The notes under the pieces were generated by a model. That model was not told the DNA's origin and made no database searches. It was given only the letters and a program-made list of their open reading frames with translations. A stretch of DNA of 62,404 nt, taken from positions 1 through 62,404 of the forward strand of contig CBIHLI010000001.1 of assembly GCA_966210575.1 (NCBI GenBank). The letters run 5' to 3'. The position numbers were made by a program, and so were the translations under genes. The stretch is from an uncultured Sphingomonas sp. Lineage in GTDB: Bacteria; Pseudomonadota; Alphaproteobacteria; Sphingomonadales; Sphingomonadaceae. Numbering within the stretch: the stretch's first letter is position 1; every line of letters starts with the position of its first letter. Of the stretch, positions 1-62,404 are shown one piece after another.

Positions 1-1
1 G

Positions 2-1162
2 CTCGACGAGATCGACAAGCTCGGCCAGGATTTCCGCGGCGATCCCGCCTCGGCCTTGCTCGAGGTTCTCGATCCCGAGCAGAACAGCCGGTTCCAGGAC
101 CATTATCTGGAGGTCGACTACGATCTGTCCGACGTCATGTTCGTCACCACCGCCAACTCGATGGACATGCCGCAGCCTCTGCTCGACCGGATGGAGATCA
201 TCCGTCTCGAAGGCTATACCGAGGACGAGAAGGTCGAGATTGCGAAGCGCCATCTGGTGCCCAAGCAGCTCGAGGCCCACGGCCTTCGCGAAGGCGAGCT
301 GAGCCTGACGGAAGTCGGTCTTCGGGCGATGATTCGTCACTATACCCGGGAGGCGGGTGTCCGAACGCTCGAGCGCGAGGTGGCCAAGCTGGCCCGCAAG
401 GCGCTTCGCAACATCCTCGAGGGCAAGGCCGAGACGATCGAGGTGACGGAGGAGAATCTTCCCGACTATCTCGGCGTGCGCAAGTTCCGCCACGGCATGA
501 GCGAGGAGGAGGACCAGATCGGCGCCGTCACCGGCCTGGCCTGGACCGAGGTCGGCGGCGAGCTTCTCACGATCGAGGCGGTCACCGTCCCGGGCAAGGG
601 CCAGATCAGGACCACCGGCAAGCTCGGCGACGTCATGCAGGAGTCGATCCAGGCGGCCTTCTCGTTCGTCAAGGCGAGGGCTCCGAGCTACGGCGTCAAG
701 CCGAGCCTGTTCGGCCGCAAGGATATCCACGTTCACCTGCCGGAAGGCGCGGTGCCGAAGGACGGTCCGAGCGCCGGCATCGGCATGGTGACGGCGATCA
801 TCTCGACCCTGACCGGGATTCCGGTCCGCCGCGACGTCGCGATGACCGGCGAGGTCACCTTGCGTGGGCGGGTCCTTCCGATCGGCGGTCTCAAGGAGAA
901 GCTGCTGGCGGCGCTCCGCGGCGGGATCACGAAGGTGCTCATCCCGGCCGAGAATGAGAAGGATCTCGTCGAGATCCCTGCCAACATCAAGGCAGGGCTG
1001 GAGATCATTGTCGTCTCCCACGTCGACGAGGTGCTTGCCCAGGCGCTTGCGACTCCGGTGGTGCCGATCGAATGGACCGAGGCCGACGAGCTGGCGGCGC
1101 TTCCGCCGTCGGAGCTCCCCGCTTCCAGCGAAGAACGGCCAGGGGTTTCGATCCGCCACTGA
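2..1162 (+). CDS. lon: ATP-dependent protease La (Lon), 5'-truncated by window edge
   Basis: Frame open from position 2 (LDEIDK Walker B); PKDGPSAG catalytic Ser motif; GGLKEK catalytic Lys. Confidence 0.97.
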
Positions 1163-1313
1163 TTTGTTGCGCTGCGGCAACGAAATAGGGACCGGAGAGG
1201 CCGCTCTTTTCGCGGAAATGCGGCCTCTTTCCTTTGACTCCTGTCGCCTGCCTGTCATTAAATCGGGCATCGGCGCCAGCCGCGAGTCATCAGTAACAGG
1301 GGTTTCGGGACAG

Positions 1314-1589
1314 ATGAACAAGCAGGAGCTTATCGGCAAGGTTGCCGACACGACCGGGCTCAGCCGGGGCGATGCCTCGCGCGCGGTCGAAAGCGTGTTC
1401 GAGGTGATCAGCGATGCCTTGAAACGGGGAGACGAAGTCCGTCTCGTCGGCTTCGGCACCTTCTCCTGCTCGCGGCGCAAAGCCTCCACCGGCCGCAATC
1501 CCCGGACTGGCGAGCCGATGCAGATCCGGGAATCGACGCAGCCCAAGTTCAAGGCCGGAAAGGGCCTCAAGGACAGCGTCAACGCCTGA
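1314..1589 (+). CDS. hupB: DNA-binding protein HU
   Basis: MNKQELI...GFGTF...GRNPRTGE...PKFKAGKGLKD signature, 91 aa, follows lon. Confidence 0.96.
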   Translation: MNKQELIGKVADTTGLSRGDASRAVESVFEVISDALKRGDEVRLVGFGTFSCSRRKASTGRNPRTGEPMQIRESTQPKFKAGKGLKDSVNA

Positions 1590-1712
1590 GCGCGAAGGCG
1601 CGTCGGGCGGCGCTGGACAGCTTTCGGGTCGGCGGCTATTGACCGCCGGCTCCAGCGGCATCATCTGCTGCGCGGACGTTCGGACCGACCACAGCCGAAC
1701 CGATCGAGGCGT

Positions 1713-1787
1713 GGGCGCGTAGCTCAGTGGTAGAGCACTGTGTTCACACCGCAGGGGTCGCAAGTTCAATCCTTGCCGCGCCCACCA
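1713..1787 (+). tRNA. tRNA-Val(CAC)
   Basis: Cloverleaf: acceptor GGGCGCG/CGCGCCC, D-arm GCTC/GAGC, anticodon loop TT-CAC-AC, T-loop TTCAATC, encoded CCA. Confidence 0.97.
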
Positions 1788-1792
1788 CGCCT
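1738..1792 (+). repeat. attL core (3' half of tRNA-Val)
   Basis: ctgtgttcacacc...cccaccacgcct identical to 62350-62404. Confidence 0.95.
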
Positions 1793-1804
1793 TCCTCTTG
1801 ATAT

Positions 1805-3052
1805 TCATGCCTTTTTCCCTCTCGCGATCGAGGCGACGTTGCCGCCCTGTGCGGTAAGATCGCGGTAAAACGCTCCTGGAACGATGGCCTCGATCTCGTC
1901 GATCAGGGCCTCGGTGACCGCCAATGCGCGGCCGAGATTGGCCGGATCTACAAGTGCGTACAGGTCGCTGACGGTGACCGGGACGTGCCCGGCCATCATC
2001 CGGCCCTGCACCCAATGTTCCTCGCCGAGTCGTTTCCGAGCCAGCGTCATCACCGACCGGCGAATCAGTTTCGTGCCGGCCTCGCCTCGACCGGGCAGGC
2101 CGAGATCCTCCGCCATCGACTCCCATGCCGACTTGATCGTGCCGACGGGGATGTAGGAGCCCGTCACCTCGTCGAGGTGCGGCGCGAACTGACGGGCGAT
2201 GGGAACGGTGGCCCGGCGCTTGCGGGTCTGCCGCCGGCCGACCGGATTGAGAGCCAGGACCCGGGGCTTCGGGTGCCATTGGCCGCGTTCCGGCTTGGTA
2301 CTGATGTCGAGCACGGCGTCTGGACGGGCCCAGGTGGCGACGCTGGCCCTGAGGAAGCGGAGCAAATTCTCACGCTCCCGCCGGCGCCGGACCAATTCCT
2401 TCTCGCTCCATGGTCCTTCCGGATGGAGGCAGTAGCGGAACATTGCGGCCAACTCGGCGACGTCGCTGCGATGCTGAGGGGTCCGATTGACCTCCCGTGG
2501 CGGAATCGGGCGGAATTTCGGCTGCTCTCCGACCAGACGAATCGCCGATGCCAGCTGGAGCACGCTGTTTTCCACCGTCGAGGCGGCGCGTGCGCGTTCC
2601 TTGCCCTTTGACGAGACGATCGGCTGTTCCATCGCCCATAACCGGAATTTCTGGATCCAGCGCTCGTCGACGTCGTGGCAGAACACCGCGGCGGAGCTGA
2701 GCGTCTCAATATAGTCGACGACGTGATCGAGCCGGGAATTGATCGCCGTCTCGCTCTGCTTGCCTTCGGCCTCGACGCGGGCGAGCTCGATCGCTTCGGT
2801 CACTAGCCGCCCACTGTCCGCAACGAAGGGCCGGTTGCATGTGGGGCAGGATCTGACCCCCCGCGTGATTTCGACGAATTTGCGGTCGAGCGCGGCGATC
2901 GCGGCTTCGATCTCTGTCGAGCCCGCCGAAGCTGCTCGTTCGCGTCCGGCCTCGACGTCGTACCAGACGATTTCGTGGTTTCGCCCTGGCCGCGGGTAGA
3001 GCCGGAATCCTCCGCGCTGGTAGAGCGGTTCATCGCGCTTCGTCTTAGGCAT
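1805..3052 (-). CDS. int: Tyrosine integrase
   Basis: Adjacent to att; WAR(P), KLIRRS, GH and DLY residues in tyrosine recombinase order. Confidence 0.9.
   Translation of the reverse strand: MPKTKRDEPLYQRGGFRLYPRPGRNHEIVWYDVEAGRERAASAGSTEIEAAIAALDRKFVEITRGVRSCPTCNRPFVADSGRLVTEAIELARVEAEGKQSETAINSRLDHVVDYIETLSSAAVFCHDVDERWIQKFRLWAMEQPIVSSKGKERARAASTVENSVLQLASAIRLVGEQPKFRPIPPREVNRTPQHRSDVAELAAMFRYCLHPEGPWSEKELVRRRRERENLLRFLRASVATWARPDAVLDISTKPERGQWHPKPRVLALNPVGRRQTRKRRATVPIARQFAPHLDEVTGSYIPVGTIKSAWESMAEDLGLPGRGEAGTKLIRRSVMTLARKRLGEEHWVQGRMMAGHVPVTVSDLYALVDPANLGRALAVTEALIDEIEAIVPGAFYRDLTAQGGNVASIARGKKA
1851..1868 (+). promoter_or_regulatory. Putative integrase arm-type sites (2x GCGGTAA, 11-bp period)
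   Basis: Same tandem pair recurs near attR at 62242-62259. Confidence 0.6.
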
Positions 3053-3207
3053 TGGGACCTCTGGAGTTCTGCAGCCTTCGTCTGGATCAGCTCGCCGACG
3101 CCGATCGCGTTGAGCATGTCGAGCATGTCGGCCTCGAGCCTGATACCCTTACCCTTCTCGGTCTGGCGAGACCAATGGCGAGCGATTTCGGGGAGCTCAG
3201 CGCCCAT
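2803..3207 (-). CDS. Hypothetical protein at the excisionase position, overlapping the int 5' end
   Basis: ATG at 3207 behind GGAGG; Ser/Thr-rich tail is the alternative frame of int. Confidence 0.45.
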   Translation of the reverse strand: MGAELPEIARHWSRQTEKGKGIRLEADMLDMLNAIGVGELIQTKAAELQRSQCLRRSAMNRSTSAEDSGSTRGQGETTKSSGTTSRPDANEQLRRARQRSKPRSPRSTANSSKSRGGSDPAPHATGPSLRTVGG

Positions 3208-3541
3208 CTTGTCCTCCGATGGATGGATCGATCGCCTTTCGGATGCGCTCGATGCCGCCCTCGAGCGTGCGGATCGCGGTCGCCTTCGTCGCTCCGGTCT
3301 CCAGGTCGATCTTGGCATTGATCATGTAGCCGAGCGCCGCCTTCAGCTCCTCAACCGACTCTTCGCTCGTCCCCATCCTAGCGGCGAGGGCGGCATCGGC
3401 ACGTCGGGCCGCTTCCCGAGTAAGTTCAGAGCAGCGCTTCGCGTCGAGCTTATTGATCGTAGCGAACCTTCCCGCGGCTTCGTGCAGGTCCAATGCGGCT
3501 TGTTTCAGCACCTCACGTAGACGGTCAAAGGATGCGGTCAT
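3197..3541 (-). CDS. Hypothetical phage protein
   Basis: ORF coupled by ATGA overlap in early leftward operon. Confidence 0.65.
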   Translation of the reverse strand: MTASFDRLREVLKQAALDLHEAAGRFATINKLDAKRCSELTREAARRADAALAARMGTSEESVEELKAALGYMINAKIDLETGATKATAIRTLEGGIERIRKAIDPSIGGQDGR

Positions 3542-4068
3542 GATCGGATATCCGTCGTCGCATAGGACGGCCGCGCCGGACGGATCGCCTCGGCACAGGT
3601 TCGGAGCGACGCCGCCGCCATCTCAATTTCCACCGCCTGGTCGAAGAAGCCGTGATCGCGGATCCGCCGGGCCACTTCGAGCGACTCGGCGATGGCGTTG
3701 TCGATCGCCCGGGCGCCGCCGGCCAGCGCGTCGTGCCGCTCCTTCGCCGCCAGCTCCGCGGCGCCGAGAGCGTTGCCGGAATATGAGGTGGATACCTTCG
3801 GGGCTTCGTCGCCGCGCCGGCCCTTCCGGAAATCGTCCATCGACCAGGCGATTTCCTCGGCCTCCGCGGACTGCATCAGCTCGAGCTTGCGCTTCTCCGG
3901 CGTCCAGTCGGTCGACGCGAACACGCGCTGGCGGTTCTTCTGGGCCCATTCGCGCACCAGGTCCGGTGCCAGCGGATCACGGCCCCAGAGCGTGAATTTC
4001 GGCTCTTCCGGCGCGGCTTTGGTCTCGGCCAGGACGTCGAAGGCGCCCGGTTGCTGCTTTGTGTTCAT
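3538..4068 (-). CDS. Hypothetical phage protein
   Basis: EPKFTLWGRDPLAP..W motif reminiscent of small phage proteins; coupled overlaps. Confidence 0.7.
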   Translation of the reverse strand: MNTKQQPGAFDVLAETKAAPEEPKFTLWGRDPLAPDLVREWAQKNRQRVFASTDWTPEKRKLELMQSAEAEEIAWSMDDFRKGRRGDEAPKVSTSYSGNALGAAELAAKERHDALAGGARAIDNAIAESLEVARRIRDHGFFDQAVEIEMAAASLRTCAEAIRPARPSYATTDIRS

Positions 4069-4555
4069 TGTTCGGTCCCCTTTGACGGTGCCGGGAGCAT
4101 CGGAAGCATCGCTGGCATCTTTCCGGTCAGATACGCCTCAGCGATCTGTGGCCGCATCCAGTCGCCGACCGTCCCGCCGGTTGGGAGCATGATGTTGGCC
4201 ATGAACTCGTCCTCGAAGACGCTGATGCCGCTCTCGACGGCCTCGAGCTTCGCCTTGATGACGAGCGCCAGGGCGCGCCACTTCTGCTTCACGGCCTGCT
4301 CGTACTGCTTCGCCGCCTCGGTCTCCGATCGGCGATATTCGGTGTAGCCCCGCTTGTACGTCGTGAAGCGCTTCTCATCGCGCGCCGGCAGCGGAAGCAG
4401 GAAGCGGATCATCCGGCCTTCCATCCGAAAGCCGACGACGGCCCCGCCTTCCTGCCAGCCGTACATGAACTGGTCGGCACCGTAGCGGGTCAGAGTCCGC
4501 TCGATCTCCGAACGGCTCTTGTCGCTGCTGACGTCGGTGTTGGCGGCGTACAGAG

Positions 4556-4559
<4 letters not shown>
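4065..4559 (-). CDS. Conserved phage protein
   Basis: YAANTDVS..KSRSEIERTL..YGA and KAKLEAVESGI..FEDEF pattern; ATG at 4559 overlaps upstream stop. Confidence 0.8.
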
Positions 4560-5532
<973 letters not shown>

Positions 5533-5533
<1 letters not shown>

Positions 5534-5775
5534 TAGACGAGCACCCGAGCGATGTGGTTGCAATAGACGGCGACGCACTTCCAGTAGAGGGCCATCGGCG
5601 CCTTGTGGTTCCGCCAGCATTCTTGGGCCCGATGGCGAGCATCGTCTCGGATGGCCACGATGACGCGTCGCAGCCGAGACCTTTCATCCGGGGTGAGTTC
5701 GACCATTGCGAGCTTGGCCGCCGGCAAGCCGAGAACGGGATTGCGAACCTCGCGGCGGGAGGATCGATCAGCCAT
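5533..5775 (-). CDS. Hypothetical protein
   Basis: 80-aa ORF filling the operon with overlapping start/stop. Confidence 0.6.
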
Positions 5776-6130
5776 CAATATAATCCTCGGGATGATCATC
5801 GTCCGGATCGAACGACGGCTCAGGATCCGGCGCCGGAAGCAGCTCAGGCGGGAGCACCGCCGCGACCGAGGCCGGCAGCTGGTACGCTTTCTTCGGCTGC
5901 CGCTTCTGGGCGATCGCCGCCGAGCAGGGCGTGAACTGGTAGATCGACCCGCCACCGATCAGCACCGCCTCGAGCAGCCGGTCGTTAAACAGCGGTTCGA
6001 TCGAGAGGAGCTTCGTACCGAAGCGTTCCACCTCTTCGACGCGGCCGACCAGCGTGCGGTGGCCCAGCACTTCAACGATAGCGTAATCGCCGTCGGGCAT
6101 CTCGAGCGGGATCTGGTCGACGTCAGCCAC
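5768..6130 (-). CDS. Conserved phage protein
   Basis: AIVEVLGH..LVGRV.EVERFG...GGGSIY..TPCS motif. Confidence 0.75.
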   Translation of the reverse strand: MADVDQIPLEMPDGDYAIVEVLGHRTLVGRVEEVERFGTKLLSIEPLFNDRLLEAVLIGGGSIYQFTPCSAAIAQKRQPKKAYQLPASVAAVLPPELLPAPDPEPSFDPDDDHPEDYIDG

Positions 6131-6341
6131 GGCGGTGTCTCCTCAATCTGATGACGCCGCCACAGAGCGAAGTGGCGGGCATGGGCAAGGCAGTGCCGCA
6201 GAACGCGCATTCCGCCGTCACCCGGCCGACGTACCAGTGCGAGCGGCCGCAGCCGGGGCACCAGTTGGTGTCGTTCTCCCGATAGGTGACGTGATAGCCG
6301 CGAACCTTTGCAGGGATCAGGGTGCCCGCCGCGCCGGTCAT
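6123..6341 (-). CDS. Small zinc-ribbon protein
   Basis: CPGC...CAFC pair. Confidence 0.6.
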   Translation of the reverse strand: MTGAAGTLIPAKVRGYHVTYRENDTNWCPGCGRSHWYVGRVTAECAFCGTALPMPATSLCGGVIRLRRHRRG

Positions 6342-7336
6342 GGCTTCGCCTTGAGCCGCTTCTCGGCATTCTCATAAGCCTGGTCGACGGTCGCCCGGAT
6401 ATCATCGGGCATGGCCTCGACGTGCTTGCGGTTGTCAGAGCGAAGGCTGTTGAGGTCCGGCATGTTTTCGACCTTGCCGGCGCGCGCGATGATCTCGTTC
6501 GCCACGGCCTGGGCTGGGTGTTCGCTATCATCGGACTCGTCCGCGGGGGGCTTGTCCTTCGGCGGCAGTTCGCCGGTCTCCTTATCGTGGGGCTCTTCCT
6601 TCCGGATATTGGTCGGCGGTGCGGTTCGGGTGGGCGCCGGCTCCTGTGTGGTCGAGCTCGCACCGGCCTGACGAAGCGGCGGGATCGGAGCCGCTTCGTT
6701 CTCGAGGCTGCCGCCGTCGAGCATCCCGACGTCGCTCTCGTCGTAGATTCCGGCGAAACCGAAGGCGTAGCGAGCGCACTGGATCGTCGACTTGTGGCGG
6801 AGCATGCGCGCCGGCATCTTGTTCCAGGGATCGGTGCCCTGCTTACATTCCGAGAGATATTCGATGATCCGGACCGGGATTGAGCGATCCTTGCGATGGA
6901 TCGTGGTCGCGATGGCGTAGAGATTGCCTTCGGCGTCAGGCATGTCCTCCCACTCGATGCCCTCGAGCTGCGGATGCTCGTTGATGATGCGGATCCAGCC
7001 GTCGATCGAGACCACCGGCACGATTCCGCCGCCCTTCTTCGGGAAGGCGTAGATCTCCTTGGTCAGCGGGTTCAGCCCATAGGCTTCGGAGACCACGAGC
7101 AGCGACGCGAATTCCTCGTTGCTGGCGCCCTGGAACACCGTCGCCATCAGGACCCGCTGAAGGTCCATCGGATCCATCGAGAGGCGGCTGGCCATCTTGT
7201 CGAGGATGGAGACCTTGCCTTCGCGCGCCTTCAGAGCCGGCTCAGCCGGATTGATGGCGGTGCGGGCGACCTGGCGATTGCCCTGAGCTGGCGGGCGAGT
7301 GGTGCCCTGGCGATTGTACGAGCGGTTCTGGGTCAT
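6338..7336 (-). CDS. bet: Single-strand annealing recombinase (Bet/RecT family)
   Basis: GLNPLTKEIYAFP, IVPVVSIDGW, PW..MP.RMLRHK..IQCARYAFGFAGIYD. Confidence 0.93.
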   Translation of the reverse strand: MTQNRSYNRQGTTRPPAQGNRQVARTAINPAEPALKAREGKVSILDKMASRLSMDPMDLQRVLMATVFQGASNEEFASLLVVSEAYGLNPLTKEIYAFPKKGGGIVPVVSIDGWIRIINEHPQLEGIEWEDMPDAEGNLYAIATTIHRKDRSIPVRIIEYLSECKQGTDPWNKMPARMLRHKSTIQCARYAFGFAGIYDESDVGMLDGGSLENEAAPIPPLRQAGASSTTQEPAPTRTAPPTNIRKEEPHDKETGELPPKDKPPADESDDSEHPAQAVANEIIARAGKVENMPDLNSLRSDNRKHVEAMPDDIRATVDQAYENAEKRLKAKP

Positions 7337-7350
7337 TTGTCGCTTCCCCT

Positions 7351-7722
7351 TCAAAATGGAACTTCAGGATTGGTCGCAGAGGCCTCTTCGTGGCGGTACT
7401 CCTCGATCACCCGGCGTACCGTGGAGACGGCGCGCTCCTTCTCGGCCTCACCAGAATTCAGATGGCCGACGAAATCGTAGATCGCCTCGAATTCAGGATA
7501 GGTGAGCACGATCGAGCCGGTGGCATCGTCGCCGAGACGGCGGACCTTTCCCTTGGTGACACGCGCCAACCACAGACGAATTTCGCGCAGTCCGTTTTCC
7601 AGCGCCTGGTGCTCGCCGCAGCCTTCATCGATTGCAGGCGGCCGAGCTGCGGCAAAGCCCTTGAACCACCAGATGCCATCGGCCAGGACGCCAAGCGCGT
7701 GCTCGACTGATTTGATCATCAT
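7351..7722 (-). CDS. Hypothetical protein
   Basis: ORF between exonuclease and bet, ends in EVPF. Confidence 0.55.
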   Translation of the reverse strand: MMIKSVEHALGVLADGIWWFKGFAAARPPAIDEGCGEHQALENGLREIRLWLARVTKGKVRRLGDDATGSIVLTYPEFEAIYDFVGHLNSGEAEKERAVSTVRRVIEEYRHEEASATNPEVPF

Positions 7723-8429
7723 CGGCCCGCTCCGAACCGGCGGTCCAATTCGCGCTGAGCGTTCCATTTCAGATCCTCTTCCATGGTGACCTGGCGGACC
7801 ATCCAGTCGAGGAAGCCGGTCTCGACCTCTTCCCATGGGCGATCGCGGAACTTGCCGATCGTGCAGCGCGGCAACAGGCGCGGCTCGCGGGTCCAGCCGA
7901 CCATCAGCTTGCCCGTCGCGCCGGCGTCGAACAGGGCGCAGAGGATATGGGCGGTGACATAGGTGTCAGGCGCCGCCCGATGCGGCGGCATGCTCAGCTC
8001 CGGGTCCGGAGCGATGAGCCCCTGATCCTCGAGCCAGTAGCGAAGCGTCTGGTTCTGATGGTTGGGTGCCTCCGGCCAGATCCGGAGCGCCGCCTTCAGG
8101 GTGCAGATCAGCCAAAGCTCGAGATGCTTGGCGATCCACTGGAATTCGAACTCGACGTTGTGCGCGGCGATCGCGTCGACACCCGCTGCCTTCGCATCCG
8201 CTATCAGCCCGGCCGGGTTGAACGGCGGCAGGCCGGCAACCTCCTTGGCGGTGATATGGTGGATGGCGCGGGTCTCAGGCGGACTGGAGCCAACGCCGCA
8301 GAGCCAGGAAACCGGCTCAAAGACCTGGCGGGCCTCGAGATCGACGTCGGTATAGCCGACCTCGATCACCTCCCCCTCGGGCGGAGCGAGACCCGTCGTC
8401 TCGAAATCGATGACACGGAGCAACGTCAC
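7719..8429 (-). CDS. DEDDh 3'-5' exonuclease (ExoX-like)
   Basis: IDFETTG, AHN..FE, HRAAPDT motifs; GKFRDRPW C-terminal domain. Confidence 0.9.
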   Translation of the reverse strand: MTLLRVIDFETTGLAPPEGEVIEVGYTDVDLEARQVFEPVSWLCGVGSSPPETRAIHHITAKEVAGLPPFNPAGLIADAKAAGVDAIAAHNVEFEFQWIAKHLELWLICTLKAALRIWPEAPNHQNQTLRYWLEDQGLIAPDPELSMPPHRAAPDTYVTAHILCALFDAGATGKLMVGWTREPRLLPRCTIGKFRDRPWEEVETGFLDWMVRQVTMEEDLKWNAQRELDRRFGAGR

Positions 8430-9211
8430 CGGACGCGCACCCCGACATCCTCATAGATCCGGACGCCCTTGATCTCGCGGGTGCCGGAGCGAATGAGGGC
8501 GTTCACCGCCTTCTGGACTGCATCGCGGACGTTTTCGTTTGACGAGACCGCCTTGAAGGCCTTGTTCCAGTCCTCGATCTCGCCCTTCCACACTTTCTGA
8601 ACCGAGGCGACGGACCCATAGTCGCCGCGGACGCTCAGCGTCGGCTTGGGCGGAGGCGGCGCCGGGGCGACCGGTTCAGGATCCGGAACGGGCTCACCCG
8701 CCGCACGGGCCTTCTCGGCTTCCTCCTGAGCGATGCGCTTGCGTTCGCGCTGAGCTTCGATCTCGCGTTGGCGCTGCTGTTCCTGCTCGCGTAGCTTCTG
8801 GCGGGCATAGGTCTCGATCTTGCCTCGCACCGACTGCAGTGCACCGTTGAGCCTGACGCTGTGGCGCTTGGCGGCCTCGTCGACCGCCCGGCCGGCCTCG
8901 AGATAGGGTCGCTTGACCATCTCGCGCTCGCCGTCGACCACCTTCGCGGCGGCCGAGATCTGACGCTGCAGATCGGCGCAGCGCCCGGCGGTCTCGTCAT
9001 CGTTGGCGATCGCTCGTTCGGAAGCCGCAATCAGGGCGTCGATCCGATCGATGAATCCTTCACGCTGACGCAGAGCATCGTCAAAGGCGGCGACCGCATC
9101 GATCGCCGGCGTCGGCCGGTTGTCAGAGCGAGTCACCACGCCATCGGAAGCGGGAATGTCGGCGACGGGCGCGAAGAGCGGATCGGCCTTCCTGGATGCA
9201 ATCTTGGTCAT
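8426..9211 (-). CDS. Coiled-coil phage recombination-module protein
   Basis: KRPYLEAGRAVD and REIKGVRIYE motifs. Confidence 0.7.
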   Translation of the reverse strand: MTKIASRKADPLFAPVADIPASDGVVTRSDNRPTPAIDAVAAFDDALRQREGFIDRIDALIAASERAIANDDETAGRCADLQRQISAAAKVVDGEREMVKRPYLEAGRAVDEAAKRHSVRLNGALQSVRGKIETYARQKLREQEQQRQREIEAQRERKRIAQEEAEKARAAGEPVPDPEPVAPAPPPPKPTLSVRGDYGSVASVQKVWKGEIEDWNKAFKAVSSNENVRDAVQKAVNALIRSGTREIKGVRIYEDVGVRVR

Positions 9212-9230
9212 TTCCCCATGGACTCCTTGT

Positions 9231-9611
9231 TCAGAACGGAAGCGGTGCGGACAGAAGGTCGATCGGTCGGTTCGGATTGGCTTGCGGGCTGTGCGGAGCA
9301 TTCTCCCGGCCCCAGCGCTCGAGACTGACGAGATGATCGTGCTCGGCCTCACTGATCCGTTCGCAGGCGCACGCCGGCCAGACGCGGTAGAGATCGATTG
9401 GCCGGCCGTTGACCTCGGCCTGCCAGTTCCAGCGCTCGAGCAGCTCGCCGGTGTCGGGATCGCGGACCTGGCCCCAGAAGATGCGAAGGCCGACCGGATG
9501 GCCGCCGCGCGCCAGTTTCCACCGATAGAAGCCGGCGGTCGGGACGTCCGGATCCACGCTGCCCGGAAGTAGCGGACGGCGCTCCGAATAGTTGAGCGCG
9601 GCGCGGGCCAT
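9231..9611 (-). CDS. Hypothetical phage protein
   Basis: P.AGFYR.KL.RGG..V..RI motif; coupled to ACP gene. Confidence 0.7.
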   Translation of the reverse strand: MARAALNYSERRPLLPGSVDPDVPTAGFYRWKLARGGHPVGLRIFWGQVRDPDTGELLERWNWQAEVNGRPIDLYRVWPACACERISEAEHDHLVSLERWGRENAPHSPQANPNRPIDLLSAPLPF

Positions 9612-9853
9612 CAGCCGCGGCCCAGCTTGCGATTGACGAGCGCGATGACGTGGCCGACGTTCTCGAGGCTGGCGCCTTCGTCGTCGGTGATCTTGATCTT
9701 GAACTTGTCCTCGAGCTTCACCAGCAACTCGATCGGATCGAGGCTGTCGCCGTTGAGATCCTCGAACGTCGACACATAGGTGAAGCGCCTGGTGCCGAAC
9801 TGTTTGGCGATGACGTCGCAGACCTCGGGGGCGGCGGATTCGATATCGGCCAT
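9611..9853 (-). CDS. Acyl carrier protein-like protein
   Basis: 80 aa, FEDLNGDSLDPIELLVKLEDKFKIKITDDE with the phosphopantetheine Ser (DSL). Confidence 0.85.
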   Translation of the reverse strand: MADIESAAPEVCDVIAKQFGTRRFTYVSTFEDLNGDSLDPIELLVKLEDKFKIKITDDEGASLENVGHVIALVNRKLGRG

Positions 9854-10023
9854 CAGAAAAGCACTCCAGTCCAGGTAGCGACGATCGTCGCCAGACCGGC
9901 CGCCCAGGCGACAGCGATGATTGCCCAGCTCGGCTCAGCGAAATCGTGGCAAAGCGCGGATTGCTCAGGCTCCAGGCAGCGCTGGCATGGCGCCGGCTCG
10001 CGGCAGGCGGGGCAGAAGCTCAT
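9853..10023 (-). CDS. Small Cys-rich membrane protein
   Basis: CPAC..CQRC plus C-terminal hydrophobic helix; overlaps both neighbours. Confidence 0.5.
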   Translation of the reverse strand: MSFCPACREPAPCQRCLEPEQSALCHDFAEPSWAIIAVAWAAGLATIVATWTGVLF

Positions 10024-10208
10024 GCTCGCCACCTCCGCTCGAGGGCGGCATCCCAGCCTTCCTCGAACCCGATGCGCATGGCGCCGGCATTGGAGGATCC
10101 GAGAGCGCGGCCGGCGTAGGAGCTGGCGGAAAAGCGCCGAAATGCCTCGGCGCGCTCCTGGTCCTCGTCCTCGACGGCGGCCTGATGATGGCAAGGGCGC
10201 AGGCTCAT
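10020..10208 (-). CDS. Hypothetical small protein
   Basis: ATGA-coupled ORF. Confidence 0.45.
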   Translation of the reverse strand: MSLRPCHHQAAVEDEDQERAEAFRRFSASSYAGRALGSSNAGAMRIGFEEGWDAALERRWRA

Positions 10209-10534
10209 CGGCTGCGCCTTTTCGGGCGGCCGCCTTGGCAGCTGTTGCACATGACCGTCTCGTCCTTCTTGGCGAGACGGTGATTGGCATGAAGGTCGAT
10301 GAAGCGGCCGCAGAGGTATCGCTCCGCAGTGCCAGGAGCGTGGGAAACATATGCCCGAGCTCGATGCTTCTCGGGCCGTCCGCGGCGTGGGAGCCGACTA
10401 CGCCACTTGCTGACGCGCGACCCCAGCCTGGGTCGCGGCTCGCTTTCGACGATCCTGGAGGGAATAGAGGCGAAACGGACGCCGGCGAGAAGCCCAGCGA
10501 CCGCAGCGGCCATCATTCGTGAACGATTGAACAT
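10205..10534 (-). CDS. Hypothetical basic protein
   Basis: TGATG overlap with the stop of the Tas-like gene. Confidence 0.5.
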   Translation of the reverse strand: MFNRSRMMAAAVAGLLAGVRFASIPSRIVESEPRPRLGSRVSKWRSRLPRRGRPEKHRARAYVSHAPGTAERYLCGRFIDLHANHRLAKKDETVMCNSCQGGRPKRRSR

Positions 10535-11625
10535 CAGGCGCGCCTCCATGCTGCCCAGAGGTCCCGGAGCAGGCGTTTCTCGATAAACCGCTTGGCGCGG
10601 GCGTGGATGATGCAGTCGCGCTCGACGCCAGCGGCGATTTCGTGGGCGCGACGGTCGATGTAGAGCTGCCCGTACGGGCCGACGGCGTGGCGTTTGCCGT
10701 CCTTCGGATTACGGATCTGCTGTTTCAGGATGGACTCGCCGATGTTCCACATCAGGGAGCGGCGGCGAGGGACGTAGCCCTGAAGGATCGCGGCATCGCC
10801 TGCGACGCGACGCTGGCGCTCGCCATCGAACACCGCCAATCCCATGCGCTTCCAGAGCGCAGAGACGGTCTTGAATTCGCCTGGGCCGATGAGGCGATCC
10901 GCATCGTCAAGCGCTCGAGCTGCGCATTCGCCGACGATCATAGCCAAGAAGCGCGTTGAAAGACCGGGCACGCCTGCGGCCCATCCAGCGACGGGCAACT
11001 GCCCGCCGAGCATGGCGAGCTTCTTCTCTTCGATCGCGATCGCCTGGACCAACGGCTCCATCGCGGCGTGATACGGCGCCAGCCAGGCCATCACTTCCGG
11101 GGTGGGCGCGCGGTACAGCTTCGCGCCGGCCTCCTTGTCGCCGCCGCTGACGCGACGGCACACGGACATCGCCTGAAGCAGGACCCGCTGATGCGCTTGA
11201 CGCAGATCGTCGTAACGTCGCTTGGTTTCGCTGATTTCGCCGATGAGAGCGGAATATATTTGGGCAGCGCCGAGAATATGGCCCTCATCGGCTCCGCCAG
11301 TGGCGGAAGGGGTGGTCGCAGGCATGGGGGACCTGGCTTTCGACCGCTTAGAGGCCTGCGACCTCGCGCCGGAGCGCGAATTAGGTGCCCGAGGCGCGGT
11401 CCCACCGGGTGCCGGAGTCATTGAGGCCTCGGGCTGCACAGCCTTGCGGCTGCGCGATTTCTGGCGGGGCGCTCCAGGACTGGTTTTCGCTGCTGACCCG
11501 GCCCCGCCCACGGCCGAAGCCGCGATCTCCTGAACTTGGTCGAAGCTACGGTCGAAATGCTGCCGCACCCGCTCCGTCGACACCGCGGCCGCTTTTTCGA
11601 ATTCGCCGAAATTCTCAATGAGCAT
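10534..11625 (-). CDS. Nop/IS110-related RNA-binding domain protein, TasA-like (no nuclease domain)
   Basis: Coiled-coil then VPGLS..LAMIVGE, F.TVSALWKRMGL, Y..RR..E, HARAKRFIEKRLLRDLW; no RuvC/DEDD, HNH or IS110 catalytic SG seen; GGAGG RBS before ATG 11625; associated guide array. Confidence 0.82.
   Translation of the reverse strand: MLIENFGEFEKAAAVSTERVRQHFDRSFDQVQEIAASAVGGAGSAAKTSPGAPRQKSRSRKAVQPEASMTPAPGGTAPRAPNSRSGARSQASKRSKARSPMPATTPSATGGADEGHILGAAQIYSALIGEISETKRRYDDLRQAHQRVLLQAMSVCRRVSGGDKEAGAKLYRAPTPEVMAWLAPYHAAMEPLVQAIAIEEKKLAMLGGQLPVAGWAAGVPGLSTRFLAMIVGECAARALDDADRLIGPGEFKTVSALWKRMGLAVFDGERQRRVAGDAAILQGYVPRRRSLMWNIGESILKQQIRNPKDGKRHAVGPYGQLYIDRRAHEIAAGVERDCIIHARAKRFIEKRLLRDLWAAWRRA
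11239..11524 (-). ncRNA. Stem-loop TIGR-like guide RNA array, 4 units
   Basis: Units at 11463-11508, 11387-11434, 11314-11363 and 11239-11292, each a 7-11 bp stem enclosing CCN-N9-YG-N4-CCN-N9-YG; period 75/72/73 nt; small hairpins between units. Confidence 0.85.
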
Positions 11626-12187
11626 TGGCTTCCTCCCACAGCTTGGCGAGAGTGGCCTCGCTAAGGGTGCTGCCAATCGGAGCGTCAACCGGCCCGTTCT
11701 TTTCGGCCGCGGCGGCGACAGCTTCCTGCCAGCGTGACTGGAGAGCCATCGAACGAGAAGCGATCTTGTAACTTGAAGCACTCTCCCGGACCTCTGCGGG
11801 AGTGGCGTTGCGGATCGGCTTTCCGCCGTAGATCGGCATGTCCATGAAACGGCGGAGCTCGTTGCTCATCGCCTCCGCCAGACCGGGACTCGATCGCGCG
11901 ACCGAAGCAGATTTGATGATGGACTCGCGGCGCGCTCGAAGAACCGCGCGCACCTGGTCTCGGCACCATTGCTCGACCACGGTCGCGAGATGCTCTCGCA
12001 TCAGATCGGGAGATGCGAGCAGCTTGCGACTCAGCGCGGCAGCTGCGGCGTCGATGTCGTCGTTGGTATCTTCCAGCGCAGCGGCGGCGAGCTCTCGCGC
12101 CGTGTCCAGCGGCGCGGCGGCACGCTTCTGGGCTTCAGGCGATGTTTGGCCGCGCCGGCTGGACTCCAAAACTTGTGTTGCTGACAA
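11615..12187 (-). CDS. Hypothetical protein, putative Tas partner; first gene of leftward operon
   Basis: TTG start behind GGGGAG; stop overlaps start of the Tas-like gene; contains a guide unit. Confidence 0.75.
   Translation of the reverse strand: MSATQVLESSRRGQTSPEAQKRAAAPLDTARELAAAALEDTNDDIDAAAAALSRKLLASPDLMREHLATVVEQWCRDQVRAVLRARRESIIKSASVARSSPGLAEAMSNELRRFMDMPIYGGKPIRNATPAEVRESASSYKIASRSMALQSRWQEAVAAAAEKNGPVDAPIGSTLSEATLAKLWEEANAH
12104..12164 (-). ncRNA. Single TIGR-like guide unit
   Basis: gtccagc(c)ggcgcgg-CCA-aacatcgcc-TG-aagc-CCA-gaagcgtgc-CG-ccgcgcc-gctggac. Confidence 0.8.
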
Positions 12188-12212
12188 TTCGCATCTCCCC
12201 TTGATCGGGGGA

Positions 12213-12255
12213 GACTGCTACAAAGGTTTTGTTACAGGGTCAACAAGATTTTTGT
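12213..12255 (-). promoter_or_regulatory. PL-like promoter with two ACAA-N5-TTGT operators (12220-12232, 12243-12255)
   Basis: Minus strand TTGACC-17-TAGCAG; palindromes match those between cI and cro. Confidence 0.7.
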
Positions 12256-12261
12256 TAAGCG

Positions 12262-12723
12262 CTAAAGCCCAATGCTGGCACAGCCGGTTTCGAAGATATC
12301 TATTGCTCGGTCGGAGCCGGTCAGATCAAAGGTGAGATCGACGTTCGCGCCCCGATAATCGGTTGCTCTCACAGCCATGGTGCGCGACCGCGCGATGGCT
12401 TCTATGAGCGGACCGGCATCGTTCAGAAGAACAACAAAGCGACCAGTATGGCCCCAATTCGCCGCGATCGATGGTTGCTGATCGAATCGAACAAGCACCT
12501 CGCGAAGGATAGGCCTTCCCCCCAGATGACGTCCCATGTCGACGGTGATCTGACGCCCGCCACTTCGGCTGCCTGAATCGCACACGATAAGCATCGCGCC
12601 CGGCGGGTTGTTCAACGTGACGGAGACCTTTCTGGCGTCCGTCATTGGGTCTGAGTCGTGAGCTATGTGCCACCGATCGGCAGGGGCGGCCGAGGACATT
12701 GCTAAAAGTGCTGCAATAATCAT
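12262..12723 (-). CDS. Exported protein co-transcribed with repressor
   Basis: Signal-peptide-like N-terminus, DPMTD motif; ATGA overlap with cI stop. Confidence 0.7.
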   Translation of the reverse strand: MIIAALLAMSSAAPADRWHIAHDSDPMTDARKVSVTLNNPPGAMLIVCDSGSRSGGRQITVDMGRHLGGRPILREVLVRFDQQPSIAANWGHTGRFVVLLNDAGPLIEAIARSRTMAVRATDYRGANVDLTFDLTGSDRAIDIFETGCASIGL

Positions 12724-13394
12724 CTGTAACGCCTTCCAAACCAAACGACGCGGCCCTTGATGTCGATTTCCTCGAGGAGACGTTCTTCGGGATCGTATCG
12801 AGGGTTCTCGCTCATCACCTTCACTTTTACCGGATCCGAGCCGTATATACGCTGAAGGTATTTGACGACATAGCCATCACCTTCCCACAGGCAAAACGGT
12901 CCAGGCTGAGCCAGGCTGCGCTTCCTCGTATCGATCAGCAGCTGGTCCCCGTCCTGAAAGACCGGCTGCATTGAGTCTCCGTCGATCTCGATGAGCAACA
13001 AATCCGCGGGCGGTACATTGAGCTCTCGCACAAGGCTGCCAGAGAAGGCGCGCTTCTGAAGATCGCCTTCGCCGCTGCCTGGCCCGCCAGCGCCGGCATA
13101 AGTCGGCAGCATATCAACCATCACCAGATCATCGCCGGTGTTGATTGTCAGGATCGGGTCGTGGTGCGTCTCTTCGTCCGCTGCCTCGATCGCCTTCCTC
13201 ACATAACGCATCCATTGGGGCACGCGCTTCGCGTGCGGCTGCTCGAAATTCGAGACAGACTGTTGCTTCAGCTTTATCTCGACGCCTTCCTCGAATGCGA
13301 AAGCCCGCGCTCGATTGGCAACGTCAGCAGTCGACCACCCTAAGCGGTCTCGCTCCTCGCGGAGCCAGCGTTTTACCTCCTCAACGTTCTCCAT
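12720..13394 (-). CDS. cI: CI-like repressor (HTH + S24 peptidase)
   Basis: N-terminal HTH (QQSVSNFE), AG cleavage-site candidate, GDSMQP and VVK catalytic Ser/Lys; divergent from cro. Confidence 0.9.
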   Translation of the reverse strand: MENVEEVKRWLREERDRLGWSTADVANRARAFAFEEGVEIKLKQQSVSNFEQPHAKRVPQWMRYVRKAIEAADEETHHDPILTINTGDDLVMVDMLPTYAGAGGPGSGEGDLQKRAFSGSLVRELNVPPADLLLIEIDGDSMQPVFQDGDQLLIDTRKRSLAQPGPFCLWEGDGYVVKYLQRIYGSDPVKVKVMSENPRYDPEERLLEEIDIKGRVVWFGRRYR

Positions 13395-13407
13395 GCCGCT
13401 TTGAGGT

Positions 13408-13466
13408 ACAAAAGATTTGGGGAGGCCGCTCCTACAAAACTCTTGTTGCCTGCACAAAACTATTGT
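13408..13466. promoter_or_regulatory. OR-like region, three ACAA-N5-TTG(T/G) operators
   Basis: 13408-13420, 13434-13446 and 13454-13466 between divergent cI and cro. Confidence 0.75.
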
Positions 13467-13479
13467 AGCTGAGCCGGTC

Positions 13480-13707
13480 ATGAGCCATGAAGCCCTGAAG
13501 CGTGCGCTCGCCAAGGCAGACGACAATCAGTCGAAATTTGCCGAAGCGATTGGCACCTCTCAACAGCGCATCTCGTATCTGCTGAAGAACGAGAAGCCGC
13601 TCCCTGCCGAGCTGGTCCTACGGACGGAAGAAGTGTTCGGGATTCCCCGTCACGAGCTGCGTCCCGACATCTATCCAGCGCCTGAAGCCGTGAAGTCGGC
13701 AGCATGA
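13480..13707 (+). CDS. cro: Cro-like (YdaS family) regulator
   Basis: NQSKFAEAIGTSQQRIS HTH and ELRPDIY signature. Confidence 0.88.
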   Translation: MSHEALKRALAKADDNQSKFAEAIGTSQQRISYLLKNEKPLPAELVLRTEEVFGIPRHELRPDIYPAPEAVKSAA

Positions 13708-13895
13708 AGCAGGGGTCTGTCTCCATCGCCGAAGCGATTCGCAGCTCCGTCGAGACCGGCATCCTGGCTGGCCTGACCGAGGCGACGAAGGCCGTCTTGT
13801 GCGGCGATTCCGAAATCCCTCCGCCCGCGGCACCCCTTTCCCGCGAGCGAGCCGATGGGGGAGTGGGCCAGCGCTCCCCCAGAGGTTCCGCCTGA
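13704..13895 (+). CDS. Hypothetical small protein
   Basis: ATGA overlap with cro. Confidence 0.45.
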   Translation: MKQGSVSIAEAIRSSVETGILAGLTEATKAVLCGDSEIPPPAAPLSRERADGGVGQRSPRGSA

Positions 13896-13931
13896 TGGCG
13901 GTCTGTCGATCCCTTACGCAGGGAAGGTCTG

Positions 13932-13972
13932 CGTGGCGTCGGGGTGCTTCGGCTCCCGGCGCCACGGCTTTT
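13932..13972 (+). terminator. Putative tR-like hairpin terminator
   Basis: cgtggcgtcggg...cccggcgccacg stem with TTCG loop, followed by a short T tract. Confidence 0.45.
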
Positions 13973-14012
13973 CGCTGTGGGTCCTTTCATGGTGTGGGGA
14001 GGCATCTAACCG

Positions 14013-14495
14013 ATGGTGCCTGACCCGTCAGTGTCGAATCCTCGGCTGATTTCCACGGATGCCTTCAGAGAGGCGGTCTATCACGCGATCAGGCTTTTCG
14101 TCGGTCGCGGCCGTGCCTGGTCTGTCGAGGACGTTGCGGTCGCGCTCAACGCCGCCGACCACAAGATCACGGCTAGAGCTGTCCAGAGCTGGATCGCATC
14201 GGACCCTATCGAGCGTCGGACGCCGGACACCCCGATGTTGGGCGCGCTCTGCCAGCTGCTCGGTCCGTCATTCACGGCCAAGTGGCTCGGACCGCTGGGG
14301 CAGGGGGCCCATAGCCTTTCCGCCGTTACCGGTTCGCCGGCCCAGATCATCGCCGCGCTGATGGACGGATCGGCACAGTTCGCCGTCCGCGGGATCGACG
14401 GGGTGTTCTGCAATATCGACCGCGGCGACCTCGAGACGGTGGCCGACAAGATGATCGAGATCCTGACGCCCTTCTCGTCCAAGCAGGGAGCTTGA
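14013..14495 (+). CDS. CII-like HTH regulator
   Basis: Position after cro; HTH-like segment SVEDVA...TARAVQSW. Confidence 0.6.
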   Translation: MVPDPSVSNPRLISTDAFREAVYHAIRLFVGRGRAWSVEDVAVALNAADHKITARAVQSWIASDPIERRTPDTPMLGALCQLLGPSFTAKWLGPLGQGAHSLSAVTGSPAQIIAALMDGSAQFAVRGIDGVFCNIDRGDLETVADKMIEILTPFSSKQGA

Positions 14496-17080
14496 CCATG
14501 GCGAGGGGAGGGGAGCCCCTGGTTGTGGAGACCAAGGTCGCCGAGGATCCATACCGGGCCTTTCTCGAGGCGAAGATCGCGACGCCCCCAAGTCTCGGTC
14601 TGCCGTGTGAGCTGGACGAGGTACGATCCCACCTGATCGACGGCCGGCCGATGAAGGATCATGTCCGCCACATCGTGCGCTGGGCGGTCCAGGGCGGGCG
14701 CCGCGGTATCTTCGCCAATTTCGGCCTGCACAAAACGATGATGCAGCTGGAGATCGGCAGGATCATCACCACAAAGACCGGCGAACTCGGCCTGATTTGC
14801 CTGCCGCTCGGCGTCCGGCGTGAATTCATGATCGATGCCAGTCTGCTCGGGACGCCAGTGGCGTTCGCTCAGAGCGATCGCGAAATCGATGCTCTGAAGC
14901 TGGACGATCAGATCGAGCCGCCGCTCGTGCTGACCAACTATGAATCAGTGCGCGAGGGCAAGATCGACCTGTCTCGCTTCGGCTGGGCTTCGCTCGATGA
15001 GGCCAGCGTGCTCCGCTCCTATGGCTCGAAAACCTACCAGGAATTCCTGCCGCTGTTCGAGGGCGTGAAATACCGTCACGTCGCGACCGCCACTCCAAGC
15101 CCGAACCGCTACAAGGAGCTGATCCACTATGCCGGCTTTCTCGGCGTCATGGACACCGGGCAAGCGCTGACACGCTTCTTTCAGCGCAACAGCGAACGCG
15201 CGAACGACCTTACGCTCTATCCGCACAAGGAAGCTGAATTCTGGCTCTGGCTGAACAGCTGGGGCGTCTTTCTCCAGCGGCCGTCGGACCTCGGCTTCTC
15301 CGACGAAGGATATGATCTCCCGCCGATCACCGTCCGCTATCACCAGGTCGCCAGCGACATCTCTGACGCCGGTACCGAGAGTGATGGGCAAGGCCGGCTG
15401 ATACGTGATGCGGCGATCGGCGTCGTCGATGCCGCCCGCGAGAAGCGCGCGACGCTGTCGGCGAGGATCGCGAAAGCGAAGGAAATCGTCGGCGCCAGTC
15501 CGGACGAGCACTTCCTCATTTGGCACGACCTTGAGGACGAGCGCCGAGCAATCTGCGCCGAGATTTCCGGCGCGAAGGCCGTCTATGGCTCGCAGGAACT
15601 GGACGTACGCGAAGAGATCATCGGAGACTTCGCGGAGGGCCGGCTACCGATCCTCGCTGCCAAACCGGTGATGCTCGGTAGCGGCACGAACCTTCAACGC
15701 CACTGCCACCGCGCGATCTTCGCCGGCATCGGCTTCAAGTTCAACGACCTGATTCAAGCAATTCACCGACTGCACCGCTTCCAGCAGGCCAAGCCGGTCG
15801 AGATCGACATCATCCACGCCGAGACCGAGACCGAGGTGCTGCGCACGCTGCAAAACAAGTGGCAGCGGCATGAAGAGCTCACCGGCCGAATGAGCGAGAT
15901 CATCCGGGAGTTCGGCCTCAACCACGATGCCGCTGCCGAGACCCTGAAGCGGTCGATCGGATGCGAACGCTCGATGGAGGAAGGCGCCTTCTGGTCGATG
16001 GTCAACAATGACTGTGTCGACGAGGTTCGGCGTATGCCGGACGACAGCGTCGACCTGGTGGTCACGTCAATCCCCTTCGGCAATCACTACGAATATTCGG
16101 CCAGCTACAACGACTTCGGCCACACCGACGATCACGATCACTTCTTCGCCCAGATGGATTTCCTGACGCCGCAGCTGCTCCGGATCCTGAAACCGGGCCG
16201 TATTGCGGCGGTGCACGTCAAGGACCGCATCAAGTTCGCCAGCGTCACCGGGATGACCCGGCCGACGGTCGAGCCGTTCCACGCGGACACTATCGCCCAT
16301 TTTCGGCGCCATGGCTTCGGCTACATGGGCCTGCGCTTCATCGCCACCGACGTGGTGCGCGAGAACAATCAAACCTACCGCCTCACCTATAAGGAGCTGC
16401 GGAAAGACAGCACGAAAATGGGATCCGGCTCACCGGAATTCCTGCTTCTATTCTTCAAGCTGCCAACGGACCGGAGCAATGGCTACGCCGACGTGCCGGT
16501 TACGAAGGACGCGGACGAATACAGCCTCGCCCGCTGGCAAATCGATGCCGATGCGCTTTGGAGGTCGAGCGGCAATCGACCTCTGACGACGGCGGAAATG
16601 GCATTGATGCCGCCCGACACGCTGGCGCGAGTGTTCCCCGCCTGGTCGATCCAGCAAGTCTATGATCACGAGGCGCATGTCGCGATCGGCGAAGGGCTTG
16701 CGGCGCGGAAGGCACTGCCAAAGACCTTCTCGGTACTGAAGCCCGGATCACTGCGCGATGACGTCTGGACCGACGTCTCAAGGATGCGAACGCTCAATAG
16801 CGAACAGGTACGTCGCCGGGTCGAGCAGCATATCTGTCCTCTCCAGTTCGACATCGTGGACCGTGCGATCAGGCTTTACTCCAATCCTGGCGAGACTGTG
16901 TTCGATCCGTTTGCCAGACTCGGCACCGTACCGATGCGGGCCGTGAAGCTCGGTCGGCGCGGCGCCGGCGTCGAACTGGATCCCAAATCCTTTCGGGATG
17001 CCGTCCATTATTGCCGAGAGGCTGAAGCCAACCGAGCAACGCCCAGCCTCTTTGATCTGATCGACGCGGAGGCCGCATGA
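14492..17080 (+). CDS. SNF2-like helicase fused to N4/N6 DNA methyltransferase
   Basis: GLHKT, LDEAS, TATP, QAIHRLHRF helicase motifs; VTSIPF, HICPLQ, DPFARLGT MTase motifs. Confidence 0.9.
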   Translation: MTMARGGEPLVVETKVAEDPYRAFLEAKIATPPSLGLPCELDEVRSHLIDGRPMKDHVRHIVRWAVQGGRRGIFANFGLHKTMMQLEIGRIITTKTGELGLICLPLGVRREFMIDASLLGTPVAFAQSDREIDALKLDDQIEPPLVLTNYESVREGKIDLSRFGWASLDEASVLRSYGSKTYQEFLPLFEGVKYRHVATATPSPNRYKELIHYAGFLGVMDTGQALTRFFQRNSERANDLTLYPHKEAEFWLWLNSWGVFLQRPSDLGFSDEGYDLPPITVRYHQVASDISDAGTESDGQGRLIRDAAIGVVDAAREKRATLSARIAKAKEIVGASPDEHFLIWHDLEDERRAICAEISGAKAVYGSQELDVREEIIGDFAEGRLPILAAKPVMLGSGTNLQRHCHRAIFAGIGFKFNDLIQAIHRLHRFQQAKPVEIDIIHAETETEVLRTLQNKWQRHEELTGRMSEIIREFGLNHDAAAETLKRSIGCERSMEEGAFWSMVNNDCVDEVRRMPDDSVDLVVTSIPFGNHYEYSASYNDFGHTDDHDHFFAQMDFLTPQLLRILKPGRIAAVHVKDRIKFASVTGMTRPTVEPFHADTIAHFRRHGFGYMGLRFIATDVVRENNQTYRLTYKELRKDSTKMGSGSPEFLLLFFKLPTDRSNGYADVPVTKDADEYSLARWQIDADALWRSSGNRPLTTAEMALMPPDTLARVFPAWSIQQVYDHEAHVAIGEGLAARKALPKTFSVLKPGSLRDDVWTDVSRMRTLNSEQVRRRVEQHICPLQFDIVDRAIRLYSNPGETVFDPFARLGTVPMRAVKLGRRGAGVELDPKSFRDAVHYCREAEANRATPSLFDLIDAEAA

Positions 17081-17343
17081 ACGTCGCCGATCCAGTCGAC
17101 CTTGCCGTAAGCCGCGCCTGGGAGCGAGGACAGGACAAGCCGAAGCCTTCCGCCAGCGCCAAGATGCTCGAGCAGGCCATGTCCCGCGAGGTGGGCGTCG
17201 ACCCGATGCGGGAGGACGTCGCCGAGATCATCTACAGCTTCGACCAGGAGGCGATTGAGCAGCCCTGGCGGCGTCTCGGGTCGACCCGGCGCCAGACCTA
17301 TTACGACATCGCTGACGCGGTGATTGCGCGGGTGCGGAAATGA
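17077..17343 (+). CDS. Hypothetical protein
   Basis: Coupled ORF. Confidence 0.6.
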   Translation: MNVADPVDLAVSRAWERGQDKPKPSASAKMLEQAMSREVGVDPMREDVAEIIYSFDQEAIEQPWRRLGSTRRQTYYDIADAVIARVRK

Positions 17344-17702
17344 TCGCTGAGCTCGCCCTCCTCCTGTTTCTACTGCTGGCCGCTCACGCCCTCTGCGATT
17401 TCGCGCTCCAGCCCGCCCATGTTTCCACCGCCAAGAGGCCGGGCGGTAACGCGTCGGTGCCGTGGTTGCTGGCGATCGGCGGCCATTCGCTGATCCACGG
17501 CGGCGCCGTCGCCTTGCTCGTTCTGCCCTACGTCGGTGCGGCCGACGCCCTTGCTCTCGGCATCGCTGAGACGAGCCTCCATGCCGCGATCGACATCTCC
17601 CGGTGCCACCGGATTATCGGCACGAAAACCGACCAGGCCGCCCATGTCGCATGCAAGCTTCTCTGGGTCTGGATCATCGCCGGATCGGGGGCGCTTCCAT
17701 GA
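17340..17702 (+). CDS. DUF3307-like membrane protein
   Basis: AH..CDFALQ, HSLIHG, H..ID, DQAAH motifs. Confidence 0.8.
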   Translation: MIAELALLLFLLLAAHALCDFALQPAHVSTAKRPGGNASVPWLLAIGGHSLIHGGAVALLVLPYVGAADALALGIAETSLHAAIDISRCHRIIGTKTDQAAHVACKLLWVWIIAGSGALP

Positions 17703-18304
17703 GCAGCCGCCAGCTCCAGCAATATCTCGAGGCTCGCGCGGCGGGCGCGACCGTCGAGGTCGCCGCGGCGGCATCCAGGATCAGCCTGGGCGAGGCCAAG
17801 CTCACCGAGGCCGCCATCGCCCGGCACGAAATCGATCTGCCGTCACCGGAAATTACCACCGAAGGAGAGAGTGAAATGCCCAGAGGAAAGCCAGCCGAAG
17901 CGCTCGAAAACGCGAGCGAGCATCTCGGCGCCGCCAATGATCAGGTCGAACAGGTTATGACGCCGGATTTCGAGCGTGGTCTCAACATCCTGCGTTCTGA
18001 TCTTAATCCGCTCACCGAGGAAAGCGCCAAGATCCGCGGCGACCAATCGGCGGCGTGGAAGATGATCGAGAAGGACTGCCACCTCAACAAGAAGGGCGCG
18101 AAATTCGTCCACTCGCTGATGCGGATGGATCCTGAAATTCGCGATGACGTGCTGCGTACCGTCTATGGCCTGATGAAGGCGGCGAAGATCGGCATCAGTC
18201 GCGATCTCGTCGACCAGATGGGCAAGGGCGACGCGCCCGACATGCCGACGAGCGACGAGAAGGCAACCGAGCCTGGCAATCTCGCTTCCATCGCCGCCGA
18301 ATAG
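17699..18304 (+). CDS. Hypothetical protein with GapR-like C-terminal region (alternative start 17876)
   Basis: Helical pattern EE.AKIRGD....K...K..HLNKK.....MRMD; second RBS AAGGAG before ATG 17876. Confidence 0.55.
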   Translation: MSSRQLQQYLEARAAGATVEVAAAASRISLGEAKLTEAAIARHEIDLPSPEITTEGESEMPRGKPAEALENASEHLGAANDQVEQVMTPDFERGLNILRSDLNPLTEESAKIRGDQSAAWKMIEKDCHLNKKGAKFVHSLMRMDPEIRDDVLRTVYGLMKAAKIGISRDLVDQMGKGDAPDMPTSDEKATEPGNLASIAAE

Positions 18305-18318
18305 TTCGGCGCGGCATC

Positions 18319-18867
18319 ATGTTCGTAGCGTTGGATCTCTCGATCCGGAGCACCGGCTTCGCTTGCTGGTCGGAAGGCCAGGAGCAGCCGGTGTCCGGGT
18401 TGTGGCACCTCGCCAGCGGTCTGGAATGGGCGCCGCGCGCCTTTGTCCGCCTCCAGCGCAACCTGATGGACCTTCATCGGGTCACGAAGATCGCTTCCAT
18501 CATCTACGAGGATTCGCTTCCGCCCGGGAAGCTGCACGGACAGACCAATCTGGCCACGCTCAGGGCGGCCGTCAGCCTCACCAGCCACGTCGAGAGCTTC
18601 GGCGAGGCGATCGGCGCCAAGGTACGCGCCACCAATCAGTCGACCTGGCGCCGGCATTTCCTCGGCGCGATGAAGAGAGGCACCAAGACCGCCGACCTCA
18701 AGCACATGGCGAACATGCGCTGTCGCGAGCTGGGGTTCCGGCCGCAGCGCCATGACGAGGCCGAGGCCCTGGGGATGCTCGATTTCGAGCTGCATCTCGC
18801 CGGCCTGACGCCGCCGTGGCGGCAACAGCATGTCCTTCAGACGCAAATGGTCGGAGGGCCGCGGTGA
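18319..18867 (+). CDS. RuvC-like Holliday junction resolvase
   Basis: ALDLS..STGFA, YED, WRRHFLG, HDEAEALG. Confidence 0.8.
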   Translation: MFVALDLSIRSTGFACWSEGQEQPVSGLWHLASGLEWAPRAFVRLQRNLMDLHRVTKIASIIYEDSLPPGKLHGQTNLATLRAAVSLTSHVESFGEAIGAKVRATNQSTWRRHFLGAMKRGTKTADLKHMANMRCRELGFRPQRHDEAEALGMLDFELHLAGLTPPWRQQHVLQTQMVGGPR

Positions 18868-19595
18868 TCGAGTCATTCCGCCACCACAGCTCACTCCAGC
18901 GCGGCGTCATGCTCGATTGGCTCCGTCATTGCGACGAGACTGGAGAACCGCATCCGACCGATGCTGCGATCGCCGACCGCTTCTGTTTCAGCGGCATCGA
19001 GGCGGCGCGGACGCTCCTCGCCGATCTGGCCGACCGCGGCGAGATCTGCATCAGCTACAACGGCCACGGCCGGGAGATCGTTGTCGCACCCGCGAAGGCG
19101 CATCGGCAGATCGGCTCAGAGCGGCCTCTTGCCAGGAGCGTGAAGAAGCCGAAGCGCCCTCGTCCCGATGTCGACGCGACAGTGGCGAAGATCATGAAGA
19201 TCGTCCGCCGTGACCCGACTGCGCCCCGTCCTGAGCCTGAGGTCCAGAAGGCTCGGCCGCCCGTCATTCCCGCGAAGCCGAAGGAGCCCGTCATGGGGAA
19301 CCGGATCCAGTTGAACATCTGTCCATCACCAGAGCTGTTCGAACGCATCCGTGCGCTGGCGCAGGCCGACGGGCTGATGCCTGGGCAAAAGGCGCGGGAC
19401 ATGCTGGAGCGTGCGATCAATCAGCCGGCCGTGATTCCGGAACCGATGGTCGAGCTCACCGGCAAGCCCAAGGTTAGAGCCGAAGTGGCGCGCGCCGCGA
19501 CGGAGGCCAGGATGGAACTCCACGATTTCTGCAGCAAGTTGCTCGACCTCGGTCTCGAGGTCTGGGTCCGCCGGCGGATCGAGGGCGAGATATGA
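18864..19595 (+). CDS. Putative DNA-binding protein
   Basis: N-terminal winged-HTH-like segment and internal RHH-like segment. Confidence 0.55.
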
Positions 19596-19942
19596 TCGAC
19601 AGTCCCATGCCCATCGCGACGATCCAGGAGCACGTCGCCCGATCATACCAGGTACCGGCGCGCGAGATCCGCAGCGCCCGCCGTTCCCGTGCGATCATCG
19701 AGCCGCGTCACGTCGCGATGTACCTGTCAAAGGAGCTGACGCCGAGCTCGCTGCCTCATATCGGCCGCTTCTTTGGCGGCCGCGATCACACCACGGTTCT
19801 CCACGCGGTCCGGAAGATCGAGGATCTGCGCCGCCGGACGCCGGAGCTGGACGGACGGATCCGGGCGCTGATGGCCGAACTCAATCCGCCGGAGCCTGGC
19901 GCCGAGGTTCAGGACGATCTTTTCATCGAGGGGGACCGGTGA
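19592..19942 (+). CDS. DnaA C-terminal (domain IV) protein
   Basis: [30 protein letters not shown]. Confidence 0.92.
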
Positions 19943-21315
19943 GCCTGGCAGATCCTCCTGAAACGAGCCTTCAGAACGTCGCTGCCGAGATGGCGCTGAT
20001 CGGCGCCATGCTGTGCGATCCGAAGATCATCGATCGAACGGCTGATGTCCTTTCCGTCGATTCATTCTTTGACCAGTTTCTGGGCTTCATCTTCGGCACG
20101 CTGGTCCGGGAGCACAGTCTCGGCCGCTCGCTCAATCCAATCACATTGGAGCCATTTCTCAAGAGCGATCCGGCGTACGAAGAATTGGGCGGCAGGAAAT
20201 GGCTGTTCGATCTGACGTCCTCGTTCGCGATTACGATCGGGGCGAGCAACTTTGCGCGCGACATCGCCGAGATGGCCCAGCGTCGTCGACTGGTCGAAGG
20301 GCTCCGCACCGCGATCGAGACGGCCAAAGATCTGGAAGTGCCGATCGACCGGCTGATCGAGCAGGCCGACGGTGCGGTAACGGCCGCACGGCCCGTCGAC
20401 GAAGAGGATTTCGAGCTTAGCGGCGCCGACTGCGTCAAGACCGTCATCGACAGTTTCGACCAGCCCGTTCGGGGGGTCGAGTGCCACGTCATTCCTTCGA
20501 TCGATCATCTGCTGGGCCCGATGAGACCGTCGCAGCTCATCGTCGGCGCCGGCCGGCCGGGAATGGGCAAGACCGCGACCGCCATTTCCTACGCGCTGGG
20601 TGCCGCCTCCCGTGGTCATGGCACGCTCTTCATCAGCCTGGAGATGAGCCGCGACCAGATGGGCGAACGGATGGCAGCCGACCTCTGCGTCAGCCATCGC
20701 ATCCCCTACGAGTCCATTCGCGATCGAACCCTCACCCGCGAGCAACAGCGCGAGATCTGCCGCGCCCATGAGCGGCTGAAGGAGATGCCGCTCGAGGTGA
20801 TCGACCGGAGCGGACTCACCATCGGCCGGCTCCGCATGATGGTAAGGCGCTGGGTCAGGCGCTTCGCCGCCCGCGGTCAGAAGCTCGAGCTGGTCATTGT
20901 CGACTATCTCCAGCTGCTCAGGGCCGACGGCAAGATGGATCGGTTCGAAGCCGTCGGCGAGATCAGCCGATCGCTCAAGGAGATCGCCAAGGAGCATGGT
21001 ATCGCCGTGTTCGCCCTGTCCCAGCTCAGCCGGAAGGTCGAGGAGCGGGCGGACAAGCGGCCACAGCTCGCCGATCTCAGGGAAAGCGGACAGATCGAGC
21101 AGGACGCCGACGCCGTGCTCTTCTTCCTCCGCCTCGAATATTATCTCCGCAAGGAGCCGGAGCCCGATCTAGCCGATGAGAAGCGCGCCGAATGGGAGCG
21201 CCGCCTCGCCGCCTGCCAGGGCCGTATCGAATTCATCTGTGCCAAGCGGCGCAACGGCACCGAGGGCAGCCGCTTCGGCGATTTCCTCGGCGCCTACCAG
21301 GCGGTGCGCGGATGA
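19939..21315 (+). CDS. dnaB: Replicative DNA helicase, DnaB family
   Basis: [37 protein letters not shown]. Confidence 0.95.
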
Positions 21316-22094
21316 CGGCAGAACCCTGGAGCAAATGGTTCTGGACCGATTACGAGGCCGATCCTGGCCTTCGTATGAGCAGCCTCGCCGCGCAGGGGCT
21401 GTGGATGAGAATGCTGTGCCTGATGGCGAAAGCCTCTCCCAAAGGGGAACTCAGGGTTGGTAGCGAGCCGTGCACCATGGCGGACCTGGCAGTTTATGTC
21501 GGGCAGCCTGAAGAGACGGTAGCGGCCCTCGTTGAGGAACTGGAACGGAGAGCGGTCTTTTCGCGCACCAGGGCAGGCGTGATCTACAACCGTAGATTGC
21601 GAAAAGACGCCGAACTTTCGAAAAAAAGAGCGAAAGCAGGCGCAAAAGGAGCAGAGACTACAAATCTGAAATTCCACAATAATTCAGATTTGTCGCGGCA
21701 AAACGCCGGCAAAGGCAACGGCAAAAGTCCGGCCCCAGAAGCCAGAAGCCAGAAGCCAGATAAGAGTGAGGATAAACCTCACTCTAATGGTGCGGGCGAT
21801 CTTCCCGATTGGGTTCCACGGGAGGAGTGGGCCGGGTTCAAGGCGATGAGGGTGAGGATCAAGAAACCCCTCACCCAGCGAGCCGAGAAGATGGCGCTCG
21901 ACGATCTGGCCAGGCTTCGAGCGGAGGGACAGGACCCGGTAGCAGTCCTTCGGCAGTCCGAATTCCACTGCTGGATGGGTCTGTTTCCGGTCAGGGGCGA
22001 CGATCGCAACGGAGCGGCGCGCGCCGACGACAATTCGCTCTATTCGGCCATCGATCGTGATTATGGCCGGCGAGCCGCGGCGGCGCCGAAATGA
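21312..22094 (+). CDS. Phage replication initiator-like protein
   Basis: PWSKWFWTDY.AD..LR..SLAAQGLW N-terminus; LPDWV...W..F..MR...KKPLT C-terminus. Confidence 0.8.
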   Translation: MTAEPWSKWFWTDYEADPGLRMSSLAAQGLWMRMLCLMAKASPKGELRVGSEPCTMADLAVYVGQPEETVAALVEELERRAVFSRTRAGVIYNRRLRKDAELSKKRAKAGAKGAETTNLKFHNNSDLSRQNAGKGNGKSPAPEARSQKPDKSEDKPHSNGAGDLPDWVPREEWAGFKAMRVRIKKPLTQRAEKMALDDLARLRAEGQDPVAVLRQSEFHCWMGLFPVRGDDRNGAARADDNSLYSAIDRDYGRRAAAAPK

Positions 22095-22300
22095 GCCGGC
22101 TCAGCTCTCCGTTGGGGTCCTGGGCGGCTCGGTCCGACTCGCCTGACCCAGCCGCGGCCAGGCGAATTGCCCAATCGGCTTACCAGCGGACCGGATTCGT
22201 CGCGATCGATCCAACCTGGCTCGAGCTGCCTGACGATCGGGAGCGACTGAGGGATCTGGCGGACAAGGTTCATGGCGCGAGGAGTGAGCGAGGTGCGTAA
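22091..22300 (+). CDS. Hypothetical small protein
   Basis: Coupled ORF. Confidence 0.5.
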   Translation: MSRLSSPLGSWAARSDSPDPAAARRIAQSAYQRTGFVAIDPTWLELPDDRERLRDLADKVHGARSERGA

Positions 22301-22916
22301 TGGGGAGGGGATCGGCGCCGAGGCGGCCGGTCAGGGATGGATAGTGCTCCGGACAACGGCGAGCTCGACGCTTCGTCTGGCGCAATCGCTCGCCGAGGAC
22401 GGCTACAAGGTCTGGACGCCGGTCCGGAGGTTCCGGGTGAGGGTGCCGAGGGCGAACGCCAAGCGCAACGTCGAACTGCCGCTGATCCCCCAATATATAT
22501 TCGCCCGGGAACGACATCTGCTGAATCTGCTCGAGCTGGCGGCGATGCCGGAGAAGCCGCGGCGCGGCGCCGGCGGCCGACTCCCTGCGCATCGTGACTT
22601 CTCGGTGTTCCGTCACGCCGGTCGGATACCCGTCATCCTGGATGACGATCTGAAGCCGCTTCGGGAGGCTGAAGATTTGGCTAAGCCTCGCCGCTGGACG
22701 AGCGCATTTGCCGATGGATCGCGGGTGCGCATCACCGGGGGCAGCTTCGAAGGGCTCGTCGGTACCGTCGAAAGTTGCGACGGCCGCAAGGCCGCATTGT
22801 GGGTCTCGCTGTTCGGCCGGCACCGCCGCGTGAAAATTTCGACTTTCATTCTGCAGCCTGTTGAAGGTATAGGATCCGGCGAAGCCCGATCGGGCACCGC
22901 CGCCAAAGCGGCTTAG
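22284..22916 (+). CDS. NusG-family late antiterminator
   Basis: WIVLRT, PLIPQYIF NGN domain; VRITGGSFEGLVG KOW motif; exact start uncertain. Confidence 0.85.
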   Translation: MSEVRNGEGIGAEAAGQGWIVLRTTASSTLRLAQSLAEDGYKVWTPVRRFRVRVPRANAKRNVELPLIPQYIFARERHLLNLLELAAMPEKPRRGAGGRLPAHRDFSVFRHAGRIPVILDDDLKPLREAEDLAKPRRWTSAFADGSRVRITGGSFEGLVGTVESCDGRKAALWVSLFGRHRRVKISTFILQPVEGIGSGEARSGTAAKAA

Positions 22917-23070
22917 GCGAGATGGTTTGGCCCGCTACAGGGATATCAGACCTCGCCACTGAAGATCCGAGGCACCCCGCTTTCGGTGAAGTCGTAAGAC
23001 ATGGAACAAACGGTGGTCGCGCGCAGGGATGCGCGGGTCGGCTGCCTCAACAGTTAGCAAGGGGCCATTG

Positions 23071-23739
23071 ATGCGCCTCCCGAGCGACCCCGGCGCCCGG
23101 CTTGAGCTCTTGCTCGCCGCCCGGAAGCAGATCGGGCGCAAGAAGATCCTGCTCAACGCCGAGGAAATGGCCGGCGCCGCCGGCATGAGCTGGCGAAACC
23201 TGAAAACGATCATCGATCGGGATCCCGAGTTCCCGGTCAAGCGGCGAGGCTCCGAAGGGGTCCCGTGGGAATTCGAGGCCGCGAAGGCGCTCGACAGGAT
23301 GATTGCAACGGCTCGGGCGGTGATAGCCGACCGCGAGCGGCGGAAGGCGCGAGCGGCGTCTCTTGCCGGAATTCGATCGTCCGGTTCGGCCAGTTTCCCC
23401 GCCGGCTCGGCGAACCCCCCGGGTTCCGGCTCCGCTGCCCGCGAGATGCTCGAGGATGCTCGGGCGATCAACGCCCTGGTCGACGCCCAGACCAAGATGA
23501 GAATCGAGCGGCAGAAGCAGCGCGAGCTGCTCGAGCGCTCGGAAGTCGAAAGCCTGGCCTGGGACATGATGACGACAATGCAGGCGGAGACGATGGCGAT
23601 TTCGTCGAAGCTCGATCCGGCCGGCCGCTGGGACCCGTCATTCCGCCGAGAGGTCGAGGACGAGCTGGGCAACGTCCTGGTCACGGTCCGTAGCCGGCTG
23701 GAACGGCGCATCGAGAAATGGAATGCTGCCAAGCATTGA
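23071..23739 (+). CDS. Terminase small subunit (Nu1-like)
   Basis: HTH plus RGSEGVPWEF, coiled coil, directly before terL. Confidence 0.8.
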   Translation: MRLPSDPGARLELLLAARKQIGRKKILLNAEEMAGAAGMSWRNLKTIIDRDPEFPVKRRGSEGVPWEFEAAKALDRMIATARAVIADRERRKARAASLAGIRSSGSASFPAGSANPPGSGSAAREMLEDARAINALVDAQTKMRIERQKQRELLERSEVESLAWDMMTTMQAETMAISSKLDPAGRWDPSFRREVEDELGNVLVTVRSRLERRIEKWNAAKH

Positions 23740-25843
23740 GGCCCTGGAGGCCGAGCTCGAGCAGCTGGCATCGGGCGAATTTCTCTGCCGTGTCGGACCG
23801 ATCGTCGCCGATGCGGTGCAGTTGCTTACGCCGCCGGAACGCATCTCGACGACGGAATGCGCCGCCAAATATCGACTGATCCCGCATAAGGTCGGTCGCG
23901 GGGCGTCGCTCTGGGATCCGGAGCTGACGCCGTTCATCAATGGAATTCAGGACGCGCTCGACGATCCCGAAGTCGGGCTGGTGATCGTTCCAAAGCCCGG
24001 CCGCGTCGGCGGCACGATCGCGGCGGAAAACCACCTGTTCAAGCTGATGAAGTTCGGGCCGTTGCCAGACGTGCTCTGGTATCTGCCCAGCGACAGCGAG
24101 CGGGACAGCTATGTCGATCGCCACGTCGCCAAGATGTTCGAGCTTCACGCCGACGTCCGGGCCAAGATCGGTTCCGGCAAATCGGACAACAAGCTGGCGC
24201 GCAAGAAGCTCGCTGGGCGGCTGATCGAGTGGCTGCAGCTCAATTCCCGGACGGTGACCGGGCGCGACGCCGGGTTCATCGTCGGCGACGAGATCGATGC
24301 CGCCAACAAGAAGCTGGTGCCGTCATTCGTCGACCAGGTGAAAACCCGCGGCACGACGGCCGGCACGCGCTTCAAGGGCTATCTCTGCAGCCACATGGAT
24401 CGCGGCTGGACGAGCGGCGTCGCCGCGGCCTGGAAGGAATCGAGCCGGGGCATCTGGTACATGCCGTGCCCTCATTGCAGGGGCTGGGCCAGCCCATGCC
24501 CGACGGCAGCCGACGGGCATCGCTGGATGCTCGATTATGAGAGGCTCCGCAATGTGAGCGACGACGAGATGCTAGATCACGTCGAAGCCAGCGCCGGGCT
24601 GAAATGCCCGCACTGCGGTAAGAAGGCCGCCGACGTCCACAAGCCGGCGATGCTGCTCAGCGGCAAGTGGGTGCACGAGGGACAGTCGATCGACCGCAAG
24701 GGCCGAGTCATCGGCGAGCCGCGATCGAAGCGAGTGATGGGTTTCTGGATCCACGGCTCGATGTCGCCCTGGGTGCCATGGAGCGATCTCGCGCGTCGCT
24801 ACGTCAGCGCGGTGCTCGTGTTCGAGCGGACGAAGAAATCGGAACGGCTCCGCGAGGTCACCGCCAAGGTGCTCGGCGAGGTCTATGAAGGCGCAGGCGA
24901 GGGCGCGAAGGCCATCGATCCGGTCCGGCTGAGACAGCGGGCGGAAGCAGCGACGCAGATCGAGCGGTTTGTCGCAGGCACCGTGCCTTCCGACGTCTGG
25001 TTCGTCACCGCGGCGGTCGACGTCGGCCACCGGAAGTTCGACGTCATGATCCTCGGCTGGGATCTCGAGGGCCGATCCTGGGTGATCGAGCGCTTCACCA
25101 TCACGACGCGGCGCGTCGGAAGCCGGGACATCGACATCCGGCCGGCAGAGCGGATCGAGGACTGGTCCGTGCTCGAGGACCAGGTGCTGAAGCGGGAGCT
25201 GGTTGTTCTCGACGATCCGACGATGTTGATGCCGATCGCCGGCGTCGCCATCGACACCGGCGACGGCCATGTCACCTGGAAGGCCCGCGAGTTCGCTCGC
25301 CGGATGGCGCGAAAGGGTCATTTCTGGGGGAAGGCTTCGCAGCCCTGGCACAAGGTCCGGCTGATCAAGGGTGCGAAATCGCCGACGGCCCCGGAGCTTC
25401 CGCCGAAGGGCCGCGACGTCAATGTCGACGAGGAAGGCCGGAAGGTGACGCCAGTCCTGCTCGAATGGGACGTCGGCGTTCACAAGCTGAAGTCGCTCAC
25501 GGTCGAGCGTCTCGCCGAGACCGAGGGAGGACCAGGCCAGGTGACCTTCGCCGAGGGTCTGCCCGCCTCGACGTTCGAAGAATTTGCCGGAGAGGTGCTG
25601 ATCGACGGCGCCTGGGAGCGGCGGGGCCCGAACGAGAGCCTCGATCTCCACGGCTATAACGAAATCGTCCGGCTCCAGTTGAGGCCGGACCGCAGGGAGA
25701 TCGATTGGGAGAACCGTCCACCGATCTGGGCGAGGCCGGTGCCTGCCGAGGTTGAGACGATCCCTGAATTAGAGACATCCGAACCGGTAGCTTCGACGAA
25801 GCGATCGGCACTGGAGAGAATGGCGGCGCTGAACCGCCGCTGA
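23723..25843 (+). CDS. Terminase large subunit (GpA family)
   Basis: GDEID Walker B, CPHC x2, TAAVDVG, IDTGDG, NESLD. Confidence 0.93.
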   Translation: MLPSIEALEAELEQLASGEFLCRVGPIVADAVQLLTPPERISTTECAAKYRLIPHKVGRGASLWDPELTPFINGIQDALDDPEVGLVIVPKPGRVGGTIAAENHLFKLMKFGPLPDVLWYLPSDSERDSYVDRHVAKMFELHADVRAKIGSGKSDNKLARKKLAGRLIEWLQLNSRTVTGRDAGFIVGDEIDAANKKLVPSFVDQVKTRGTTAGTRFKGYLCSHMDRGWTSGVAAAWKESSRGIWYMPCPHCRGWASPCPTAADGHRWMLDYERLRNVSDDEMLDHVEASAGLKCPHCGKKAADVHKPAMLLSGKWVHEGQSIDRKGRVIGEPRSKRVMGFWIHGSMSPWVPWSDLARRYVSAVLVFERTKKSERLREVTAKVLGEVYEGAGEGAKAIDPVRLRQRAEAATQIERFVAGTVPSDVWFVTAAVDVGHRKFDVMILGWDLEGRSWVIERFTITTRRVGSRDIDIRPAERIEDWSVLEDQVLKRELVVLDDPTMLMPIAGVAIDTGDGHVTWKAREFARRMARKGHFWGKASQPWHKVRLIKGAKSPTAPELPPKGRDVNVDEEGRKVTPVLLEWDVGVHKLKSLTVERLAETEGGPGQVTFAEGLPASTFEEFAGEVLIDGAWERRGPNESLDLHGYNEIVRLQLRPDRREIDWENRPPIWARPVPAEVETIPELETSEPVASTKRSALERMAALNRR

Positions 25844-25913
25844 GGGCCGCCTGCGTTCTAAGGCGGGGTGGGGAGGCCGAGTAGCTGGCCGTTTCTTCTC
25901 AAGGAGAGAAATC

Positions 25914-26375
25914 GTGGCCAATATCGTTTTCAATATCGCCAAGGGGCGGGCAGCGGAACTCTACAACAGGGTCGAGAATAGCGATCCTGCCAATTCGGCA
26001 ATCGTTATCATCCCGATCGAGGCGGCCGGCCTCGAGGCCGACGCAGTCCTGATCGACAAAGACACGCTCGCCGACGTGCTTTCCGGTACGACAAACGAGC
26101 AGTCGACGATGGGCCGGAAGGTTCTTACCGATGCCGATCTGGCTGCGATTCCTGCTCCGGACGATACCAACGACCGAAGCGAACGCTCGCTTCCGACGGT
26201 CACATGGACCGCGGCCAGCGGCAACGCGATCGCCAAGCTTCTCATCTGCTACGATCCCGATACGACGGCTGGGACCGATGCAGACATCGTTCCTCTCACG
26301 ATGTTCGATTTCGCCCAGACACCGAGCGGCGCGGACATCCAGATGACGACTGGGGCATTCTTCCGCGCCACCTGA
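25914..26375 (+). CDS. Putative virion structural protein
   Basis: Strong RBS; PSGADI C-terminal motif; beta-rich. Confidence 0.7.
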   Translation: MANIVFNIAKGRAAELYNRVENSDPANSAIVIIPIEAAGLEADAVLIDKDTLADVLSGTTNEQSTMGRKVLTDADLAAIPAPDDTNDRSERSLPTVTWTAASGNAIAKLLICYDPDTTAGTDADIVPLTMFDFAQTPSGADIQMTTGAFFRAT

Positions 26376-26389
26376 TCGGGGGCGCGTAG

Positions 26390-28060
26390 ATGGCGCAGAT
26401 CCTTTTACCGACCTCTGATCACGCCGCTGGTTCCTGGACCAGCGCGCCACTTTGGTCGAAGGTCGACGACAACAGCTCAGTCAATCCGACCGGTGACGGC
26501 TCCGTCATTCTGTCGAATGGGGTGGGCAACAATACCAACACGAGCAATTGCGATCTGAAGCTCGCTGGCGGTTCGTCGCCGGCTGCCGGTTCACAGACGC
26601 TCAGGGTGAGATGGCGCCACAACGTCGCCGGGCGCAGCCTTCAGGCCCATTGCGAGCTATGGGAGGGTGGCCCCGACGCCGGCGGGACGATGCGCGGGGA
26701 GATTGTCTCCGCCGTTGACGTCGGATCGACCGAGGTCGAAGCAACGACGACGGCAATCGGTGCAATCTCCGATTACGCTAGCCTTTATGTCCGGCTCTGG
26801 GGGCGTGGCACCGGCGGCGGCTCGGCACGCAGCCTGGAAGTCGAGCTCGTCGAATTTGTCATTCCGGATGCTCCGGCGGGATTGCCCGTCAGTCGAGCCG
26901 ACGAGGCAAGCTCTGCAACCGGTCTTGGGTCGGCTCGTCCTCCTGGATCGGGCTCGAGCGCAGATCAGGCTCTGGCGCTTGGGGTTGCCGTTCCGGCGGC
27001 GGTTTCTTCGGAGTCGAGCGGCGCCCTGGCGCTTCTCGGTGCGTCCGGCGGAACCGTCGGGACCGCTACCGACCTTGAAGATGCGCTTTCCACCGGGTCA
27101 GCGCGGCCGACTGGCCCGGCGGAAAGTTCGGATACGGCCTTAGGATTGCCGGCCACTATCATTGCCGTTGTCGGCAGTGCGTCCGAAGCCGACCAGCCAC
27201 TCGGCCTCACCGCGGTCCAGCTCGACGGCGCCGGCGCAGCGGTGGAAGCCGATCAGGTGCTCAGCCTGGGCAGTGCTCGAGTCGTCGGCGCCGCCGATGA
27301 AGAGGATTGGGCGATCGCCTCGAGCGCGGGGCTCGGCGTCCGTACCTCGGTTGAGGCCAGCGCCGCCATCAGCTTGGGCAGCGCCAGACCGGTCGGGCAG
27401 GGTAGCGAGGGATCTGAAGGAGCAGCGCTCCCCGGCCTGGCAGCTATCGAGACGGGGCCGGCGCTGGAAACTGGTGCAGCTGTGCCGCTCGGCTCGGCTC
27501 GCCCGACAGGCCCGGCAAGCGAGACCTCGGTCGCTCTGCAGATCGAGACCGGCACGTCGGTCGGCGTTGCAAGCGAGACGGAGCTGTCAGTGTCATTGGC
27601 GGCGGCCAGGCCACCGGCTCCCGTCGCCGATACGGCGGTTGCCCTGGCGCTGGCGGCGATCGCCATATCCAGCGCCGGTACAGCCAGCGAAGTCGACACG
27701 TCGCTCAATCTGGTGGCGGGTATCGCTGCCGAGGCCGCAAACGAGAATGATTTGGCGGCTGAGCTCTATCTGGTGGCGGTCCGGCCGGTGATGGCGCTCA
27801 GTGATGCCAGCATTGCGATGGGCCTGGGTGTTGCCCTGCTCGTGGGGCGAGCCGACGAGGAATCGATTTCACTCGAGCTGACGTCATTCGTTGCCGGAAA
27901 CCCTCCGGCCAGCCGCCTTTCCTGGTCTCGAGGATTGCGGCGGGTGAGCACCGCCGGCGAAGGCCACCGCGTTTCCGCCGCCGACGAGGCTGACCGAGTC
28001 CAGGACGCGCTGAACAGCGAAAGAATTTCAACGGCAACCGGTGCTCGCCGGTTTGCATAG
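26390..28060 (+). CDS. Putative fibre/appendage protein with Ala/Ser/Gly-rich repeats
   Basis: Globular N-terminus then many G.A.E.D.A..L / GSARP repeats. Confidence 0.65.
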   Translation: MAQILLPTSDHAAGSWTSAPLWSKVDDNSSVNPTGDGSVILSNGVGNNTNTSNCDLKLAGGSSPAAGSQTLRVRWRHNVAGRSLQAHCELWEGGPDAGGTMRGEIVSAVDVGSTEVEATTTAIGAISDYASLYVRLWGRGTGGGSARSLEVELVEFVIPDAPAGLPVSRADEASSATGLGSARPPGSGSSADQALALGVAVPAAVSSESSGALALLGASGGTVGTATDLEDALSTGSARPTGPAESSDTALGLPATIIAVVGSASEADQPLGLTAVQLDGAGAAVEADQVLSLGSARVVGAADEEDWAIASSAGLGVRTSVEASAAISLGSARPVGQGSEGSEGAALPGLAAIETGPALETGAAVPLGSARPTGPASETSVALQIETGTSVGVASETELSVSLAAARPPAPVADTAVALALAAIAISSAGTASEVDTSLNLVAGIAAEAANENDLAAELYLVAVRPVMALSDASIAMGLGVALLVGRADEESISLELTSFVAGNPPASRLSWSRGLRRVSTAGEGHRVSAADEADRVQDALNSERISTATGARRFA

Positions 28061-28069
28061 GAGAGCGAG

Positions 28070-28606
28070 TTGGCAATAGCCTGGGAACGCCCGAAGGATC
28101 CGACCGAAGTCGTGGACTATGGCCACGATTGGGCAACGGACCTCGGCGACGACACCATCTCAACCTCGACCTGGACGGCAATCGATGCAGCCGGCACGGC
28201 GAAGGTATCGGACTCGTTCGCTGGCAGTGTCACCCGGATATTCCTTTCCGGCGGAACGGATGGCGGGACCGCCTTGTGGCTGAACCGAGTCGTCACGGCC
28301 GGCGGACGAGAATTCGAAGAGGCGTTCCAGCTTTCCATCGCCGACAAGGCGACGATCGACGAGACCGCCTCCGATATCGATCAGCTCCGCGCCGATCGCG
28401 CCGCGGTCGCCGCTGCCCGGATGAAGTTCCTCAGCGGCGAAGCGGTCAAGGAAGTCACGCGTGGCGGCCGCAAGCTCGTCATGCATGCGGTCAGCCTCGC
28501 CAATTTCGATGAAGCCCTGGCGGCGATCGATCGCGAAATCGCGGCCCTCGTGTCGGTGACGAGCGGCACGCGCCGGCGTCGGGCCATGTCGGTGAGTTTC
28601 GGATGA
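28070..28606 (+). CDS. Fusion of KDPxE..DY adaptor domain and gpW-like head completion protein
   Basis: KDPTEVVDYGHDW N-domain; C-terminal helix-hairpin-helix ending RRRRAM just before portal. Confidence 0.7.
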   Translation: MAIAWERPKDPTEVVDYGHDWATDLGDDTISTSTWTAIDAAGTAKVSDSFAGSVTRIFLSGGTDGGTALWLNRVVTAGGREFEEAFQLSIADKATIDETASDIDQLRADRAAVAAARMKFLSGEAVKEVTRGGRKLVMHAVSLANFDEALAAIDREIAALVSVTSGTRRRRAMSVSFG

Positions 28607-30282
28607 TGGATCTGGTCTCAGGCGGCCTTCCGGCCGGCACCATCGCGTCCAGCGTGGGCGCCGCACCGAAGGCTCAGGCTTCGACGGGAATCATGTCGCT
28701 CGGGGCATCGCCCTATCACGCCTCCTCCTACGGCACTCAGGACCTGGCGGGGTGGCATCCGTCCAACCGGGCACCGGATGCCGAAGTGCTCCAGAGCCGG
28801 GATAAGGTTGTCGCCCGGGCCCGGGACCTCGATCGCAACAATGGCTGGGCGCAGGGCGGTGTCACCCGGCGCGTCGATGCCGTTGTCGGCGCCGACATCA
28901 GGCTGCGCGCGACTCCCGACTTTGCCGCGATGGGCATGTCAGCCGAATGGGCCGATGAATGGTCTCGTCAGGTGGAATCGCTGTGGCGATGCTGGGCCCG
29001 GGATCCTCGGATGCTTTGCGACGTCGAGCGCCATTTGCAATTCGGCGGCCTGGTTCGGCTCGCCTATCAGCATTATTGCATCGACGGCGAGGCGGCGGCG
29101 CCGATCTATTTCATCGATGACCGCGGCGGCATGATGTCGACGGCGGTTCTGGTCCTGGATCCCGACCGGCTTTCCAACCCGGACGGTCGCCCCGACGGGC
29201 GCCAGCTCGACGGCACCGACTTGAGGGGAGGCGTCGAACTCGACCGCTATGGCGCCGCCCGTGCCTATTGGGTGCGCAATGGTCACCCCAGCGACGTCGG
29301 CGCGACATGGGACAATCATCGCTGGACCCGGATTCCTCGCGAAGGACCGAGCGGCCGGCCGCTGTTCGTCCATGCGATCAACAAGCGGCGGGCCCATCAA
29401 CACCGCTCCATGGGGCTCCTGACGGCCGTCATGGGCCGGATGAAGATGCTGGACCGCTACGACCAGACCGAGCTTCAGGCCGCGATCACGAACGCCATCT
29501 TCGGGCTCTACGTCACGAGCCCGTTCGACAGCGATTTCGTCCGTCAAGCTCTCGCACCCGACAGCGACGAGACCGGCTTCGACCTCGACAATTACCAGTC
29601 GATGCGGATGGCCTATCACGAGCAAGCGGATGTGCGGCTCAATGGCGTTCGCCTCGCCCATCTTTTCCCGAACGAGAAGATCGAGGCGGTCAGCGCCAAC
29701 CGGCCGGCGACTAATTTCGCGGGTTTCGAGAATGCGGTTCTCGGCTCGATCGCTTCTGCCCTCGGCATCAGCCGGGAGCAGCTTTCCCAGGACTGGACCG
29801 GGATCAATTATTCCTCGGCCCGGACCCTGCTCAACGAGATCTGGCGCGGCCTGACAGCCGATCGCCATCTCTTCACGCAGGCCTTTTGCACGCCGATCTA
29901 CTCGTCTTGGCTCGAGGAAGCGGTTGCACGGGACCTGATCGAGGTGCCCGGCGGCAAGGTGAATTTCTATCTCTATCGAGCCGCGCTCTGCCAGGCCAAG
30001 TGGCTGGGTCCCGGCAAGGGCTGGGTCGATCCGAAGAAGGAGGCCGAGGCCGCCGAGATCCGGATGCGGCTTGGTCTTTCCAGCCAGGATGGCGAGTGTG
30101 CCGAACAGGGCCAGGACGCCGACGAGGTGCGCTGGCAGCGCAAGCGCGACCAGGAAGAGGAACGGAAATACGGCCTCGGTCAAACCGAGCCGCTGGGCAA
30201 TGCCGGCGGCGGTGATGACGACGCCGAGGATCCCGACCAGGCTGATCGTGAAGAACAGAGGCAGGCGGGAGGCCGGGAATGA
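28603..30282 (+). CDS. Portal protein, lambda family
   Basis: RARDLDRNN, GVELD..GA..AYW, NYSSAR, WVDPKKE. Confidence 0.95.
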   Translation: MMDLVSGGLPAGTIASSVGAAPKAQASTGIMSLGASPYHASSYGTQDLAGWHPSNRAPDAEVLQSRDKVVARARDLDRNNGWAQGGVTRRVDAVVGADIRLRATPDFAAMGMSAEWADEWSRQVESLWRCWARDPRMLCDVERHLQFGGLVRLAYQHYCIDGEAAAPIYFIDDRGGMMSTAVLVLDPDRLSNPDGRPDGRQLDGTDLRGGVELDRYGAARAYWVRNGHPSDVGATWDNHRWTRIPREGPSGRPLFVHAINKRRAHQHRSMGLLTAVMGRMKMLDRYDQTELQAAITNAIFGLYVTSPFDSDFVRQALAPDSDETGFDLDNYQSMRMAYHEQADVRLNGVRLAHLFPNEKIEAVSANRPATNFAGFENAVLGSIASALGISREQLSQDWTGINYSSARTLLNEIWRGLTADRHLFTQAFCTPIYSSWLEEAVARDLIEVPGGKVNFYLYRAALCQAKWLGPGKGWVDPKKEAEAAEIRMRLGLSSQDGECAEQGQDADEVRWQRKRDQEEERKYGLGQTEPLGNAGGGDDDAEDPDQADREEQRQAGGRE

Positions 30283-31166
30283 GGCGTTTCTCCAATCTGG
30301 CGCAGCGCCTTTTCAACGTCCCGCTGATGCTCCGGCCGGAGAAGGCGGAAATCCTTGTCGCCGCTCTGCTCGATCACCTGGGCGTGGCGAAGCTCGATAG
30401 GATCGATGGCACCACGCTGGGCGCCGCGGAGCTGCGGCGCATGGCTTACGATGAGGTCGACGGCGACCGCCCGACCCGACGGCTCTACAGCCTGAAGGAT
30501 GGCATCGCGACGATCCCGGTCGACGGCACGCTGGTCCACAAGCTCGGGGGCGTCGACCCCTGGTCCGGCATGGTCGGCTACGACCAGCTCGACAAGAAGC
30601 TCACGGCGGCCCGCGAAGATCGCGACGTCAGGGCGATCCTGTTCGATGGCGACACTCCGGGAGGCGAGTCGTCCGGATGCTTCGAGTTCGCCAAGAAAAT
30701 CTATGCGGGCTCCGCCAGGTTCGGCGGCAAGCCGACTTATTGGCTGGTCAACGAAATGACGTGCAGCGCCGGCTATGCCCTGGCCTCATGCTGCGATCGT
30801 ATCGGCGGACCGGAAACGATGGTCACCGGGTCGATCGGCGTCTGGACGATGCTGGCCGATTTCACGAAGCGCCTTTCCAACGATGGCATCAAGGTGACGC
30901 TGCGGCGTGCCGGCGATCGCAAGGCCCGAGGCCATCCGATGGAAGGCTGGGATGACGAGCTTCTCGAGAAGATCGATGCATGGATCGAGGAGTCGCGGCA
31001 GATGTTCGCGACCCTCGTCTCCATGGGTCGCAATATCCCGGTCGAGGATATTCTCGCCACTGAAGGCGACTGGTTTTCCGGTCCCGACGCGCTCGAGCTC
31101 GGCCTGATCGATGCAATCGCCTCACCCGACGCGATGTTCGAGGTGATCCGCGACGAGACCCGCTGA
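30279..31166 (+). CDS. S49 family prohead protease
   Basis: DTPGGE, CSAGYALAS, GSIGV. Confidence 0.92.
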   Translation: MRRFSNLAQRLFNVPLMLRPEKAEILVAALLDHLGVAKLDRIDGTTLGAAELRRMAYDEVDGDRPTRRLYSLKDGIATIPVDGTLVHKLGGVDPWSGMVGYDQLDKKLTAAREDRDVRAILFDGDTPGGESSGCFEFAKKIYAGSARFGGKPTYWLVNEMTCSAGYALASCCDRIGGPETMVTGSIGVWTMLADFTKRLSNDGIKVTLRRAGDRKARGHPMEGWDDELLEKIDAWIEESRQMFATLVSMGRNIPVEDILATEGDWFSGPDALELGLIDAIASPDAMFEVIRDETR

Positions 31167-31210
31167 GGCGGGCCGCGGGCGCGGCGTTTTGATTCAACCA
31201 GGAGGTACGA

Positions 31211-31789
31211 ATGAACAAGCTCCTTGACGGGCTGCGCCTCGGCGCATCCAGCAAGACGGTGGCGCTCAGCGAACTGAGTGCGGACCAGATCATCACCAAT
31301 CTCTCGGACGAGCAGAAGGCGGAACTCGCCGGGAAGCTCGCACCGAAGGCGGAGGAGCCGGTCGCCGATTCCGAGCCGGCCCCGGAGAAGCCGAAGGCCG
31401 AGAGCGAGGAAGCTCCGGCCGACGAAGAGCCCGAGCCCGAGGCCGATGCCGCCGATCCCGAGAGCCCGCAATTCAAGGCCGGCTTCGCTGCGGCCGTCGA
31501 TCGCAACAGCGCCGTTTTCGCTTCCGAGCATTTTGTCGGTCGCGAGAAGGCCGCCGCTTCCCTGCTCGGCAACCAGAAGCTGAGCGCCGACGAAATCATC
31601 TCGGCGCTGGCCGCGCTGCCCAAGGGGAGCAGCGGCAACAACATGCTCGACGGGCTCAAGGGCTCGGCAAACCCGGACCTCCAGCCCGGGTCGGAAGCGA
31701 CGGGCACCAACACTCAACAGGAATCCCGCTCCAGCTGGGACCGCACCTTCGCGAAGCTCGGCTGGGCCACGGAGAAGAAGCCGGCCTGA
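31211..31789 (+). CDS. Capsid scaffolding-like protein
   Basis: Position after protease; acidic linker; GREKAA motif. Confidence 0.65.
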   Translation: MNKLLDGLRLGASSKTVALSELSADQIITNLSDEQKAELAGKLAPKAEEPVADSEPAPEKPKAESEEAPADEEPEPEADAADPESPQFKAGFAAAVDRNSAVFASEHFVGREKAAASLLGNQKLSADEIISALAALPKGSSGNNMLDGLKGSANPDLQPGSEATGTNTQQESRSSWDRTFAKLGWATEKKPA

Positions 31790-31813
31790 TCGCCGGCAAT
31801 TGGGAGAAAGAAG

Positions 31814-32203
31814 ATGGCAGTTATCACCGAAACCACCAAGCGGTCGGGCGCCTACCTGGGCGAGAGCGCCGCTCACAATATCATCAACGAGGAGATCATC
31901 ATCGCTTCCGGCGCTGGTGAGCTCGCGGCCGGCACTGTGCTCGGGCGGATCACCGCAAGCGGCAAATATGTCCCTCACGACGTCGCGCTTGTGAATGGCG
32001 CCCAGGCGGCCGCGGCGATCCTGTTCCACGGCGTCGACGCTACCGCCGCTGACGTCACCACCGTGGCGACCGTTCGCGGTCCCGCAACCATCTTCGAGCC
32101 GTACCTCACGCTCAAAGCGGGCATCGCCGACGCCGACAAGGCTGCGGCTTATGCGGCTCTGCGCGCCAAGGGCATGGCCGTCCTCCCGCAGCACGCCGCC
32201 TGA
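31814..32203 (+). CDS. Head decoration protein (gpD-like)
   Basis: AGTVLGRITASGKY, AILF..VDAT. Confidence 0.88.
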   Translation: MAVITETTKRSGAYLGESAAHNIINEEIIIASGAGELAAGTVLGRITASGKYVPHDVALVNGAQAAAAILFHGVDATAADVTTVATVRGPATIFEPYLTLKAGIADADKAAAYAALRAKGMAVLPQHAA

Positions 32204-32233
32204 TCACGGCGCCTTTCGAAAAGGAATCCTCCG

Positions 32234-33256
32234 ATGCCGATCACTCTCGACATCTTCAACAACGACGCATTCGGCGTCACCACCATGCTGGAACCGGTCA
32301 ACAAGATGCCGTTCCAGCCGAGCTTCCTCGAGCAGTATTTCGATGCCGATCCGGTTTCTACCGATACGGTCGGCGTCGGGCTGAAGCAGGGCCAGCTGGC
32401 CCTGATCCGCACCACGCTTCGCGGTGCGCCGATCGAGGTCGCCGAACCGGACGTGAAGAACGTTCGCCCGTTCATCATCCCGCGCGTCGCCAAGGGTGAC
32501 AAGCTTCGGGCGCACGAGATTTCGAACGTCGTTCCGAACGCCGGCAGCACCGAGCTGGAGACGGTCCAGCAGATCATCGCCCGGAAACAGCAGCGGCTGG
32601 TCCAGGACGCCGAATATACGTTCGAGCACATGCGGCTCGGCGCGGTGCAGGGCAAGGTCGTGGACGCAGACGGCACCACGGTCCTCACCAATTACTGGAC
32701 CGAATGGGGCATCGCGGAACCCGCTGCGATCGACCTCAATTTGGATGCCGCGAGCCCCGTCATGGGCGCTCTGGGCACCCAGATCCGATCCCAGGCTGTC
32801 CGGCCGCTCATCCGGGCCGCCGGCGCCAGCCCAGCCACCCGCCTCATCGGCCTCGCCGGTGACGCGTTCTGGGATGCGCTGATCAGCCATGCCGAGGTCC
32901 GCACCACGTTCTACAACTGGCAGGCGGCGTCGGATCTGCGCAATCAGAGTCCGTTCGAAACCTTCCGGTACGGCGGCGTCGACTGGATCAACTATCGCGG
33001 CTCCGACGACAATTCGGAGATCGCGATCCCGACCGACCAGGCGGTGATCTTCCCCACCAACGTGCCGGGCATGTTCCGCCACGTCATGGGGCCGTTCTCC
33101 GAACAGCTCAGCATGGCGGGGCAGCTCGGGCGCCGGTTCTACCCGCTCATCGTCCGCGACAAGGATCGCGATATGTGGGTCCAGCCGGAGATCTACTCCT
33201 ATCCGCTCATGCTGAACACGCGCCCGGACCTGATCCTGCGCGTCGCCCGCACCTGA
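32234..33256 (+). CDS. Major capsid protein (lambda gpE family)
   Basis: TFEHMRLGAVQGKVVDADG, SYPL..NTRP. Confidence 0.93.
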   Translation: MPITLDIFNNDAFGVTTMLEPVNKMPFQPSFLEQYFDADPVSTDTVGVGLKQGQLALIRTTLRGAPIEVAEPDVKNVRPFIIPRVAKGDKLRAHEISNVVPNAGSTELETVQQIIARKQQRLVQDAEYTFEHMRLGAVQGKVVDADGTTVLTNYWTEWGIAEPAAIDLNLDAASPVMGALGTQIRSQAVRPLIRAAGASPATRLIGLAGDAFWDALISHAEVRTTFYNWQAASDLRNQSPFETFRYGGVDWINYRGSDDNSEIAIPTDQAVIFPTNVPGMFRHVMGPFSEQLSMAGQLGRRFYPLIVRDKDRDMWVQPEIYSYPLMLNTRPDLILRVART

Positions 33257-33281
33257 GCCGATCGTTAGAAGGAGAAAGACG

Positions 33282-33698
33282 ATGGCTTTCAAGGCCAAGG
33301 CCCTCAGGGGCTACACTCTGCACACGCCCGGCGGCTTCGTGATCTTCAACGAAGGGAAGGAAACCGCCAACATCCCCGACGAGTATCGTGCTCGCCTGGA
33401 GCGGAACGGCGTGATTCCGAAAAGCGGCGGATCTACTTCGACGCGCACCAGCGCGCCGAGACGGACCGCCACCCGGACGCCTGCGGCGCGTACCCGCACC
33501 GCGACCGCGGCGCCGGCCGGCGACTTCAACGCCGGCCGGTTCACGGTCACCAAGGCCGAAGGCATCGGCCAGTACCAGATCACCGGCCCGGGGCTCGACG
33601 CTCCGGTGACGGTGAAGGGCAAGGCCAAGACGCAGGCGCGTCTTGACACCCTCAATGCTGATCTGGGCGGCGCCGGCGGCGGCGCTCCGACCGAGTAG
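33282..33698 (+). CDS. Hypothetical head-module protein
   Basis: RBS, position after MCP. Confidence 0.6.
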   Translation: MAFKAKALRGYTLHTPGGFVIFNEGKETANIPDEYRARLERNGVIPKSGGSTSTRTSAPRRTATRTPAARTRTATAAPAGDFNAGRFTVTKAEGIGQYQITGPGLDAPVTVKGKAKTQARLDTLNADLGGAGGGAPTE

Positions 33699-33712
33699 GC
33701 TGAGGGCAGGGG

Positions 33713-34048
33713 ATGGCTGTCGACCTGGAAGCGCTCGACGAGACGCTCAACGGCACCACGTTGACGCTTCTGGGCGACACCATCACCTTCACTCCGTCTG
33801 GCGGCAGCGCCAGGCAATTCAAGGCGATCGTCGACTATGGCGACGAGGCGGAACTGATCAGCGGCTCACGGGTGGTCAAGGGCGATTGCGCCGTGGAGAT
33901 CCCGCTGACTGAAGCGACCAGGACCGAGGCGGCCGGCGCGACCTATGAGCTGCCGAGGCGGCCCGGTGAAGCGTTCCTGGCGAAGAACGTGAGGCTCGAC
34001 GACAGCGGCAAGAACTGGCTCGTCGTGCTTAAGCGGAAACCGGTCTGA
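33713..34048 (+). CDS. Head-tail joining protein (FII-like)
   Basis: Size, position, beta-rich, D.SG.NW.V.L end. Confidence 0.7.
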   Translation: MAVDLEALDETLNGTTLTLLGDTITFTPSGGSARQFKAIVDYGDEAELISGSRVVKGDCAVEIPLTEATRTEAAGATYELPRRPGEAFLAKNVRLDDSGKNWLVVLKRKPV

Positions 34049-34506
34049 TGGCCGGCGAGCCCGCCCTCGACAAGATATTGACCGCCCTGAAGGCGAGCAT
34101 CGTAGCCACGGCGACGACTGTGGATATCGATCGGCCGGAGGATGAGGAGTATGGCAACGCCGAGCTCGACGCGATCAACATCCTTCACAACCGCACGTCC
34201 TACGAGCCCCACAGCCACGGCGAGACCCTTCACCGGGCCAGCGTCGACCTCGACATGATCGTCAGCGTCGAAGCGTCCGCGGCGAACGGCGCCAGGCTTC
34301 GCATATTCGAGGCGGACGTCGTCGCCGCCCTCTTTGTCGATCGCACCCTGGGCGGAGTCGCTCAGGACGTGATCCTGATTTCCAGCGGTGGAGACGAGGA
34401 TGTCCGCGCCGACCATGGCGCCAGGGCCCTTTCCATCGAGATTCTCTATTTGACCCCTCTCGGCGATCACCGGACCATCATCGGTGCCGCCGGGCTCATT
34501 CCCTGA
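34048..34506 (+). CDS. Tail terminator-like protein
   Basis: DRTLGGVAQD motif; precedes tail tube. Confidence 0.72.
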   Translation: MAGEPALDKILTALKASIVATATTVDIDRPEDEEYGNAELDAINILHNRTSYEPHSHGETLHRASVDLDMIVSVEASAANGARLRIFEADVVAALFVDRTLGGVAQDVILISSGGDEDVRADHGARALSIEILYLTPLGDHRTIIGAAGLIP

Positions 34507-34528
34507 TCAGCAACCTAGGAGACCTTAG

Positions 34529-34906
34529 ATGGCCGACCAGAACACGGCTGCCGTGCAGCTGCCGCCCGCCGGTGTCGATTTCAACGCCCTTCATGACGCG
34601 CTCGCCGACGGCGCCACGCCCGAAGAGGCACGCAACGCCGGTGTCATCGCCGAGACGGTCGCGATCTCAGCCGACGAAGCCGCTGCTCGCGCCGCTCAGT
34701 CGATCGCCGAGGCGCCGACTCTTGGAAAGCTCGACAAGGCCGCGCTGATCGACCTCGCCGGCGAGGAGGGCGTCACCCATGCCCGCAATGCCGAGGGCGT
34801 CGTGATCCCGTTCGCCGACGCGACCAACGCCCAGATGCGCGAGGCCATCGAGGCCAGCCGCGCCGGCACGCCCATTCTGCCCGACGCCGAAACCGACGTC
34901 GCGTGA
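34529..34906 (+). CDS. Hypothetical protein
   Basis: RBS AGGAG; LDKAALIDLA small helical motif. Confidence 0.6.
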   Translation: MADQNTAAVQLPPAGVDFNALHDALADGATPEEARNAGVIAETVAISADEAAARAAQSIAEAPTLGKLDKAALIDLAGEEGVTHARNAEGVVIPFADATNAQMREAIEASRAGTPILPDAETDVA

Positions 34907-34932
34907 CCTCAGACGAATAGGAGATTTTCGCC

Positions 34933-36129
34933 ATGGTCGACCTCACCGCCAATTCCTCGCTGGCGATCAAGGCGCAGAGCGCGCCCGCCACTTACGCCGC
35001 GCCGACCAGCGCGGACGCGATCCCCGTCGCGAACCTGTCCTGGCGGCCGACGCCGATCCAGAGCGACAATCCGGAATATCGCGGCTCGATCCACCGGCCG
35101 GGGCCGATCGTTCTCGGTGCCAGCTACGACGTCACCTTCGATATCCTCTTGCGCGGACCGGGCGGCGCCTCGCCCCCGGCGGCCGATGCCTTCATTCCAG
35201 GCCGGGTCCTTCGCGCTCTTGGCTTCACCGAGAACGTCGTCTCCGCGGCGATTCCGGCGGCGGCCGAGGCGCTCACCGCGGGCGGCACCACCACCACGGC
35301 CAATCTCGGCGTCAGCGCCGTCGCGACCGACGATCTCTATACCGGCCTCGCGATCCAGCTCGCCTCGCTGGGGACGATCGGCCAGCCCGCTTCGCTGGCG
35401 ATGATCCGGGATTACATCGGTACCGGTAAGGTCGCCCACATTGCCCAGACCGCCGGCGGCGCCTATTCGGGCAATTACCAAATCCCGAAGCAGCTCGCCT
35501 ACACGCTGGCCGCCACCGGCACCCCGCCGGTGCTCAGCTTCTCGTTGTGGCAGGGCAACCGGCGCTACAACTTCCTCGACATGGCGCCCTCGAGCGCCCG
35601 CCTGATCTTCCCGACCGCATCGCGCGGCGGCGGATCCGATTATCCGCGGCTGAGCTGCACTTTCAGCGGCGACGCCCAGAGCGATCTCGACGAGGCGGCG
35701 CCAGTGGTGACGTCCTCGGTGGCCATCCCTCCGTTCAAGGGCGGTAAGCAGCATGTCAGCGGACTCGCCATGGGCGGATCATCGATCTCGCTGGATCTCG
35801 GTACCCGGGTCGGCTTCCCGCCCAACCCGAACAAGACCAGCGGCTCCGATCCGGCGCAGCTCACCGAGACGCGGCGGACGCTGACCCTGGACCTCAACCA
35901 GGTGTCGAAGAGCTTCCTCGATCTCCAGGCTCTTGCGGCTGCTCAGGCCGAGCACGCCATCCAGCTGCTCTATGGCCTGGCAAGCGGCAATTATGTCGGG
36001 TTCGTCGCCACCCACGCCCGCCTCAACTATCCGGAAGCGCAGGCCGGCGGCGACTTCTTCACCACGCGCGGCGACGCCTATGTCGACGGCGCCGAGAAAA
36101 CGATCGGGCTGACGTTCCCGTACTATTGA
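34933..36129 (+). CDS. Major tail tube protein
   Basis: Position before chaperones and tape measure; Y.APT..DAI N-terminus. Confidence 0.75.
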   Translation: MVDLTANSSLAIKAQSAPATYAAPTSADAIPVANLSWRPTPIQSDNPEYRGSIHRPGPIVLGASYDVTFDILLRGPGGASPPAADAFIPGRVLRALGFTENVVSAAIPAAAEALTAGGTTTTANLGVSAVATDDLYTGLAIQLASLGTIGQPASLAMIRDYIGTGKVAHIAQTAGGAYSGNYQIPKQLAYTLAATGTPPVLSFSLWQGNRRYNFLDMAPSSARLIFPTASRGGGSDYPRLSCTFSGDAQSDLDEAAPVVTSSVAIPPFKGGKQHVSGLAMGGSSISLDLGTRVGFPPNPNKTSGSDPAQLTETRRTLTLDLNQVSKSFLDLQALAAAQAEHAIQLLYGLASGNYVGFVATHARLNYPEAQAGGDFFTTRGDAYVDGAEKTIGLTFPYY

Positions 36130-36153
36130 TCGTCAACATAAGGGGAAACAGAC

Positions 36154-36903
36154 ATGGCGTCCGCGCCTGCATCCTGCGACGAGCTGGAGCGCTTCACTCC
36201 GGCCGTTCTTGCCAACGTACCCGCTCCGCCGGTTTTCCTGCTCAGGCCGGCGAGCGGGCGCGAGCTCAGGCAGTTCGAATATCGGTTGATGGCCGAAGGC
36301 TTAGAGACCCACGGCGCGGACCAATTCCGTGCCGAAATGCTCAAGGCCCTCCAGGCACTTTGGTCGCCAGCCGATTTCGAGCCCAATGCCGCCCGGCTTC
36401 GATCCTATTGGGAACTGCTCGACCAGGGCGGCAATCCGGATCCTGCGGAATCGGAGCATGTCAGCGAACTCACCGGTCGGCTGATCCGCGCCCACCGGCC
36501 GCTCAGCAAGATGGCGGCCGACAACAAGAGGTTCGCCGACGAGTCCGGCCGGATCGCGATCAGCATGTTCACGGTGGGCTGGGAAGGTCTCGATGTCTCC
36601 TACACTCGCGAGAGCGGCGCCGTCCCGCTCGAGAGGATCGATGAGGTCGAGCTAGCCCTGGCCGGCATCGAGAAAAAGGCGAAGGAGAACCGGGTCGAAG
36701 GTGTCGGCGAGGTCGGCACCGCGTTCATGCAGCTCTGCACCGCGGCCTATCTCCGCCTGATGCTTACCAAGGATCAGGAAAAAAACTCACCATCGCCGCC
36801 GCTTTCAGCAGCCGCCCCGAATGGTTCGACGAAGAGACGGTCGAAGCCAACGGGGGCTGCACGATCGAAGGCGCCGGCGAGTTCCGGGTCCGCGACGGCC
36901 TGA
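36154..36903 (+). CDS. Tail assembly chaperone (gpG-like)
   Basis: Position; EKN slippery codons followed by low-complexity tail. Confidence 0.75.
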   Translation: MASAPASCDELERFTPAVLANVPAPPVFLLRPASGRELRQFEYRLMAEGLETHGADQFRAEMLKALQALWSPADFEPNAARLRSYWELLDQGGNPDPAESEHVSELTGRLIRAHRPLSKMAADNKRFADESGRIAISMFTVGWEGLDVSYTRESGAVPLERIDEVELALAGIEKKAKENRVEGVGEVGTAFMQLCTAAYLRLMLTKDQEKNSPSPPLSAAAPNGSTKRRSKPTGAARSKAPASSGSATA

Positions 36904-37145
36904 TCTGGCGCGTCGTCATCGACGGGGCCGGCGTCGAACATCTCGTCTCGACCGGCAAGCGGACCTTCGCCGAACTGGCTGGTCCGCATGATTGTCATCT
37001 CGTCAGGCTTTACCGCAACTGCAGCGGCGGCCTGAGCGGCATCCAGTGGCCCGATGGGCGGCCTTATCTCGACCAGCCCGTGAAGCTGGAACGGGCCTTC
37101 GCGATCATCGGCCGCGTCCTCGAAAGGTACAAGAAAGGCGGCTGA
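36780..37145 (+). CDS. gpT-like extension reached by -1 frameshift at A-AAA-AAC (36780-36786)
   Basis: -1 frame open to TGA 37143-37145, encoding LTIAAAF...WPDGRPYLDQPVKLERAF. Confidence 0.8.
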   Translation, partial: KKLTIAAAFSSRPEWFDEETVEANGGCTIEGAGEFRVRDGLIWRVVIDGAGVEHLVSTGKRTFAELAGPHDCHLVRLYRNCSGGLSGIQWPDGRPYLDQPVKLERAFAIIGRVLERYKKGG

Positions 37146-37146
37146 G

Positions 37147-37866
37147 GTGGCGCGTGGACCGACGATCGGCAGGCCGGGCCAGTTCGCGACTTTCCGCCGG
37201 CACTGCATTCAGCGCCTGGAACGGGCATCCCTGATTTCTACCGATCGGGCGGCGCGTCAGGCTCACCAGCAGATCCGGGCGGCGATGAGCGGGGCTGGCC
37301 TCGGCCGGCTCGGCAACGCCATCGGCTACGGTTCCGATCTAAAGTCGGGGCATGGGGTGAAGCGCAGAGGCGCCGAGGGCTTCAGCTCGAGCGGCTATGT
37401 TTTCATCAAGGGCCGCAACGAGCGGACCGTTGGAGCCATCGAGTCGTATACCGAAGGGGCCGAGATCCGGCCGGTGAGGAGCGCCTGGCTGTGGATCTCG
37501 ACGGATGAAATCAAGCGCAAAGCTGGCCGCTATCGAATGACCCCGGCCCGCTATCGCAGCAGCGGACTTGAACAGAGAATCGGGCCCTTGGTCCAGATCC
37601 CGGGCCGCCACCGCGGCGAGGCGCTGCTCATCGTCCGCAACGTCACTGTCGATCGTTTCGGCCGGCCGGGCAGGGCTCGCCGGCTTCCCAGACGCGGCGC
37701 CATCGGCGGCAGCCGCGAACGCAAGGATTTCATTGTCGCCTTCGTCGGGATCCGGAGCACCAGCCGGGTGGCGCGGGTCGACGTCGACCAGATCGTCTCG
37801 CTCGAACAGGCGAGGCTCCCGGAATACCGGCGAGCCGCCATGCAGAACGACGGTTTTGAAAGGTAG
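37147..37866 (+). CDS. Basic tail-module protein
   Basis: ORF between chaperone and tape measure. Confidence 0.65.
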   Translation: MARGPTIGRPGQFATFRRHCIQRLERASLISTDRAARQAHQQIRAAMSGAGLGRLGNAIGYGSDLKSGHGVKRRGAEGFSSSGYVFIKGRNERTVGAIESYTEGAEIRPVRSAWLWISTDEIKRKAGRYRMTPARYRSSGLEQRIGPLVQIPGRHRGEALLIVRNVTVDRFGRPGRARRLPRRGAIGGSRERKDFIVAFVGIRSTSRVARVDVDQIVSLEQARLPEYRRAAMQNDGFER

Positions 37867-37868
37867 CC

Positions 37869-40800
37869 ATGCCCGCTCAGTCGTCGGTTTTCCCGGCATT
37901 CATCAGAGATGAGTACCAACCGGGCGGCGGCTTCGCGGCTTTCGAGCAGGCGTCTCTCGCCACCGCCGATCAGGTGCGCCGACACTTCGAAAGCTCAATG
38001 TCAGAGGTTCAGCGCATCGCCCAGCGGGCGCTGGCGATGCCCCGCAACCAGCTCGGCTCGCTGGATCTCGGTGTCGGCAATTATCGCGCCGCCGCCGCCG
38101 CTGCCGAGGCGCATGCGATCGCGCTGCGCGAGGTTGCCACGGCGGCTGAGCGGGCGGCGCTGGCGAGCGGCGACACGACGGAGGCGACGCGTCTCTACGT
38201 CCAGGCTGCGCGCGCCGCCGCGATCGAGGCGGAAGAAGCCGCTCGCGGCGCCAATCAGCAAGTCGTCGCTATGGAGCGGCTTCAGACCGAACTGAACCAG
38301 ACCCGTTCCGGAACGCAGCAAGTCATCCAGGCCAATCGCGGGTTGGTCCAGTCACAGGACCAGGTGGCCGCTTCCAGCCGTGCAGCCCGGTTCGCCTCGG
38401 TACAGCTCGGCCAGCAGTTCGCCGACGTGGCCATCCAGGCGCAGATGGGCGTGCCCGTTGGACAGATCCTGATCCAGCAGGGCACTCAGGCCGCCTTCGC
38501 AATGGGCCAGATGAACGGGGCTCTCGGCCGGGTCGGCGCATTTCTCTCCGGTCCGTGGGGCACGGCACTCTTCATCGCCGTCGCGGGTCTGACGACTTTC
38601 CTCGGCAAGACCGAAGAGACTGCGAACCGTCTCGACGAGCTCGTTGAAAAGGCGGGGGCATTCGAGAATGCGTCCGGTCGCCTCGGCCAGGTGATCGATC
38701 TCTCGACTGGCAAGTTCCTTGATCACAACGTGGCCCTGCGCGAGACGTTGTGGCTCCAGGCCCAGCTCGCGCTCACGACCGCCGAGGCGGCGGCCCGTCA
38801 GGCTGAGCGAGATCTTCAGCGAAATTATCCGATTGCGATGGGCCCTGACAGGCTTCCCTTTGCCGGCATTCTCGAGGGTATCTCCAGCGAGCGTTTCGGA
38901 GGGAATGAGCGTCTCCAGTCCATGCGTGATCGGCTGCTGACCGATCCATCGCAGATCCAGTCCGTCCGCCGAGAACTGCAGGGAATGGTCCAGGCGGGCG
39001 AGCTGGCGCGAACCACGATGCTCGAGACCCTCGAGCTGTTCCTCGAATTCTCAAATGCTCAGGAAGAAATCGCCGCCCGGACCGCGGAGATCGCGGCCCT
39101 GGAAGGGCGCGGGCTTGATCCTCGCCTGCGACGGGAAGATCGCAACCGCCCTCGCGAGGACAATCGCCCTCAGCTCGCGGCACAGCGTCTCGAGGAGATC
39201 CAGCGGCTCAACGAGCAATGGAACGAGCAGCCGAGGCTGGTCGACCAGGCCGTGCAGGCGGTTCGCCGGCTCGATGCAATCCTGGCCGAGGCCCAGCGAC
39301 GCAAGCTGCCTCGCTTCGACGAGATGCAGCGTGAGGCGGAGGCCGCCGGCGCCGCGATCCGCGAAGGATTGATCCGCCAGATCACCGAGGATTTCGCCGA
39401 GGCTCCTCGGCTGGTCCAGCAGGCGGCGGACGCGATGCGTGAGCTGACCGCCGCCGGCGAGCAGTTCCCGGAGCTTGCGCCACAGATCGCCGAGGCCGCC
39501 CGCCTGGTCGAGGCCGGGCTGATGCGGCCGTATCGCGAATTTCTCGAGGATCAGATCCGGTCCTACGAAATCGGCCAACTCATGGTTCAGGGCCGCGAGG
39601 ATGAGGCTCAGGCGCTTTCCGTCATCCACCAGCTCGAGGAGCGGCTCGGGCCCCTCGGCGAGGAGCGGCGCCAGACGATCGTCGACAGCGTGGCCGCCCT
39701 GCGCGAGCAGTCGCGGCAGCTCGAGATCATCCGTGACCAGCAGCAAGCCTATCTGAACGCGGCCGATGACCTCCGCGGCATTCTCGAGGACACGCTGGCC
39801 AATCCGCCGCAGGGTCTAAGCGATCTGCGCGACATCGGCCGCGATATCGGCGAGACGTTCCGCCGGCTCAACTCTCGTGTCATCGTTGAACGTCTCTTCG
39901 GGGACACTTTTCGACAGCTCGAGGATTTCGTCACAGGTCGGGATCAGGTCCGCAGGGCGAATGAGGAATATGCGACATCGATCGGTGATCTCCGCGCCGA
40001 GTTGAACACGCTGAGCGGCGCCCATCGCGATCAGGCCGAATCGATTGACACGGTGATCGCTGCAGCAACTCGATTCACCAATGCTCTCGATCAGGCCGCC
40101 ACCCGCCTTTCCACCGTCGGCGTGGCCGCGGCGAACGACAATCCGATTTTGGGGCCAACCGGTCGCCTTCCGCTTCAAGGGGCCATCACCAAGGGCTTTG
40201 CCGCCCACGTCCGAGACGGATCACCAGGGCTCGATATCGACGGACGGATTGGCGACGCGATCGAGGCGCCAGCGTCTGGCACCGTGCTCGTCGTCGGTGA
40301 GAACGCCAGATCAGGTCGTTATCTCGTCATCGACCATGGCGGCGGAGTGACGAGCTCCTATTCTCACCTATCCAGCGCGCGCGTCACTCAAGGCTCCTTC
40401 GTCAGCGCCGGCGATATCATCGCCGCTGTTGGCAACACTGGCCGAGTGCAGGCGCGCGGTGGCGGCGATGGCTCCCATCTCCATTATCGGGTCAAGGTCG
40501 GCGGACAGGACGTAAACCCGCTCAGCTTCCGCTTTCCCGAACAGGCGGCTCAGGCCGGCAATGCTGTCGAGCAGTTGGCCGATGCGGCGACGACAGCTGC
40601 TTCCGCCACGACGAACATGGGCAACAGCGCCACAGCGGTGCTCAACGAGATGTTCGGCTTTACCTCGGCCTTGCGCGACGGCGAGCAAACGATCGACATC
40701 ATCGCCAAGGGCGGCAAGTTCGCCGGGCCAAATGATCATCTCGACCCGAGAAACTTCATGGCGCGAGCCTTTACCGGGATCCTCCAGGAGGTGCTGGGGC

Positions 40801-42119
40801 CGCGTCTCGCCAAAGACGTCAGCGCCGGCCTCAGTAAGGCGATGGAGGGTGCCGCGATCGGCCAGATGGTCGGTGGCATCGCTCAGACGATTGGCATCCG
40901 GCAGTCCAACACCGGAAACCAGATCGGCGGCGCCCTGGGCAATTTCATTCCCGGCCTGCCGCCTGGCGTAGGGGCGGCGATCGGTTCGATCATCGGCGGC
41001 ACGATCGGTGGCCTGATCAAGGGCACGCCTCGAGCATCGTCGACCATCGGCTTCGGTGCCGATGGGCAACTCATCGTCGCCTCGAGCTCCGGCACCAAGA
41101 ACCTCAGGGGCCAGACCAATACGGCGGCTGATTCCGTGATTTCCACGGTGAACCGTATCGCGGAGCTGTTCGGCGGCAGCGTGCTCAGCGGCATCGGCGG
41201 CGTCTCGATCGGCATGCGGGATGGAAATTACCGCGTCGACCCGACCGGGCGCGGCGTCACCAAGACCAAGAAGGGCGCCATCGACTTCGGCGAGGATGCC
41301 GAGGCGGCGGTACGCGCCGCGGTTCTGGACCTGATCAAGGATGGGGTGATTGCCGGCCTGAGGCAGGGCACCCAGCGCCTGCTCCAGGTGGCCAAAGATA
41401 TCGACAGCGGCATCGAGAAGGCCCTCAAGTTCGAGAGCGTGTTCACGCGCCTGAAGGAGCATCTGGACCCGGTGGGTGCCGCGCTCGAGACGCTGCAGAA
41501 GGAATTCGACTCGCTCCGCCGCATCTTCCAGGAAGCCGGCGCCACCACCGAAGAATTCGCCCAGCTGGAACAGCTCTATCAACTCGAGCGCGAGCAGGCG
41601 ATCAAGCAAGCCGGCGAGCGGATGACGTCGGCCCTTCGCTCACTGCTCGACGATCTCACCGTCAACAACGACGCCCTGTCGCTGCGCGAGCGGCTGACCA
41701 TGGCGCGGGCCAAATACGATCCTCTCGCCGCCGACCTCGCGGCCGGTAAGAAGGTCGATTACGAGTCCTTCGCCGACGCGGCTCGCCTGGTGAACGAGAT
41801 CACCCGGGAGATCTATGGTTCGACGACGCCATACTTCCAGGTGCTCGAGGAGATCACCAAGCTGACCCAGAAGGCCTTGTCCGATCAGGAGAACCTGATC
41901 AGCATCGCCAGCGGGCAGACCGGCACCGGAGGGGGTGGCGCCGCCAACGACAACGCCACTCCCGTGGTCGGTGCCATCGACCATCTCGGCGGCTTCCTTG
42001 TCGGTGAGCTCGGCGGCCGGCTCGACACCCTCAACGCCAATATGGGCGCTCTGCTTCTGCACGCGGCCGGAGGCGGCCGGTCGCGCGATCTGTTCTTCGA
42101 CCCCTTCGATAATTTCTGA
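37869..42119 (+). CDS. Tail tape measure protein with internal M23 peptidase domain
   Basis: LGQQFADVAIQ..G...ILIQQGTQ lambda-type TMP motif; GLDI...YSHL...VGNTG...HLHY...VNP. Confidence 0.92.
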   Translation: MPAQSSVFPAFIRDEYQPGGGFAAFEQASLATADQVRRHFESSMSEVQRIAQRALAMPRNQLGSLDLGVGNYRAAAAAAEAHAIALREVATAAERAALASGDTTEATRLYVQAARAAAIEAEEAARGANQQVVAMERLQTELNQTRSGTQQVIQANRGLVQSQDQVAASSRAARFASVQLGQQFADVAIQAQMGVPVGQILIQQGTQAAFAMGQMNGALGRVGAFLSGPWGTALFIAVAGLTTFLGKTEETANRLDELVEKAGAFENASGRLGQVIDLSTGKFLDHNVALRETLWLQAQLALTTAEAAARQAERDLQRNYPIAMGPDRLPFAGILEGISSERFGGNERLQSMRDRLLTDPSQIQSVRRELQGMVQAGELARTTMLETLELFLEFSNAQEEIAARTAEIAALEGRGLDPRLRREDRNRPREDNRPQLAAQRLEEIQRLNEQWNEQPRLVDQAVQAVRRLDAILAEAQRRKLPRFDEMQREAEAAGAAIREGLIRQITEDFAEAPRLVQQAADAMRELTAAGEQFPELAPQIAEAARLVEAGLMRPYREFLEDQIRSYEIGQLMVQGREDEAQALSVIHQLEERLGPLGEERRQTIVDSVAALREQSRQLEIIRDQQQAYLNAADDLRGILEDTLANPPQGLSDLRDIGRDIGETFRRLNSRVIVERLFGDTFRQLEDFVTGRDQVRRANEEYATSIGDLRAELNTLSGAHRDQAESIDTVIAAATRFTNALDQAATRLSTVGVAAANDNPILGPTGRLPLQGAITKGFAAHVRDGSPGLDIDGRIGDAIEAPASGTVLVVGENARSGRYLVIDHGGGVTSSYSHLSSARVTQGSFVSAGDIIAAVGNTGRVQARGGGDGSHLHYRVKVGGQDVNPLSFRFPEQAAQAGNAVEQLADAATTAASATTNMGNSATAVLNEMFGFTSALRDGEQTIDIIAKGGKFAGPNDHLDPRNFMARAFTGILQEVLGPRLAKDVSAGLSKAMEGAAIGQMVGGIAQTIGIRQSNTGNQIGGALGNFIPGLPPGVGAAIGSIIGGTIGGLIKGTPRASSTIGFGADGQLIVASSSGTKNLRGQTNTAADSVISTVNRIAELFGGSVLSGIGGVSIGMRDGNYRVDPTGRGVTKTKKGAIDFGEDAEAAVRAAVLDLIKDGVIAGLRQGTQRLLQVAKDIDSGIEKALKFESVFTRLKEHLDPVGAALETLQKEFDSLRRIFQEAGATTEEFAQLEQLYQLEREQAIKQAGERMTSALRSLLDDLTVNNDALSLRERLTMARAKYDPLAADLAAGKKVDYESFADAARLVNEITREIYGSTTPYFQVLEEITKLTQKALSDQENLISIASGQTGTGGGGAANDNATPVVGAIDHLGGFLVGELGGRLDTLNANMGALLLHAAGGGRSRDLFFDPFDNF

Positions 42120-42127
42120 CCGCGACG

Positions 42128-44284
42128 ATGCTTGTCCTCGCCGAGCTGACCCCGCTGAACAAGTCGACCGGGCTTCGGCCTACGGTCCGCGTCGCCTCTT
42201 CGCACGATCGCAACATCACGGGCCTGAACAGCCAGAAATGGTGGCCGGCGCTACACCAGCCGCCGGCGCTGGGCATCAGGTTGTTCGATGGCGACTTCTC
42301 ATCGGACATCACGCCCGGCGAGGCATCGTTCACTCTGCTCTTCGACGGCATGGAGAAGGCGGACCCGAATGTCCGCGGCTACGCCTGGGCGGGTGCGGGG
42401 GTCACCTTCTATGGCGGCTCCAGCGGCACTGCCTGGCCTTGGACCATCCTGTTCGTCGGCAAGGTCGACCGGTTCCAGGCCGAGGGAAACCGGCTGACGC
42501 TGACCGCCAAGGTCAACACCGAGCCTTTTGAGGCGGACGTCCTCACCGCCCGCTATGCCGGTACCGGCGGCGCCGAGGGTGGCGCCGACATCAAGAACCA
42601 GCCCAAGCCCTGGGTGTTCGGCCGGGCCGCGAACGTCGAGCCGATCCTGATCGATGCGACGAACAACGTCTATCAGTTCAGCGGCTACGGCCCGATCGAG
42701 GCGGTTACTACGCTTTACGAGCGCGGATCCGACTTCGGGGCGAAGGTCGCCGACCATGCCAGCTATGCCGCCCTGATCGCGGCGACGATCCCCAACGGCC
42801 GCTGGGCGACATGCCTGGCGCAGGGACTGGTCCGGCTCGGGGCACCGGCCTTCGGAGTCATCACCGGCGATGTCGACGGCGACAAGCCCGGCGGGGTGTG
42901 GATCCGCAAGACCGGCGCGATCATCAGCCGGATTGCCACCAATGCCGGAATCGCGTCCGGATCGATCGACAGCGCATCGCTGACGGCGCTGGATGCGGCA
43001 GTGCCGTACAACATCAACCTGGTGCTGAAGGAACAGACCACGGTGCTTGAGCTGGCGCAGCGGCTGGCGCGGCCGTGCAATGCCCAGGCCGGTATTTCGC
43101 TGCTCGGCAAGCTGTTCGTCACCCGGCCGGTGATCGGCGCCACCGCGATGACACTGGACGCGCAGGGCCGCCGTCTCCCCGCCGTGATTTCCTCGGTGGA
43201 GATGGAGGTCCGGCCGCCATATTGGCGCGTCGAGATGGGCGCGCAGCGGTCCTGGCGGGTCCACAGCTTCGACGAGATCGCGACGTTCGCGCCCTACGTC
43301 GAGCGCGGGGTCTACTCGGCATCTGACTGGTATCGGGAAAATAATATCGTCGAGAACCAGTCGGTGCGCTGGGTCTATATCAACACGACGCCTGGCAGCG
43401 GGACGGCTCCGCCGACGCTGCCGACGACATCGAACTCGCACTGGAAGATCTGGGACGCCAAGCTCGGCGGCGTCGAGGACAATGCCGACGTCACTCGCAA
43501 CATCGGCTTCGGCCCTGCCGAGGCGACAGTCCGCTACGACTATCTCGGCGCCGCAGAAAGCGGAGAATTGCCGAGAACGCTGGTCTATAAGCTGTTCAAG
43601 AACGGGGTTGCCCAGACCAGCGGCATCGTCTGGTCCTATACCGTCCTCACGGGCACGGTGAACGGCTTCACCAGCGCTTCCGGCGTGCAGAGCATTTCTG
43701 GCGCCGGCTCGTGCAATTTCACCTTGAGTAGCCTCGGCTCGAACGAGGCGACGATCGAGCTCAAGGCGGTGCAGGGGACACTGACGACGCGTCACCCGGT
43801 CAAGCTGACGAAATCGATCGCGCCGGCCCCGGCGGCTGGTGGAGACGGCGGCGGCGGCGGAACGTCGACGATCGCTCAGAAAACGAGCGGTTTCACCGGC
43901 TTCAGCACAACGACGTTCACTGACATCACCGGCTCGCTGGCCGGCACGATGCCGACGGGCAAGACGACGGCGAACGTCGTCGCGACGCTCACGGTCAATC
44001 CCCAGGTGGCGAGCCCGAACGGCTCCTGGAACGTCGAGGTGAAGGTGCAGCGCGACGTCGCCGGCGTCTGGACCGACGTCGGCAGCCTGGTCAATTCCGA
44101 TCCGGATCCGGCCATCGATGTCGAGAGCGGCATCTACAGTCTCAACAATACGGGCCAAATATCACTGAATGTCGCCGATACGGGACGGACGGCCGGCACC
44201 GCCTATAGCTGGCGGCTGGTCGCTCGGCTCACCAGCGGACCCAAGACGATGAGCGTCACCGGAACAGTGAGCATCACGGCATGA
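42128..44284 (+). CDS. Tail tip/baseplate protein with C-terminal adhesin-like domains
   Basis: YAGTGGAEG..D.K..PKP..FG...NVEP motif; follows tape measure. Confidence 0.75.
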   Translation: MLVLAELTPLNKSTGLRPTVRVASSHDRNITGLNSQKWWPALHQPPALGIRLFDGDFSSDITPGEASFTLLFDGMEKADPNVRGYAWAGAGVTFYGGSSGTAWPWTILFVGKVDRFQAEGNRLTLTAKVNTEPFEADVLTARYAGTGGAEGGADIKNQPKPWVFGRAANVEPILIDATNNVYQFSGYGPIEAVTTLYERGSDFGAKVADHASYAALIAATIPNGRWATCLAQGLVRLGAPAFGVITGDVDGDKPGGVWIRKTGAIISRIATNAGIASGSIDSASLTALDAAVPYNINLVLKEQTTVLELAQRLARPCNAQAGISLLGKLFVTRPVIGATAMTLDAQGRRLPAVISSVEMEVRPPYWRVEMGAQRSWRVHSFDEIATFAPYVERGVYSASDWYRENNIVENQSVRWVYINTTPGSGTAPPTLPTTSNSHWKIWDAKLGGVEDNADVTRNIGFGPAEATVRYDYLGAAESGELPRTLVYKLFKNGVAQTSGIVWSYTVLTGTVNGFTSASGVQSISGAGSCNFTLSSLGSNEATIELKAVQGTLTTRHPVKLTKSIAPAPAAGGDGGGGGTSTIAQKTSGFTGFSTTTFTDITGSLAGTMPTGKTTANVVATLTVNPQVASPNGSWNVEVKVQRDVAGVWTDVGSLVNSDPDPAIDVESGIYSLNNTGQISLNVADTGRTAGTAYSWRLVARLTSGPKTMSVTGTVSITA

Positions 44285-44826
44285 TCTACCGCATCGAGAA
44301 AGACGGTCAGATCCAGCACGTCGCCGGTGAGATGATCGACGGAGAGGTGGCCGGCTACCCGGGCTGGATCGTCGCCGCGGAGCTGCCGCGCGTGCCCGAC
44401 GACGAAATCGAGCGCGTCGTCGATGGCGCGATCGTCGAGGACGTCGCTGCGGCTGAAGCAGTTGCGCTTCGGCGGCTAGACGAGGCCCAGGACGATGCCG
44501 AGCGAGGGCTGTTCCGCCTGTCGCGGCTCATCTCGACACTGCTCAAATGGTACGAGCTGCAGGATCTGAAGTCGGTGCCGACGGCGACGGTCCAGGCGAT
44601 GGCCGCCGCTGATCGCCAGGCGCGCTGGCCTTTTCTGACCATGCTGGCCGTGGAAGCCGGCGCGTCGCTCGCTCAGACCGCCACCATTGTCGAGGAGCAT
44701 TTGGGCCCGAGGGTCCGGAAGATCGCCATCTATGAAGCCCGAGCGGAGATGGCGCGGCGAGCGATCAGGTCTGGAAAGACGGGCGCCGAGAAGTTGGCGG
44801 CGGCCGAAAATGTAGGGTGGGAGTAA
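44281..44826 (+). CDS. Tail fibre assembly-like protein
   Basis: WPFL...A.E.G..LA..A motif, terminal W. Confidence 0.55.
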   Translation: MIYRIEKDGQIQHVAGEMIDGEVAGYPGWIVAAELPRVPDDEIERVVDGAIVEDVAAAEAVALRRLDEAQDDAERGLFRLSRLISTLLKWYELQDLKSVPTATVQAMAAADRQARWPFLTMLAVEAGASLAQTATIVEEHLGPRVRKIAIYEARAEMARRAIRSGKTGAEKLAAAENVGWE

Positions 44827-44828
44827 AG

Positions 44829-45206
44829 ATGCCGCAGGACGAGGCCAGCCAGCTGATGATGCCGCACACGCCGGCGGACGCGGCTCAGCTGATTATGATC
44901 GAGGCCCTTCGGGGGCTCACCGACAGCGTCAAACAGCTCCAGACCTCGAATGGCGAGCTTCTTCGCCAGGTCAGCGACATCCACACCCGCGTGGTGAGGA
45001 TCGAAGCAAACCGCCTCGATCGCGAAGTCCAACAGGTGAAGCAGGATCTCGTCGAGGCGAAGGCCGAGATCGATGAGTTGAAGGCCGACAAGAACCGCCG
45101 CGATGGTGCCGTCGGCCTTCTCGAATGGCTGGGTAGATTTGGGCCGTGGCTGCTCGCGCTCGCGCTCGGGATCCTGGCCTTCATGGGGTTCTCCCGCGCC
45201 AGCTGA
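44829..45206 (+). CDS. Coiled-coil membrane protein (lysis cassette)
   Basis: Coiled coil plus C-terminal TM helix, before endolysin. Confidence 0.6.
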   Translation: MPQDEASQLMMPHTPADAAQLIMIEALRGLTDSVKQLQTSNGELLRQVSDIHTRVVRIEANRLDREVQQVKQDLVEAKAEIDELKADKNRRDGAVGLLEWLGRFGPWLLALALGILAFMGFSRAS

Positions 45207-45238
45207 GGCTGGCCGCACGGATCTGAAAAGGAAGTCCG

Positions 45239-46087
45239 ATGAACGTCGCAGAGGTGCGGCGGCTGCAGACGCGCCTTGGCGTCGCGGCCGACGGAGTCAT
45301 GGGCCCGATCACATGGGCCGCGCTATGGAAGGCGATTGGCGAGGCGAGGCCGGTGCCGGCCCCTCAGCCGATCCAGCCGAAGCCGCCAGAAGCCATCACC
45401 GGATCGCTGTCGCCGGCTCAGGCGATGATCGACTCCGCGCTGCTCAAGATCGCATTCCCTCAGAACAGTCTCGCCGAACTGGTTCAATGGGTCGAGCCGA
45501 CCCGGGCCGCCTGCGTCCGCTGGGGGATCGATACCTTTCGGGAGGTGGCAAGCTTTCTCGCCAACATCAGTGTCGAGAGCGCCGGCCTTACCAGACTGAC
45601 GGAGAGCCTGAATTATTCCACCGAGGCCCTGATCTCCAAGTTCGGCCGTCATCGCATCAGCGTCGGTGATGCACATAGGTTCGGCCGCAATGCCCAGCAC
45701 CCGGCCAATCAGGAGGCGCTGGCCAATATTCTCTATGGCGGCGAGTGGGGCCGGAAGAACCTCGGTAACACCGAGCCTGGCGATGGCTGGCGGTTCAGGG
45801 GCTATGGACCGAAGCAGATCACCGGCCGGGCCAATCAGAGCGCCTTCGCCAAGGCGATGGGCATCAGCGTCGACGAGGTGCCTGCCTACGTTCGCACCCG
45901 CGAGGGCGGCATGATGTCCGCGGGATGGTTCTGGAAAAGCCATGGCCTTGATGCCCAGGCCGCGACGCCCGGCGTCGCCGACGATCGTCGCGCCATTAAC
46001 GGCGGCACCTTTGGCCTCGCCGAGGTCGAAGAGAGGTTCGACGCCCTGATCGAGGAGATGCTTCGTCGGGAAAGGGCGGGACGATGA
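45239..46087 (+). CDS. Endolysin: peptidoglycan-binding domain + GH19 family
   Basis: LQ..LGV.ADG.MGP.T; ES.GL..L.E.LNY, GDGWRFRG.G..QITGR.N, INGG. Confidence 0.92.
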   Translation: MNVAEVRRLQTRLGVAADGVMGPITWAALWKAIGEARPVPAPQPIQPKPPEAITGSLSPAQAMIDSALLKIAFPQNSLAELVQWVEPTRAACVRWGIDTFREVASFLANISVESAGLTRLTESLNYSTEALISKFGRHRISVGDAHRFGRNAQHPANQEALANILYGGEWGRKNLGNTEPGDGWRFRGYGPKQITGRANQSAFAKAMGISVDEVPAYVRTREGGMMSAGWFWKSHGLDAQAATPGVADDRRAINGGTFGLAEVEERFDALIEEMLRRERAGR

Positions 46088-46422
46088 ACGGCAATCCGAA
46101 CGCCTGGCGCGATCGTGAAGGCGATCGCCGGGTCCTGATGCTGATCGGCGGCGGGATCGTCGTCATCATCCTCGCCATCATCGGTACCATCGCCTTCGGC
46201 CGGAACATGCCCGAATGGGCGGAGTCGGTCTTTTCCGCCATTGTCGGCGGCGCGATCGTCAAGCTCGCCGACGTCCTGTCCGCGCTCGTGGCGCTCTCGA
46301 GCAGCCGCCAGATGGAGCGGGTCACCGACCAGCTCTCGGCCTCAAGCCCGAGCGACAAGCCCCAGACGGTGACGATCGAGCAGCCGCCGGGTGAGCCCGT
46401 GCCTGTCGAGACCATGGAATGA
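46084..46422 (+). CDS. Holin candidate
   Basis: Two hydrophobic helices, adjacent to endolysin. Confidence 0.6.
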   Translation: MNGNPNAWRDREGDRRVLMLIGGGIVVIILAIIGTIAFGRNMPEWAESVFSAIVGGAIVKLADVLSALVALSSSRQMERVTDQLSASSPSDKPQTVTIEQPPGEPVPVETME

Positions 46423-46811
46423 GCGACAAGCATCTCAATCCGACGCTTCGGGCGGCGACGGCGGCTTTCATTGGAGTGATGTTGCCGGCTCTCCTGGATC
46501 CCATCCGGATGGTTGCACGGCACCACGGTTATGCGATCGCCGTTCACGGTAGCCTCGCCCGCGATATCGATCTTGTCGCCATTCCGTGGACCGATCATGC
46601 CGATGATGCGGACATTCTCGCCCGGTCTATTCGTGGTGCGGTCGCCGGAGTGCTCGGTTCCGCCCATCTTCACGCCGACAAGGATGGTTCGCTCAACTGG
46701 ACTGAGAAACCGCACGGGCGAAAGGCGCTGACTCTGATCCACGCCGGCTTTGTCGGCGAGATCGACCTCAGCGTCATGCCCAGGATCATTCCGCCCGAGG
46801 ATCCTAAGTGA
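46419..46811 (+). CDS. Small nucleotidyltransferase-like protein
   Basis: HGSLARDIDLVA (GS..DxD) motif and later D. Confidence 0.6.
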   Translation: MSDKHLNPTLRAATAAFIGVMLPALLDPIRMVARHHGYAIAVHGSLARDIDLVAIPWTDHADDADILARSIRGAVAGVLGSAHLHADKDGSLNWTEKPHGRKALTLIHAGFVGEIDLSVMPRIIPPEDPK

Positions 46812-46929
46812 AACGGCGCTTACGCCGCCTCGCGCGCGAGCTCGCCGGTTACCTCTTCGGGCTGCTCTGCCTCATCGGCTTCGGCTGTCTCACCATCGCC
46901 TATTTCATCGACAAATGGAGGAGGTCCCC

Positions 46930-47199
46930 ATGGACTGGTGGCAAATCGCACTGATCGTTTACGGCCTCGGCATCATTGCCATCTGGCTGCTCATCGCCCG
47001 CGAGATGACGAAGCCGGGAGCCCAATCTCAACATGGCGGCGAACTGGTCGGCTGCGGCGCCGCGTTGGCTTGGCCTGCTCTCCTGATCGGCTATCTAGTC
47101 ATCAGCTTCCGCACCAAGTGCAGTCGTGACAACTGCCGGGCCTGGCAACCTTTCCGAACCGGGAAGAACTGCACCAAATGCGGGAGGTTGGTCATATGA
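46930..47199 (+). CDS. Small membrane protein with Cys-rich tail
   Basis: GGAGG RBS, two TM helices, C..C motifs. Confidence 0.55.
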   Translation: MDWWQIALIVYGLGIIAIWLLIAREMTKPGAQSQHGGELVGCGAALAWPALLIGYLVISFRTKCSRDNCRAWQPFRTGKNCTKCGRLVI

Positions 47200-47567
47200 C
47201 CTTCACGCCCCGCATAATCGCCGCGCTGGTCGCGATTGGACTGATCGTCCTGCTGATCGCCGTCGGGCCCTCGGCCTGCACCAGCTTCTTCACCGTGAAG
47301 CAGGAAGCCCGGACCGCCAAGGGCCAGGCTGAAGCGTCGATCGAGTCCGGTGCCGAAGCGATGAACACCGTTTCCAACGTCAGCACCTCCGACGCGGAGA
47401 CTGACGCCACCGTGAAGGAGGGTATCGATGAAATTCGCAATGCTTCTGAAGCTGATCGCGGTCTCGCTACTCAGCGTGCCGCTTGCCGCCTGCGTATCAA
47501 CCGCAATGACCAACGATGTGCCGCGTTGCGAGGCGCTGATCCCGGCGATGCTGCTCCAGGCCGTTGA
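47196..47567 (+). CDS. i-spanin (Rz-like)
   Basis: N-terminal TM, helical periplasmic part, C-terminal Cys. Confidence 0.72.
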   Translation: MTFTPRIIAALVAIGLIVLLIAVGPSACTSFFTVKQEARTAKGQAEASIESGAEAMNTVSNVSTSDAETDATVKEGIDEIRNASEADRGLATQRAACRLRINRNDQRCAALRGADPGDAAPGR

Positions 47568-47781
47568 AGGAGTGCCGGTGCCGGAAGCGCGCCAGCACGC
47601 CGACGGGCACCAGGACGCCCAGCCGTGGATGGAGGGCTATGTCGGCCAGTCCGGCCAGCTCGAGAAGGCGAACGAGCGCCCGGGCGCCGTCGACCACATC
47701 TATCGAGCCTGCCTTGAGAACCATCGCACGGCGCTGAGACGATCCCAGCGTGGTTTCTTCGGCCGGCTGTTCGGCGGCTGA
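47428..47781 (+). CDS. o-spanin lipoprotein (Rz1-like), overlapping
   Basis: Lipobox LAAC; overlaps i-spanin in another frame. Confidence 0.75.
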   Translation: MKFAMLLKLIAVSLLSVPLAACVSTAMTNDVPRCEALIPAMLLQAVEGVPVPEARQHADGHQDAQPWMEGYVGQSGQLEKANERPGAVDHIYRACLENHRTALRRSQRGFFGRLFGG

Positions 47782-47784
47782 TCC

Positions 47785-48162
47785 ATGGTCGCCACTTCGG
47801 CGCGCGTCGCCTTCATCACCCAGCAATGGCGGACGGTGAAGGCGGAGAACAGCGCGACCAAGACGAGATATGGCGAGAAGGCACGGGACAGCGGTCCGGA
47901 GCCGGTCGAGACGTTTTTCGACAACATAGCCGACGCTCAGGTCATGGCCGATGCCCGACTGGCTCTGCTCGGCGCCGATCGTCGTCGCTTCCGCCAGGAC
48001 GTCAATCAGGCGCTGAGCCTCACCGGCACGCTCGATTACAGCCAGACCACTCCGGCCGTCGCCGTGATCGATGACGAAAGATCGGCGGCACATAGCGCCG
48101 CGGCGGTCGAGTTCGGGATCCGCCCTGGCGAGGACCGGTCCACCATCATCAGTTGGGGTTGA
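47785..48162 (+). CDS. Putative tail protein
   Basis: ADAQ.MADARLALL motif reminiscent of tail-tip C-terminal domains. Confidence 0.6.
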   Translation: MVATSARVAFITQQWRTVKAENSATKTRYGEKARDSGPEPVETFFDNIADAQVMADARLALLGADRRRFRQDVNQALSLTGTLDYSQTTPAVAVIDDERSAAHSAAAVEFGIRPGEDRSTIISWG

Positions 48163-48168
48163 GCTTAG

Positions 48169-49464
48169 ATGCCGACGCTTCCTTTCGCCGTCATTCCCAC
48201 GCCATTGGGCACGATCGCCACCGGCAACGAGCGGGCGGAGAAGCCTGCATCGCACCTGGGCGAGTTCAAGGCGCCCGGGATGACGTGGAAATCGAACGGG
48301 AACAGCAATCTCTGGATCAGGGGCGATTTCGGGACCGCGAAGCCAATCGATTTCGTCTCCATGCTGGCTGCGAACGCCTTGCCCGGCACAACCTTCCGGA
48401 TCAATCTGGCGAGCACTCAGACGGATGTCGACGGCCCCGGCTTTCGCGCCATCAGCGACAATGGCAACACCACCACGGTCAATCTCAGCGGTCCATATTC
48501 GGTGGAAAAGACCAGCGGTGCCGACGGCGCCTATAATGCCAGCGCCGTCTCGCTCGCCAGCATCAGCGGCGATTTCGTGCTCAGGATCAAGCCGGTCACG
48601 ACGAACAAGGATATGTTCTTCGGGGTCAACACCGACCCGCTGACGGACAACACCAACAGCAGCATCGATCGTGCGATCTATTTTCCCGGCAATCCAGCGC
48701 TGGGCGCCCGCGTCTGGGAAAACGGCGTGCAGCTGTTTACCGGCCCCGCTTATTCCACGTCGCAATATTGGTTCATCCGCCGGATCGGCTCGACGATCAC
48801 CTATCTCGTCGGGACCTCTACCGATGTCGACGAGGCCACCCTGGTCTATACTGGCGCGTCCAGCTCGGCGGCGATGCATTTCGACAGCGCGATTTCGGGG
48901 CTCAACGGGAAGGCCGAAGTCTATTTCACCCATGGCGGTTACGACAGCGGCGAGGTTCCGTTTATCAATCCCTCGATCACGCGCGAGGACGGCCTCTATC
49001 ACAGCCATATCGAGCTGCCGAAGAAGGTGAGCCAGCGCTGGTGGCGGATCGACATCAGCGGCCATACCGGCGATTTCGAGGCGGCCATGCTGGTCATGGG
49101 CGAGAAGCTGACCCCGGCCAACTGGTACTCTCCTGGCTGGCAGCGCGGGGTCGAGGATCTCGGCGACATCTCGATCAATCGCTATGGCATCGCTGACGAG
49201 CAGGCCGGCCAGATCTGGCGCACCTTGATGATGCGCTTCGGCTGGATGAGTGAGGCCGATTACGAGACCAAGTTCGGGCCCCTGGTCGAACGGCTGGGAA
49301 AGCGCGGCGTCGCCCTGTGGTGCTTCGATCCGACCTCGAGCATCTACCGCCAGCGCAAGACCTATTACGGCTATCTGCGCAATTCCCCGATCGCGACGCA
49401 TTCCCGCGATACTCCGGCGGGCATTCGCTACGACAAGGAATTCCAGATTTTGAGCATGTTCTAG
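48169..49464 (+). CDS. Putative distal tail protein with inserted carbohydrate-binding-like domain
   Basis: Beta-rich; RWWRIDI, G..RGVEDL motifs. Confidence 0.6.
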   Translation: MPTLPFAVIPTPLGTIATGNERAEKPASHLGEFKAPGMTWKSNGNSNLWIRGDFGTAKPIDFVSMLAANALPGTTFRINLASTQTDVDGPGFRAISDNGNTTTVNLSGPYSVEKTSGADGAYNASAVSLASISGDFVLRIKPVTTNKDMFFGVNTDPLTDNTNSSIDRAIYFPGNPALGARVWENGVQLFTGPAYSTSQYWFIRRIGSTITYLVGTSTDVDEATLVYTGASSSAAMHFDSAISGLNGKAEVYFTHGGYDSGEVPFINPSITREDGLYHSHIELPKKVSQRWWRIDISGHTGDFEAAMLVMGEKLTPANWYSPGWQRGVEDLGDISINRYGIADEQAGQIWRTLMMRFGWMSEADYETKFGPLVERLGKRGVALWCFDPTSSIYRQRKTYYGYLRNSPIATHSRDTPAGIRYDKEFQILSMF

Positions 49465-49534
49465 CCGACTGCTCTCACGACGGTTCCGGTTCCGGTTCGA
49501 CTTTCCATCGCCCCTCCACGAAAGGAATTGAGCC

Positions 49535-50278
49535 ATGGGCGACCTTGGCGTGCTTTTGCTCTTCGCTCTCCCGATCGCGGCCGCCATCGGATTCATCCTG
49601 ATCCGGAAGCGAGTGCGCCGAGCTGAACGGACGGCCTCGACGTGCGGCAAGACGCCCAGCCCAGGCGGCACTGTGGATACGCGCCGGATCTATATTGGCC
49701 CAGAACTGTGGGACGGTGACAGATCGCCAGGCGTGCCGACGCACCCTCAAGCACATCCCGGCGGAGGCTTTGCCTTCGACGTACCGACTGGCGATGGCGA
49801 GAAGGTCGATTACGTCACCTTCAACCACGGCTCCCTAGCCGGCCATGACCGGATCCGCGTCAAGGGTCGGATCGAGATGGCAGAGGGCACCGAGCTGCTG
49901 GCGGTTCCAGAAAGGGATCTGGCCGGCCGCTATCCCGCCCAGATCACAATGTATTTCCAGCGAGAGGGCGACAACTGGAGCGCCAAAGGCGATTACGAGG
50001 ATGATCGGTGGTATGCGACGTTCGTCCGCCAGCGGCTGCAGGCGGGGGATTTCGAGATGATCGCGCCGCTCGACGGCCCCTGGACGGCAACCCAGCGATC
50101 GAGCAACGATCCGAACGCTGAATTGCCCCTGGTCTATAATCCGGCCGGCTTTCGCGATGCGATTACCCATGCGTGCTGCGTCGGCTTCGTCTTTGGTGGC
50201 AACGACATCGGATTCGGCCACGGCATGAAGGCGACCGGGCCCGCGCGGTTCATCGTGACTGAACTGGCGGTCGAATAG
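49535..50278 (+). CDS. Membrane-anchored hypothetical protein
   Basis: AAGGA RBS, N-terminal TM, beta-rich domain. Confidence 0.65.
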   Translation: MGDLGVLLLFALPIAAAIGFILIRKRVRRAERTASTCGKTPSPGGTVDTRRIYIGPELWDGDRSPGVPTHPQAHPGGGFAFDVPTGDGEKVDYVTFNHGSLAGHDRIRVKGRIEMAEGTELLAVPERDLAGRYPAQITMYFQREGDNWSAKGDYEDDRWYATFVRQRLQAGDFEMIAPLDGPWTATQRSSNDPNAELPLVYNPAGFRDAITHACCVGFVFGGNDIGFGHGMKATGPARFIVTELAVE

Positions 50279-50476
50279 CCCCTTCGTTTCCATCGATCGG
50301 GGGTGATTCCTCCGGCTCGATCTCGGTGAGCGCGTCTAGATAGATCTGGCCGTTCTCGTCCTCCCGGGCGACGCCGCAATCCACAGCGTCCCGCCGAGCT
50401 GCCAGATGGTCCGGAAACCAGTCGCCGACCCGTGCCGGCGGCTGGCCCGGCGCGCTCACTTTCCATCGATACCGGG

Positions 50477-50686
50477 TCACCGCGGCAACGCCTGGCCGCA
50501 AGAATGACAGCGCGGCACGAATTGGCGGAGCTTTGCCACGGGCGCCCGCGGAGGCTCACAAAGCTGTCTCAGGCGCTCGACGGACAGCCCAAGCTGCCCG
50601 GCAGCCCTAATCTCGCCATCGATTGCCCGCTGAGCCTGCTCCGCCGGCGAAAGCTCATGCCATTCGGCAAAATCTGCCGCACTCAT
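50477..50686 (-). CDS. Small protein ending in CxxC
   Basis: Coupled ORF, CHSCGQ. Confidence 0.5.
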   Translation of the reverse strand: MSAADFAEWHELSPAEQAQRAIDGEIRAAGQLGLSVERLRQLCEPPRAPVAKLRQFVPRCHSCGQALPR

Positions 50687-50834
50687 TGGTCATCGCCTCT
50701 AAGCCGAACCCGTCGGCCGCCTAGCCATGGTCGCGCTTCCTGCTCAGCCCTGATGCGGTAGAGGCGCCGGCCTTCGGTTTCGTCCGGATCCTCCCAGCGG
50801 AATCGCGATGGATCATCCTGCCTTGGGCGGCCCA

Positions 50835-51185
50835 TCAATCCACCCTCTGGATGATGTCCCAGCCGAGCTCGCGGGCGAAGGCCTTGGCCGCGGTTGTCCA
50901 CTGCCAGATCTGCATGGCTTCGCGGACGGCCTCGCCATAGGTCTCTCCGGCTGCCGCTTCGACGACGCCGGCGGCGCGGATCTCTCCTTCCCTTTCCCGC
51001 GAAGAACAGCCGACACTCTCGGCTATCCAGTTGCCGGCCGGCGTCTCCCAGAGCCGAAGCTCAGTCCAGCGATCCTTCGTGCCGGCCCGGTTCTGGGTCG
51101 TATATTCGCCGAGCAGCTTTCCATCGAAGTGCAGATCGGGGCCATGGCTGACTGCCAGGCGGACCTTTTGATATTCATTCGCCAT
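50835..51185 (-). CDS. Conserved small mobile-element protein
   Basis: GPDLHFDG.LLGE, RWTELRLWET..GNW. Confidence 0.7.
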   Translation of the reverse strand: MANEYQKVRLAVSHGPDLHFDGKLLGEYTTQNRAGTKDRWTELRLWETPAGNWIAESVGCSSREREGEIRAAGVVEAAAGETYGEAVREAMQIWQWTTAAKAFARELGWDIIQRVD

Positions 51186-51504
51186 CAGGGACACCCTCCG
51201 CGTCGTGCGGTCGGGGCAAGGCGTCGACGGGCATCAAAATACGTCCTTGCGGGTCGACGGGAACGCGCGTGGCCCACCAACCGTGCGCAGCCTGCTCGTC
51301 GCTTTGGCTATAGACGGCGCCCATCCACGCCCCTTCCGAGTCTGGGCTTACCCATCGCCGTCGAAGCGGCTCGATGTGAAACTCATAACACGGAGGCCCG
51401 CCACCGATGATCGTGGTGCGCACCAGTCGTACAAAGGACCGGCCGTTGCGAGGAGCCGTTGCCATTGGTTGCCACACCGGGTTTGTCGGTTGATGTTCAC
51501 TCAT
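51175..51504 (-). CDS. Hypothetical protein (WQP..TAP..G N-terminus)
   Basis: WQPMATAPRNG motif common in phage ORFs. Confidence 0.6.
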   Translation of the reverse strand: MSEHQPTNPVWQPMATAPRNGRSFVRLVRTTIIGGGPPCYEFHIEPLRRRWVSPDSEGAWMGAVYSQSDEQAAHGWWATRVPVDPQGRILMPVDALPRPHDAEGVPDGE

Positions 51505-51529
51505 TCGTTTCCCTTCCTTTCAATGCCAA

Positions 51530-52399
51530 TCAGCGGCCCTTGTCCGCCCTCATTCTCACGAACCGGGGCGACCTTAGCGCGCCCGCCTCGGTGATTTCCA
51601 TCGCCTCGATTTCCGCAATGGCCCCGCGCATCTCGCCGCGATCGCGCCAGAATGCCATCCGCTGAGCGTCGCTGAACCCGGCCCGCACCCGGATTTCGCG
51701 GCCGCCGCGATCGAGCACCATCACACCCAGCAGATAGGGCTTGGCCCGATCGGGCTCGAGGCGGAGGATCGGCAAATCCACCGTCAATGCCCGTTTGATC
51801 CGCTGCCAGAGCCCGCACCGGTTCCGCTGATAGGTGGCCGTCGCCTGCTTCACCACGACGCCCTCGCCGCCCGCGGCGATATATTCCCGTGCCCGGGCTT
51901 CGATGTCGGCGACGTCGGTCATGAAGGCCCAGGGCATCAGGCGGACGGCGCCATCCTCCTTGCCCTTGACCAGCCGATCCAGCTTGTCGCGGCGGAGCTC
52001 CAGGCTGTCGCAGGCATCTTCGCCCCGCCAGACCCGCATAGGCATGGCGTCGAAGAGTTGGAGCGTGCCGGCGCTGCCATTTCCACCGAAGGCCCTGAAA
52101 TGGGCCAGCGTCCGGCCGAAAGAGCCGTCGACCTGATATTCGCCGTCGAAGAACATGGGCATGCAGGCTTCGTGCTCGAGCTGGCGAAGGCGTGCCGCGA
52201 TATGATCGGCGCCGGCGAGCGGAGTCCCTTCGCGGGTGACCAGCTCTCCATCGATCCACAGCGCCCGGAAGCCGTCGACCTTGGGCTCGACAATGGCGCC
52301 GCCGATCGGAACGGCGCCTTTCCAGTTGTCGACCAGCTGGCATAGCTCCCGGCCGCCCGCGCGGCGCGCCAGAGCGGGATGAGGGGCGAGTGCGGTCAT
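51530..52399 (-). CDS. Minimal ATP-dependent DNA ligase
   Basis: EPKVDGFR (KxDG), FDGE, LFD, EGVVVK, OB-fold LRSPRF...R.DK. Confidence 0.92.
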   Translation of the reverse strand: MTALAPHPALARRAGGRELCQLVDNWKGAVPIGGAIVEPKVDGFRALWIDGELVTREGTPLAGADHIAARLRQLEHEACMPMFFDGEYQVDGSFGRTLAHFRAFGGNGSAGTLQLFDAMPMRVWRGEDACDSLELRRDKLDRLVKGKEDGAVRLMPWAFMTDVADIEARAREYIAAGGEGVVVKQATATYQRNRCGLWQRIKRALTVDLPILRLEPDRAKPYLLGVMVLDRGGREIRVRAGFSDAQRMAFWRDRGEMRGAIAEIEAMEITEAGALRSPRFVRMRADKGR

Positions 52400-54792
52400 T
52401 GGCTCGCTCCCTCAGCCTGGACGGACTGAGCGTCGCCCTGGTACGTCAAGGCGAGCGCCGGCGTCCGATAGAGCTGCAGCGCCTGTTCGGCCCGGATCGC
52501 GCGGCCGGCGAGCCTTTCCATCTCTTCCCCCATTCTCGCATTGGCGCGCTCGAGCTGGGCGATGCGTTCGGCATCGCTTCCCGCCCGCCTTTCCGCCGAG
52601 TCCCGTTCCTGGTGCAATCTGGCGACCAGCGCCGGCGCGGGGCCGTTGAGATGCGTCGGCTTCGCCATTTCGACCCGCATGGCGTCGCGCTCCGCATCGG
52701 CCTGGCGGACATATTCGCCGGCCGCCTCGAGCGCGGCGCGATCGATCTGGCGCTGGCGGCGCATCGTCAGATAGCGCCGGACCAGCCGTTCCCGTGCCGG
52801 CGATCGAGGGGTGCGATTCGAAACCGGCGTTTCGACCGTCGGAGCTCCTTCGGAACGGCTGATTTCTGCGGTTTCCGACACCGATTCGGCGGTGATTCCG
52901 CTCCCCACCGAAACGGGCACCATTTCCATCGCTTGGGGCGCCCGCTCAGCCTCGAGCGCTTCGACCCGCTGGACCAGCCCGGCAATGACAGCGCCCAGCG
53001 GCCCGGCGAACGTGATCGCCTCGGCCTTTTCCTCGGCGGCCTGTCGCTCTTCAATGACCCGGCGCCGTTCCGCCTCACCGGCGAAGTCGACACGGATCAC
53101 GCGCGCCGGCGGCAACGCCTCGGTAAGCATGGCGAGCGCCTGGATGGCCGCGCCGACATCACAGTCAGCCGGGCGGGCGCGAAGCTGAGCCATGAAGCCG
53201 GCCGGATCGGCGCAATAGGCGTCGAGCTGCTCCCGGTCCGTCATTCGCCGGCTTCGCTTCCCATCGATGGTCCATCGCGGCCCGGGAATATGCATGCCGC
53301 GGACAATTTCGCCATGAAGGAACTGGAGCGCCGGAATCTCGACGCGGCCGGCCTGGTCGACGTCGCCGCAAAGCGTCCGGACCGCTTCCTTGCTCAACTC
53401 GAGCGCGCCGGCCTTGTTGGTGCGGAGATGGTGGAACTCCGCCTTTCCATCATCGCCGACGATTTCCACCGCGACCAACGATTGATGAGTGCGAGGCATC
53501 GGCACCGAATAGGCGCCATCCTCATATTCCCAATGGCCTTCCGGCTGGACCGTCCGCACCCCATCGGGGGCGCCGATGCGGTTCCAATCGATCACTTCGA
53601 CGGCCGGCGGCTGGATCCACTCCGCCTTTCCGAACGTCATGCCATGGACCAGGCCATCGGCGGTAAGCCGAAGCGTGACGTCCGCGAACTTGGGAAGCCC
53701 GCGGCGCTCGGCAAGGTCGAGCAGATATCCGGAAGCATGCCGGCTGGAATGCTCATATTCGCTGAAGCCGTAGCCCTTGGGCGCGGCGTCCGGACGGAGC
53801 AGCATGCTCATGCCCAGCCATTCCGGATAGTCGCGGGCGCTGAGCAGCGCCGCCTTTTCGCCCGTTTCCACCGAAAGGGCTGATCCGACGCCTTTGGCAA
53901 GAGCGGCGATCTGGCCGGCATTGAGGCGCGGCTCCAGCTCGACCAGCGCCACCGACTGCAGCTCGACGTCACCGAACGGGCTCGCCTCGCCGCCTGGCAT
54001 GACTGATTGCCAATCGATAAAGCTCCCATCGATCAGCTTGGCGACGACGCGCCAGCCGGGACCGTCGACCGCGATGCGGCTTCCGTCCGTTTCCATCGAA
54101 AGGGTGGCGGGCTCGGCGCCCTTCAGGAGCTGGCAGATGCTCGCAACCGTCTTTCGGTGAATGATGATATCCGGCAAGGCCTCGCTTCCGGCCGGCGCTT
54201 CCCTTTCGATCCTGGCCAGTTGGTGGCCATCGGTTGCGATCCAGAACAGCCGGCCCGCCCGCGCCTGAACGGCGACGCCCTGGAGATAGTAGCGAGCCTC
54301 TTCCTTCGACATGGCCGGCGCCACGGCCGCCAGATCGCGCGCCAGCTGATCGCCTGGCAGATCGATGCGAATAGAGGCCTCGCCGGGCCCGTGGAGCGAA
54401 GGAAAGATCTCCAGGGCCATCAGCGGCAAGCAATAGCGATTCCGCCCGCTGGCGACGTTCAGCCGGCCGGCCTCGCTTTCCACCGAAAGGCTCAACAGGG
54501 ACCTAGCCTTTTTGACGATATCGCGAAGCGCCGCGGCGTCGACCGCAAAGCTGCCTGGCACCGTGCCGGCGCATGGAACGGAAACGTCCGCCATAATGTC
54601 CAGATCGGTCGCCGTCATGATCATGGCCCCATCGCCGATGGTGATGGCCACAGCGCTGAGGATCGGGAACGTATTGCGGCGCTCGACGATACGGTTGAGG
54701 AAGGCGAGCGCGTCGACCAGCGGCTTGCGCTCGACGTCGCAACAGGGATTGGCCAGCTCGGCGCCGGCGGTCTCGATGGTCTCATTTTTCAT
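52396..54792 (-). CDS. DNA polymerase III beta-clamp (DnaN)-like domain fused to a large unknown C-terminus
   Basis: RRNTFPILS, ATDLD, EEARYYLQGV, ATDGHQL, KLIDGSF.DW..V.P in first ~265 aa. Confidence 0.85.
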   Translation of the reverse strand: MKNETIETAGAELANPCCDVERKPLVDALAFLNRIVERRNTFPILSAVAITIGDGAMIMTATDLDIMADVSVPCAGTVPGSFAVDAAALRDIVKKARSLLSLSVESEAGRLNVASGRNRYCLPLMALEIFPSLHGPGEASIRIDLPGDQLARDLAAVAPAMSKEEARYYLQGVAVQARAGRLFWIATDGHQLARIEREAPAGSEALPDIIIHRKTVASICQLLKGAEPATLSMETDGSRIAVDGPGWRVVAKLIDGSFIDWQSVMPGGEASPFGDVELQSVALVELEPRLNAGQIAALAKGVGSALSVETGEKAALLSARDYPEWLGMSMLLRPDAAPKGYGFSEYEHSSRHASGYLLDLAERRGLPKFADVTLRLTADGLVHGMTFGKAEWIQPPAVEVIDWNRIGAPDGVRTVQPEGHWEYEDGAYSVPMPRTHQSLVAVEIVGDDGKAEFHHLRTNKAGALELSKEAVRTLCGDVDQAGRVEIPALQFLHGEIVRGMHIPGPRWTIDGKRSRRMTDREQLDAYCADPAGFMAQLRARPADCDVGAAIQALAMLTEALPPARVIRVDFAGEAERRRVIEERQAAEEKAEAITFAGPLGAVIAGLVQRVEALEAERAPQAMEMVPVSVGSGITAESVSETAEISRSEGAPTVETPVSNRTPRSPARERLVRRYLTMRRQRQIDRAALEAAGEYVRQADAERDAMRVEMAKPTHLNGPAPALVARLHQERDSAERRAGSDAERIAQLERANARMGEEMERLAGRAIRAEQALQLYRTPALALTYQGDAQSVQAEGASQ

Positions 54793-54810
54793 CGGTCATT
54801 GTCCTTTCAA

Positions 54811-54894
54811 TGGGCTGGCTCATCAGCGCTCCCATGCCCAAGGGAGCGGACGCGCGGCCGATATCGGAAATCCGACATCGGCCGGCGTTTCGCC
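54811..54894 (-). ncRNA. Type II hammerhead ribozyme
   Basis: ggc-GAAA-stem III-GUC-cgctccc/gggagcg-CUGAUGA-gcc; loop I tgggc pairs with 3' gccca. Confidence 0.92.
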
Positions 54895-55626
54895 TCAGTT
54901 TCCGTCGGTCATGGCCTTTTCTCGAGCCTTGGCGTGGCGCTCGGCGAGCACGCGCCGCGCGACGTCCTGCCAGTGGCGATCGCCGTAGCCTTCCCATTGG
55001 CCGTTAGTCTGGATGCGGATGTCGTCGCCGAAGCGCTCGACCAGCTCGCCATCATAGAAAACCGACGCCTCGCCCTGGGTTGTGCTGAACCGGTGGCGCT
55101 CGACCGTGACCAGGCGCGGATTGAATGGGGGCGGCTGATCGAGATAGTCGGCGCGGAGCTGATTGGCGCGGATTGCGGCGGTCAGTCGCTCGATGACGTC
55201 CGCTTCATTGCTGACGAGATAGAAGCCGAACGAATAGGTGAAGAAATTGCCCGAAAAGGCGATTCCCTCGACCAGCCCGCCGATTGGCGTCCCGTCGACC
55301 GCCTCGGCCTCATAGGCGAAATTCCCGTAATTCTCCCATGTCCGGTCCAGCGGATGGGTGGCGAGCATTTCCACCAACGCCTCGATGCCGCCGCCCCTTC
55401 GGCCGATATGGCTGATCAAGGTGGCCTTGGCGCCGGTTTCGGCCCGGTATCTGTTCGCCCGTTCACGGAGCGAAAGCGCGAAATTGTCGGTCAGCTGCAT
55501 GCCCTGATCCGGCATCAGCTCCTTGGCCAGGATCCGCGCCTGATCGAGCGTGAAAATCGTCCGCAACCGTTCCTGTGGAACGTTGTCGGCGCATTCGTCG
55601 GTTTCGCTGTAGCTCAGAACGTTCAT
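54895..55626 (-). CDS. Hypothetical protein
   Basis: ATG 55626 behind GAAGGGA; flanked by two ribozymes. Confidence 0.7.
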   Translation of the reverse strand: MNVLSYSETDECADNVPQERLRTIFTLDQARILAKELMPDQGMQLTDNFALSLRERANRYRAETGAKATLISHIGRRGGGIEALVEMLATHPLDRTWENYGNFAYEAEAVDGTPIGGLVEGIAFSGNFFTYSFGFYLVSNEADVIERLTAAIRANQLRADYLDQPPPFNPRLVTVERHRFSTTQGEASVFYDGELVERFGDDIRIQTNGQWEGYGDRHWQDVARRVLAERHAKAREKAMTDGN

Positions 55627-55644
55627 TGCTCTTTTCCCTTCAAT

Positions 55645-55721
55645 GCCCTGCCTCATCAGGAAAGGGGCGGGCGCTCCCTTCCGACGCGTCGACCAGCTCG
55701 AGCCGGCCGGCGCGTTTCGGC
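55645..55721 (-). ncRNA. Type II hammerhead ribozyme
   Basis: gcc-GAAA-cgcg..cgcg-UC-ggaaggg/ccctttc-CUGAUGA-ggc; loop I gccc pairs with 3' gggc. Confidence 0.92.
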
Positions 55722-56035
55722 TATTCTGTCTCTTCGCTCTTAGCGCGCTTTGCGGCCTCAATTTCGGCGCGCGCCTGATCAAGCCAGCGCCGGCCCTTGC
55801 GTTGCCAATCGGCGCCATGGCGCCGAAGCGCCCACGATTGGCTAGAGCCGCCGGTGTCGACCATTTGCGCGGCTTCATAGCCGCTCCGCGCGTTGAATGC
55901 GGCTGTTTCGGCATCGTCGGCGAGCTGCGCGGCATTGGCGAGTCCGAGCGTTTCGGCTTCGCGCTTGGCGGCCGCGGCGATGGCGCGGAGCGTATCAGCG
56001 CGCATTAGGCCTGGCGAAAGGCGCCGGCGCGTCAT
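55721..56035 (-). CDS. Hypothetical protein
   Basis: ATGA-coupled ORF. Confidence 0.55.
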   Translation of the reverse strand: MTRRRLSPGLMRADTLRAIAAAAKREAETLGLANAAQLADDAETAAFNARSGYEAAQMVDTGGSSQSWALRRHGADWQRKGRRWLDQARAEIEAAKRAKSEETE

Positions 56036-56319
56036 TCTGCCGACTCCGCGGCGCTTTCCATCGCCTGGGGCTTCGTTTCCATCGCCGGGGCTTCCGGCCC
56101 GTCCCATGCCTCAAAGGCTTTGAGCACGGCCGGGCCGTCGGCGATGGCATCGCCGCCGTTGACGAAGGCCGGAACGCCATCGACCGCGCGAGTCTCGGCT
56201 TTGGGGGCGCCTTCCGTATCATAGTCGACGATAACGAATCGGACCGGAACGCCGGCGGTATAGACGCCGGCAACGACTCCGCCGTCTATCTCAATCATGA
56301 TCATAACGGGCTCAGCCAT
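56032..56319 (-). CDS. Small acidic protein
   Basis: I.I.GGVV..VY....V.F.IVDYD motif. Confidence 0.65.
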   Translation of the reverse strand: MAEPVMIMIEIDGGVVAGVYTAGVPVRFVIVDYDTEGAPKAETRAVDGVPAFVNGGDAIADGPAVLKAFEAWDGPEAPAMETKPQAMESAAESAE

Positions 56320-56322
56320 GGC

Positions 56323-56538
56323 TCAGGCTCCTACGTCGAGCCGGACGCGGCGCGGCCGGTTGATGAAAGCGGAAGCGATGACGCGTCGAGCCTTGGCGCA
56401 ATCTTCGGCGCTCCAAGCCGTGGCGCGCTCGCCGAAGCGCGCGGCGAGGATCAGGCCGGCCGCGTCGGCACGGCTGCACCCCTTGCGCCTCAGCGCCTCG
56501 ACCAGGTGCGGGAAGGTGGCGGCGATAATATCCAGCAT
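56323..56538 (-). CDS. Hypothetical small protein
   Basis: ATG behind GAAGGGA, just downstream of ribozyme. Confidence 0.55.
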   Translation of the reverse strand: MLDIIAATFPHLVEALRRKGCSRADAAGLILAARFGERATAWSAEDCAKARRVIASAFINRPRRVRLDVGA

Positions 56539-56555
56539 TGTCTTATTCCCTTCGT

Positions 56556-56634
56556 TGGCCAGCTCATCAGGGTAGGGCGGCCAGCTCCTACCGACGCAAC
56601 CGCCCGCCATGGTGACGGGCGGCGCGTTTCGCCG
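56556..56634 (-). ncRNA. Type II hammerhead ribozyme
   Basis: cggc-GAAA-cgc..gcg-UC-ggtagg/cctacc-CUGAUGA-gctg; loop I tggc pairs with 3' gcca. Confidence 0.92.
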
Positions 56635-56874
56635 TTATCGGGCGCCCCGGCCCCAGCAGATGCCTTTGACGAACGCCTCGGCCTCGGCACGGCTGAGAAA
56701 ATCCTCAATGAGATCGGGGCCAGCGCCGCCGACGCCTTCCCGGACGTCAAAGACCGCCCATTGGGTAGCTTCGGCTTCGTCGCAGTGCTCGTACCATGTC
56801 GAGCCGTCGGCGCCTTCCGGCGTGCCATAGAACGTGTCGCGCTGGGGCTCGATGGCATAGTCGCTCGGCTGCAT
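56635..56874 (-). CDS. Small acidic protein
   Basis: CDEAEA..W.VF...IEDF.SR.EAE motif; GGGGAG RBS. Confidence 0.65.
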   Translation of the reverse strand: MQPSDYAIEPQRDTFYGTPEGADGSTWYEHCDEAEATQWAVFDVREGVGGAGPDLIEDFLSRAEAEAFVKGICWGRGAR

Positions 56875-56875
56875 G

Positions 56876-57187
56876 TCAATTACTCCCCTGAGTAGAGATG
56901 ACGAAAAGGCGCAAAGCGCTGAGCGTCTCAGCCTTCCCGACGCGCTCTGCTCTATTCGTTGCGGTTTCGCTCAGGAGCTGGCCATCATTGCGATGACGCC
57001 GGGCGCCAATCCAATGGCGCTCGAATGCCATTAGCGCTGCATAGTCGGGATAAGCGCCACTGACCGGCTTAGGATAGGCGCCCGGCCCGAACGTGGCATA
57101 GGCAAAGGCAGCGCGCAGGCTCGAGGCAGCCCAATGACCGGCTTGGATCAGATCGGCGGCACGCTCGGCGATAGTGGCAGGCGCCAT
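56876..57187 (-). CDS. Hypothetical protein
   Basis: Operon-filling ORF. Confidence 0.5.
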   Translation of the reverse strand: MAPATIAERAADLIQAGHWAASSLRAAFAYATFGPGAYPKPVSGAYPDYAALMAFERHWIGARRHRNDGQLLSETATNRAERVGKAETLSALRLFVISTQGSN

Positions 57188-57188
57188 C

Positions 57189-57467
57189 TCAGCGACTCCC
57201 TGCATTGGCGATGAGGCCAGCGGCGACACCGAAGGAGCCGTAGGACAGCAGCCCGGCGCCGATCAGGAACAAGAGCGCGACACCATGGGCGAGGCCAAGC
57301 GGATCGCTGTGAGTAGGAATGTCCGAAGCGGCGATTACCGCAACCGCGGCGATGGCGAGGCCGATCACGGCGAGCAGGGCGCCCCAACATACCGCCTCAC
57401 AGTTGCGACGGTATTGGCTGCGGGAGACATAGCGGCGAGGCCGGCGGGTTCTGGTCTTATGCATCAT
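57189..57467 (-). CDS. Small two-TM membrane protein, first gene of right-arm operon
   Basis: Basic N-terminus, two hydrophobic helices, AAAGGA RBS. Confidence 0.55.
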   Translation of the reverse strand: MMHKTRTRRPRRYVSRSQYRRNCEAVCWGALLAVIGLAIAAVAVIAASDIPTHSDPLGLAHGVALLFLIGAGLLSYGSFGVAAGLIANAGSR

Positions 57468-57561
57468 GGTCCAATCCTTTCGTTGCCGGCCATCTGAGCT
57501 GGCCGGCGGGCTCATTCCTTTCGATGCCTGGCGGGGCGACTCGTCGCTCGCCGGGCAAGGC

Positions 57562-57606
57562 TGAAAATAGAGACGCAAAGGTTGATTGCAAGTAAATAAT
57601 GCAATG
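57562..57606 (-). promoter_or_regulatory. Putative promoter of ribozyme-containing operon
   Basis: AT-rich island; minus strand TTGCAA-16-TATTTT; inverted repeat ATTGCA-N9-TGCAAT over the -35. Confidence 0.5.
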
Positions 57607-57860
57607 TTTGCGGGTCCTTACTGGCGATTGACTGCGGGTGAAGCGGTGGACAACCGCAAAAATAAAACGCGTCTGCCTAGTTTTACTTTCGGATTGTTAC
57701 CTCTTCGACTTTTGACTTGTGTAATGCTGGTTCAGCGCCTGTTTTCTTGCGGCTGTCGTGGACGGCTCCCAGCCTCGGAAATCTCCGAAGAGTGCGAGCT
57801 GCTGGCCCTCGTCTGGGAACATGCAATCGAGCGCTGTGCAGACCCAGCACCGACAGAGGT

Positions 57861-58067
57861 TCACCAACTCGCCTTCCGCACGGAATAGCGGCTCACGATG
57901 TGTCGCACGCCATCCTCGAATTCGATCTGGATGCTGTTCATCTTGCCCCGAGCGACCACTCGGCACCGCTGCCCATGGCGATCGGGAAGCCGAACGCGCA
58001 GGCGCCAGTAATGGTCGAACGTGGGCCCGTTCCCATCGCGGAACGTCACGACCGGCTTGCCTTCCAT
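57861..58067 (-). CDS. Small conserved phage protein
   Basis: R.GQRCRVVARGKMNS..IEFEDG motif. Confidence 0.65.
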   Translation of the reverse strand: MEGKPVVTFRDGNGPTFDHYWRLRVRLPDRHGQRCRVVARGKMNSIQIEFEDGVRHIVSRYSVRKASW

Positions 58068-58291
58068 TCCTCAAATACGATCGCATGGACCTGGCACAGA
58101 TCCTTGCCGGGAGCCGGCGAGACAGTGCAGCGGTCGCAGATCGGCGCGTCGCAAGTTCCGCTCCGCTTGGTCGGCACCTTCCAGTCGCAAAGCAGCCGGG
58201 CGGGACGGCCGCACTTGCATTTCGGTCGCCGTCGCGAGCCACAGACGATGGCTGTTGCTCCGCCCGGGAGGGTGACGCGCTCGCACGTCAT
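58046..58291 (-). CDS. Cys-rich zinc-finger protein
   Basis: LLCDW...TCDAPIC..C...DLC..H. Confidence 0.7.
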   Translation of the reverse strand: MTCERVTLPGGATAIVCGSRRRPKCKCGRPARLLCDWKVPTKRSGTCDAPICDRCTVSPAPGKDLCQVHAIVFEEWKASRS

Positions 58292-58668
58292 CCGAACATC
58301 CTCTCGATCTCGCCGACGTCGATGTGCCCCTCGTCGAACACCGCGACGATCCGTTTCCAGTTCTCCTCGAGCAGGCGCTCGGCCTGAACCGCCTTAAGGC
58401 GAGCCGGTGATCCCGGCGGCAGATGCCAATAGCAGCGGGTCGGGCAGATCTTGTGCCAGCGGCGATAGAGGAACGTGCGGCGGCGTTTGAGACGCTTCGG
58501 CACCTGGCGCCAGTGAGGGCCGCAGATCCATGTCGGATGAGGCAGGCACGTTTCGACCCCGATCGTGCCATCCGGCCAGGGCTCAATCCGCGTCGTTCCT
58601 CGCCGGCACCCTTCGACCATGCACGCGACGCGCGGAAAGCCGGATTTCTGTCGTTGACGGACAATCAC
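58288..58668 (-). CDS. Cys/His-containing hypothetical protein
   Basis: C...GC, WIC..HW..VP motif; GTGA overlap with thyX. Confidence 0.6.
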   Translation of the reverse strand: MIVRQRQKSGFPRVACMVEGCRRGTTRIEPWPDGTIGVETCLPHPTWICGPHWRQVPKRLKRRRTFLYRRWHKICPTRCYWHLPPGSPARLKAVQAERLLEENWKRIVAVFDEGHIDVGEIERMFG

Positions 58669-59369
58669 ACGTCCCTGCCGCGTTCCCATGCCTCGATGCA
58701 CGCCGGAGCGACCGCCCGGGCCAATTCTTTCATCGCCTCGGCATAGACCCGGATCTCGTACTGCGCGTGATCGTGATCGCGCAGCGTCAGAAACTTGAGC
58801 AGGTTGAGCAGATCAACCGTCGCGAACATGTGGCTATAGGTGCTGACCGGCAGGACCGATCGCGCCAGCTCGCGGGGCCAACCGCCCCCGATCAGGCGCC
58901 TGTACATGTTGAACGCGTCCTCACAGGTGCCGCGTAGGAGATCGACCTCGACGCTGCGTCGCTCGAGCAAAAGCTCTTCGTGCAAGACTGCGCCGGTCCC
59001 GATGACCCGGGCCTGCTTATTGTCCTTCGACTGCTCGCCGATCAGCGCAGGATCCGGAACATAGAACTCCTCGGGCAGCTCGCGGTAGCGGGCGCTCAGC
59101 TCGTTGAAGGACCAGGTCCGATGGCGGTGCCACTGGCGAAAGACAAAGATCGGCGCCTTGACCTCAAACGTCATCGTCACAGCCTCGAACGGCGACGTGT
59201 GAGCATTCCGCCAGAGATAGCCGATCAGTCGCTTGTCCGACCCCTCGTTGTCGCCAGCGCGCCAAGCCGCATCATACGAGACGCGAGCTGCACGAACGAC
59301 GCTGAGGTCGCTACCCATGGAATCGACCAGACGCACAAAGCCGTGGTCGAGCACGTCGACCTTATCCAT
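58665..59369 (-). CDS. thyX: FAD-dependent thymidylate synthase
   Basis: AARVSY, HTSPFE, RQWHRHR..SFNELSARY, ELARSVLP, HAQYEIR. Confidence 0.96.
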   Translation of the reverse strand: MDKVDVLDHGFVRLVDSMGSDLSVVRAARVSYDAAWRAGDNEGSDKRLIGYLWRNAHTSPFEAVTMTFEVKAPIFVFRQWHRHRTWSFNELSARYRELPEEFYVPDPALIGEQSKDNKQARVIGTGAVLHEELLLERRSVEVDLLRGTCEDAFNMYRRLIGGGWPRELARSVLPVSTYSHMFATVDLLNLLKFLTLRDHDHAQYEIRVYAEAMKELARAVAPACIEAWERGRDV

Positions 59370-59580
59370 CCTGTTGCCTCCTGTTTTCGATTTCTCGGTC
59401 GAGATACCAACGGGCTTTCTCGAGATCCTGTACGGCTGCACCTTTGTGCTCAGCGCGGGCGATATATTTGACGGCATTGCCGAGGCTGAAGCCGAGACCC
59501 CAAGCCTCGATCACCTTGATCGCCTCATATGGATTGTCCGCGCCGCCGTAGTGCGCGGGATGGTTGACCGCCTCGGCCAT
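59362..59580 (-). CDS. DUF3310 family protein
   Basis: VNHPAHY, GNAVKYIARA..KG...DLEKARWYL. Confidence 0.9.
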   Translation of the reverse strand: MAEAVNHPAHYGGADNPYEAIKVIEAWGLGFSLGNAVKYIARAEHKGAAVQDLEKARWYLDREIENRRQQDG

Positions 59581-59733
59581 CTCAAGTTCTCCTTTCGGTG
59601 AGATCAGGGCTGCAACATTCCCGGCCGAGCGACCGAATGGGTGCATGGCACCTCGGGCAATAGGGGTCGCGAACCGGACCCGTGTAGAGATGGGGCCTGG
59701 ACGGCTGGGTCGGCAGCTTGGACGTCCGCTCGG

Positions 59734-62229
59734 TCACGCCAGCCCCGCGTCCATGTCATAGGCCGGTTGATGGGCGTCGACTGTCAAGGCCAGCGCCCCG
59801 GGCTTCACCCAGATTTCGCGGGTCGAGAGGGTGAAGGTCTCGCCCATCTCGGCCAGGAGGATCGTCTCGCCGATCGTCTCGGCGATTCCTCGAGCCGACT
59901 TCGACGGCACGGCGTTGCCGATCCATTCCCGCTTCGTCGCATCGCTCGAGCTCTCGAGGTCGAAGGCGTACCGTGCCCGCCAAGTCTGTCGGGCCTCGTC
60001 GAAAAAGAACACCTCTTCCGGATCGACGATCGACTGCAGCGCAGCCAGCTCGAGCGTGCTGAATGGGCGATGCCAGGTCTCATCGGTACTGATGATGCGG
60101 CAGACCAGCCGGTCCTCTGGCTTCGGCAGCGCGATCAGCGGCTCCTGGATCTCAGCCGGCCGAGGATCCGCGACATTCCCGGGCCCGTTGTCGTGGCCGA
60201 GGGTGGCCGACACCGTACCGGCCGAGTTGTCCCAGCCGACGACGCCATAGTGCCCGCATGTCTGGTAATGCTCGCGGCGGACGTCGGCGACACAGGGCTG
60301 CCCACCGGTTACGCTGTGCCCGCCGCTGGTGATCGCTCCGGCCGCGTCCTGGTCGGGAGTGACCCTGAGCACGTTCTCATGCCTATTGCCCCAGCTGCAG
60401 CGGACGTCGGCGACGGCGAAAGCGCCGTTATCACGGCCGCCGATGACTGATCGAGCCGCCGCGCCAATCCACATCTCGACGCGGTACTTGCCGTGAAGGG
60501 CGCCGGCGTCAGGGCCGCCTCGAGGATCGGCGAGGGCGAATGCCCCGTCGCCGGTCGTGCTGGCACCAATCACCGCGCGTGTCGCGCCGGCCCATGGCGT
60601 GATCTTGTATTTCGTCGTCTCGTAATCCCGCTCGCCCATGCGAGGATCGGCGACACAGGCGCCACCGGCTGGTCCACCCGGGCCAGCAACAGCATTGGCC
60701 TCGCGGTCGATCGGCACGATGCGGAAGGTATTGTTGAAGCGCGGCCGGCCCATCATCCGGACGTCGGCGATCGCATAGGGCCCGGTACCGACCGAACAAT
60801 CGCCCTTCACCGCCGCCGCGGCTTTGCCGGCCCATGGCCTGACGCCCAGCATGACGCTCTTCGGATGGCCGTCGACGCGAGGATCCGCGATCGAGTTCGC
60901 TCCGCATGTCGGCTTCGGGCTGGACCCGAGCACGCCGGCAAATTCGCTCCAGTCCAGGACGCCGAGGACGTAGCGATGTGTCGACGGACCATAATCGGGC
61001 CGTGGATCGGCGATGCTGTAGGCGCCATTGGTGGCGCCGCCGCGCGATGAGATGGCCCCGACCGACATGCTCCAGGTGTTCACGCCGAGATATTCGTGGC
61101 CGAGGCTCAGCGATCGATCGGGGCGAGGATCGGCGATCGCAAAGCGGCCGTTCGTCGGATAGCTCTCGCCCTGGATCGTGCCGATATGGCCGTCCCAGGT
61201 GCCGACGCCGAGGGTGGAAGAGCGGTCACGGCCATCATAACGGACATCGGCCACGGAAAACCGGCCCTGATAAGGCGAGCGCTGCCCGGTCAGCAGCGGT
61301 GCGCTGTCCTCCCATCGGCAGACGCCAAGGCCGTTGTCGCGCAGGCCTTCCGGCAGGATCCCGTAATCACGAAGCACCCCGTCGACCACGGCGAGCTCGT
61401 TCAGTGCCCGCCAATCGCGGCCGGCCGGCACCAGGGCGAGGCGAAGCCAAGTTTTCCATTGAAGGGCAGGGACCCGGTGCATCGCGCCGGCGATAGGATC
61501 ACCCGGCAGCGGCAGCTTGCCGATGACCTCCCCAACGCCGCGGAGCCGGTGCTTTTCCGGGGTATAGATGAAGTTCGGGATGATCTCGCGCTGGCGGGCG
61601 ATCAGCAAAAAGCGCTTCCGGCTTTGGGCCAGGCCGCCCAGCTCGCCGCAGTCGTGGACGGTCTCGGCGACATTGTAGCCGTAGGAGCGGAGGATCGCGC
61701 AGATCTGGTCGAGAAGGTAGCGCCCGCGGTTGGCGATGCGCGGGACATTCTCGAACAGGATGATCGGCACCGGATCATCCTTATAGGCTTCGCAGAGCAG
61801 CCAGACGCCGCGAAGGGTCAGGGCGTTGAGCGCCTGGTACTTGTCGGTGAGCGACTGTTTCGAGCTGAGCAGGCCGGAGAAGCCTTTGCAGGGCGCCGAG
61901 AGGAAGGCGACGTCGACCCTGGGCCCGAACGTGGCCATGATGTCGGCCGGCCCTGCCTCGCGCCATCCGGCCGGCGGCTCCTTGCCGTGGAAGGCGAGAT
62001 ATTGCTCCCTCGAGAAGAGGTCCATGACGGTGCCCTCGGCACCGGTCAGCCGCTTGAAGTTCCGGATCGCGCCGGCGTCGACATCGATGCCGCCCCGACA
62101 TTCGAATTTGGCGACGACATTGCCGACGCGGGGGTTCGCCTGGTTGAAGCCCCGAGCTCCGGCGCCGACGCCGCAGAAGAGATGGGCGTGGCTGATGACC
62201 CGCTCGAGGACGCGGTTGTGGAAGTTCAT
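59734..62229 (-). CDS. C5-cytosine DNA methyltransferase with internal tandem repeats
   Basis: HLFCGVGAG, PCKGFS, ENV, QSRKR, IGNAVP; ten AD(P/V)R repeats. Confidence 0.93.
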   Translation of the reverse strand: MNFHNRVLERVISHAHLFCGVGAGARGFNQANPRVGNVVAKFECRGGIDVDAGAIRNFKRLTGAEGTVMDLFSREQYLAFHGKEPPAGWREAGPADIMATFGPRVDVAFLSAPCKGFSGLLSSKQSLTDKYQALNALTLRGVWLLCEAYKDDPVPIILFENVPRIANRGRYLLDQICAILRSYGYNVAETVHDCGELGGLAQSRKRFLLIARQREIIPNFIYTPEKHRLRGVGEVIGKLPLPGDPIAGAMHRVPALQWKTWLRLALVPAGRDWRALNELAVVDGVLRDYGILPEGLRDNGLGVCRWEDSAPLLTGQRSPYQGRFSVADVRYDGRDRSSTLGVGTWDGHIGTIQGESYPTNGRFAIADPRPDRSLSLGHEYLGVNTWSMSVGAISSRGGATNGAYSIADPRPDYGPSTHRYVLGVLDWSEFAGVLGSSPKPTCGANSIADPRVDGHPKSVMLGVRPWAGKAAAAVKGDCSVGTGPYAIADVRMMGRPRFNNTFRIVPIDREANAVAGPGGPAGGACVADPRMGERDYETTKYKITPWAGATRAVIGASTTGDGAFALADPRGGPDAGALHGKYRVEMWIGAAARSVIGGRDNGAFAVADVRCSWGNRHENVLRVTPDQDAAGAITSGGHSVTGGQPCVADVRREHYQTCGHYGVVGWDNSAGTVSATLGHDNGPGNVADPRPAEIQEPLIALPKPEDRLVCRIISTDETWHRPFSTLELAALQSIVDPEEVFFFDEARQTWRARYAFDLESSSDATKREWIGNAVPSKSARGIAETIGETILLAEMGETFTLSTREIWVKPGALALTVDAHQPAYDMDAGLA

Positions 62230-62241
62230 GCCGCGGCGCCT

Positions 62242-62259
62242 GCGGTAAAAGTGCGGTAA
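62242..62259 (+). promoter_or_regulatory. Putative integrase arm-type sites (2x GCGGTAA)
   Basis: Matches pair at 1851-1868, same 11-bp spacing. Confidence 0.6.
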
Positions 62260-62349
62260 AATCGGCGCCGATTCCCGATCCGTTCACGGCTCGTCCCGCG
62301 ACATCGGAACGAAAAAATGGCGGATTTCTGCGGGTTCGCGGAATAGTCT

Positions 62350-62404
62350 CTGTGTTCACACCGCAGGGGTCGCAAGTTCAATCCTTGCCGCGCCCACCAC
62401 GCCT
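62350..62404 (+). repeat. attR core (duplicated tRNA-Val 3' half)
   Basis: Identical to 1738-1792 up to the window end. Confidence 0.95.

Follow-up and report, generated by a model that had tools for sequence, protein, structure and literature searches.

The window, the whole 62,404-nucleotide stretch that was analysed (contig CBIHLI010000001.1 of an uncultured Sphingomonas sp.), carries five stem-loop tigRNA units on its minus strand. Four of them, U2 to U5, lie in the 5' part of the open reading frame (ORF) of tasA, and the fifth, U1, lies in a partner gene upstream of it (Table 1). Both genes belong to a prophage that adjoins the host lon gene and encodes a repressor, a RecT-like protein, helicases, a terminase, a portal, a capsid and an endolysin; its layout is lambdoid.

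Table 1. Coordinates of the features in the window
Feature	Position	Strand	Description
Prophage	1738..62404	.	between 55-bp direct repeats at the tRNA-Val(CAC) 3' end; 60,612 bp as a circle
tasA ORF	10534..11625	(-)	363 aa; ~120-aa low-complexity array-coded tail, then coiled coil + Nop (10537-11259)
U5, stem-loop tigRNA unit	11239..11292	(-)	11-bp stem including one G-U; core 11250-11281; in frame in tasA
U4, stem-loop tigRNA unit	11314..11363	(-)	9-bp stem; core 11323-11354; in frame in tasA
U3, stem-loop tigRNA unit	11387..11434	(-)	8-bp stem; core 11395-11426; in frame in tasA
U2, stem-loop tigRNA unit	11463..11508	(-)	7-bp stem; core 11470-11501; in frame in tasA
Three short linker hairpins between U2 and U5	~11436-11455, 11365-11378, 11293-11307	(-)	predicted fold
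Partner gene	11615..12187	(-)	190 aa, all-helical; upstream of tasA, stop overlaps tasA ATG by 11 nt
U1, fifth tigRNA unit	12110..12157	(-)	8-bp stem; core 12118-12149; inside the N-terminus of the partner ORF
Two ACAA-N5-TTGT boxes (12220, 12243)	12215..12257	.	likely CI operators over leftward promoter
cI-like repressor gene (HTH + S24)	12720..13397	(-)	
Three ACAA-N5-TTG(T/G) boxes	13405..13468	.	between cI and cro
cro-like gene	13480..13707	(+)	

Guide units and the TasA protein

The core of a unit is defined by the 32-nt pattern CCN-9-YG-4-CCN-9-YG, taken from the available text of Faure et al. (2025; PMC12045711), and all five units conform to it (5/5). In U2, for example, box C reads CCG and CCA and box D reads CG in both places. 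An earlier, sequence-only reading had placed four units on the minus strand, and U2 to U5 lie there letter for letter as it described them, with stems of 7, 8, 9 and 11 pairs. It had also held that these stems differ in sequence yet all pair, and each outer stem does form when its unit is folded alone. With U1, whose spacers are AACATCGCC and GAAGCGTGC, the array has five different stem sequences of 7-11 pairs. Folded singly, the five units give z values of -0.8 to -3.2, and the fold of the whole 421-nt array region gives z -2.2. No Rfam family was found in positions 10000-14000.

The bare core has 48 matches in the window against a mean of 30.9 per dinucleotide shuffle, but in just 5 of these is the core flanked by a stem of at least 4 pairs, and these five lie within 920 nt on the minus strand. 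The possibility, raised with the original proposal, that the motif is equally dense in shuffled sequence is not borne out: units with stems of at least 7 pairs arise at 0.06 per shuffle, so the motif is not at chance level, and two such units within 300 nt occur in 0/200 dinucleotide shuffles. The remainder of the host genome (G000, 1.41 Mb) holds two lone matches with 7-bp stems. U1 to U5 are a real stem-loop TIGR array, far above chance.

On sequence comparison and a predicted structure, the product of ORF 10534-11625 is identified as TasA, a Tas Nop-domain protein that lacks a nuclease. The AlphaFold model of its last 241 residues (pLDDT 95.7) consists of a coiled coil and a Nop domain only, and the first coiled-coil residues are encoded by the 3' half of U5. 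Neither an RuvC nor an HNH domain was found in this model or, by curated Pfam match, in the tail. The ten best Foldseek matches of the model are TasR and TasH structures (TM 0.59-0.66), among them TasR 9MTY (E 2e-6, TM 0.66), and IS110 structures follow at ranks 11-16 (TM 0.45-0.48). A profile of 60 TasA homologues finds 9MTY as its sole PDB match (E 1.3e-18). The NCBIfam model TIGR_Tas_endo matches TasA with E 3e-15 and a score of 56.6, below the family cut-off of 100. In the model the chain stops two residues past the last helix and thus has no C-terminal Y/H processing loop, a loop that stem-loop Tas clades also lack according to the available text of Xu et al. (10.64898/2026.09.09.750476). 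G000, which is 64% complete, contains one tasA copy, and 300 genomes of the host family yielded no TasA of the window's clade. Table S1 of Faure et al. (2025; PMC12045711) lists proteins that share the C-terminal motif of this TasA in at least 53 places, so the clade had already been sampled. The locus almost certainly belongs to the stem-loop TIGR-TasA systems.

Homologous loci, the partner gene and the reading frame

The comparison covers 194 loci: the best 80 of 121 viral loci, all 33 genome loci, the best 80 of 206 metagenome loci and the window. Sense-strand units of 9+9 geometry stand near tasA in 163 of the 194, two or more of them in 145, with a strand bias of 995 sense units against 4 antisense. 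De-duplication leaves 804 distinct units in 136 arrays, of which 642 have CCA as their first and 611 as their second box C, and 765 have a loop of 4 nt. Scans for the geometries 8+8, 10+10, 8+9 and 10+9 gave 5-21 matches; those for 9+8 and 9+10 gave 125 and 647, which we read, collectively rather than match by match, as register shifts of 9+9 units. Under the pattern used, tasA stands without a unit in 17 of 120 loci (12 with the partner gene; for example L010, L012, L020 and L029), and these loci may use other box letters or loop lengths. Both spacers share one GC profile in the 804 units, with low values at positions 1-2 and high ones at 3 and 6. In 120 of 136 arrays the spacers have a lower GC content than the locus, a weak pointer to foreign targets.

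The spacers vary from array to array while boxes and geometry hold, which disposes of the concern that they might be invariant across homologous loci; the window's 10 spacers are all absent from the other 135 distinct arrays. This variation beside constant boxes, together with the adjacent Tas Nop protein, supports the initial view of the hairpins as dual-spacer guide units. Near-identical copies of the window phage have the same array-coded residues and identical spacers, and copies from 4 sequencing runs of 2 studies differ at three places, none inside a unit, so there is no sign of fast turnover. Over longer distances the picture is different at the protein level, to which this comparison is limited: in a gap-free alignment over U3-U5, the sister protein P0006 (61% identical) keeps the residues encoded by stems and linkers and differs in those encoded by spacers. 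Spacers thus appear to be replaced in place within old stems. Among named carriers of TasA, Erythrobacter and Novosphingobium come closest, which points to a sphingomonad-like host. The cassette is also found in isolate genomes such as Erythrobacter sp. NFXS35, and the cultured temperate phage RHph_X2_25 of Sinorhizobium (MW960032.1) has tasA, the partner gene and six units, which makes the cassette testable in a native host.

A homologue of the partner stands near tasA in 110 of the 120 loci that have at least 2.5 kb upstream. When viral loci were searched with the partner instead, all 16 matches held TasA, 14 of them already in the tasA set; tasA or the partner occurs in 0/73 loci of kin phages. 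In a few loci the partner lies downstream of tasA (e.g. L044 10940-11707, L166 1019-1570). No convincing match to the partner was found in Pfam and PHROGs (57 members each), in NCBIfam (4 members), among PDB sequences, with Foldseek in the PDB and BFVD, or with VIA-align (best Z 5.2, rmsd 2.7, 57 aligned). In the ESM Atlas it falls into unnamed viral clusters (0.90). By these comparisons the partner is a conserved gene of no known family and a near-obligate neighbour of tasA, and the absent matches do not demonstrate a new fold. Its predicted structure has two helical lobes linked by a long helix (pLDDT 85); residues 1-30, where U1 lies, have pLDDT 52-61. In 15 of 149 cases the partner ORF, as called, contains a unit. 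The idea of a ParB-like protein was rejected, since 0/57 partner sequences match ParB in Pfam or PHROGs. The partner was not found in the available portions of the TIGR-TasA literature, and figures S13-S14 of Faure et al. (2025; PMC12045711) may show it.

In 76 of 112 loci all units up to 700 nt upstream are crossed by an open TasA frame; the other two frames reach 15 and 28, in a count that left out loci whose match began after residue 25. An in-frame ATG stands at the stop of the upstream partner in 49 of 93 distinct loci (overlapping the stop in 45 of the 49), including loci with arrays up to 1,016 nt long, and is missing in 44. Since the partner stop overlaps the tasA start in about half of the loci, the array is likely translated as an N-terminal tail of TasA. 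Intragenic stem-loop arrays have already been reported (Xu et al., 10.64898/2026.09.09.750476); translational coupling of a partner and tasA was not found in the available text of that article.

Prophage setting and proposed mechanism

Contigs of 60,642 bases with different start points were recovered from two runs and fit a circularly permuted 60,612-bp circle. Such permuted forms indicate that the prophage is likely active. Just upstream of the partner, a leftward promoter, TTGACC-17-TAGCAG, was seen by eye, and a consensus scan did not list it. Positions 12000-14000 hold 5 operator-like boxes against 0.05 in shuffles, with a pattern that was defined after the sites had been seen. In 23 of 70 loci a repressor-like ORF, scored with a small home-made profile, ends no more than 3 kb upstream of the partner, versus 2 of 56 further out. 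Read by the CI-operator logic of lambdoid phages, the cassette likely opens a CI-repressed early operon.

Other genes of the prophage deserve mention. Beside attL, a 415-aa ORF (1805-3052 (-)) has no Pfam, PHROG or NCBIfam match; it has what we take, by eye, to be tyrosine-recombinase-like motifs and is likely a divergent integrase. A phage-borne acyl carrier protein gene (9611-9853 (-)) shares the leftward operon with tasA. Between cI and the leftward promoter, a 153-aa ORF with a signal-peptide-like sequence (12262-12723 (-); PHROG 1848, a family with no assigned function) could be an exclusion factor expressed in the lysogen. In a 798-aa ORF (52396-54792 (-)), DNA polymerase III beta-clamp domains lie in the first third, and the long rest has no annotation.

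We consider it probable that TasA, armed with guides from the array, carries out RNA-guided silencing of rival mobile elements, by binding and not by cutting, early in the lytic cycle. The parts of this proposal differ in strength. Non-cutting DNA binding and repression by TasA is highly probable; that rival mobile elements are the main target is a view towards which we lean slightly. CI would repress the leftward promoter, so that the partner-tasA mRNA would be made on infection or induction and not in the quiet lysogen. Judging from the overlapping stop and start and the open frames, translation of tasA would be coupled to that of the partner and would run through the array, giving a disordered tail. 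By analogy with published stem-loop systems, the hairpins would be cut out as single guides, and a TasA dimer would hold boxes C and D while spacer A pairs with one target strand and spacer B with the other. Bound at such 18-bp DNA sites without cutting them, TasA would block transcription; guide-dependent repression without cutting has been shown for MbTasA in the available text of Xu et al. (10.64898/2026.09.09.750476). Excision of guides from the mRNA would remove the tasA start, which would likely create a feedback loop.

The partner would be a dedicated accessory, most likely in guide maturation, loading or spacer exchange. A bolder version, in which it matures guides or swaps spacers in place within the translated array and the cassette is a self-reprogramming repressor, is doubtful. 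If true, temperate phages would switch on a two-gene self-reprogramming repressor against rivals early in lytic growth, the reading frame of the array would couple guide content to TasA synthesis, and the partner would be the missing machinery of stem-loop TIGR systems. The group that discovered these systems names, in the text available, the maturation of stem-loop tigRNAs, the acquisition of spacers by TIGR arrays and the natural targets as open questions. For the first two, the near-obligate partner, which belongs to no known family, is a direct candidate; as to the third, the cassette's likely control by CI tells when to look for it.

Targets, alternative readings and known systems

The sequence-only reading held that targets could be predicted as spacer A followed by the reverse complement of spacer B. 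This order fits TIGR geometry and would be the only one to give 3' overhangs of the TasR type, TasR cuts being described as leaving such overhangs (Faure et al., 2025; PMC12045711). It led to no credible target in the sequence sets searched, as follows. The same reading had seen no full 18-mer match in the window, and this was confirmed, the best match in that order having 3 mismatches. The window and G000, searched together in three orders with gaps of -2 to +2, yield nothing better than 2 mismatches. The search that had been proposed for host genome and phages gave no exact host match, and the exact matches in IMG/VR (raw counts, with no control pattern: U5 3, U4 0, U3 0, U2 9, U1 3) fall in unrelated phages. 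Judged from their ORFs, the carriers of these 15 matches to U1, U2 and U5 are marine, actinobacterial, P2-like and other unrelated phages, a scatter expected from the shortness of an 18-mer.

No exact target was found in 61-301 relatives per unit. The 73 kin-phage loci hold 0 exact targets (best 3 mismatches), a weak test because these loci are only distant mosaic relatives. Family-wide, none of 374 units matches exactly anywhere in 5.5 Mb, and the true order gives no more near matches than wrong orders do. Nor are spacers copied from the phage's own genes above control. Since neither the phage itself nor the searched chromosomes of relatives hold a target, elimination, together with timing, points to variable foreign DNA as the target class. 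The predicted target of U5 (11250-11281 (-)) is AT-rich and contains a 5-4-5 inverted repeat, resembling an operator or promoter.

The same TIGR-TasA machine might instead be used to silence host genes, such as defence genes or regulators, during infection. TasR and TasA can repress an E. coli chromosomal gene (available text of Xu et al., 10.64898/2026.09.09.750476), the operon of the cassette is likely early, and G000 lacks roughly one third of the host's genome. In relatives, scored against a reversed-pattern control, near-matches exceed the control for U3 (2 mismatches, 6 of 101 genomes versus 0) and U1 (1 mismatch, 4 of 101 versus 0 and 10 of 301 versus 3). However, U2 (1 mismatch, 2 of 101 versus 4), U4 (2 mismatches, 3 of 61 versus 12) and U5 (1 mismatch, 0 of 301) are at or below it, and neither G000 nor any searched relative has an exact match. 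Three of the six U3 matches are the same carA codons, and this lead was dropped as G000's own counterpart of the carA contig has no site with 4 or fewer mismatches. A U1 match in a relaxase, seen in one genome, was likewise rejected, and the 14 U1 matches fall in unrelated genes. Moreover, the fact that every array has spacers of its own fits variable targets better than conserved host genes, and host silencing is unlikely.

The guides could also regulate the phage's own lysis-lysogeny genes by partial pairing. The cassette adjoins the immunity region, the first part of cro agrees in 17 of 18 letters with U1's loop plus spacer B (13488-13505 (+) versus 12121-12138 (-)) and in the same reading frame (EAQKRA versus EALKRA), and spacer A of U4 matches cI exactly at 13340-13348 (+). 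Yet the second spacer fits neither site. Across 59 loci, matches to the own and to another locus are equal (16/18 at best, in 2 of 390 units each), lone 9-mers number 70 versus 63, and in 40.5 kb of the 68.8-kb RHph_X2_25 genome its six units come no closer than 4-5 mismatches. As other loci have no such excess, the U1-cro match is probably due to chance, and self-regulation is very unlikely.

It is equally improbable that the guides are stale, belonging to a real TIGR-TasA system whose targets have drifted or gone and being kept by reading frame and RNA structure. The failure of every search to return a target would fit, as would the fixation of spacers among near-identical copies from 2 studies, but boxes, 9-nt spacer lengths and stems are intact in 5/5 units, as are the conserved residues of TasA, and missing targets are to be expected where few close relatives of the phage are in public collections. 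Finally, an IS110-type transposon with the hairpins as bridge RNAs, to which PHROG 4285 ('transposase', E 1e-13) and the lower Foldseek ranks might point, is extremely improbable and largely refuted by the absence of a DEDD/RuvC domain (the array encodes the 120 residues ahead of the coiled coil, for which curated Pfam gives no match), by the higher rank of Tas structures and by units that are many independent single loops and not one two-loop RNA. One copy is present in the 64%-complete G000, and no insertion-excision joints were seen in 4 runs.

Stem-loop TIGR-TasA has been described, in the texts available, for PlTasA (Faure et al., 2025, PMC12045711; Guan et al., 10.64898/2026.08.11.744272) and for BlTasA and MbTasA (Xu et al., 10.64898/2026.09.09.750476). 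As far as those texts go, the window resembles these systems in hairpin units whose boxes C and D enclose two 9-nt spacers set 9 nt apart, in stems that are palindromic and variable and replace edge repeats, in a coiled-coil/Nop protein that stands alone, has a disordered N-terminus and lacks a C-terminal processing loop, in units placed within a coding frame, and in a location in phages. Taken on their own, the four units represent an ordinary member of the family described in 2025. What differs from stem-loop TIGR-TasA as those texts describe it is the partner gene, likely coupled to tasA, conserved, not ParB-like and itself holding a unit, and the setting in a likely CI-controlled early operon.

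The tasParB-tasA operons, in the available text of Faure et al. (2025; PMC12045711), resemble the window in having a second gene upstream of tasA and guides between or around the two, but they combine a dual-repeat array with a ParB-like protein, whereas the window has a stem-loop array and a partner that is not ParB. The TasR (9MTY) and TasH nucleases share the Nop/coiled-coil fold and the box C/D guide logic; in contrast, the window TasA lacks RuvC and HNH and has stem-loop guides instead of 36-nt dual repeats. IS110 with its bridge RNA has a related C-terminal fold and a tandem two-strand guide geometry, while the window TasA has no DEDD domain, is single-copy and is served by many separate single-loop units. 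A CUU motif at the stem base is frequent in published stem-loop TIGR systems, as far as the available texts describe them, whereas the window stems have no clear CUU at their bases: among its five units, CTT stands only near U2 (5' side) and U4 (3' side). Among the 804 units, CTT lies within 20 nt on the 3' side in 29% and on the 5' side in 18%.

Follow-up and report, generated by a model that had tools for sequence, protein, structure and literature searches.

Can an array of guide RNAs serve at the same time as the 5' part of the coding sequence of the very protein that uses those guides, and if so, what keeps such an arrangement in place? The question is raised by a leftward reading frame in the window, by which we mean the whole 62,404-nucleotide stretch of DNA analysed here, assigned to an uncultured Sphingomonas sp. 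An earlier note, made from the letters of the window alone, had proposed that four guide units lie inside the frame of their own effector, and had derived from this an autoregulation of the effector by its guides.

A TasA effector on a lambdoid-type phage

By gene-content annotation, the window is a temperate phage of the lambdoid type. Its CI-like and Cro-like repressors, at 12720-13707, have RecT-like and exonuclease genes on their left side and genes for helicase, terminase, portal, capsid and endolysin on their right. The gene of interest, tasA, sits in the leftward gene run behind the repressor. The window is contig C1 of a 64%-complete bin, and its GC content of 0.646 stands beside values of 0.635-0.684 in most of the other contigs. 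The phage host is likely a sphingomonad, because the closest named homologues come from Sphingopyxis, Erythrobacter and Novosphingobium. Four DNA sequencing runs, which may be the source, contain the whole stretch with one substitution and no variants of the array. No tasA was found in the 200 related genomes searched, and a sigma-70 scan returned no promoter on the tas strand.

Judging from its sequence and predicted structure, the protein is a TasA of the stem-loop type, i.e. a nuclease-free TIGR-Tas effector. Namely, a profile of 78 homologues, compared with the PDB, matched TaTasR (9mty, E 4.8e-19) and TasH (21kl, E 8e-4) and nothing else at E<=1, while all 10 Foldseek matches of the core model at E<=0.001 are TasR or TasH, the best with a TM-score of 0.67. 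The chain ends right after its last helix, where TaTasR runs 35 residues past the matched stretch, and it has neither a RuvC or HNH nuclease domain nor a Y/H processing loop. Pfam gave a single match, sub-threshold and of low complexity. An IS110/IS1111 recombinase was considered and rejected: IS110 structures score TM 0.42-0.49, below those of Tas, the protein has no globular N-terminal domain, which in that family is expected to be RuvC-like (DEDD), and only the C-terminal half of TasA matches a PHROG labelled transposase. By analogy with its relatives, the protein is predicted to be an RNA-guided DNA binder. What we find at this locus, in short, is a Tas core made of a coiled coil and a Nop domain, the TasA subtype, a stem-loop array, and an intragenic, dual-coding layout.

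Guide units and the reading frame around them

Four stem-loop tigRNA units lie in the tasA frame between 11508 and 11239 of the minus strand, within a leader of 125 residues (Table 1). Each consists of two pairs of box C and box D that are 4 nt apart, with 9 nt between the boxes of a pair, and follows the form CC(A/T/G)-9 nt-(T/C)G-4 nt-CC(A/G)-9 nt-(T/C)G inside a stem of 7-11 bp. The four units counted in the earlier note are thus all present and in frame, but a fifth one, at 12157-12110, had been missed. Among 39 loose matches to the pattern in the window, a stem of at least 7 bp is found in these five units only; all five have 9-nt spacers, and their stems differ in sequence. Tandem and direct repeat finders reported no repeat family spanning the units, and Rfam, at the gathering score, gave 0 matches for the array. 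In folding, the array region reaches z = -3.4, a stability equalled by 0 of 100 shuffled sequences. The last unit reaches into the structured part of the protein, its 3' arm encoding the first four residues of the core.

Table 1. Positions of the features of the tasA locus, numbered along the window.
Feature	Positions	Strand	Description	Evidence
tasA ORF	10534..11625	-	363 aa: 125-aa leader, then coiled-coil and Nop core; no nuclease domain	ORF, profile, model
Structured TasA core	10537..11250	-	238 aa; AlphaFold2 mean pLDDT 96.6; TM 0.67 to TaTasR 9mty	profile and model
Leader codons 1-38	11512..11625	-	nearly all ahead of the array; coding-like composition	GC by codon position and hydrophobic content
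Shine-Dalgarno	11632..11636	-	GGAGG, 6 nt before ATG 11625, within last codons of upstream gene	sequence
tigRNA unit 1	11463..11508	-	first box C 11501; spacers 11498-11490 and 11480-11472; phase 1	pattern and stem
tigRNA unit 2	11387..11434	-	box C 11426; spacers 11423-11415 and 11405-11397; phase 1; ATG 11421 in spacer A	
tigRNA unit 3	11314..11363	-	box C 11354; spacers 11351-11343 and 11333-11325; phase 1; ATG 11325 overlaps last box D	
tigRNA unit 4	11239..11292	-	box C 11281; spacers 11278-11270 and 11260-11252; phase 2; 3' arm encodes A-L-I-G	
tigRNA unit 5	12110..12157	-	box C 12149; phase 2, in frame in partner N-terminus; no accessory hairpin	
Accessory hairpin 1	11509..11524	-	6 bp, UUCG loop; abuts 5' arm of unit 1	fold
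Accessory hairpin 2	11436..11455	-	8 bp, GCAA loop	fold
Accessory hairpin 3	11364..11379	-	6 bp, UCCG loop	fold
Accessory hairpin 4	11293..11307	-	6 bp, 3-nt loop (ACU); CUU-containing single strand before it	fold
Partner gene	11615..12187	-	conserved, unnamed; 190 aa, TTG start, predicted all-helical; stop overlaps tasA ATG by 11 nt	

A further hairpin, of 6-8 bp, abuts the 5' arm of every unit of the window that lies in tasA. Such an accessory hairpin is found on the 5' side of 97 of the 505 units of the clade, as opposed to 9 on the 3' side, and 49 of 64 accessory-hairpin tetraloops in the clade are of the GNRA or UNCG type. The feature is lineage-specific, being present on at least half of the units in 15 of the 79 multi-unit loci and absent in 37. 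These hairpins probably cap and protect the released guides. The motif CUU (CTT in the DNA) occurs in one of the three linkers of the window and in 99 of 277 linkers of the clade, these being raw counts.

Is the array translated? The minus-strand frame is open from the ATG at 11625 to the stop at 10534, while the other two minus-strand frames contain 1 and 5 stops over 11239-11625. When the 21 in-frame ATG, GTG, TTG, CTG, ATT, ATC and ATA codons between 11781 and 11163 were scored, anti-Shine-Dalgarno pairing was best at ATG 11625 (-10.2 kcal/mol, with the runner-up at -7.0), which bears out the choice of this codon in the earlier note as the best start, lying upstream of the array behind its GGAGG and overlapping the upstream stop. 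It was also correctly noted that no ATG lies between the last unit and the first helix; the next one, at 11169, is already inside helix 1, and a start there would remove 27 residues of this predicted helix. From such statistics of the sequence we infer that the leader is translated, very probably from ATG 11625.

The leader itself had been described as about 130 residues of low complexity. A leader is indeed present, with a length of 125 residues, but only residues 39-125, i.e. the 87 residues encoded by the array, are low-complexity. The GC content by codon position is 0.66/0.37/0.74 in codons 1-38 and 0.70/0.48/0.80 in the core, the hydrophobic content of residues 1-38 is like that of the core, and a W-I-x-x-A/V-x-x-A-L motif within this region is common to four relatives. 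A peptide carried along purely as a passenger would need neither the resemblance to ordinary protein nor the shared motif.

One could argue that the array is simply a 5' UTR or an intergenic RNA, that TasA starts at ATG 11421, at ATG 11325 or at a non-AUG codon near 11244, and that the frame is open as a side effect of high GC. Taken alone, the window leaves some room for this: the open leader has p = 0.0425 in a mononucleotide shuffle, the stop-free spacers have p = 0.35, and alternative gene calls place the start at the in-array ATGs in 2 of 7 cluster members. Both of these in-frame ATGs, however, have weak Shine-Dalgarno pairing (-5.9 and -4.4), far behind that of ATG 11625, and the coding-type composition of codons 1-38 also speaks against a start inside the array. 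Given these two p-values, the support for dual coding has to come from the relatives: the window by itself is weak evidence, and the relatives are strong evidence.

We compiled 186 related loci (70 viral, 36 from genomes and 80 from metagenomes), which together with the window form 134 clusters at 80% core identity, 109 of which are evaluable because the start of the core is defined and is preceded by 150 nt or more. Units were detected by a fixed 9-4-9 geometry with a stem of at least 7, so that other geometries and weaker stems are missed, and the 55 clusters without a proximal unit chain should, given these limits, not be equated with array-free ones. Over 740,527 bp of related loci, 577 of the detector's matches fall on the tas strand and 2 on the other one. 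With the upstream array delimited by its position alone, the Tas frame is free of stops across it in 45 of 54 clusters, and the other two frames are so in 8 and 16; in clusters with at least 4 units, the corresponding numbers are 20 of 23 for the Tas frame and 0 and 4 for the others. As far as sequences can tell, the dual coding of guides and leader proposed for the window thus extends to its relatives. In the remaining 9 of the 54, part or all of the array falls outside the frame, with the last stop within or after the array and, in most, a later start codon, as the 5' UTR reading would have it.

The spacers tell a similar story. Stops lying wholly inside spacers make up 7 of 888 triplets in the Tas frame as against 87 of 2,122 in the other frames (Fisher p 2e-7), and 48 of the 54 loci are free of stops overlapping a spacer, where resampling the spacers from non-coding units leads one to expect 27.4 +/- 3.3. 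Since the clusters are related, p-values of this kind overstate the significance, but spacer pairs are not shared between clusters. What is more, the phase of box C is uneven: in proximal arrays, phases 0, 1 and 2 are taken by 14, 76 and 125 units, compared with 20, 24 and 21 downstream of the stop and 47, 51 and 42 upstream of the open frame, while the count for all open-frame units, 9, 128 and 164, is partly circular. In phase 0, box D and a following A are read as TGA, and when the 208 units outside the frame are considered, 116 would contain a stop in phase 0 and 49 and 59 in the other two phases. The avoidance of phase 0 (9 of 301 units) exceeds this single-unit stop risk (56% vs 24-28%), and the excess needs either inheritance by unit duplication or some further constraint. 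Finally, of 159 pairs of units inside the frame, 94 are spaced by a multiple of 3, compared with 34 of 101 pairs outside it. The expectation that spacers would be constrained to avoid stops and to keep frame is therefore well matched by the relatives, and their sequences argue strongly that the array has been kept open as a protein-coding frame. In the light of the frame, phase and coupling statistics of the clade, we regard the reading of the array as untranslated RNA as highly improbable.

The upstream gene and the reasons for the layout

A landmark that is independent of frame is the stop of the partner gene upstream. It lies 30-800 nt before the core in 77 clusters, and in 59 of these an ATG or GTG overlaps it. 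In 47 of the 59, this coupled start shares the Tas frame, without a stop before the core, with a Shine-Dalgarno-like motif in 36 of these, while the off-frame overlapping starts (22 loci) are open to the core in 5; a coupled in-frame start is lacking in 30 of the 77. Coupled leaders are 16 to 243 codons long and their length follows the number of units (rho 0.62), which is the variation in N-termini that a comparison of homologues had been suggested to look for. In one group of close relatives, the distance from the stop to the core ranges from 85 to 430 nt, yet 14 of 14 loci keep it at 1 mod 3 and have a start that overlaps the stop, and this too is hard to square with an untranslated array. 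In a second group, 0 of 8 loci have an overlapping start, and all three classes of distance occur; both groups, of 14 and 8 loci, were chosen by eye from the list of pairs. Taken together, these sequences make it likely that the partner gene couples the translation of tasA.

The partner is found in 140 of the 187 loci, and it adjoins tasA in 78 of the 95 clusters with at least 1.5 kb upstream, as well as in 36 of the 36 closest. A search with the partner as query found four loci, all with tasA downstream, two of them contigs whose TasA was already in the homologue set; a second partner query found no locus. Among 1.84 billion representatives, 1,992 clusters are matched by the partner profile at E<=1e-10. 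The predicted structure of the partner is helical throughout (pLDDT 88.7, pTM 0.45), and the protein resembles nothing with a name in the collections searched: there is no Pfam family at E<=0.1, no PHROG for the window member and a weak match for 1 of 68 members, nothing but unnamed clusters in a comparison of features and, by structure, no match above TM 0.5 in the ESM Atlas, a best E of 0.38 in BFVD, and a best Z of 6.0 by VIA-align, in the range of common helical arrangements. With tblastn, the window partner found no record in a phage collection, in which the profile later found the member of phage RHph_X2_25, and among 400 genomes of the phylum there was one weak partial match with no tas nearby. 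An in-frame unit in the N-terminus of the partner occurs in the window and in two related loci (L199 and L200), and any unit in or before the partner in only 13 of 70 clusters. Such in-frame units in the partner are an exception, since the signature of a translated unit is present in 0 of 150 partner representatives, compared with 47 of 119 Tas homologues.

What, then, keeps the array in the frame? We favour, with a probability of roughly 0.6, the reading that one transcript of the tasA frame is likely both the mRNA of TasA and the precursor of the guides, that the start is pinned by coupling, and that the peptide encoded by the array is a tolerated passenger. Ribosomes leaving the partner gene would restart at ATG 11625 and unwind the hairpins, and the outcome would be a TasA with a disordered leader of variable length. 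Because coupling would pin the start to the partner stop, units behind the start must keep the frame, and units between the start and the core would survive only if they add no stop. A host RNase would probably cut other copies of the transcript in the single-stranded linkers, as TasA is without the C-terminal processing loop. The notion of a passenger is supported by the fact that neither the sequence nor the length of the leader is conserved among relatives and that 208 of the 509 units in relatives lie outside an open tas frame. Since so many units lie outside the frame, and one group has coupled starts in 0 of 8 loci, the system can do without the in-frame layout. By analogy with MbTasA and PlTasA, a TasA dimer with one guide would bind an 18-bp dsDNA site without cutting it and block transcription, the targets of repression probably being competing phages or host genes. 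Any feedback on the expression of tasA would then be a side effect and not the reason for the layout.

Targets were searched for in the form of spacer A plus the reverse complement of spacer B, which derives from the 8-nt 3' overhang in Faure et al. (PMC12045711). In the own genome (1.47 Mb, 64% complete), none of the five guides has a site with <=1 mismatch; the best site has 2 mismatches (unit 5), as has that of the control form, and the best in the window has 3. None of the guides matches its own locus on DNA. When 509 units were compared with 1.10 Mb of loci plus the window, there were 2 one-mismatch matches, as against 1, 6 and 5 in three control forms. Two of the five guides were scanned for exact matches in IMG/VR, with 0 matches for unit 2 and 3 for unit 4, the latter on contigs of 37-44% GC, two of them near-identical, and judged to be due to chance. 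Two of the five guides were likewise compared with 250 genomes of the host genus: unit 3 gave 0 matches (control 1), and unit 4 gave one 1-mismatch site, in a gene in 2 genomes with 93% identical contigs, and one 2-mismatch site (control 0). The gene in question has no tblastn match in the own assembly, and the unit 4 site was not accepted as a target. As no natural target was found in these searches, the role of a repressor rests on analogy.

The autoregulation proposed in the earlier note would give the layout a purpose. Namely, TasA could bind the box C/D hairpins on its own nascent mRNA, stalling ribosomes or committing the transcript to processing, such that the amount of protein is matched to the supply of guides and the in-frame layout is selected for this feedback. 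Several features would suit such a role: any cut in the array separates the ribosome-binding site from the core, the last unit abuts or overlaps the first helix of the core, with its box C preceding the core by 31-55 nt in at least 31 of 54 loci, a unit lies in an in-frame C-terminal tail in 30 of 109 clusters, units occur in frame in the partner as well, and a link between maturation and translation has been raised by Xu et al. (bioRxiv 10.64898/2026.09.09.750476). On the other hand, the many units outside the frame and the group of 8 loci without a coupled start are not what selection for feedback would lead one to expect, cutting catalysed by TasA is unlikely in a protein that ends after its last helix and lacks the Y/H loop, and there is the absence of guide matches to the own locus on DNA. 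Autoregulation is a logical possibility should the guides be excised from the mRNA; it follows only if binding of TasA slows translation or triggers cutting, and we hold it to be unlikely, if worth keeping in mind.

Would our view be different if the leader had a function of its own? It could be a short N-terminal helix on a variable tether, which recruits the partner or some other factor in a two-protein TIGR system. The frequent presence of the partner beside tasA, the tasA found downstream in each locus of the partner query, the coupled starts and the protein-like residues 1-38 are all in line with this. However, the N-termini differ widely across the 46 other coupled loci, some leaders are only 16 codons long, and a recurring E-I-G may just be the translation of an RNA motif made of linker and stem. 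What is more, TasA proteins from other stem-loop systems repressed an E. coli reporter with nothing but tas and a guide (Xu et al., 10.64898/2026.09.09.750476). We consider a functional leader improbable. A wider proposal, which we put forward tentatively and think rather unlikely in its entirety, is that of a two-protein TIGR clade in which the partner is coupled to tasA, the coupled start forces translation of the array, hairpins bound by TasA switch the transcript from mRNA to guide precursor, the partner acts as the accessory that has been missing for the maturation of guides, for repression or for the acquisition of spacers, and the mature guides include the 5' tetraloop hairpins.

Relation to known systems

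Three sources, cited here from the passages accessible to us, set the background. Faure et al. (Science 2025, PMC12045711) define the TIGR-Tas family and describe the processing of stem-loop arrays into single units; the sole operon partner named there is ParB-like, at dual-repeat loci. Guan et al. (bioRxiv 10.64898/2026.08.11.744272) find that a TasA dimer binds dsDNA via two 9-bp heteroduplexes and that the N-terminal loop of PlTasA is not resolved. Xu et al. (bioRxiv 10.64898/2026.09.09.750476, September 2026) report stem-loop units in the tas coding sequence, at its 5' end, at its 3' end or internally, which keep the frame and fall in disordered regions, and suggest that maturation of tigRNAs is linked to translation of Tas. 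In their account, the Y/H processing loop is absent from stem-loop clades, MbTasA represses transcription without cutting, and, as stated in the Discussion, guides could arise from internal promoters. The novelty of the layout that the earlier note had implied is therefore not supported, given that both the layout and the link to translation are already stated there; it is a further example of an arrangement published in September 2026. In our literature search, Xu et al. was the only report on intragenic tigRNAs of TasA, Faure et al. (PMC12045711) the only one on tetraloops of tigRNAs, with regard to the loop repeat, and none tied TIGR TasA to translational coupling or TIGR-Tas to autoregulation. 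A test for selection on the frame, the coupled start, the partner gene and the 5' accessory hairpin do not appear in the passages of Xu et al., Faure et al. and Guan et al. mentioned above, while the figures and supplements of the preprints could contain them.

What our analysis adds is evidence, drawn from a comparison of loci, that selection acts on intragenic TIGR arrays as protein-coding sequence; this is relevant to a question left open by Xu et al. (10.64898/2026.09.09.750476), namely whether tas and guides are on one transcript. It also suggests a rule for the growth of arrays, i.e. no in-frame stop, one phase avoided and frame-preserving changes of length, which binds any model of spacer acquisition. 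The widespread partner gene and the 5' accessory hairpin are, in addition, candidates for the route by which stem-loop guides mature.

Among the known systems, BlTasA of Bifidobacterium longum, the example tested by Xu et al., shares with the window units inside the tas coding sequence and a TasA without nuclease or Y/H loop, but its intragenic units lie in the wedge loop, whereas those of the window form an N-terminal leader. The CUU motif at the stem's base, which marks processing in Xu et al., is present in only one of the three linkers here. The PlTasA system (Faure et al., PMC12045711; Guan et al.) comprises three subarrays with 13 units altogether, which the passages at hand do not describe as in-frame, while the window has four units plus one, all of them inside reading frames of a lambdoid phage. 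TaTasR (9MTY) and SpTasH (21KL, 9W0x) share the coiled-coil and Nop core and the box C/D geometry of dual-spacer guides; they differ in having RuvC or HNH, dual-repeat arrays, fixed 36-nt guides and a longer C-terminus, none of which is seen in the window TasA. The tasParB-tasA operons (Faure et al. 2025) likewise have a second gene operonised with tasA, sometimes with the array between the two, yet these are dual-repeat loci with a ParB-like gene, whereas the helical partner protein in the window looks different, and the array here is part of the tasA frame. Closest in arrangement is Rhizobium phage RHph_X2_25 (MW960032.1), a cultured phage with the same pair of partner and tasA (QWY83252, QWY83253) beside a repressor gene, both annotated as hypothetical. 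Three of its units lie in the annotated 5' end of tasA; unlike the window, it has two further units that are intergenic and one located beyond the stop, and the start of its tasA is not coupled to the partner stop. With this phage in culture, the module of the two genes can be put to the test.

The conserved partner of tasA

In 78 of the 95 clusters with at least 1.5 kb upstream (related loci grouped at 80% core identity), the neighbour of tasA, the gene of the predicted nuclease-free effector, is one and the same unnamed gene, predicted to be helical, whose stop overlaps the tasA start and whose family comprises approximately 2,000 protein clusters at E<=1e-10. In the window and in two related loci, this partner itself carries a guide unit in frame at its N-terminus. 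A partner variant from the database, P0128, shows 7 differences among its first 21 residues, as against one position elsewhere; 4 of these 7 differences fall within the in-frame unit, and one of the changes appears to break the unit's first box C.

Features of the window and of related loci
Feature	Locus	Position	Strand	Remarks
Partner gene	window	12187-11615	-	adjoins tasA
Guide unit in partner N-terminus	window	12157-12110	-	in frame
Same	L199	1579		in frame
Same	L200	2955		in frame
Small accessory hairpins	window	11524-11293	-	abut 5' arm of each tasA unit
Ten-unit array	L003	2400-2960		in frame
Ten-unit array	L004	2360-2925		in frame
Partner-tasA pair	MW960032.1 (L196)	23652-25718		Rhizobium phage RHph_X2_25; unannotated
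Acyl carrier protein-like gene	window	9853-9611	-	PF00550, PHROG 5934

Arrangement of the guide units

In both ten-unit arrays, phase 1 and phase 2 (the reading-frame position of box C) alternate at spacings of 55 and 56 nt, giving a two-unit period of 111 nt, or 37 codons. Between P0050 and P0051, the length difference amounts to a single two-unit block of 39 residues. Units also occupy the in-frame C-terminal tail in 30 of 109 clusters (e.g. L001, L004 and L109), beginning where the last helix ends; the window has no such unit. The accessory hairpins, most with GNRA or UNCG loops, lie 5' of 97 of the 505 clade units versus 3' of 9. In the related locus L072 (~3700-3760), the stretch EWCRLEDSNPSPPDYKSGALPNELSR of the translated leader resembles an in-frame reading of a tRNA gene's opposite strand.

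A possible guide 4 site and other phage genes

The guide of the fourth tasA unit has a one-mismatch site in L194 (557-574), within a gene of genomes G630 and G115 of the host genus, whose product resembles a spermidine-synthase-type methyltransferase. No ortholog of this gene was found in the partial assembly to which the window belongs, and the match is probably due to chance.

The phage-encoded acyl carrier protein-like gene shares a leftward gene run with tasA. ATP-dependent ligase-like, thymidylate synthase-like and DNA methyltransferase-like genes lie at the contig's right end, 51530-54792 and 58665-62229 (-).

The gene pair in a cultured phage

Rhizobium phage RHph_X2_25, which is in culture, carries the same partner-tasA pair with six detected units, and thus offers a ready experimental model for its study.

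Follow-up and report, generated by a model that had tools for sequence, protein, structure and literature searches.

A putative satellite guide unit of a stem-loop TIGR-TasA system in the coding start of an unnamed phage gene

The window, by which we mean the whole 62,404-nucleotide stretch of DNA from an uncultured Sphingomonas sp. that was analyzed, contains a temperate phage with genes for a terminase, portal, major head protein, endolysin and RecT, and with a cI/cro switch. One of its genes begins with a long hairpin laid out like a guide unit of a TIGR array. The initial annotation had placed a stem with one bulge, enclosing two spacers and their boxes, within the first ~28 codons of 11615-12187, about 600 nt from the main array. 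This element, here termed U5, was delineated by RNA folding, a core-pattern scan and synonymous recoding.

12104-12164, minus strand: U5, stem-loop TIGR unit
12150-12164, minus strand: 5' arm, 15 nt
12147-12149, minus strand: first box C (CCA)
12138-12146, minus strand: spacer A (aacatcgcc)
12136-12137, minus strand: first box D (TG)
12132-12135, minus strand: loop (aagc)
12129-12131, minus strand: second box C (CCA)
12120-12128, minus strand: spacer B (gaagcgtgc)
12118-12119, minus strand: second box D (CG)
12104-12117, minus strand: 3' arm, 14 nt

The core, CCA-aacatcgcc-TG-aagc-CCA-gaagcgtgc-CG, covers 12149-12118 on the minus strand and is closed by 14 base pairs with one bulge. U5 falls within codons 8-28 of the open reading frame, at a distance of 617 nt from the next unit, so that both the described anatomy and the described location were borne out. 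The sequence of U5 was letter-identical in the assemblies of all four sequencing runs compared, which may be the source of this DNA.

The predicted RNA fold of U5 has an energy of -36 kcal/mol (z -5.25), and none of 200 shuffled sequences was equally stable. One alternative to a guide unit is that the hairpin arose by chance in coding DNA rich in GC, or simply follows from the encoded protein; the GC content of 65% and the 39 matches to a relaxed core pattern in the window speak for it. A stem of at least 7 pairs was present in only five of these matches (U1-U5), all on the minus strand between 11250 and 12149, as compared to 0.02 stemmed cores expected per simulated window, with a pattern that was fitted after the units had been seen. 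When the codons of residues 8-29 were redrawn with the amino acids fixed, 2 of 1000 versions folded as stably and 52 of 1000 retained all four boxes; the structure is therefore not dictated by the protein. These shuffle, simulation and synonymous controls, together with homologous units at the same position in other loci, refute the chance explanation, to which we assign next to no probability.

The other four units are located in the N-terminal coding part of the gene downstream of the partner gene, as we term the gene that holds U5.

10534-11625, minus strand: tasA, 363 aa, coiled coil and Nop domain (structure model, Foldseek, profile)
11470-11501, minus strand: U1, core CCG-N9-CG-aaaa-CCA-N9-CG, 7-bp stem
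11395-11426, minus strand: U2, core CCT-N9-CG-gcac-CCG-N9-CG, 8-bp stem
11323-11354, minus strand: U3, core CCT-N9-CG-aaag-CCA-N9-TG, 9-bp stem
11250-11281, minus strand: U4, core CCA-N9-CG-ctgc-CCA-N9-CG, 11-bp stem

The tasA start codon (ATG at 11625, with GGAGG 6 nt upstream) lies within the last codons of the partner gene, giving an 11-nt start/stop overlap. A model of the 263-aa core (pLDDT 92), with the first 100 residues that hold U1-U3 outside the model, consists of a coiled coil and a Nop domain; its best Foldseek match was TasR 9mty (E 1e-6), followed by TasH and then by IS110 recombinases. A profile search of the PDB returned 9mty as the sole match (6e-14). No RuvC or HNH nuclease domain was detected in the 363-aa protein by Pfam or PHROG, or in the 263-aa core model. 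Thus, based on the modelled structure and the profile matches, the protein is identified as a nuclease-less TasA. The IS110/IS1111 bridge-RNA recombinases share the Nop-like RNA-binding domain, as is evident from a match of TasA to PHROG 4285 ('transposase') and from the weaker Foldseek matches, but the TasA of the window is accompanied by multiple separate guide units, and its gene keeps to one place in the early operon of a phage. An identity as IS110 bridge recombinase was rejected, since no N-terminal DEDD/RuvC domain was found by Pfam, by PHROG or in the 263-aa core model.

Stem-loop TIGR-TasA systems are known in the published accounts covered here from PlTasA (Faure et al. 2025, PMC12045711; Guan et al., bioRxiv 10.64898/2026.08.11.744272) and from BlTasA and MbTasA (Xu et al., bioRxiv 10.64898/2026.09.09.750476). 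According to the sections of the latter study considered here, tigRNAs are made from inside a tasA coding region, TasA represses, and a CUU at the stem base is frequent and linked to processing. In the portion of Faure Table S1 consulted (PMC12045711), the clade of the window's TasA corresponds to node18136, and two loci fetched with the window's tasA (L087 and L094) are rows of the table. [quoted passage not shown] A variable palindromic stem replaces the edge repeats, and the 14-bp stem of U5 fits this pattern. Unlike in the published systems, the coding region of a separate, conserved gene upstream of tasA holds one unit, CG is frequent at box D, CCG or CCT can stand at box C, and the U5 stem base lacks CUU, which is present in the U3-U4 linker. 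A near-obligate partner gene in this clade is a further difference from the published descriptions, as far as these are covered here.

U5 combines CCA-N9-TG and CCA-N9-CG halves with a palindromic stem, a neighbouring Nop-type Tas protein without nuclease and spacers that vary among homologues. Its D-loop-C 9-mer agrees with TGAAACCCA, as seen in the published Ta/Par arrays, in 8 of 9 positions, whereas the remaining units reach 7, 5, 7 and 5, in line with the earlier remark that this loop is the closest to the TIGR loop repeat. U5 has the longest stem of the five units, two CCA boxes and the best loop, and its stem sequence is unlike those of U1-U4. On sequence grounds, we conclude that U5 is a fifth guide-type unit and probably serves a TIGR-TasA system of the stem-loop type as a satellite guide. 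Taken alone, it adds one more unit, as would be expected, to an array of known type.

The gene that holds U5 was less easily placed.

11615-12187, minus strand: partner gene, 190 aa, helical, unnamed family (open reading frame, profile, structure model)

Translation starts at a TTG (12187) with GGGGAG 7 nt upstream; the only alternative in-frame start before the conserved core likewise lies 5' of the hairpin, and three homologous proteins begin at about the same distance. Residues 1-29, which include the U5 segment, have no secondary structure in the model, and the rest is almost wholly helical. The family comprises 822 clusters at 50% identity, with no convincing Pfam or PHROG match and with unnamed Atlas neighbours. 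No PDB or viral structure matched the fold (the best Z score, 6.2, reflected generic helices), and no similarity to TasA was detected. Homologues were absent from curated phage records in a single-sequence query, and none rose above noise in 400 family genomes.

The partner is located immediately 5' of tas in 92 of 94 distinct loci, a count that leaves out 6 short loci. Of these, 81 were recognized by profile; 11 of the 13 loci missed by the profile have a divergent partner, chosen by eye and aligned via the C-terminal domain (HHalign 96%, E 1e-9). In a search seeded with the partner, units were found downstream in 14 of 14 loci and tas in 13, the 14th locus ending 300 nt past the gene; only 5 distinct loci of this set were new. 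Four loci (L013, L022, L072 and L074) contain tas and the partner, yet no units of either loop class were found in them. The only partner gene named for tasA in the parts of Faure et al. considered (PMC12045711) is TasParB, which occurs with dual-repeat arrays. As described there, TasA-TasParB operons likewise combine a conserved gene with tasA and have arrays around and between the genes, but their partner is ParB-like and their arrays are of the dual-repeat type, whereas a helical partner and stem-loop units are found here. An assignment to this operon type was rejected: none of 150 partner proteins matched ParB in Pfam, the model is almost wholly helical and the arrays are stem-loop.

The initial annotation had further proposed that the two genes form one co-regulated module, since both carry a 5' guide hairpin. 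The module itself stands: partner and tasA belong together because of their adjacency in 92 of 94 loci and their 11-nt overlap, and not because both start with a hairpin. To the left of cI, the gene order is a small gene, the partner and then tasA, and the control region has the following features.

12720-13394, minus strand: CI-like repressor, helix-turn-helix and peptidase S24 (context)
13480-13707, plus strand: Cro-like repressor (context)
12219-12233 and 12242-12256, no strand assigned: operator-like palindromes WACAA-N5-TTGTW, exact, just upstream of the partner
12165-12179, no strand assigned: operator-like palindrome with 2 mismatches, in the first codons of the partner
13433-13447: operator-like palindrome WACAA-N5-TTGTW, exact, between cI and cro
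12193-12215, minus strand: predicted 8-bp leader hairpin pairing the Shine-Dalgarno of the partner (fold prediction)

The exact palindrome occurs three times in the window, as compared to 0.02 expected. A promoter-like sequence, TTGACC-17 nt-TAGCAG (12243-12215, minus strand), lies under the palindromes; it was read by eye, with no call from a promoter scanner. The CI-like repressor likely controls the partner-tasA operon, and from the sequence we infer that both genes are carried on one CI-controlled leftward early transcript. In all, six operator-like palindromes were observed in two clusters, one at the partner promoter (12165-12256) and one between cI and cro (13407-13467). The same early operon contains an acyl carrier protein-like gene (9611-9853, minus strand), and the rightward early operon a helicase-DNA methyltransferase fusion (14492-17080, plus strand). 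A hairpin similar to that in the leader, with a similar loop, precedes the partner gene in an Erythrobacter locus (L081, at about 4185-4212).

We consider it quite probable that U5 acts in trans as a TIGR unit of the partner start. U5 would be cut from the shared early partner-tasA transcript, the released RNA would be loaded onto a TasA dimer, and the complex would bind an 18-bp DNA site without cutting it, so that bound TasA blocks transcription and silences the site. Processing, loading, binding and repression are inferred by analogy with the published stem-loop TasA systems; what is established by observation is how U5 is built, that it sits in the coding start, that the downstream protein has the TasA fold, that partner and tasA are linked and that spacers turn over in a fixed frame. 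U5 would then be an optional array satellite in a protein segment that tolerates any spacer-encoded residues, and not a dedicated regulatory switch. Against this explanation stand the lack of a target, the decay of the unit in one close homologue, the many loci without a 5' unit and the absence of CUU at the U5 stem base.

The distribution of units was analyzed in 114 fetched tas loci (115 with the window). Near tas, 631 units were found in the 115 loci, as compared to 7 in 601 kb elsewhere on the same strand and 18 in 1074 kb on the other strand. Box D was CG as commonly as TG in 542 homologous units. Units with loops of 7-13 nt, resembling small hairpins, as compared to the 4-nt loops, were seen in ten loci (L063, L075, L076, L110, L113, L114, L005, L010, L021 and L031). 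After 8 short loci had been dropped, 76 distinct loci were left in which enough DNA precedes a canonical partner; a unit was present in the coding start of the partner in 4, upstream of it in 17 and at neither place in 55. The coding-start units are those of the window, L004, L006 and L084; L004 and L006 were reassigned by hand to this class, since in both of them the unit comes after a start that has a ribosome site. At the DNA level, these four units share one codon register and begin 29-38 nt past the start codon, and their stems differ yet pair. The 11 divergent partners contain 2-6 mid-gene units each, 29 of 31 in the same register as the coding-start units and six with loops of 8-13 nt. 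Thus, the expectation that homologues carry the same hairpin with variable spacers held for a subset of them and failed in the 55 loci without a 5' unit. These loci, the low number of coding-start units (4/76) and the mid-gene units of the 11 divergent partners also argue against 5' hairpins as the mark or cause of co-regulation.

A strict amino-acid signature of the unit was present in the N-terminal tail of 7 of 151 partner proteins, one of them probably by chance, and in a loose form in a few more, against a background of 7 in 22271 core positions. Members of the P0175 cluster, which are 90% identical as proteins, vary in their spacer codons (FKV/VKL/VPL/NPL), and their frame G-[HQ]-xxx-A-[NT]-[HQ]-xxx-A-P is constant; because of this variation, the spacers appear to be replaced in place under reading-frame constraint. 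Likewise, L004 and L006 have the same stems at matching array positions and different spacers. Judging from these sequences, the unit at the partner 5' end is optional, with a fixed box frame in which the spacers turn over. Units elsewhere sit upstream of the partner, mid-gene and at tas 3' ends; they gather where the protein sequence is free, at termini, linkers and gene junctions, and U5 is one such satellite.

The positions bear on a second alternative, in which U5 acts mainly in cis: TasA bound to the uncut hairpin, or an excision that cuts the message, would tune partner and tasA output. The narrow placement of all four DNA-level cases behind the start codon is consistent with such a role, as is the predicted pairing of the partner's Shine-Dalgarno, and excision of a guide from codons 8-28 would have to destroy that partner message. 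The 55 loci without a 5' unit and the units at other positions argue against it, and so do spacers that hold their 9+9 length and turn over like guides, neither of which a pure binding site needs. We regard this alternative as unlikely; an effect on partner expression could occur as a side effect of U5, and is not its conserved role.

According to a third alternative, U5 is an unused leftover of array spreading, tolerated in a dispensable N-terminal tail. In the partner tree, which was built by a quick method and has little support at its deep nodes, in-gene 5' units occur here and there in one half, itself weakly supported, and many relatives in that half lack them. Moreover, 7 of the 8 differences between the window's partner and P0001, its nearest variant, are in the first 21 residues, and two of them would disrupt box C as well as the outer stem, so a U5-type unit can decay; the units of the closest protein homologues, P0001-P0003, were read from amino-acid signatures. 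P0125 and P0161 have loose signatures, and the lack of a target is also in line with a leftover. That U5 has the longest stem and the best loop of all five units, along with CCA at both C boxes, speaks against loss of use, as does the occurrence of the window's partner protein sequence on 226 contigs, as compared to 1 for P0001. We therefore hold a leftover to be very unlikely and retain a guide acting in trans as the preferred explanation.

Targets were predicted as 18-bp sites composed of spacer A and the reverse complement of spacer B, a geometry inferred from published 3' overhangs. The U5 target proposed in the initial annotation was correctly derived, although it found no real match. For U1-U5 in four geometries, the best match in the window and the 64%-complete host genome was 16/18. 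Five complete same-genus genomes gave five 16/18 matches to U5 as compared to 3 control matches; three were at one place of one gene, which from its N-terminal sequence we take to be yebC. Among 80 same-genus genomes no exact U5 match was found, and three 17/18 matches were in unrelated places (controls 0). In the same-genus search of the other units, matches were obtained in 0/81 for U4, 5/81 for U3 (controls more), 2/81 for U1 and, at 16/18, 5/81 for U2 (controls 0). Three of the U2 matches were in one gene, presumably carA; the host's own copy of this carA-like gene has more than 3 mismatches to the U2 target.

A scan of viral contigs yielded 3 exact matches for U5 (unrelated contigs), 3 for U4 (two of them near-copies) and 0 for U2 and U3. 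Targeting of kin phages was not seen, because none of the contigs with exact U5 or U4 matches shares DNA with the window. For 542 pooled guides from homologous loci, matches were no better than for shuffled pairs. The U5 target thus matched at chance level only in all sets searched, and most likely belongs to a competing phage or to a gene of the host outside the sampled set. The U5 loop and spacer B match the cro start (13488-13505, plus strand) at 17/18 positions, with no match of spacer A beside it; as a rule this self-match was rejected, since 53 of 3000 random 32-mers do so here and 0 of 544 homologous units in their own loci. Spacer A of U3 occurs exactly in cI (13340-13348); such self-matches arise by chance in about 2% per unit and were not seen in homologues.

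In the parts considered, the sources cited here already describe TasA systems of the stem-loop type, arrays that are split and guides located inside tas. The TIGR literature within our scope (PMC12045711, the Xu and Guan studies and 10.64898/2026.07.30.739390, each in part) mentions neither this partner nor guides placed in a gene other than tas; Faure figs S12-S14 are outside that scope and may bear on the novelty. Stem-loop tigRNA maturation, spacer acquisition and the natural role of nuclease-less TasA are named as open questions in the sections of Xu et al. (10.64898/2026.09.09.750476) and Faure et al. (PMC12045711) considered. Because it lies beside tasA in 92 of 94 loci, the partner is an obvious candidate for a missing factor. 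We tentatively suggest, while leaning against it at present, that this clade of TasA forms a TIGR subtype of two proteins, with the partner as dedicated accessory factor and with guides rewritten in place in the coding DNA of both genes. The partner might then serve in guide maturation, in spacer overwriting or as an effector that TasA recruits to DNA, and the subtype, if real, would offer a direct handle on how TIGR arrays gain new spacers. It is the near-obligate unnamed partner and the in-frame spacer replacement that merit experiment, and the role of the partner is testable by deletion in a two-gene cassette. A ready experimental system is provided by the cultured Rhizobium phage RHph_X2_25 (L155; MW960032.1, 23652-25718), in which the partner, tasA and six units lie beside a repressor gene.
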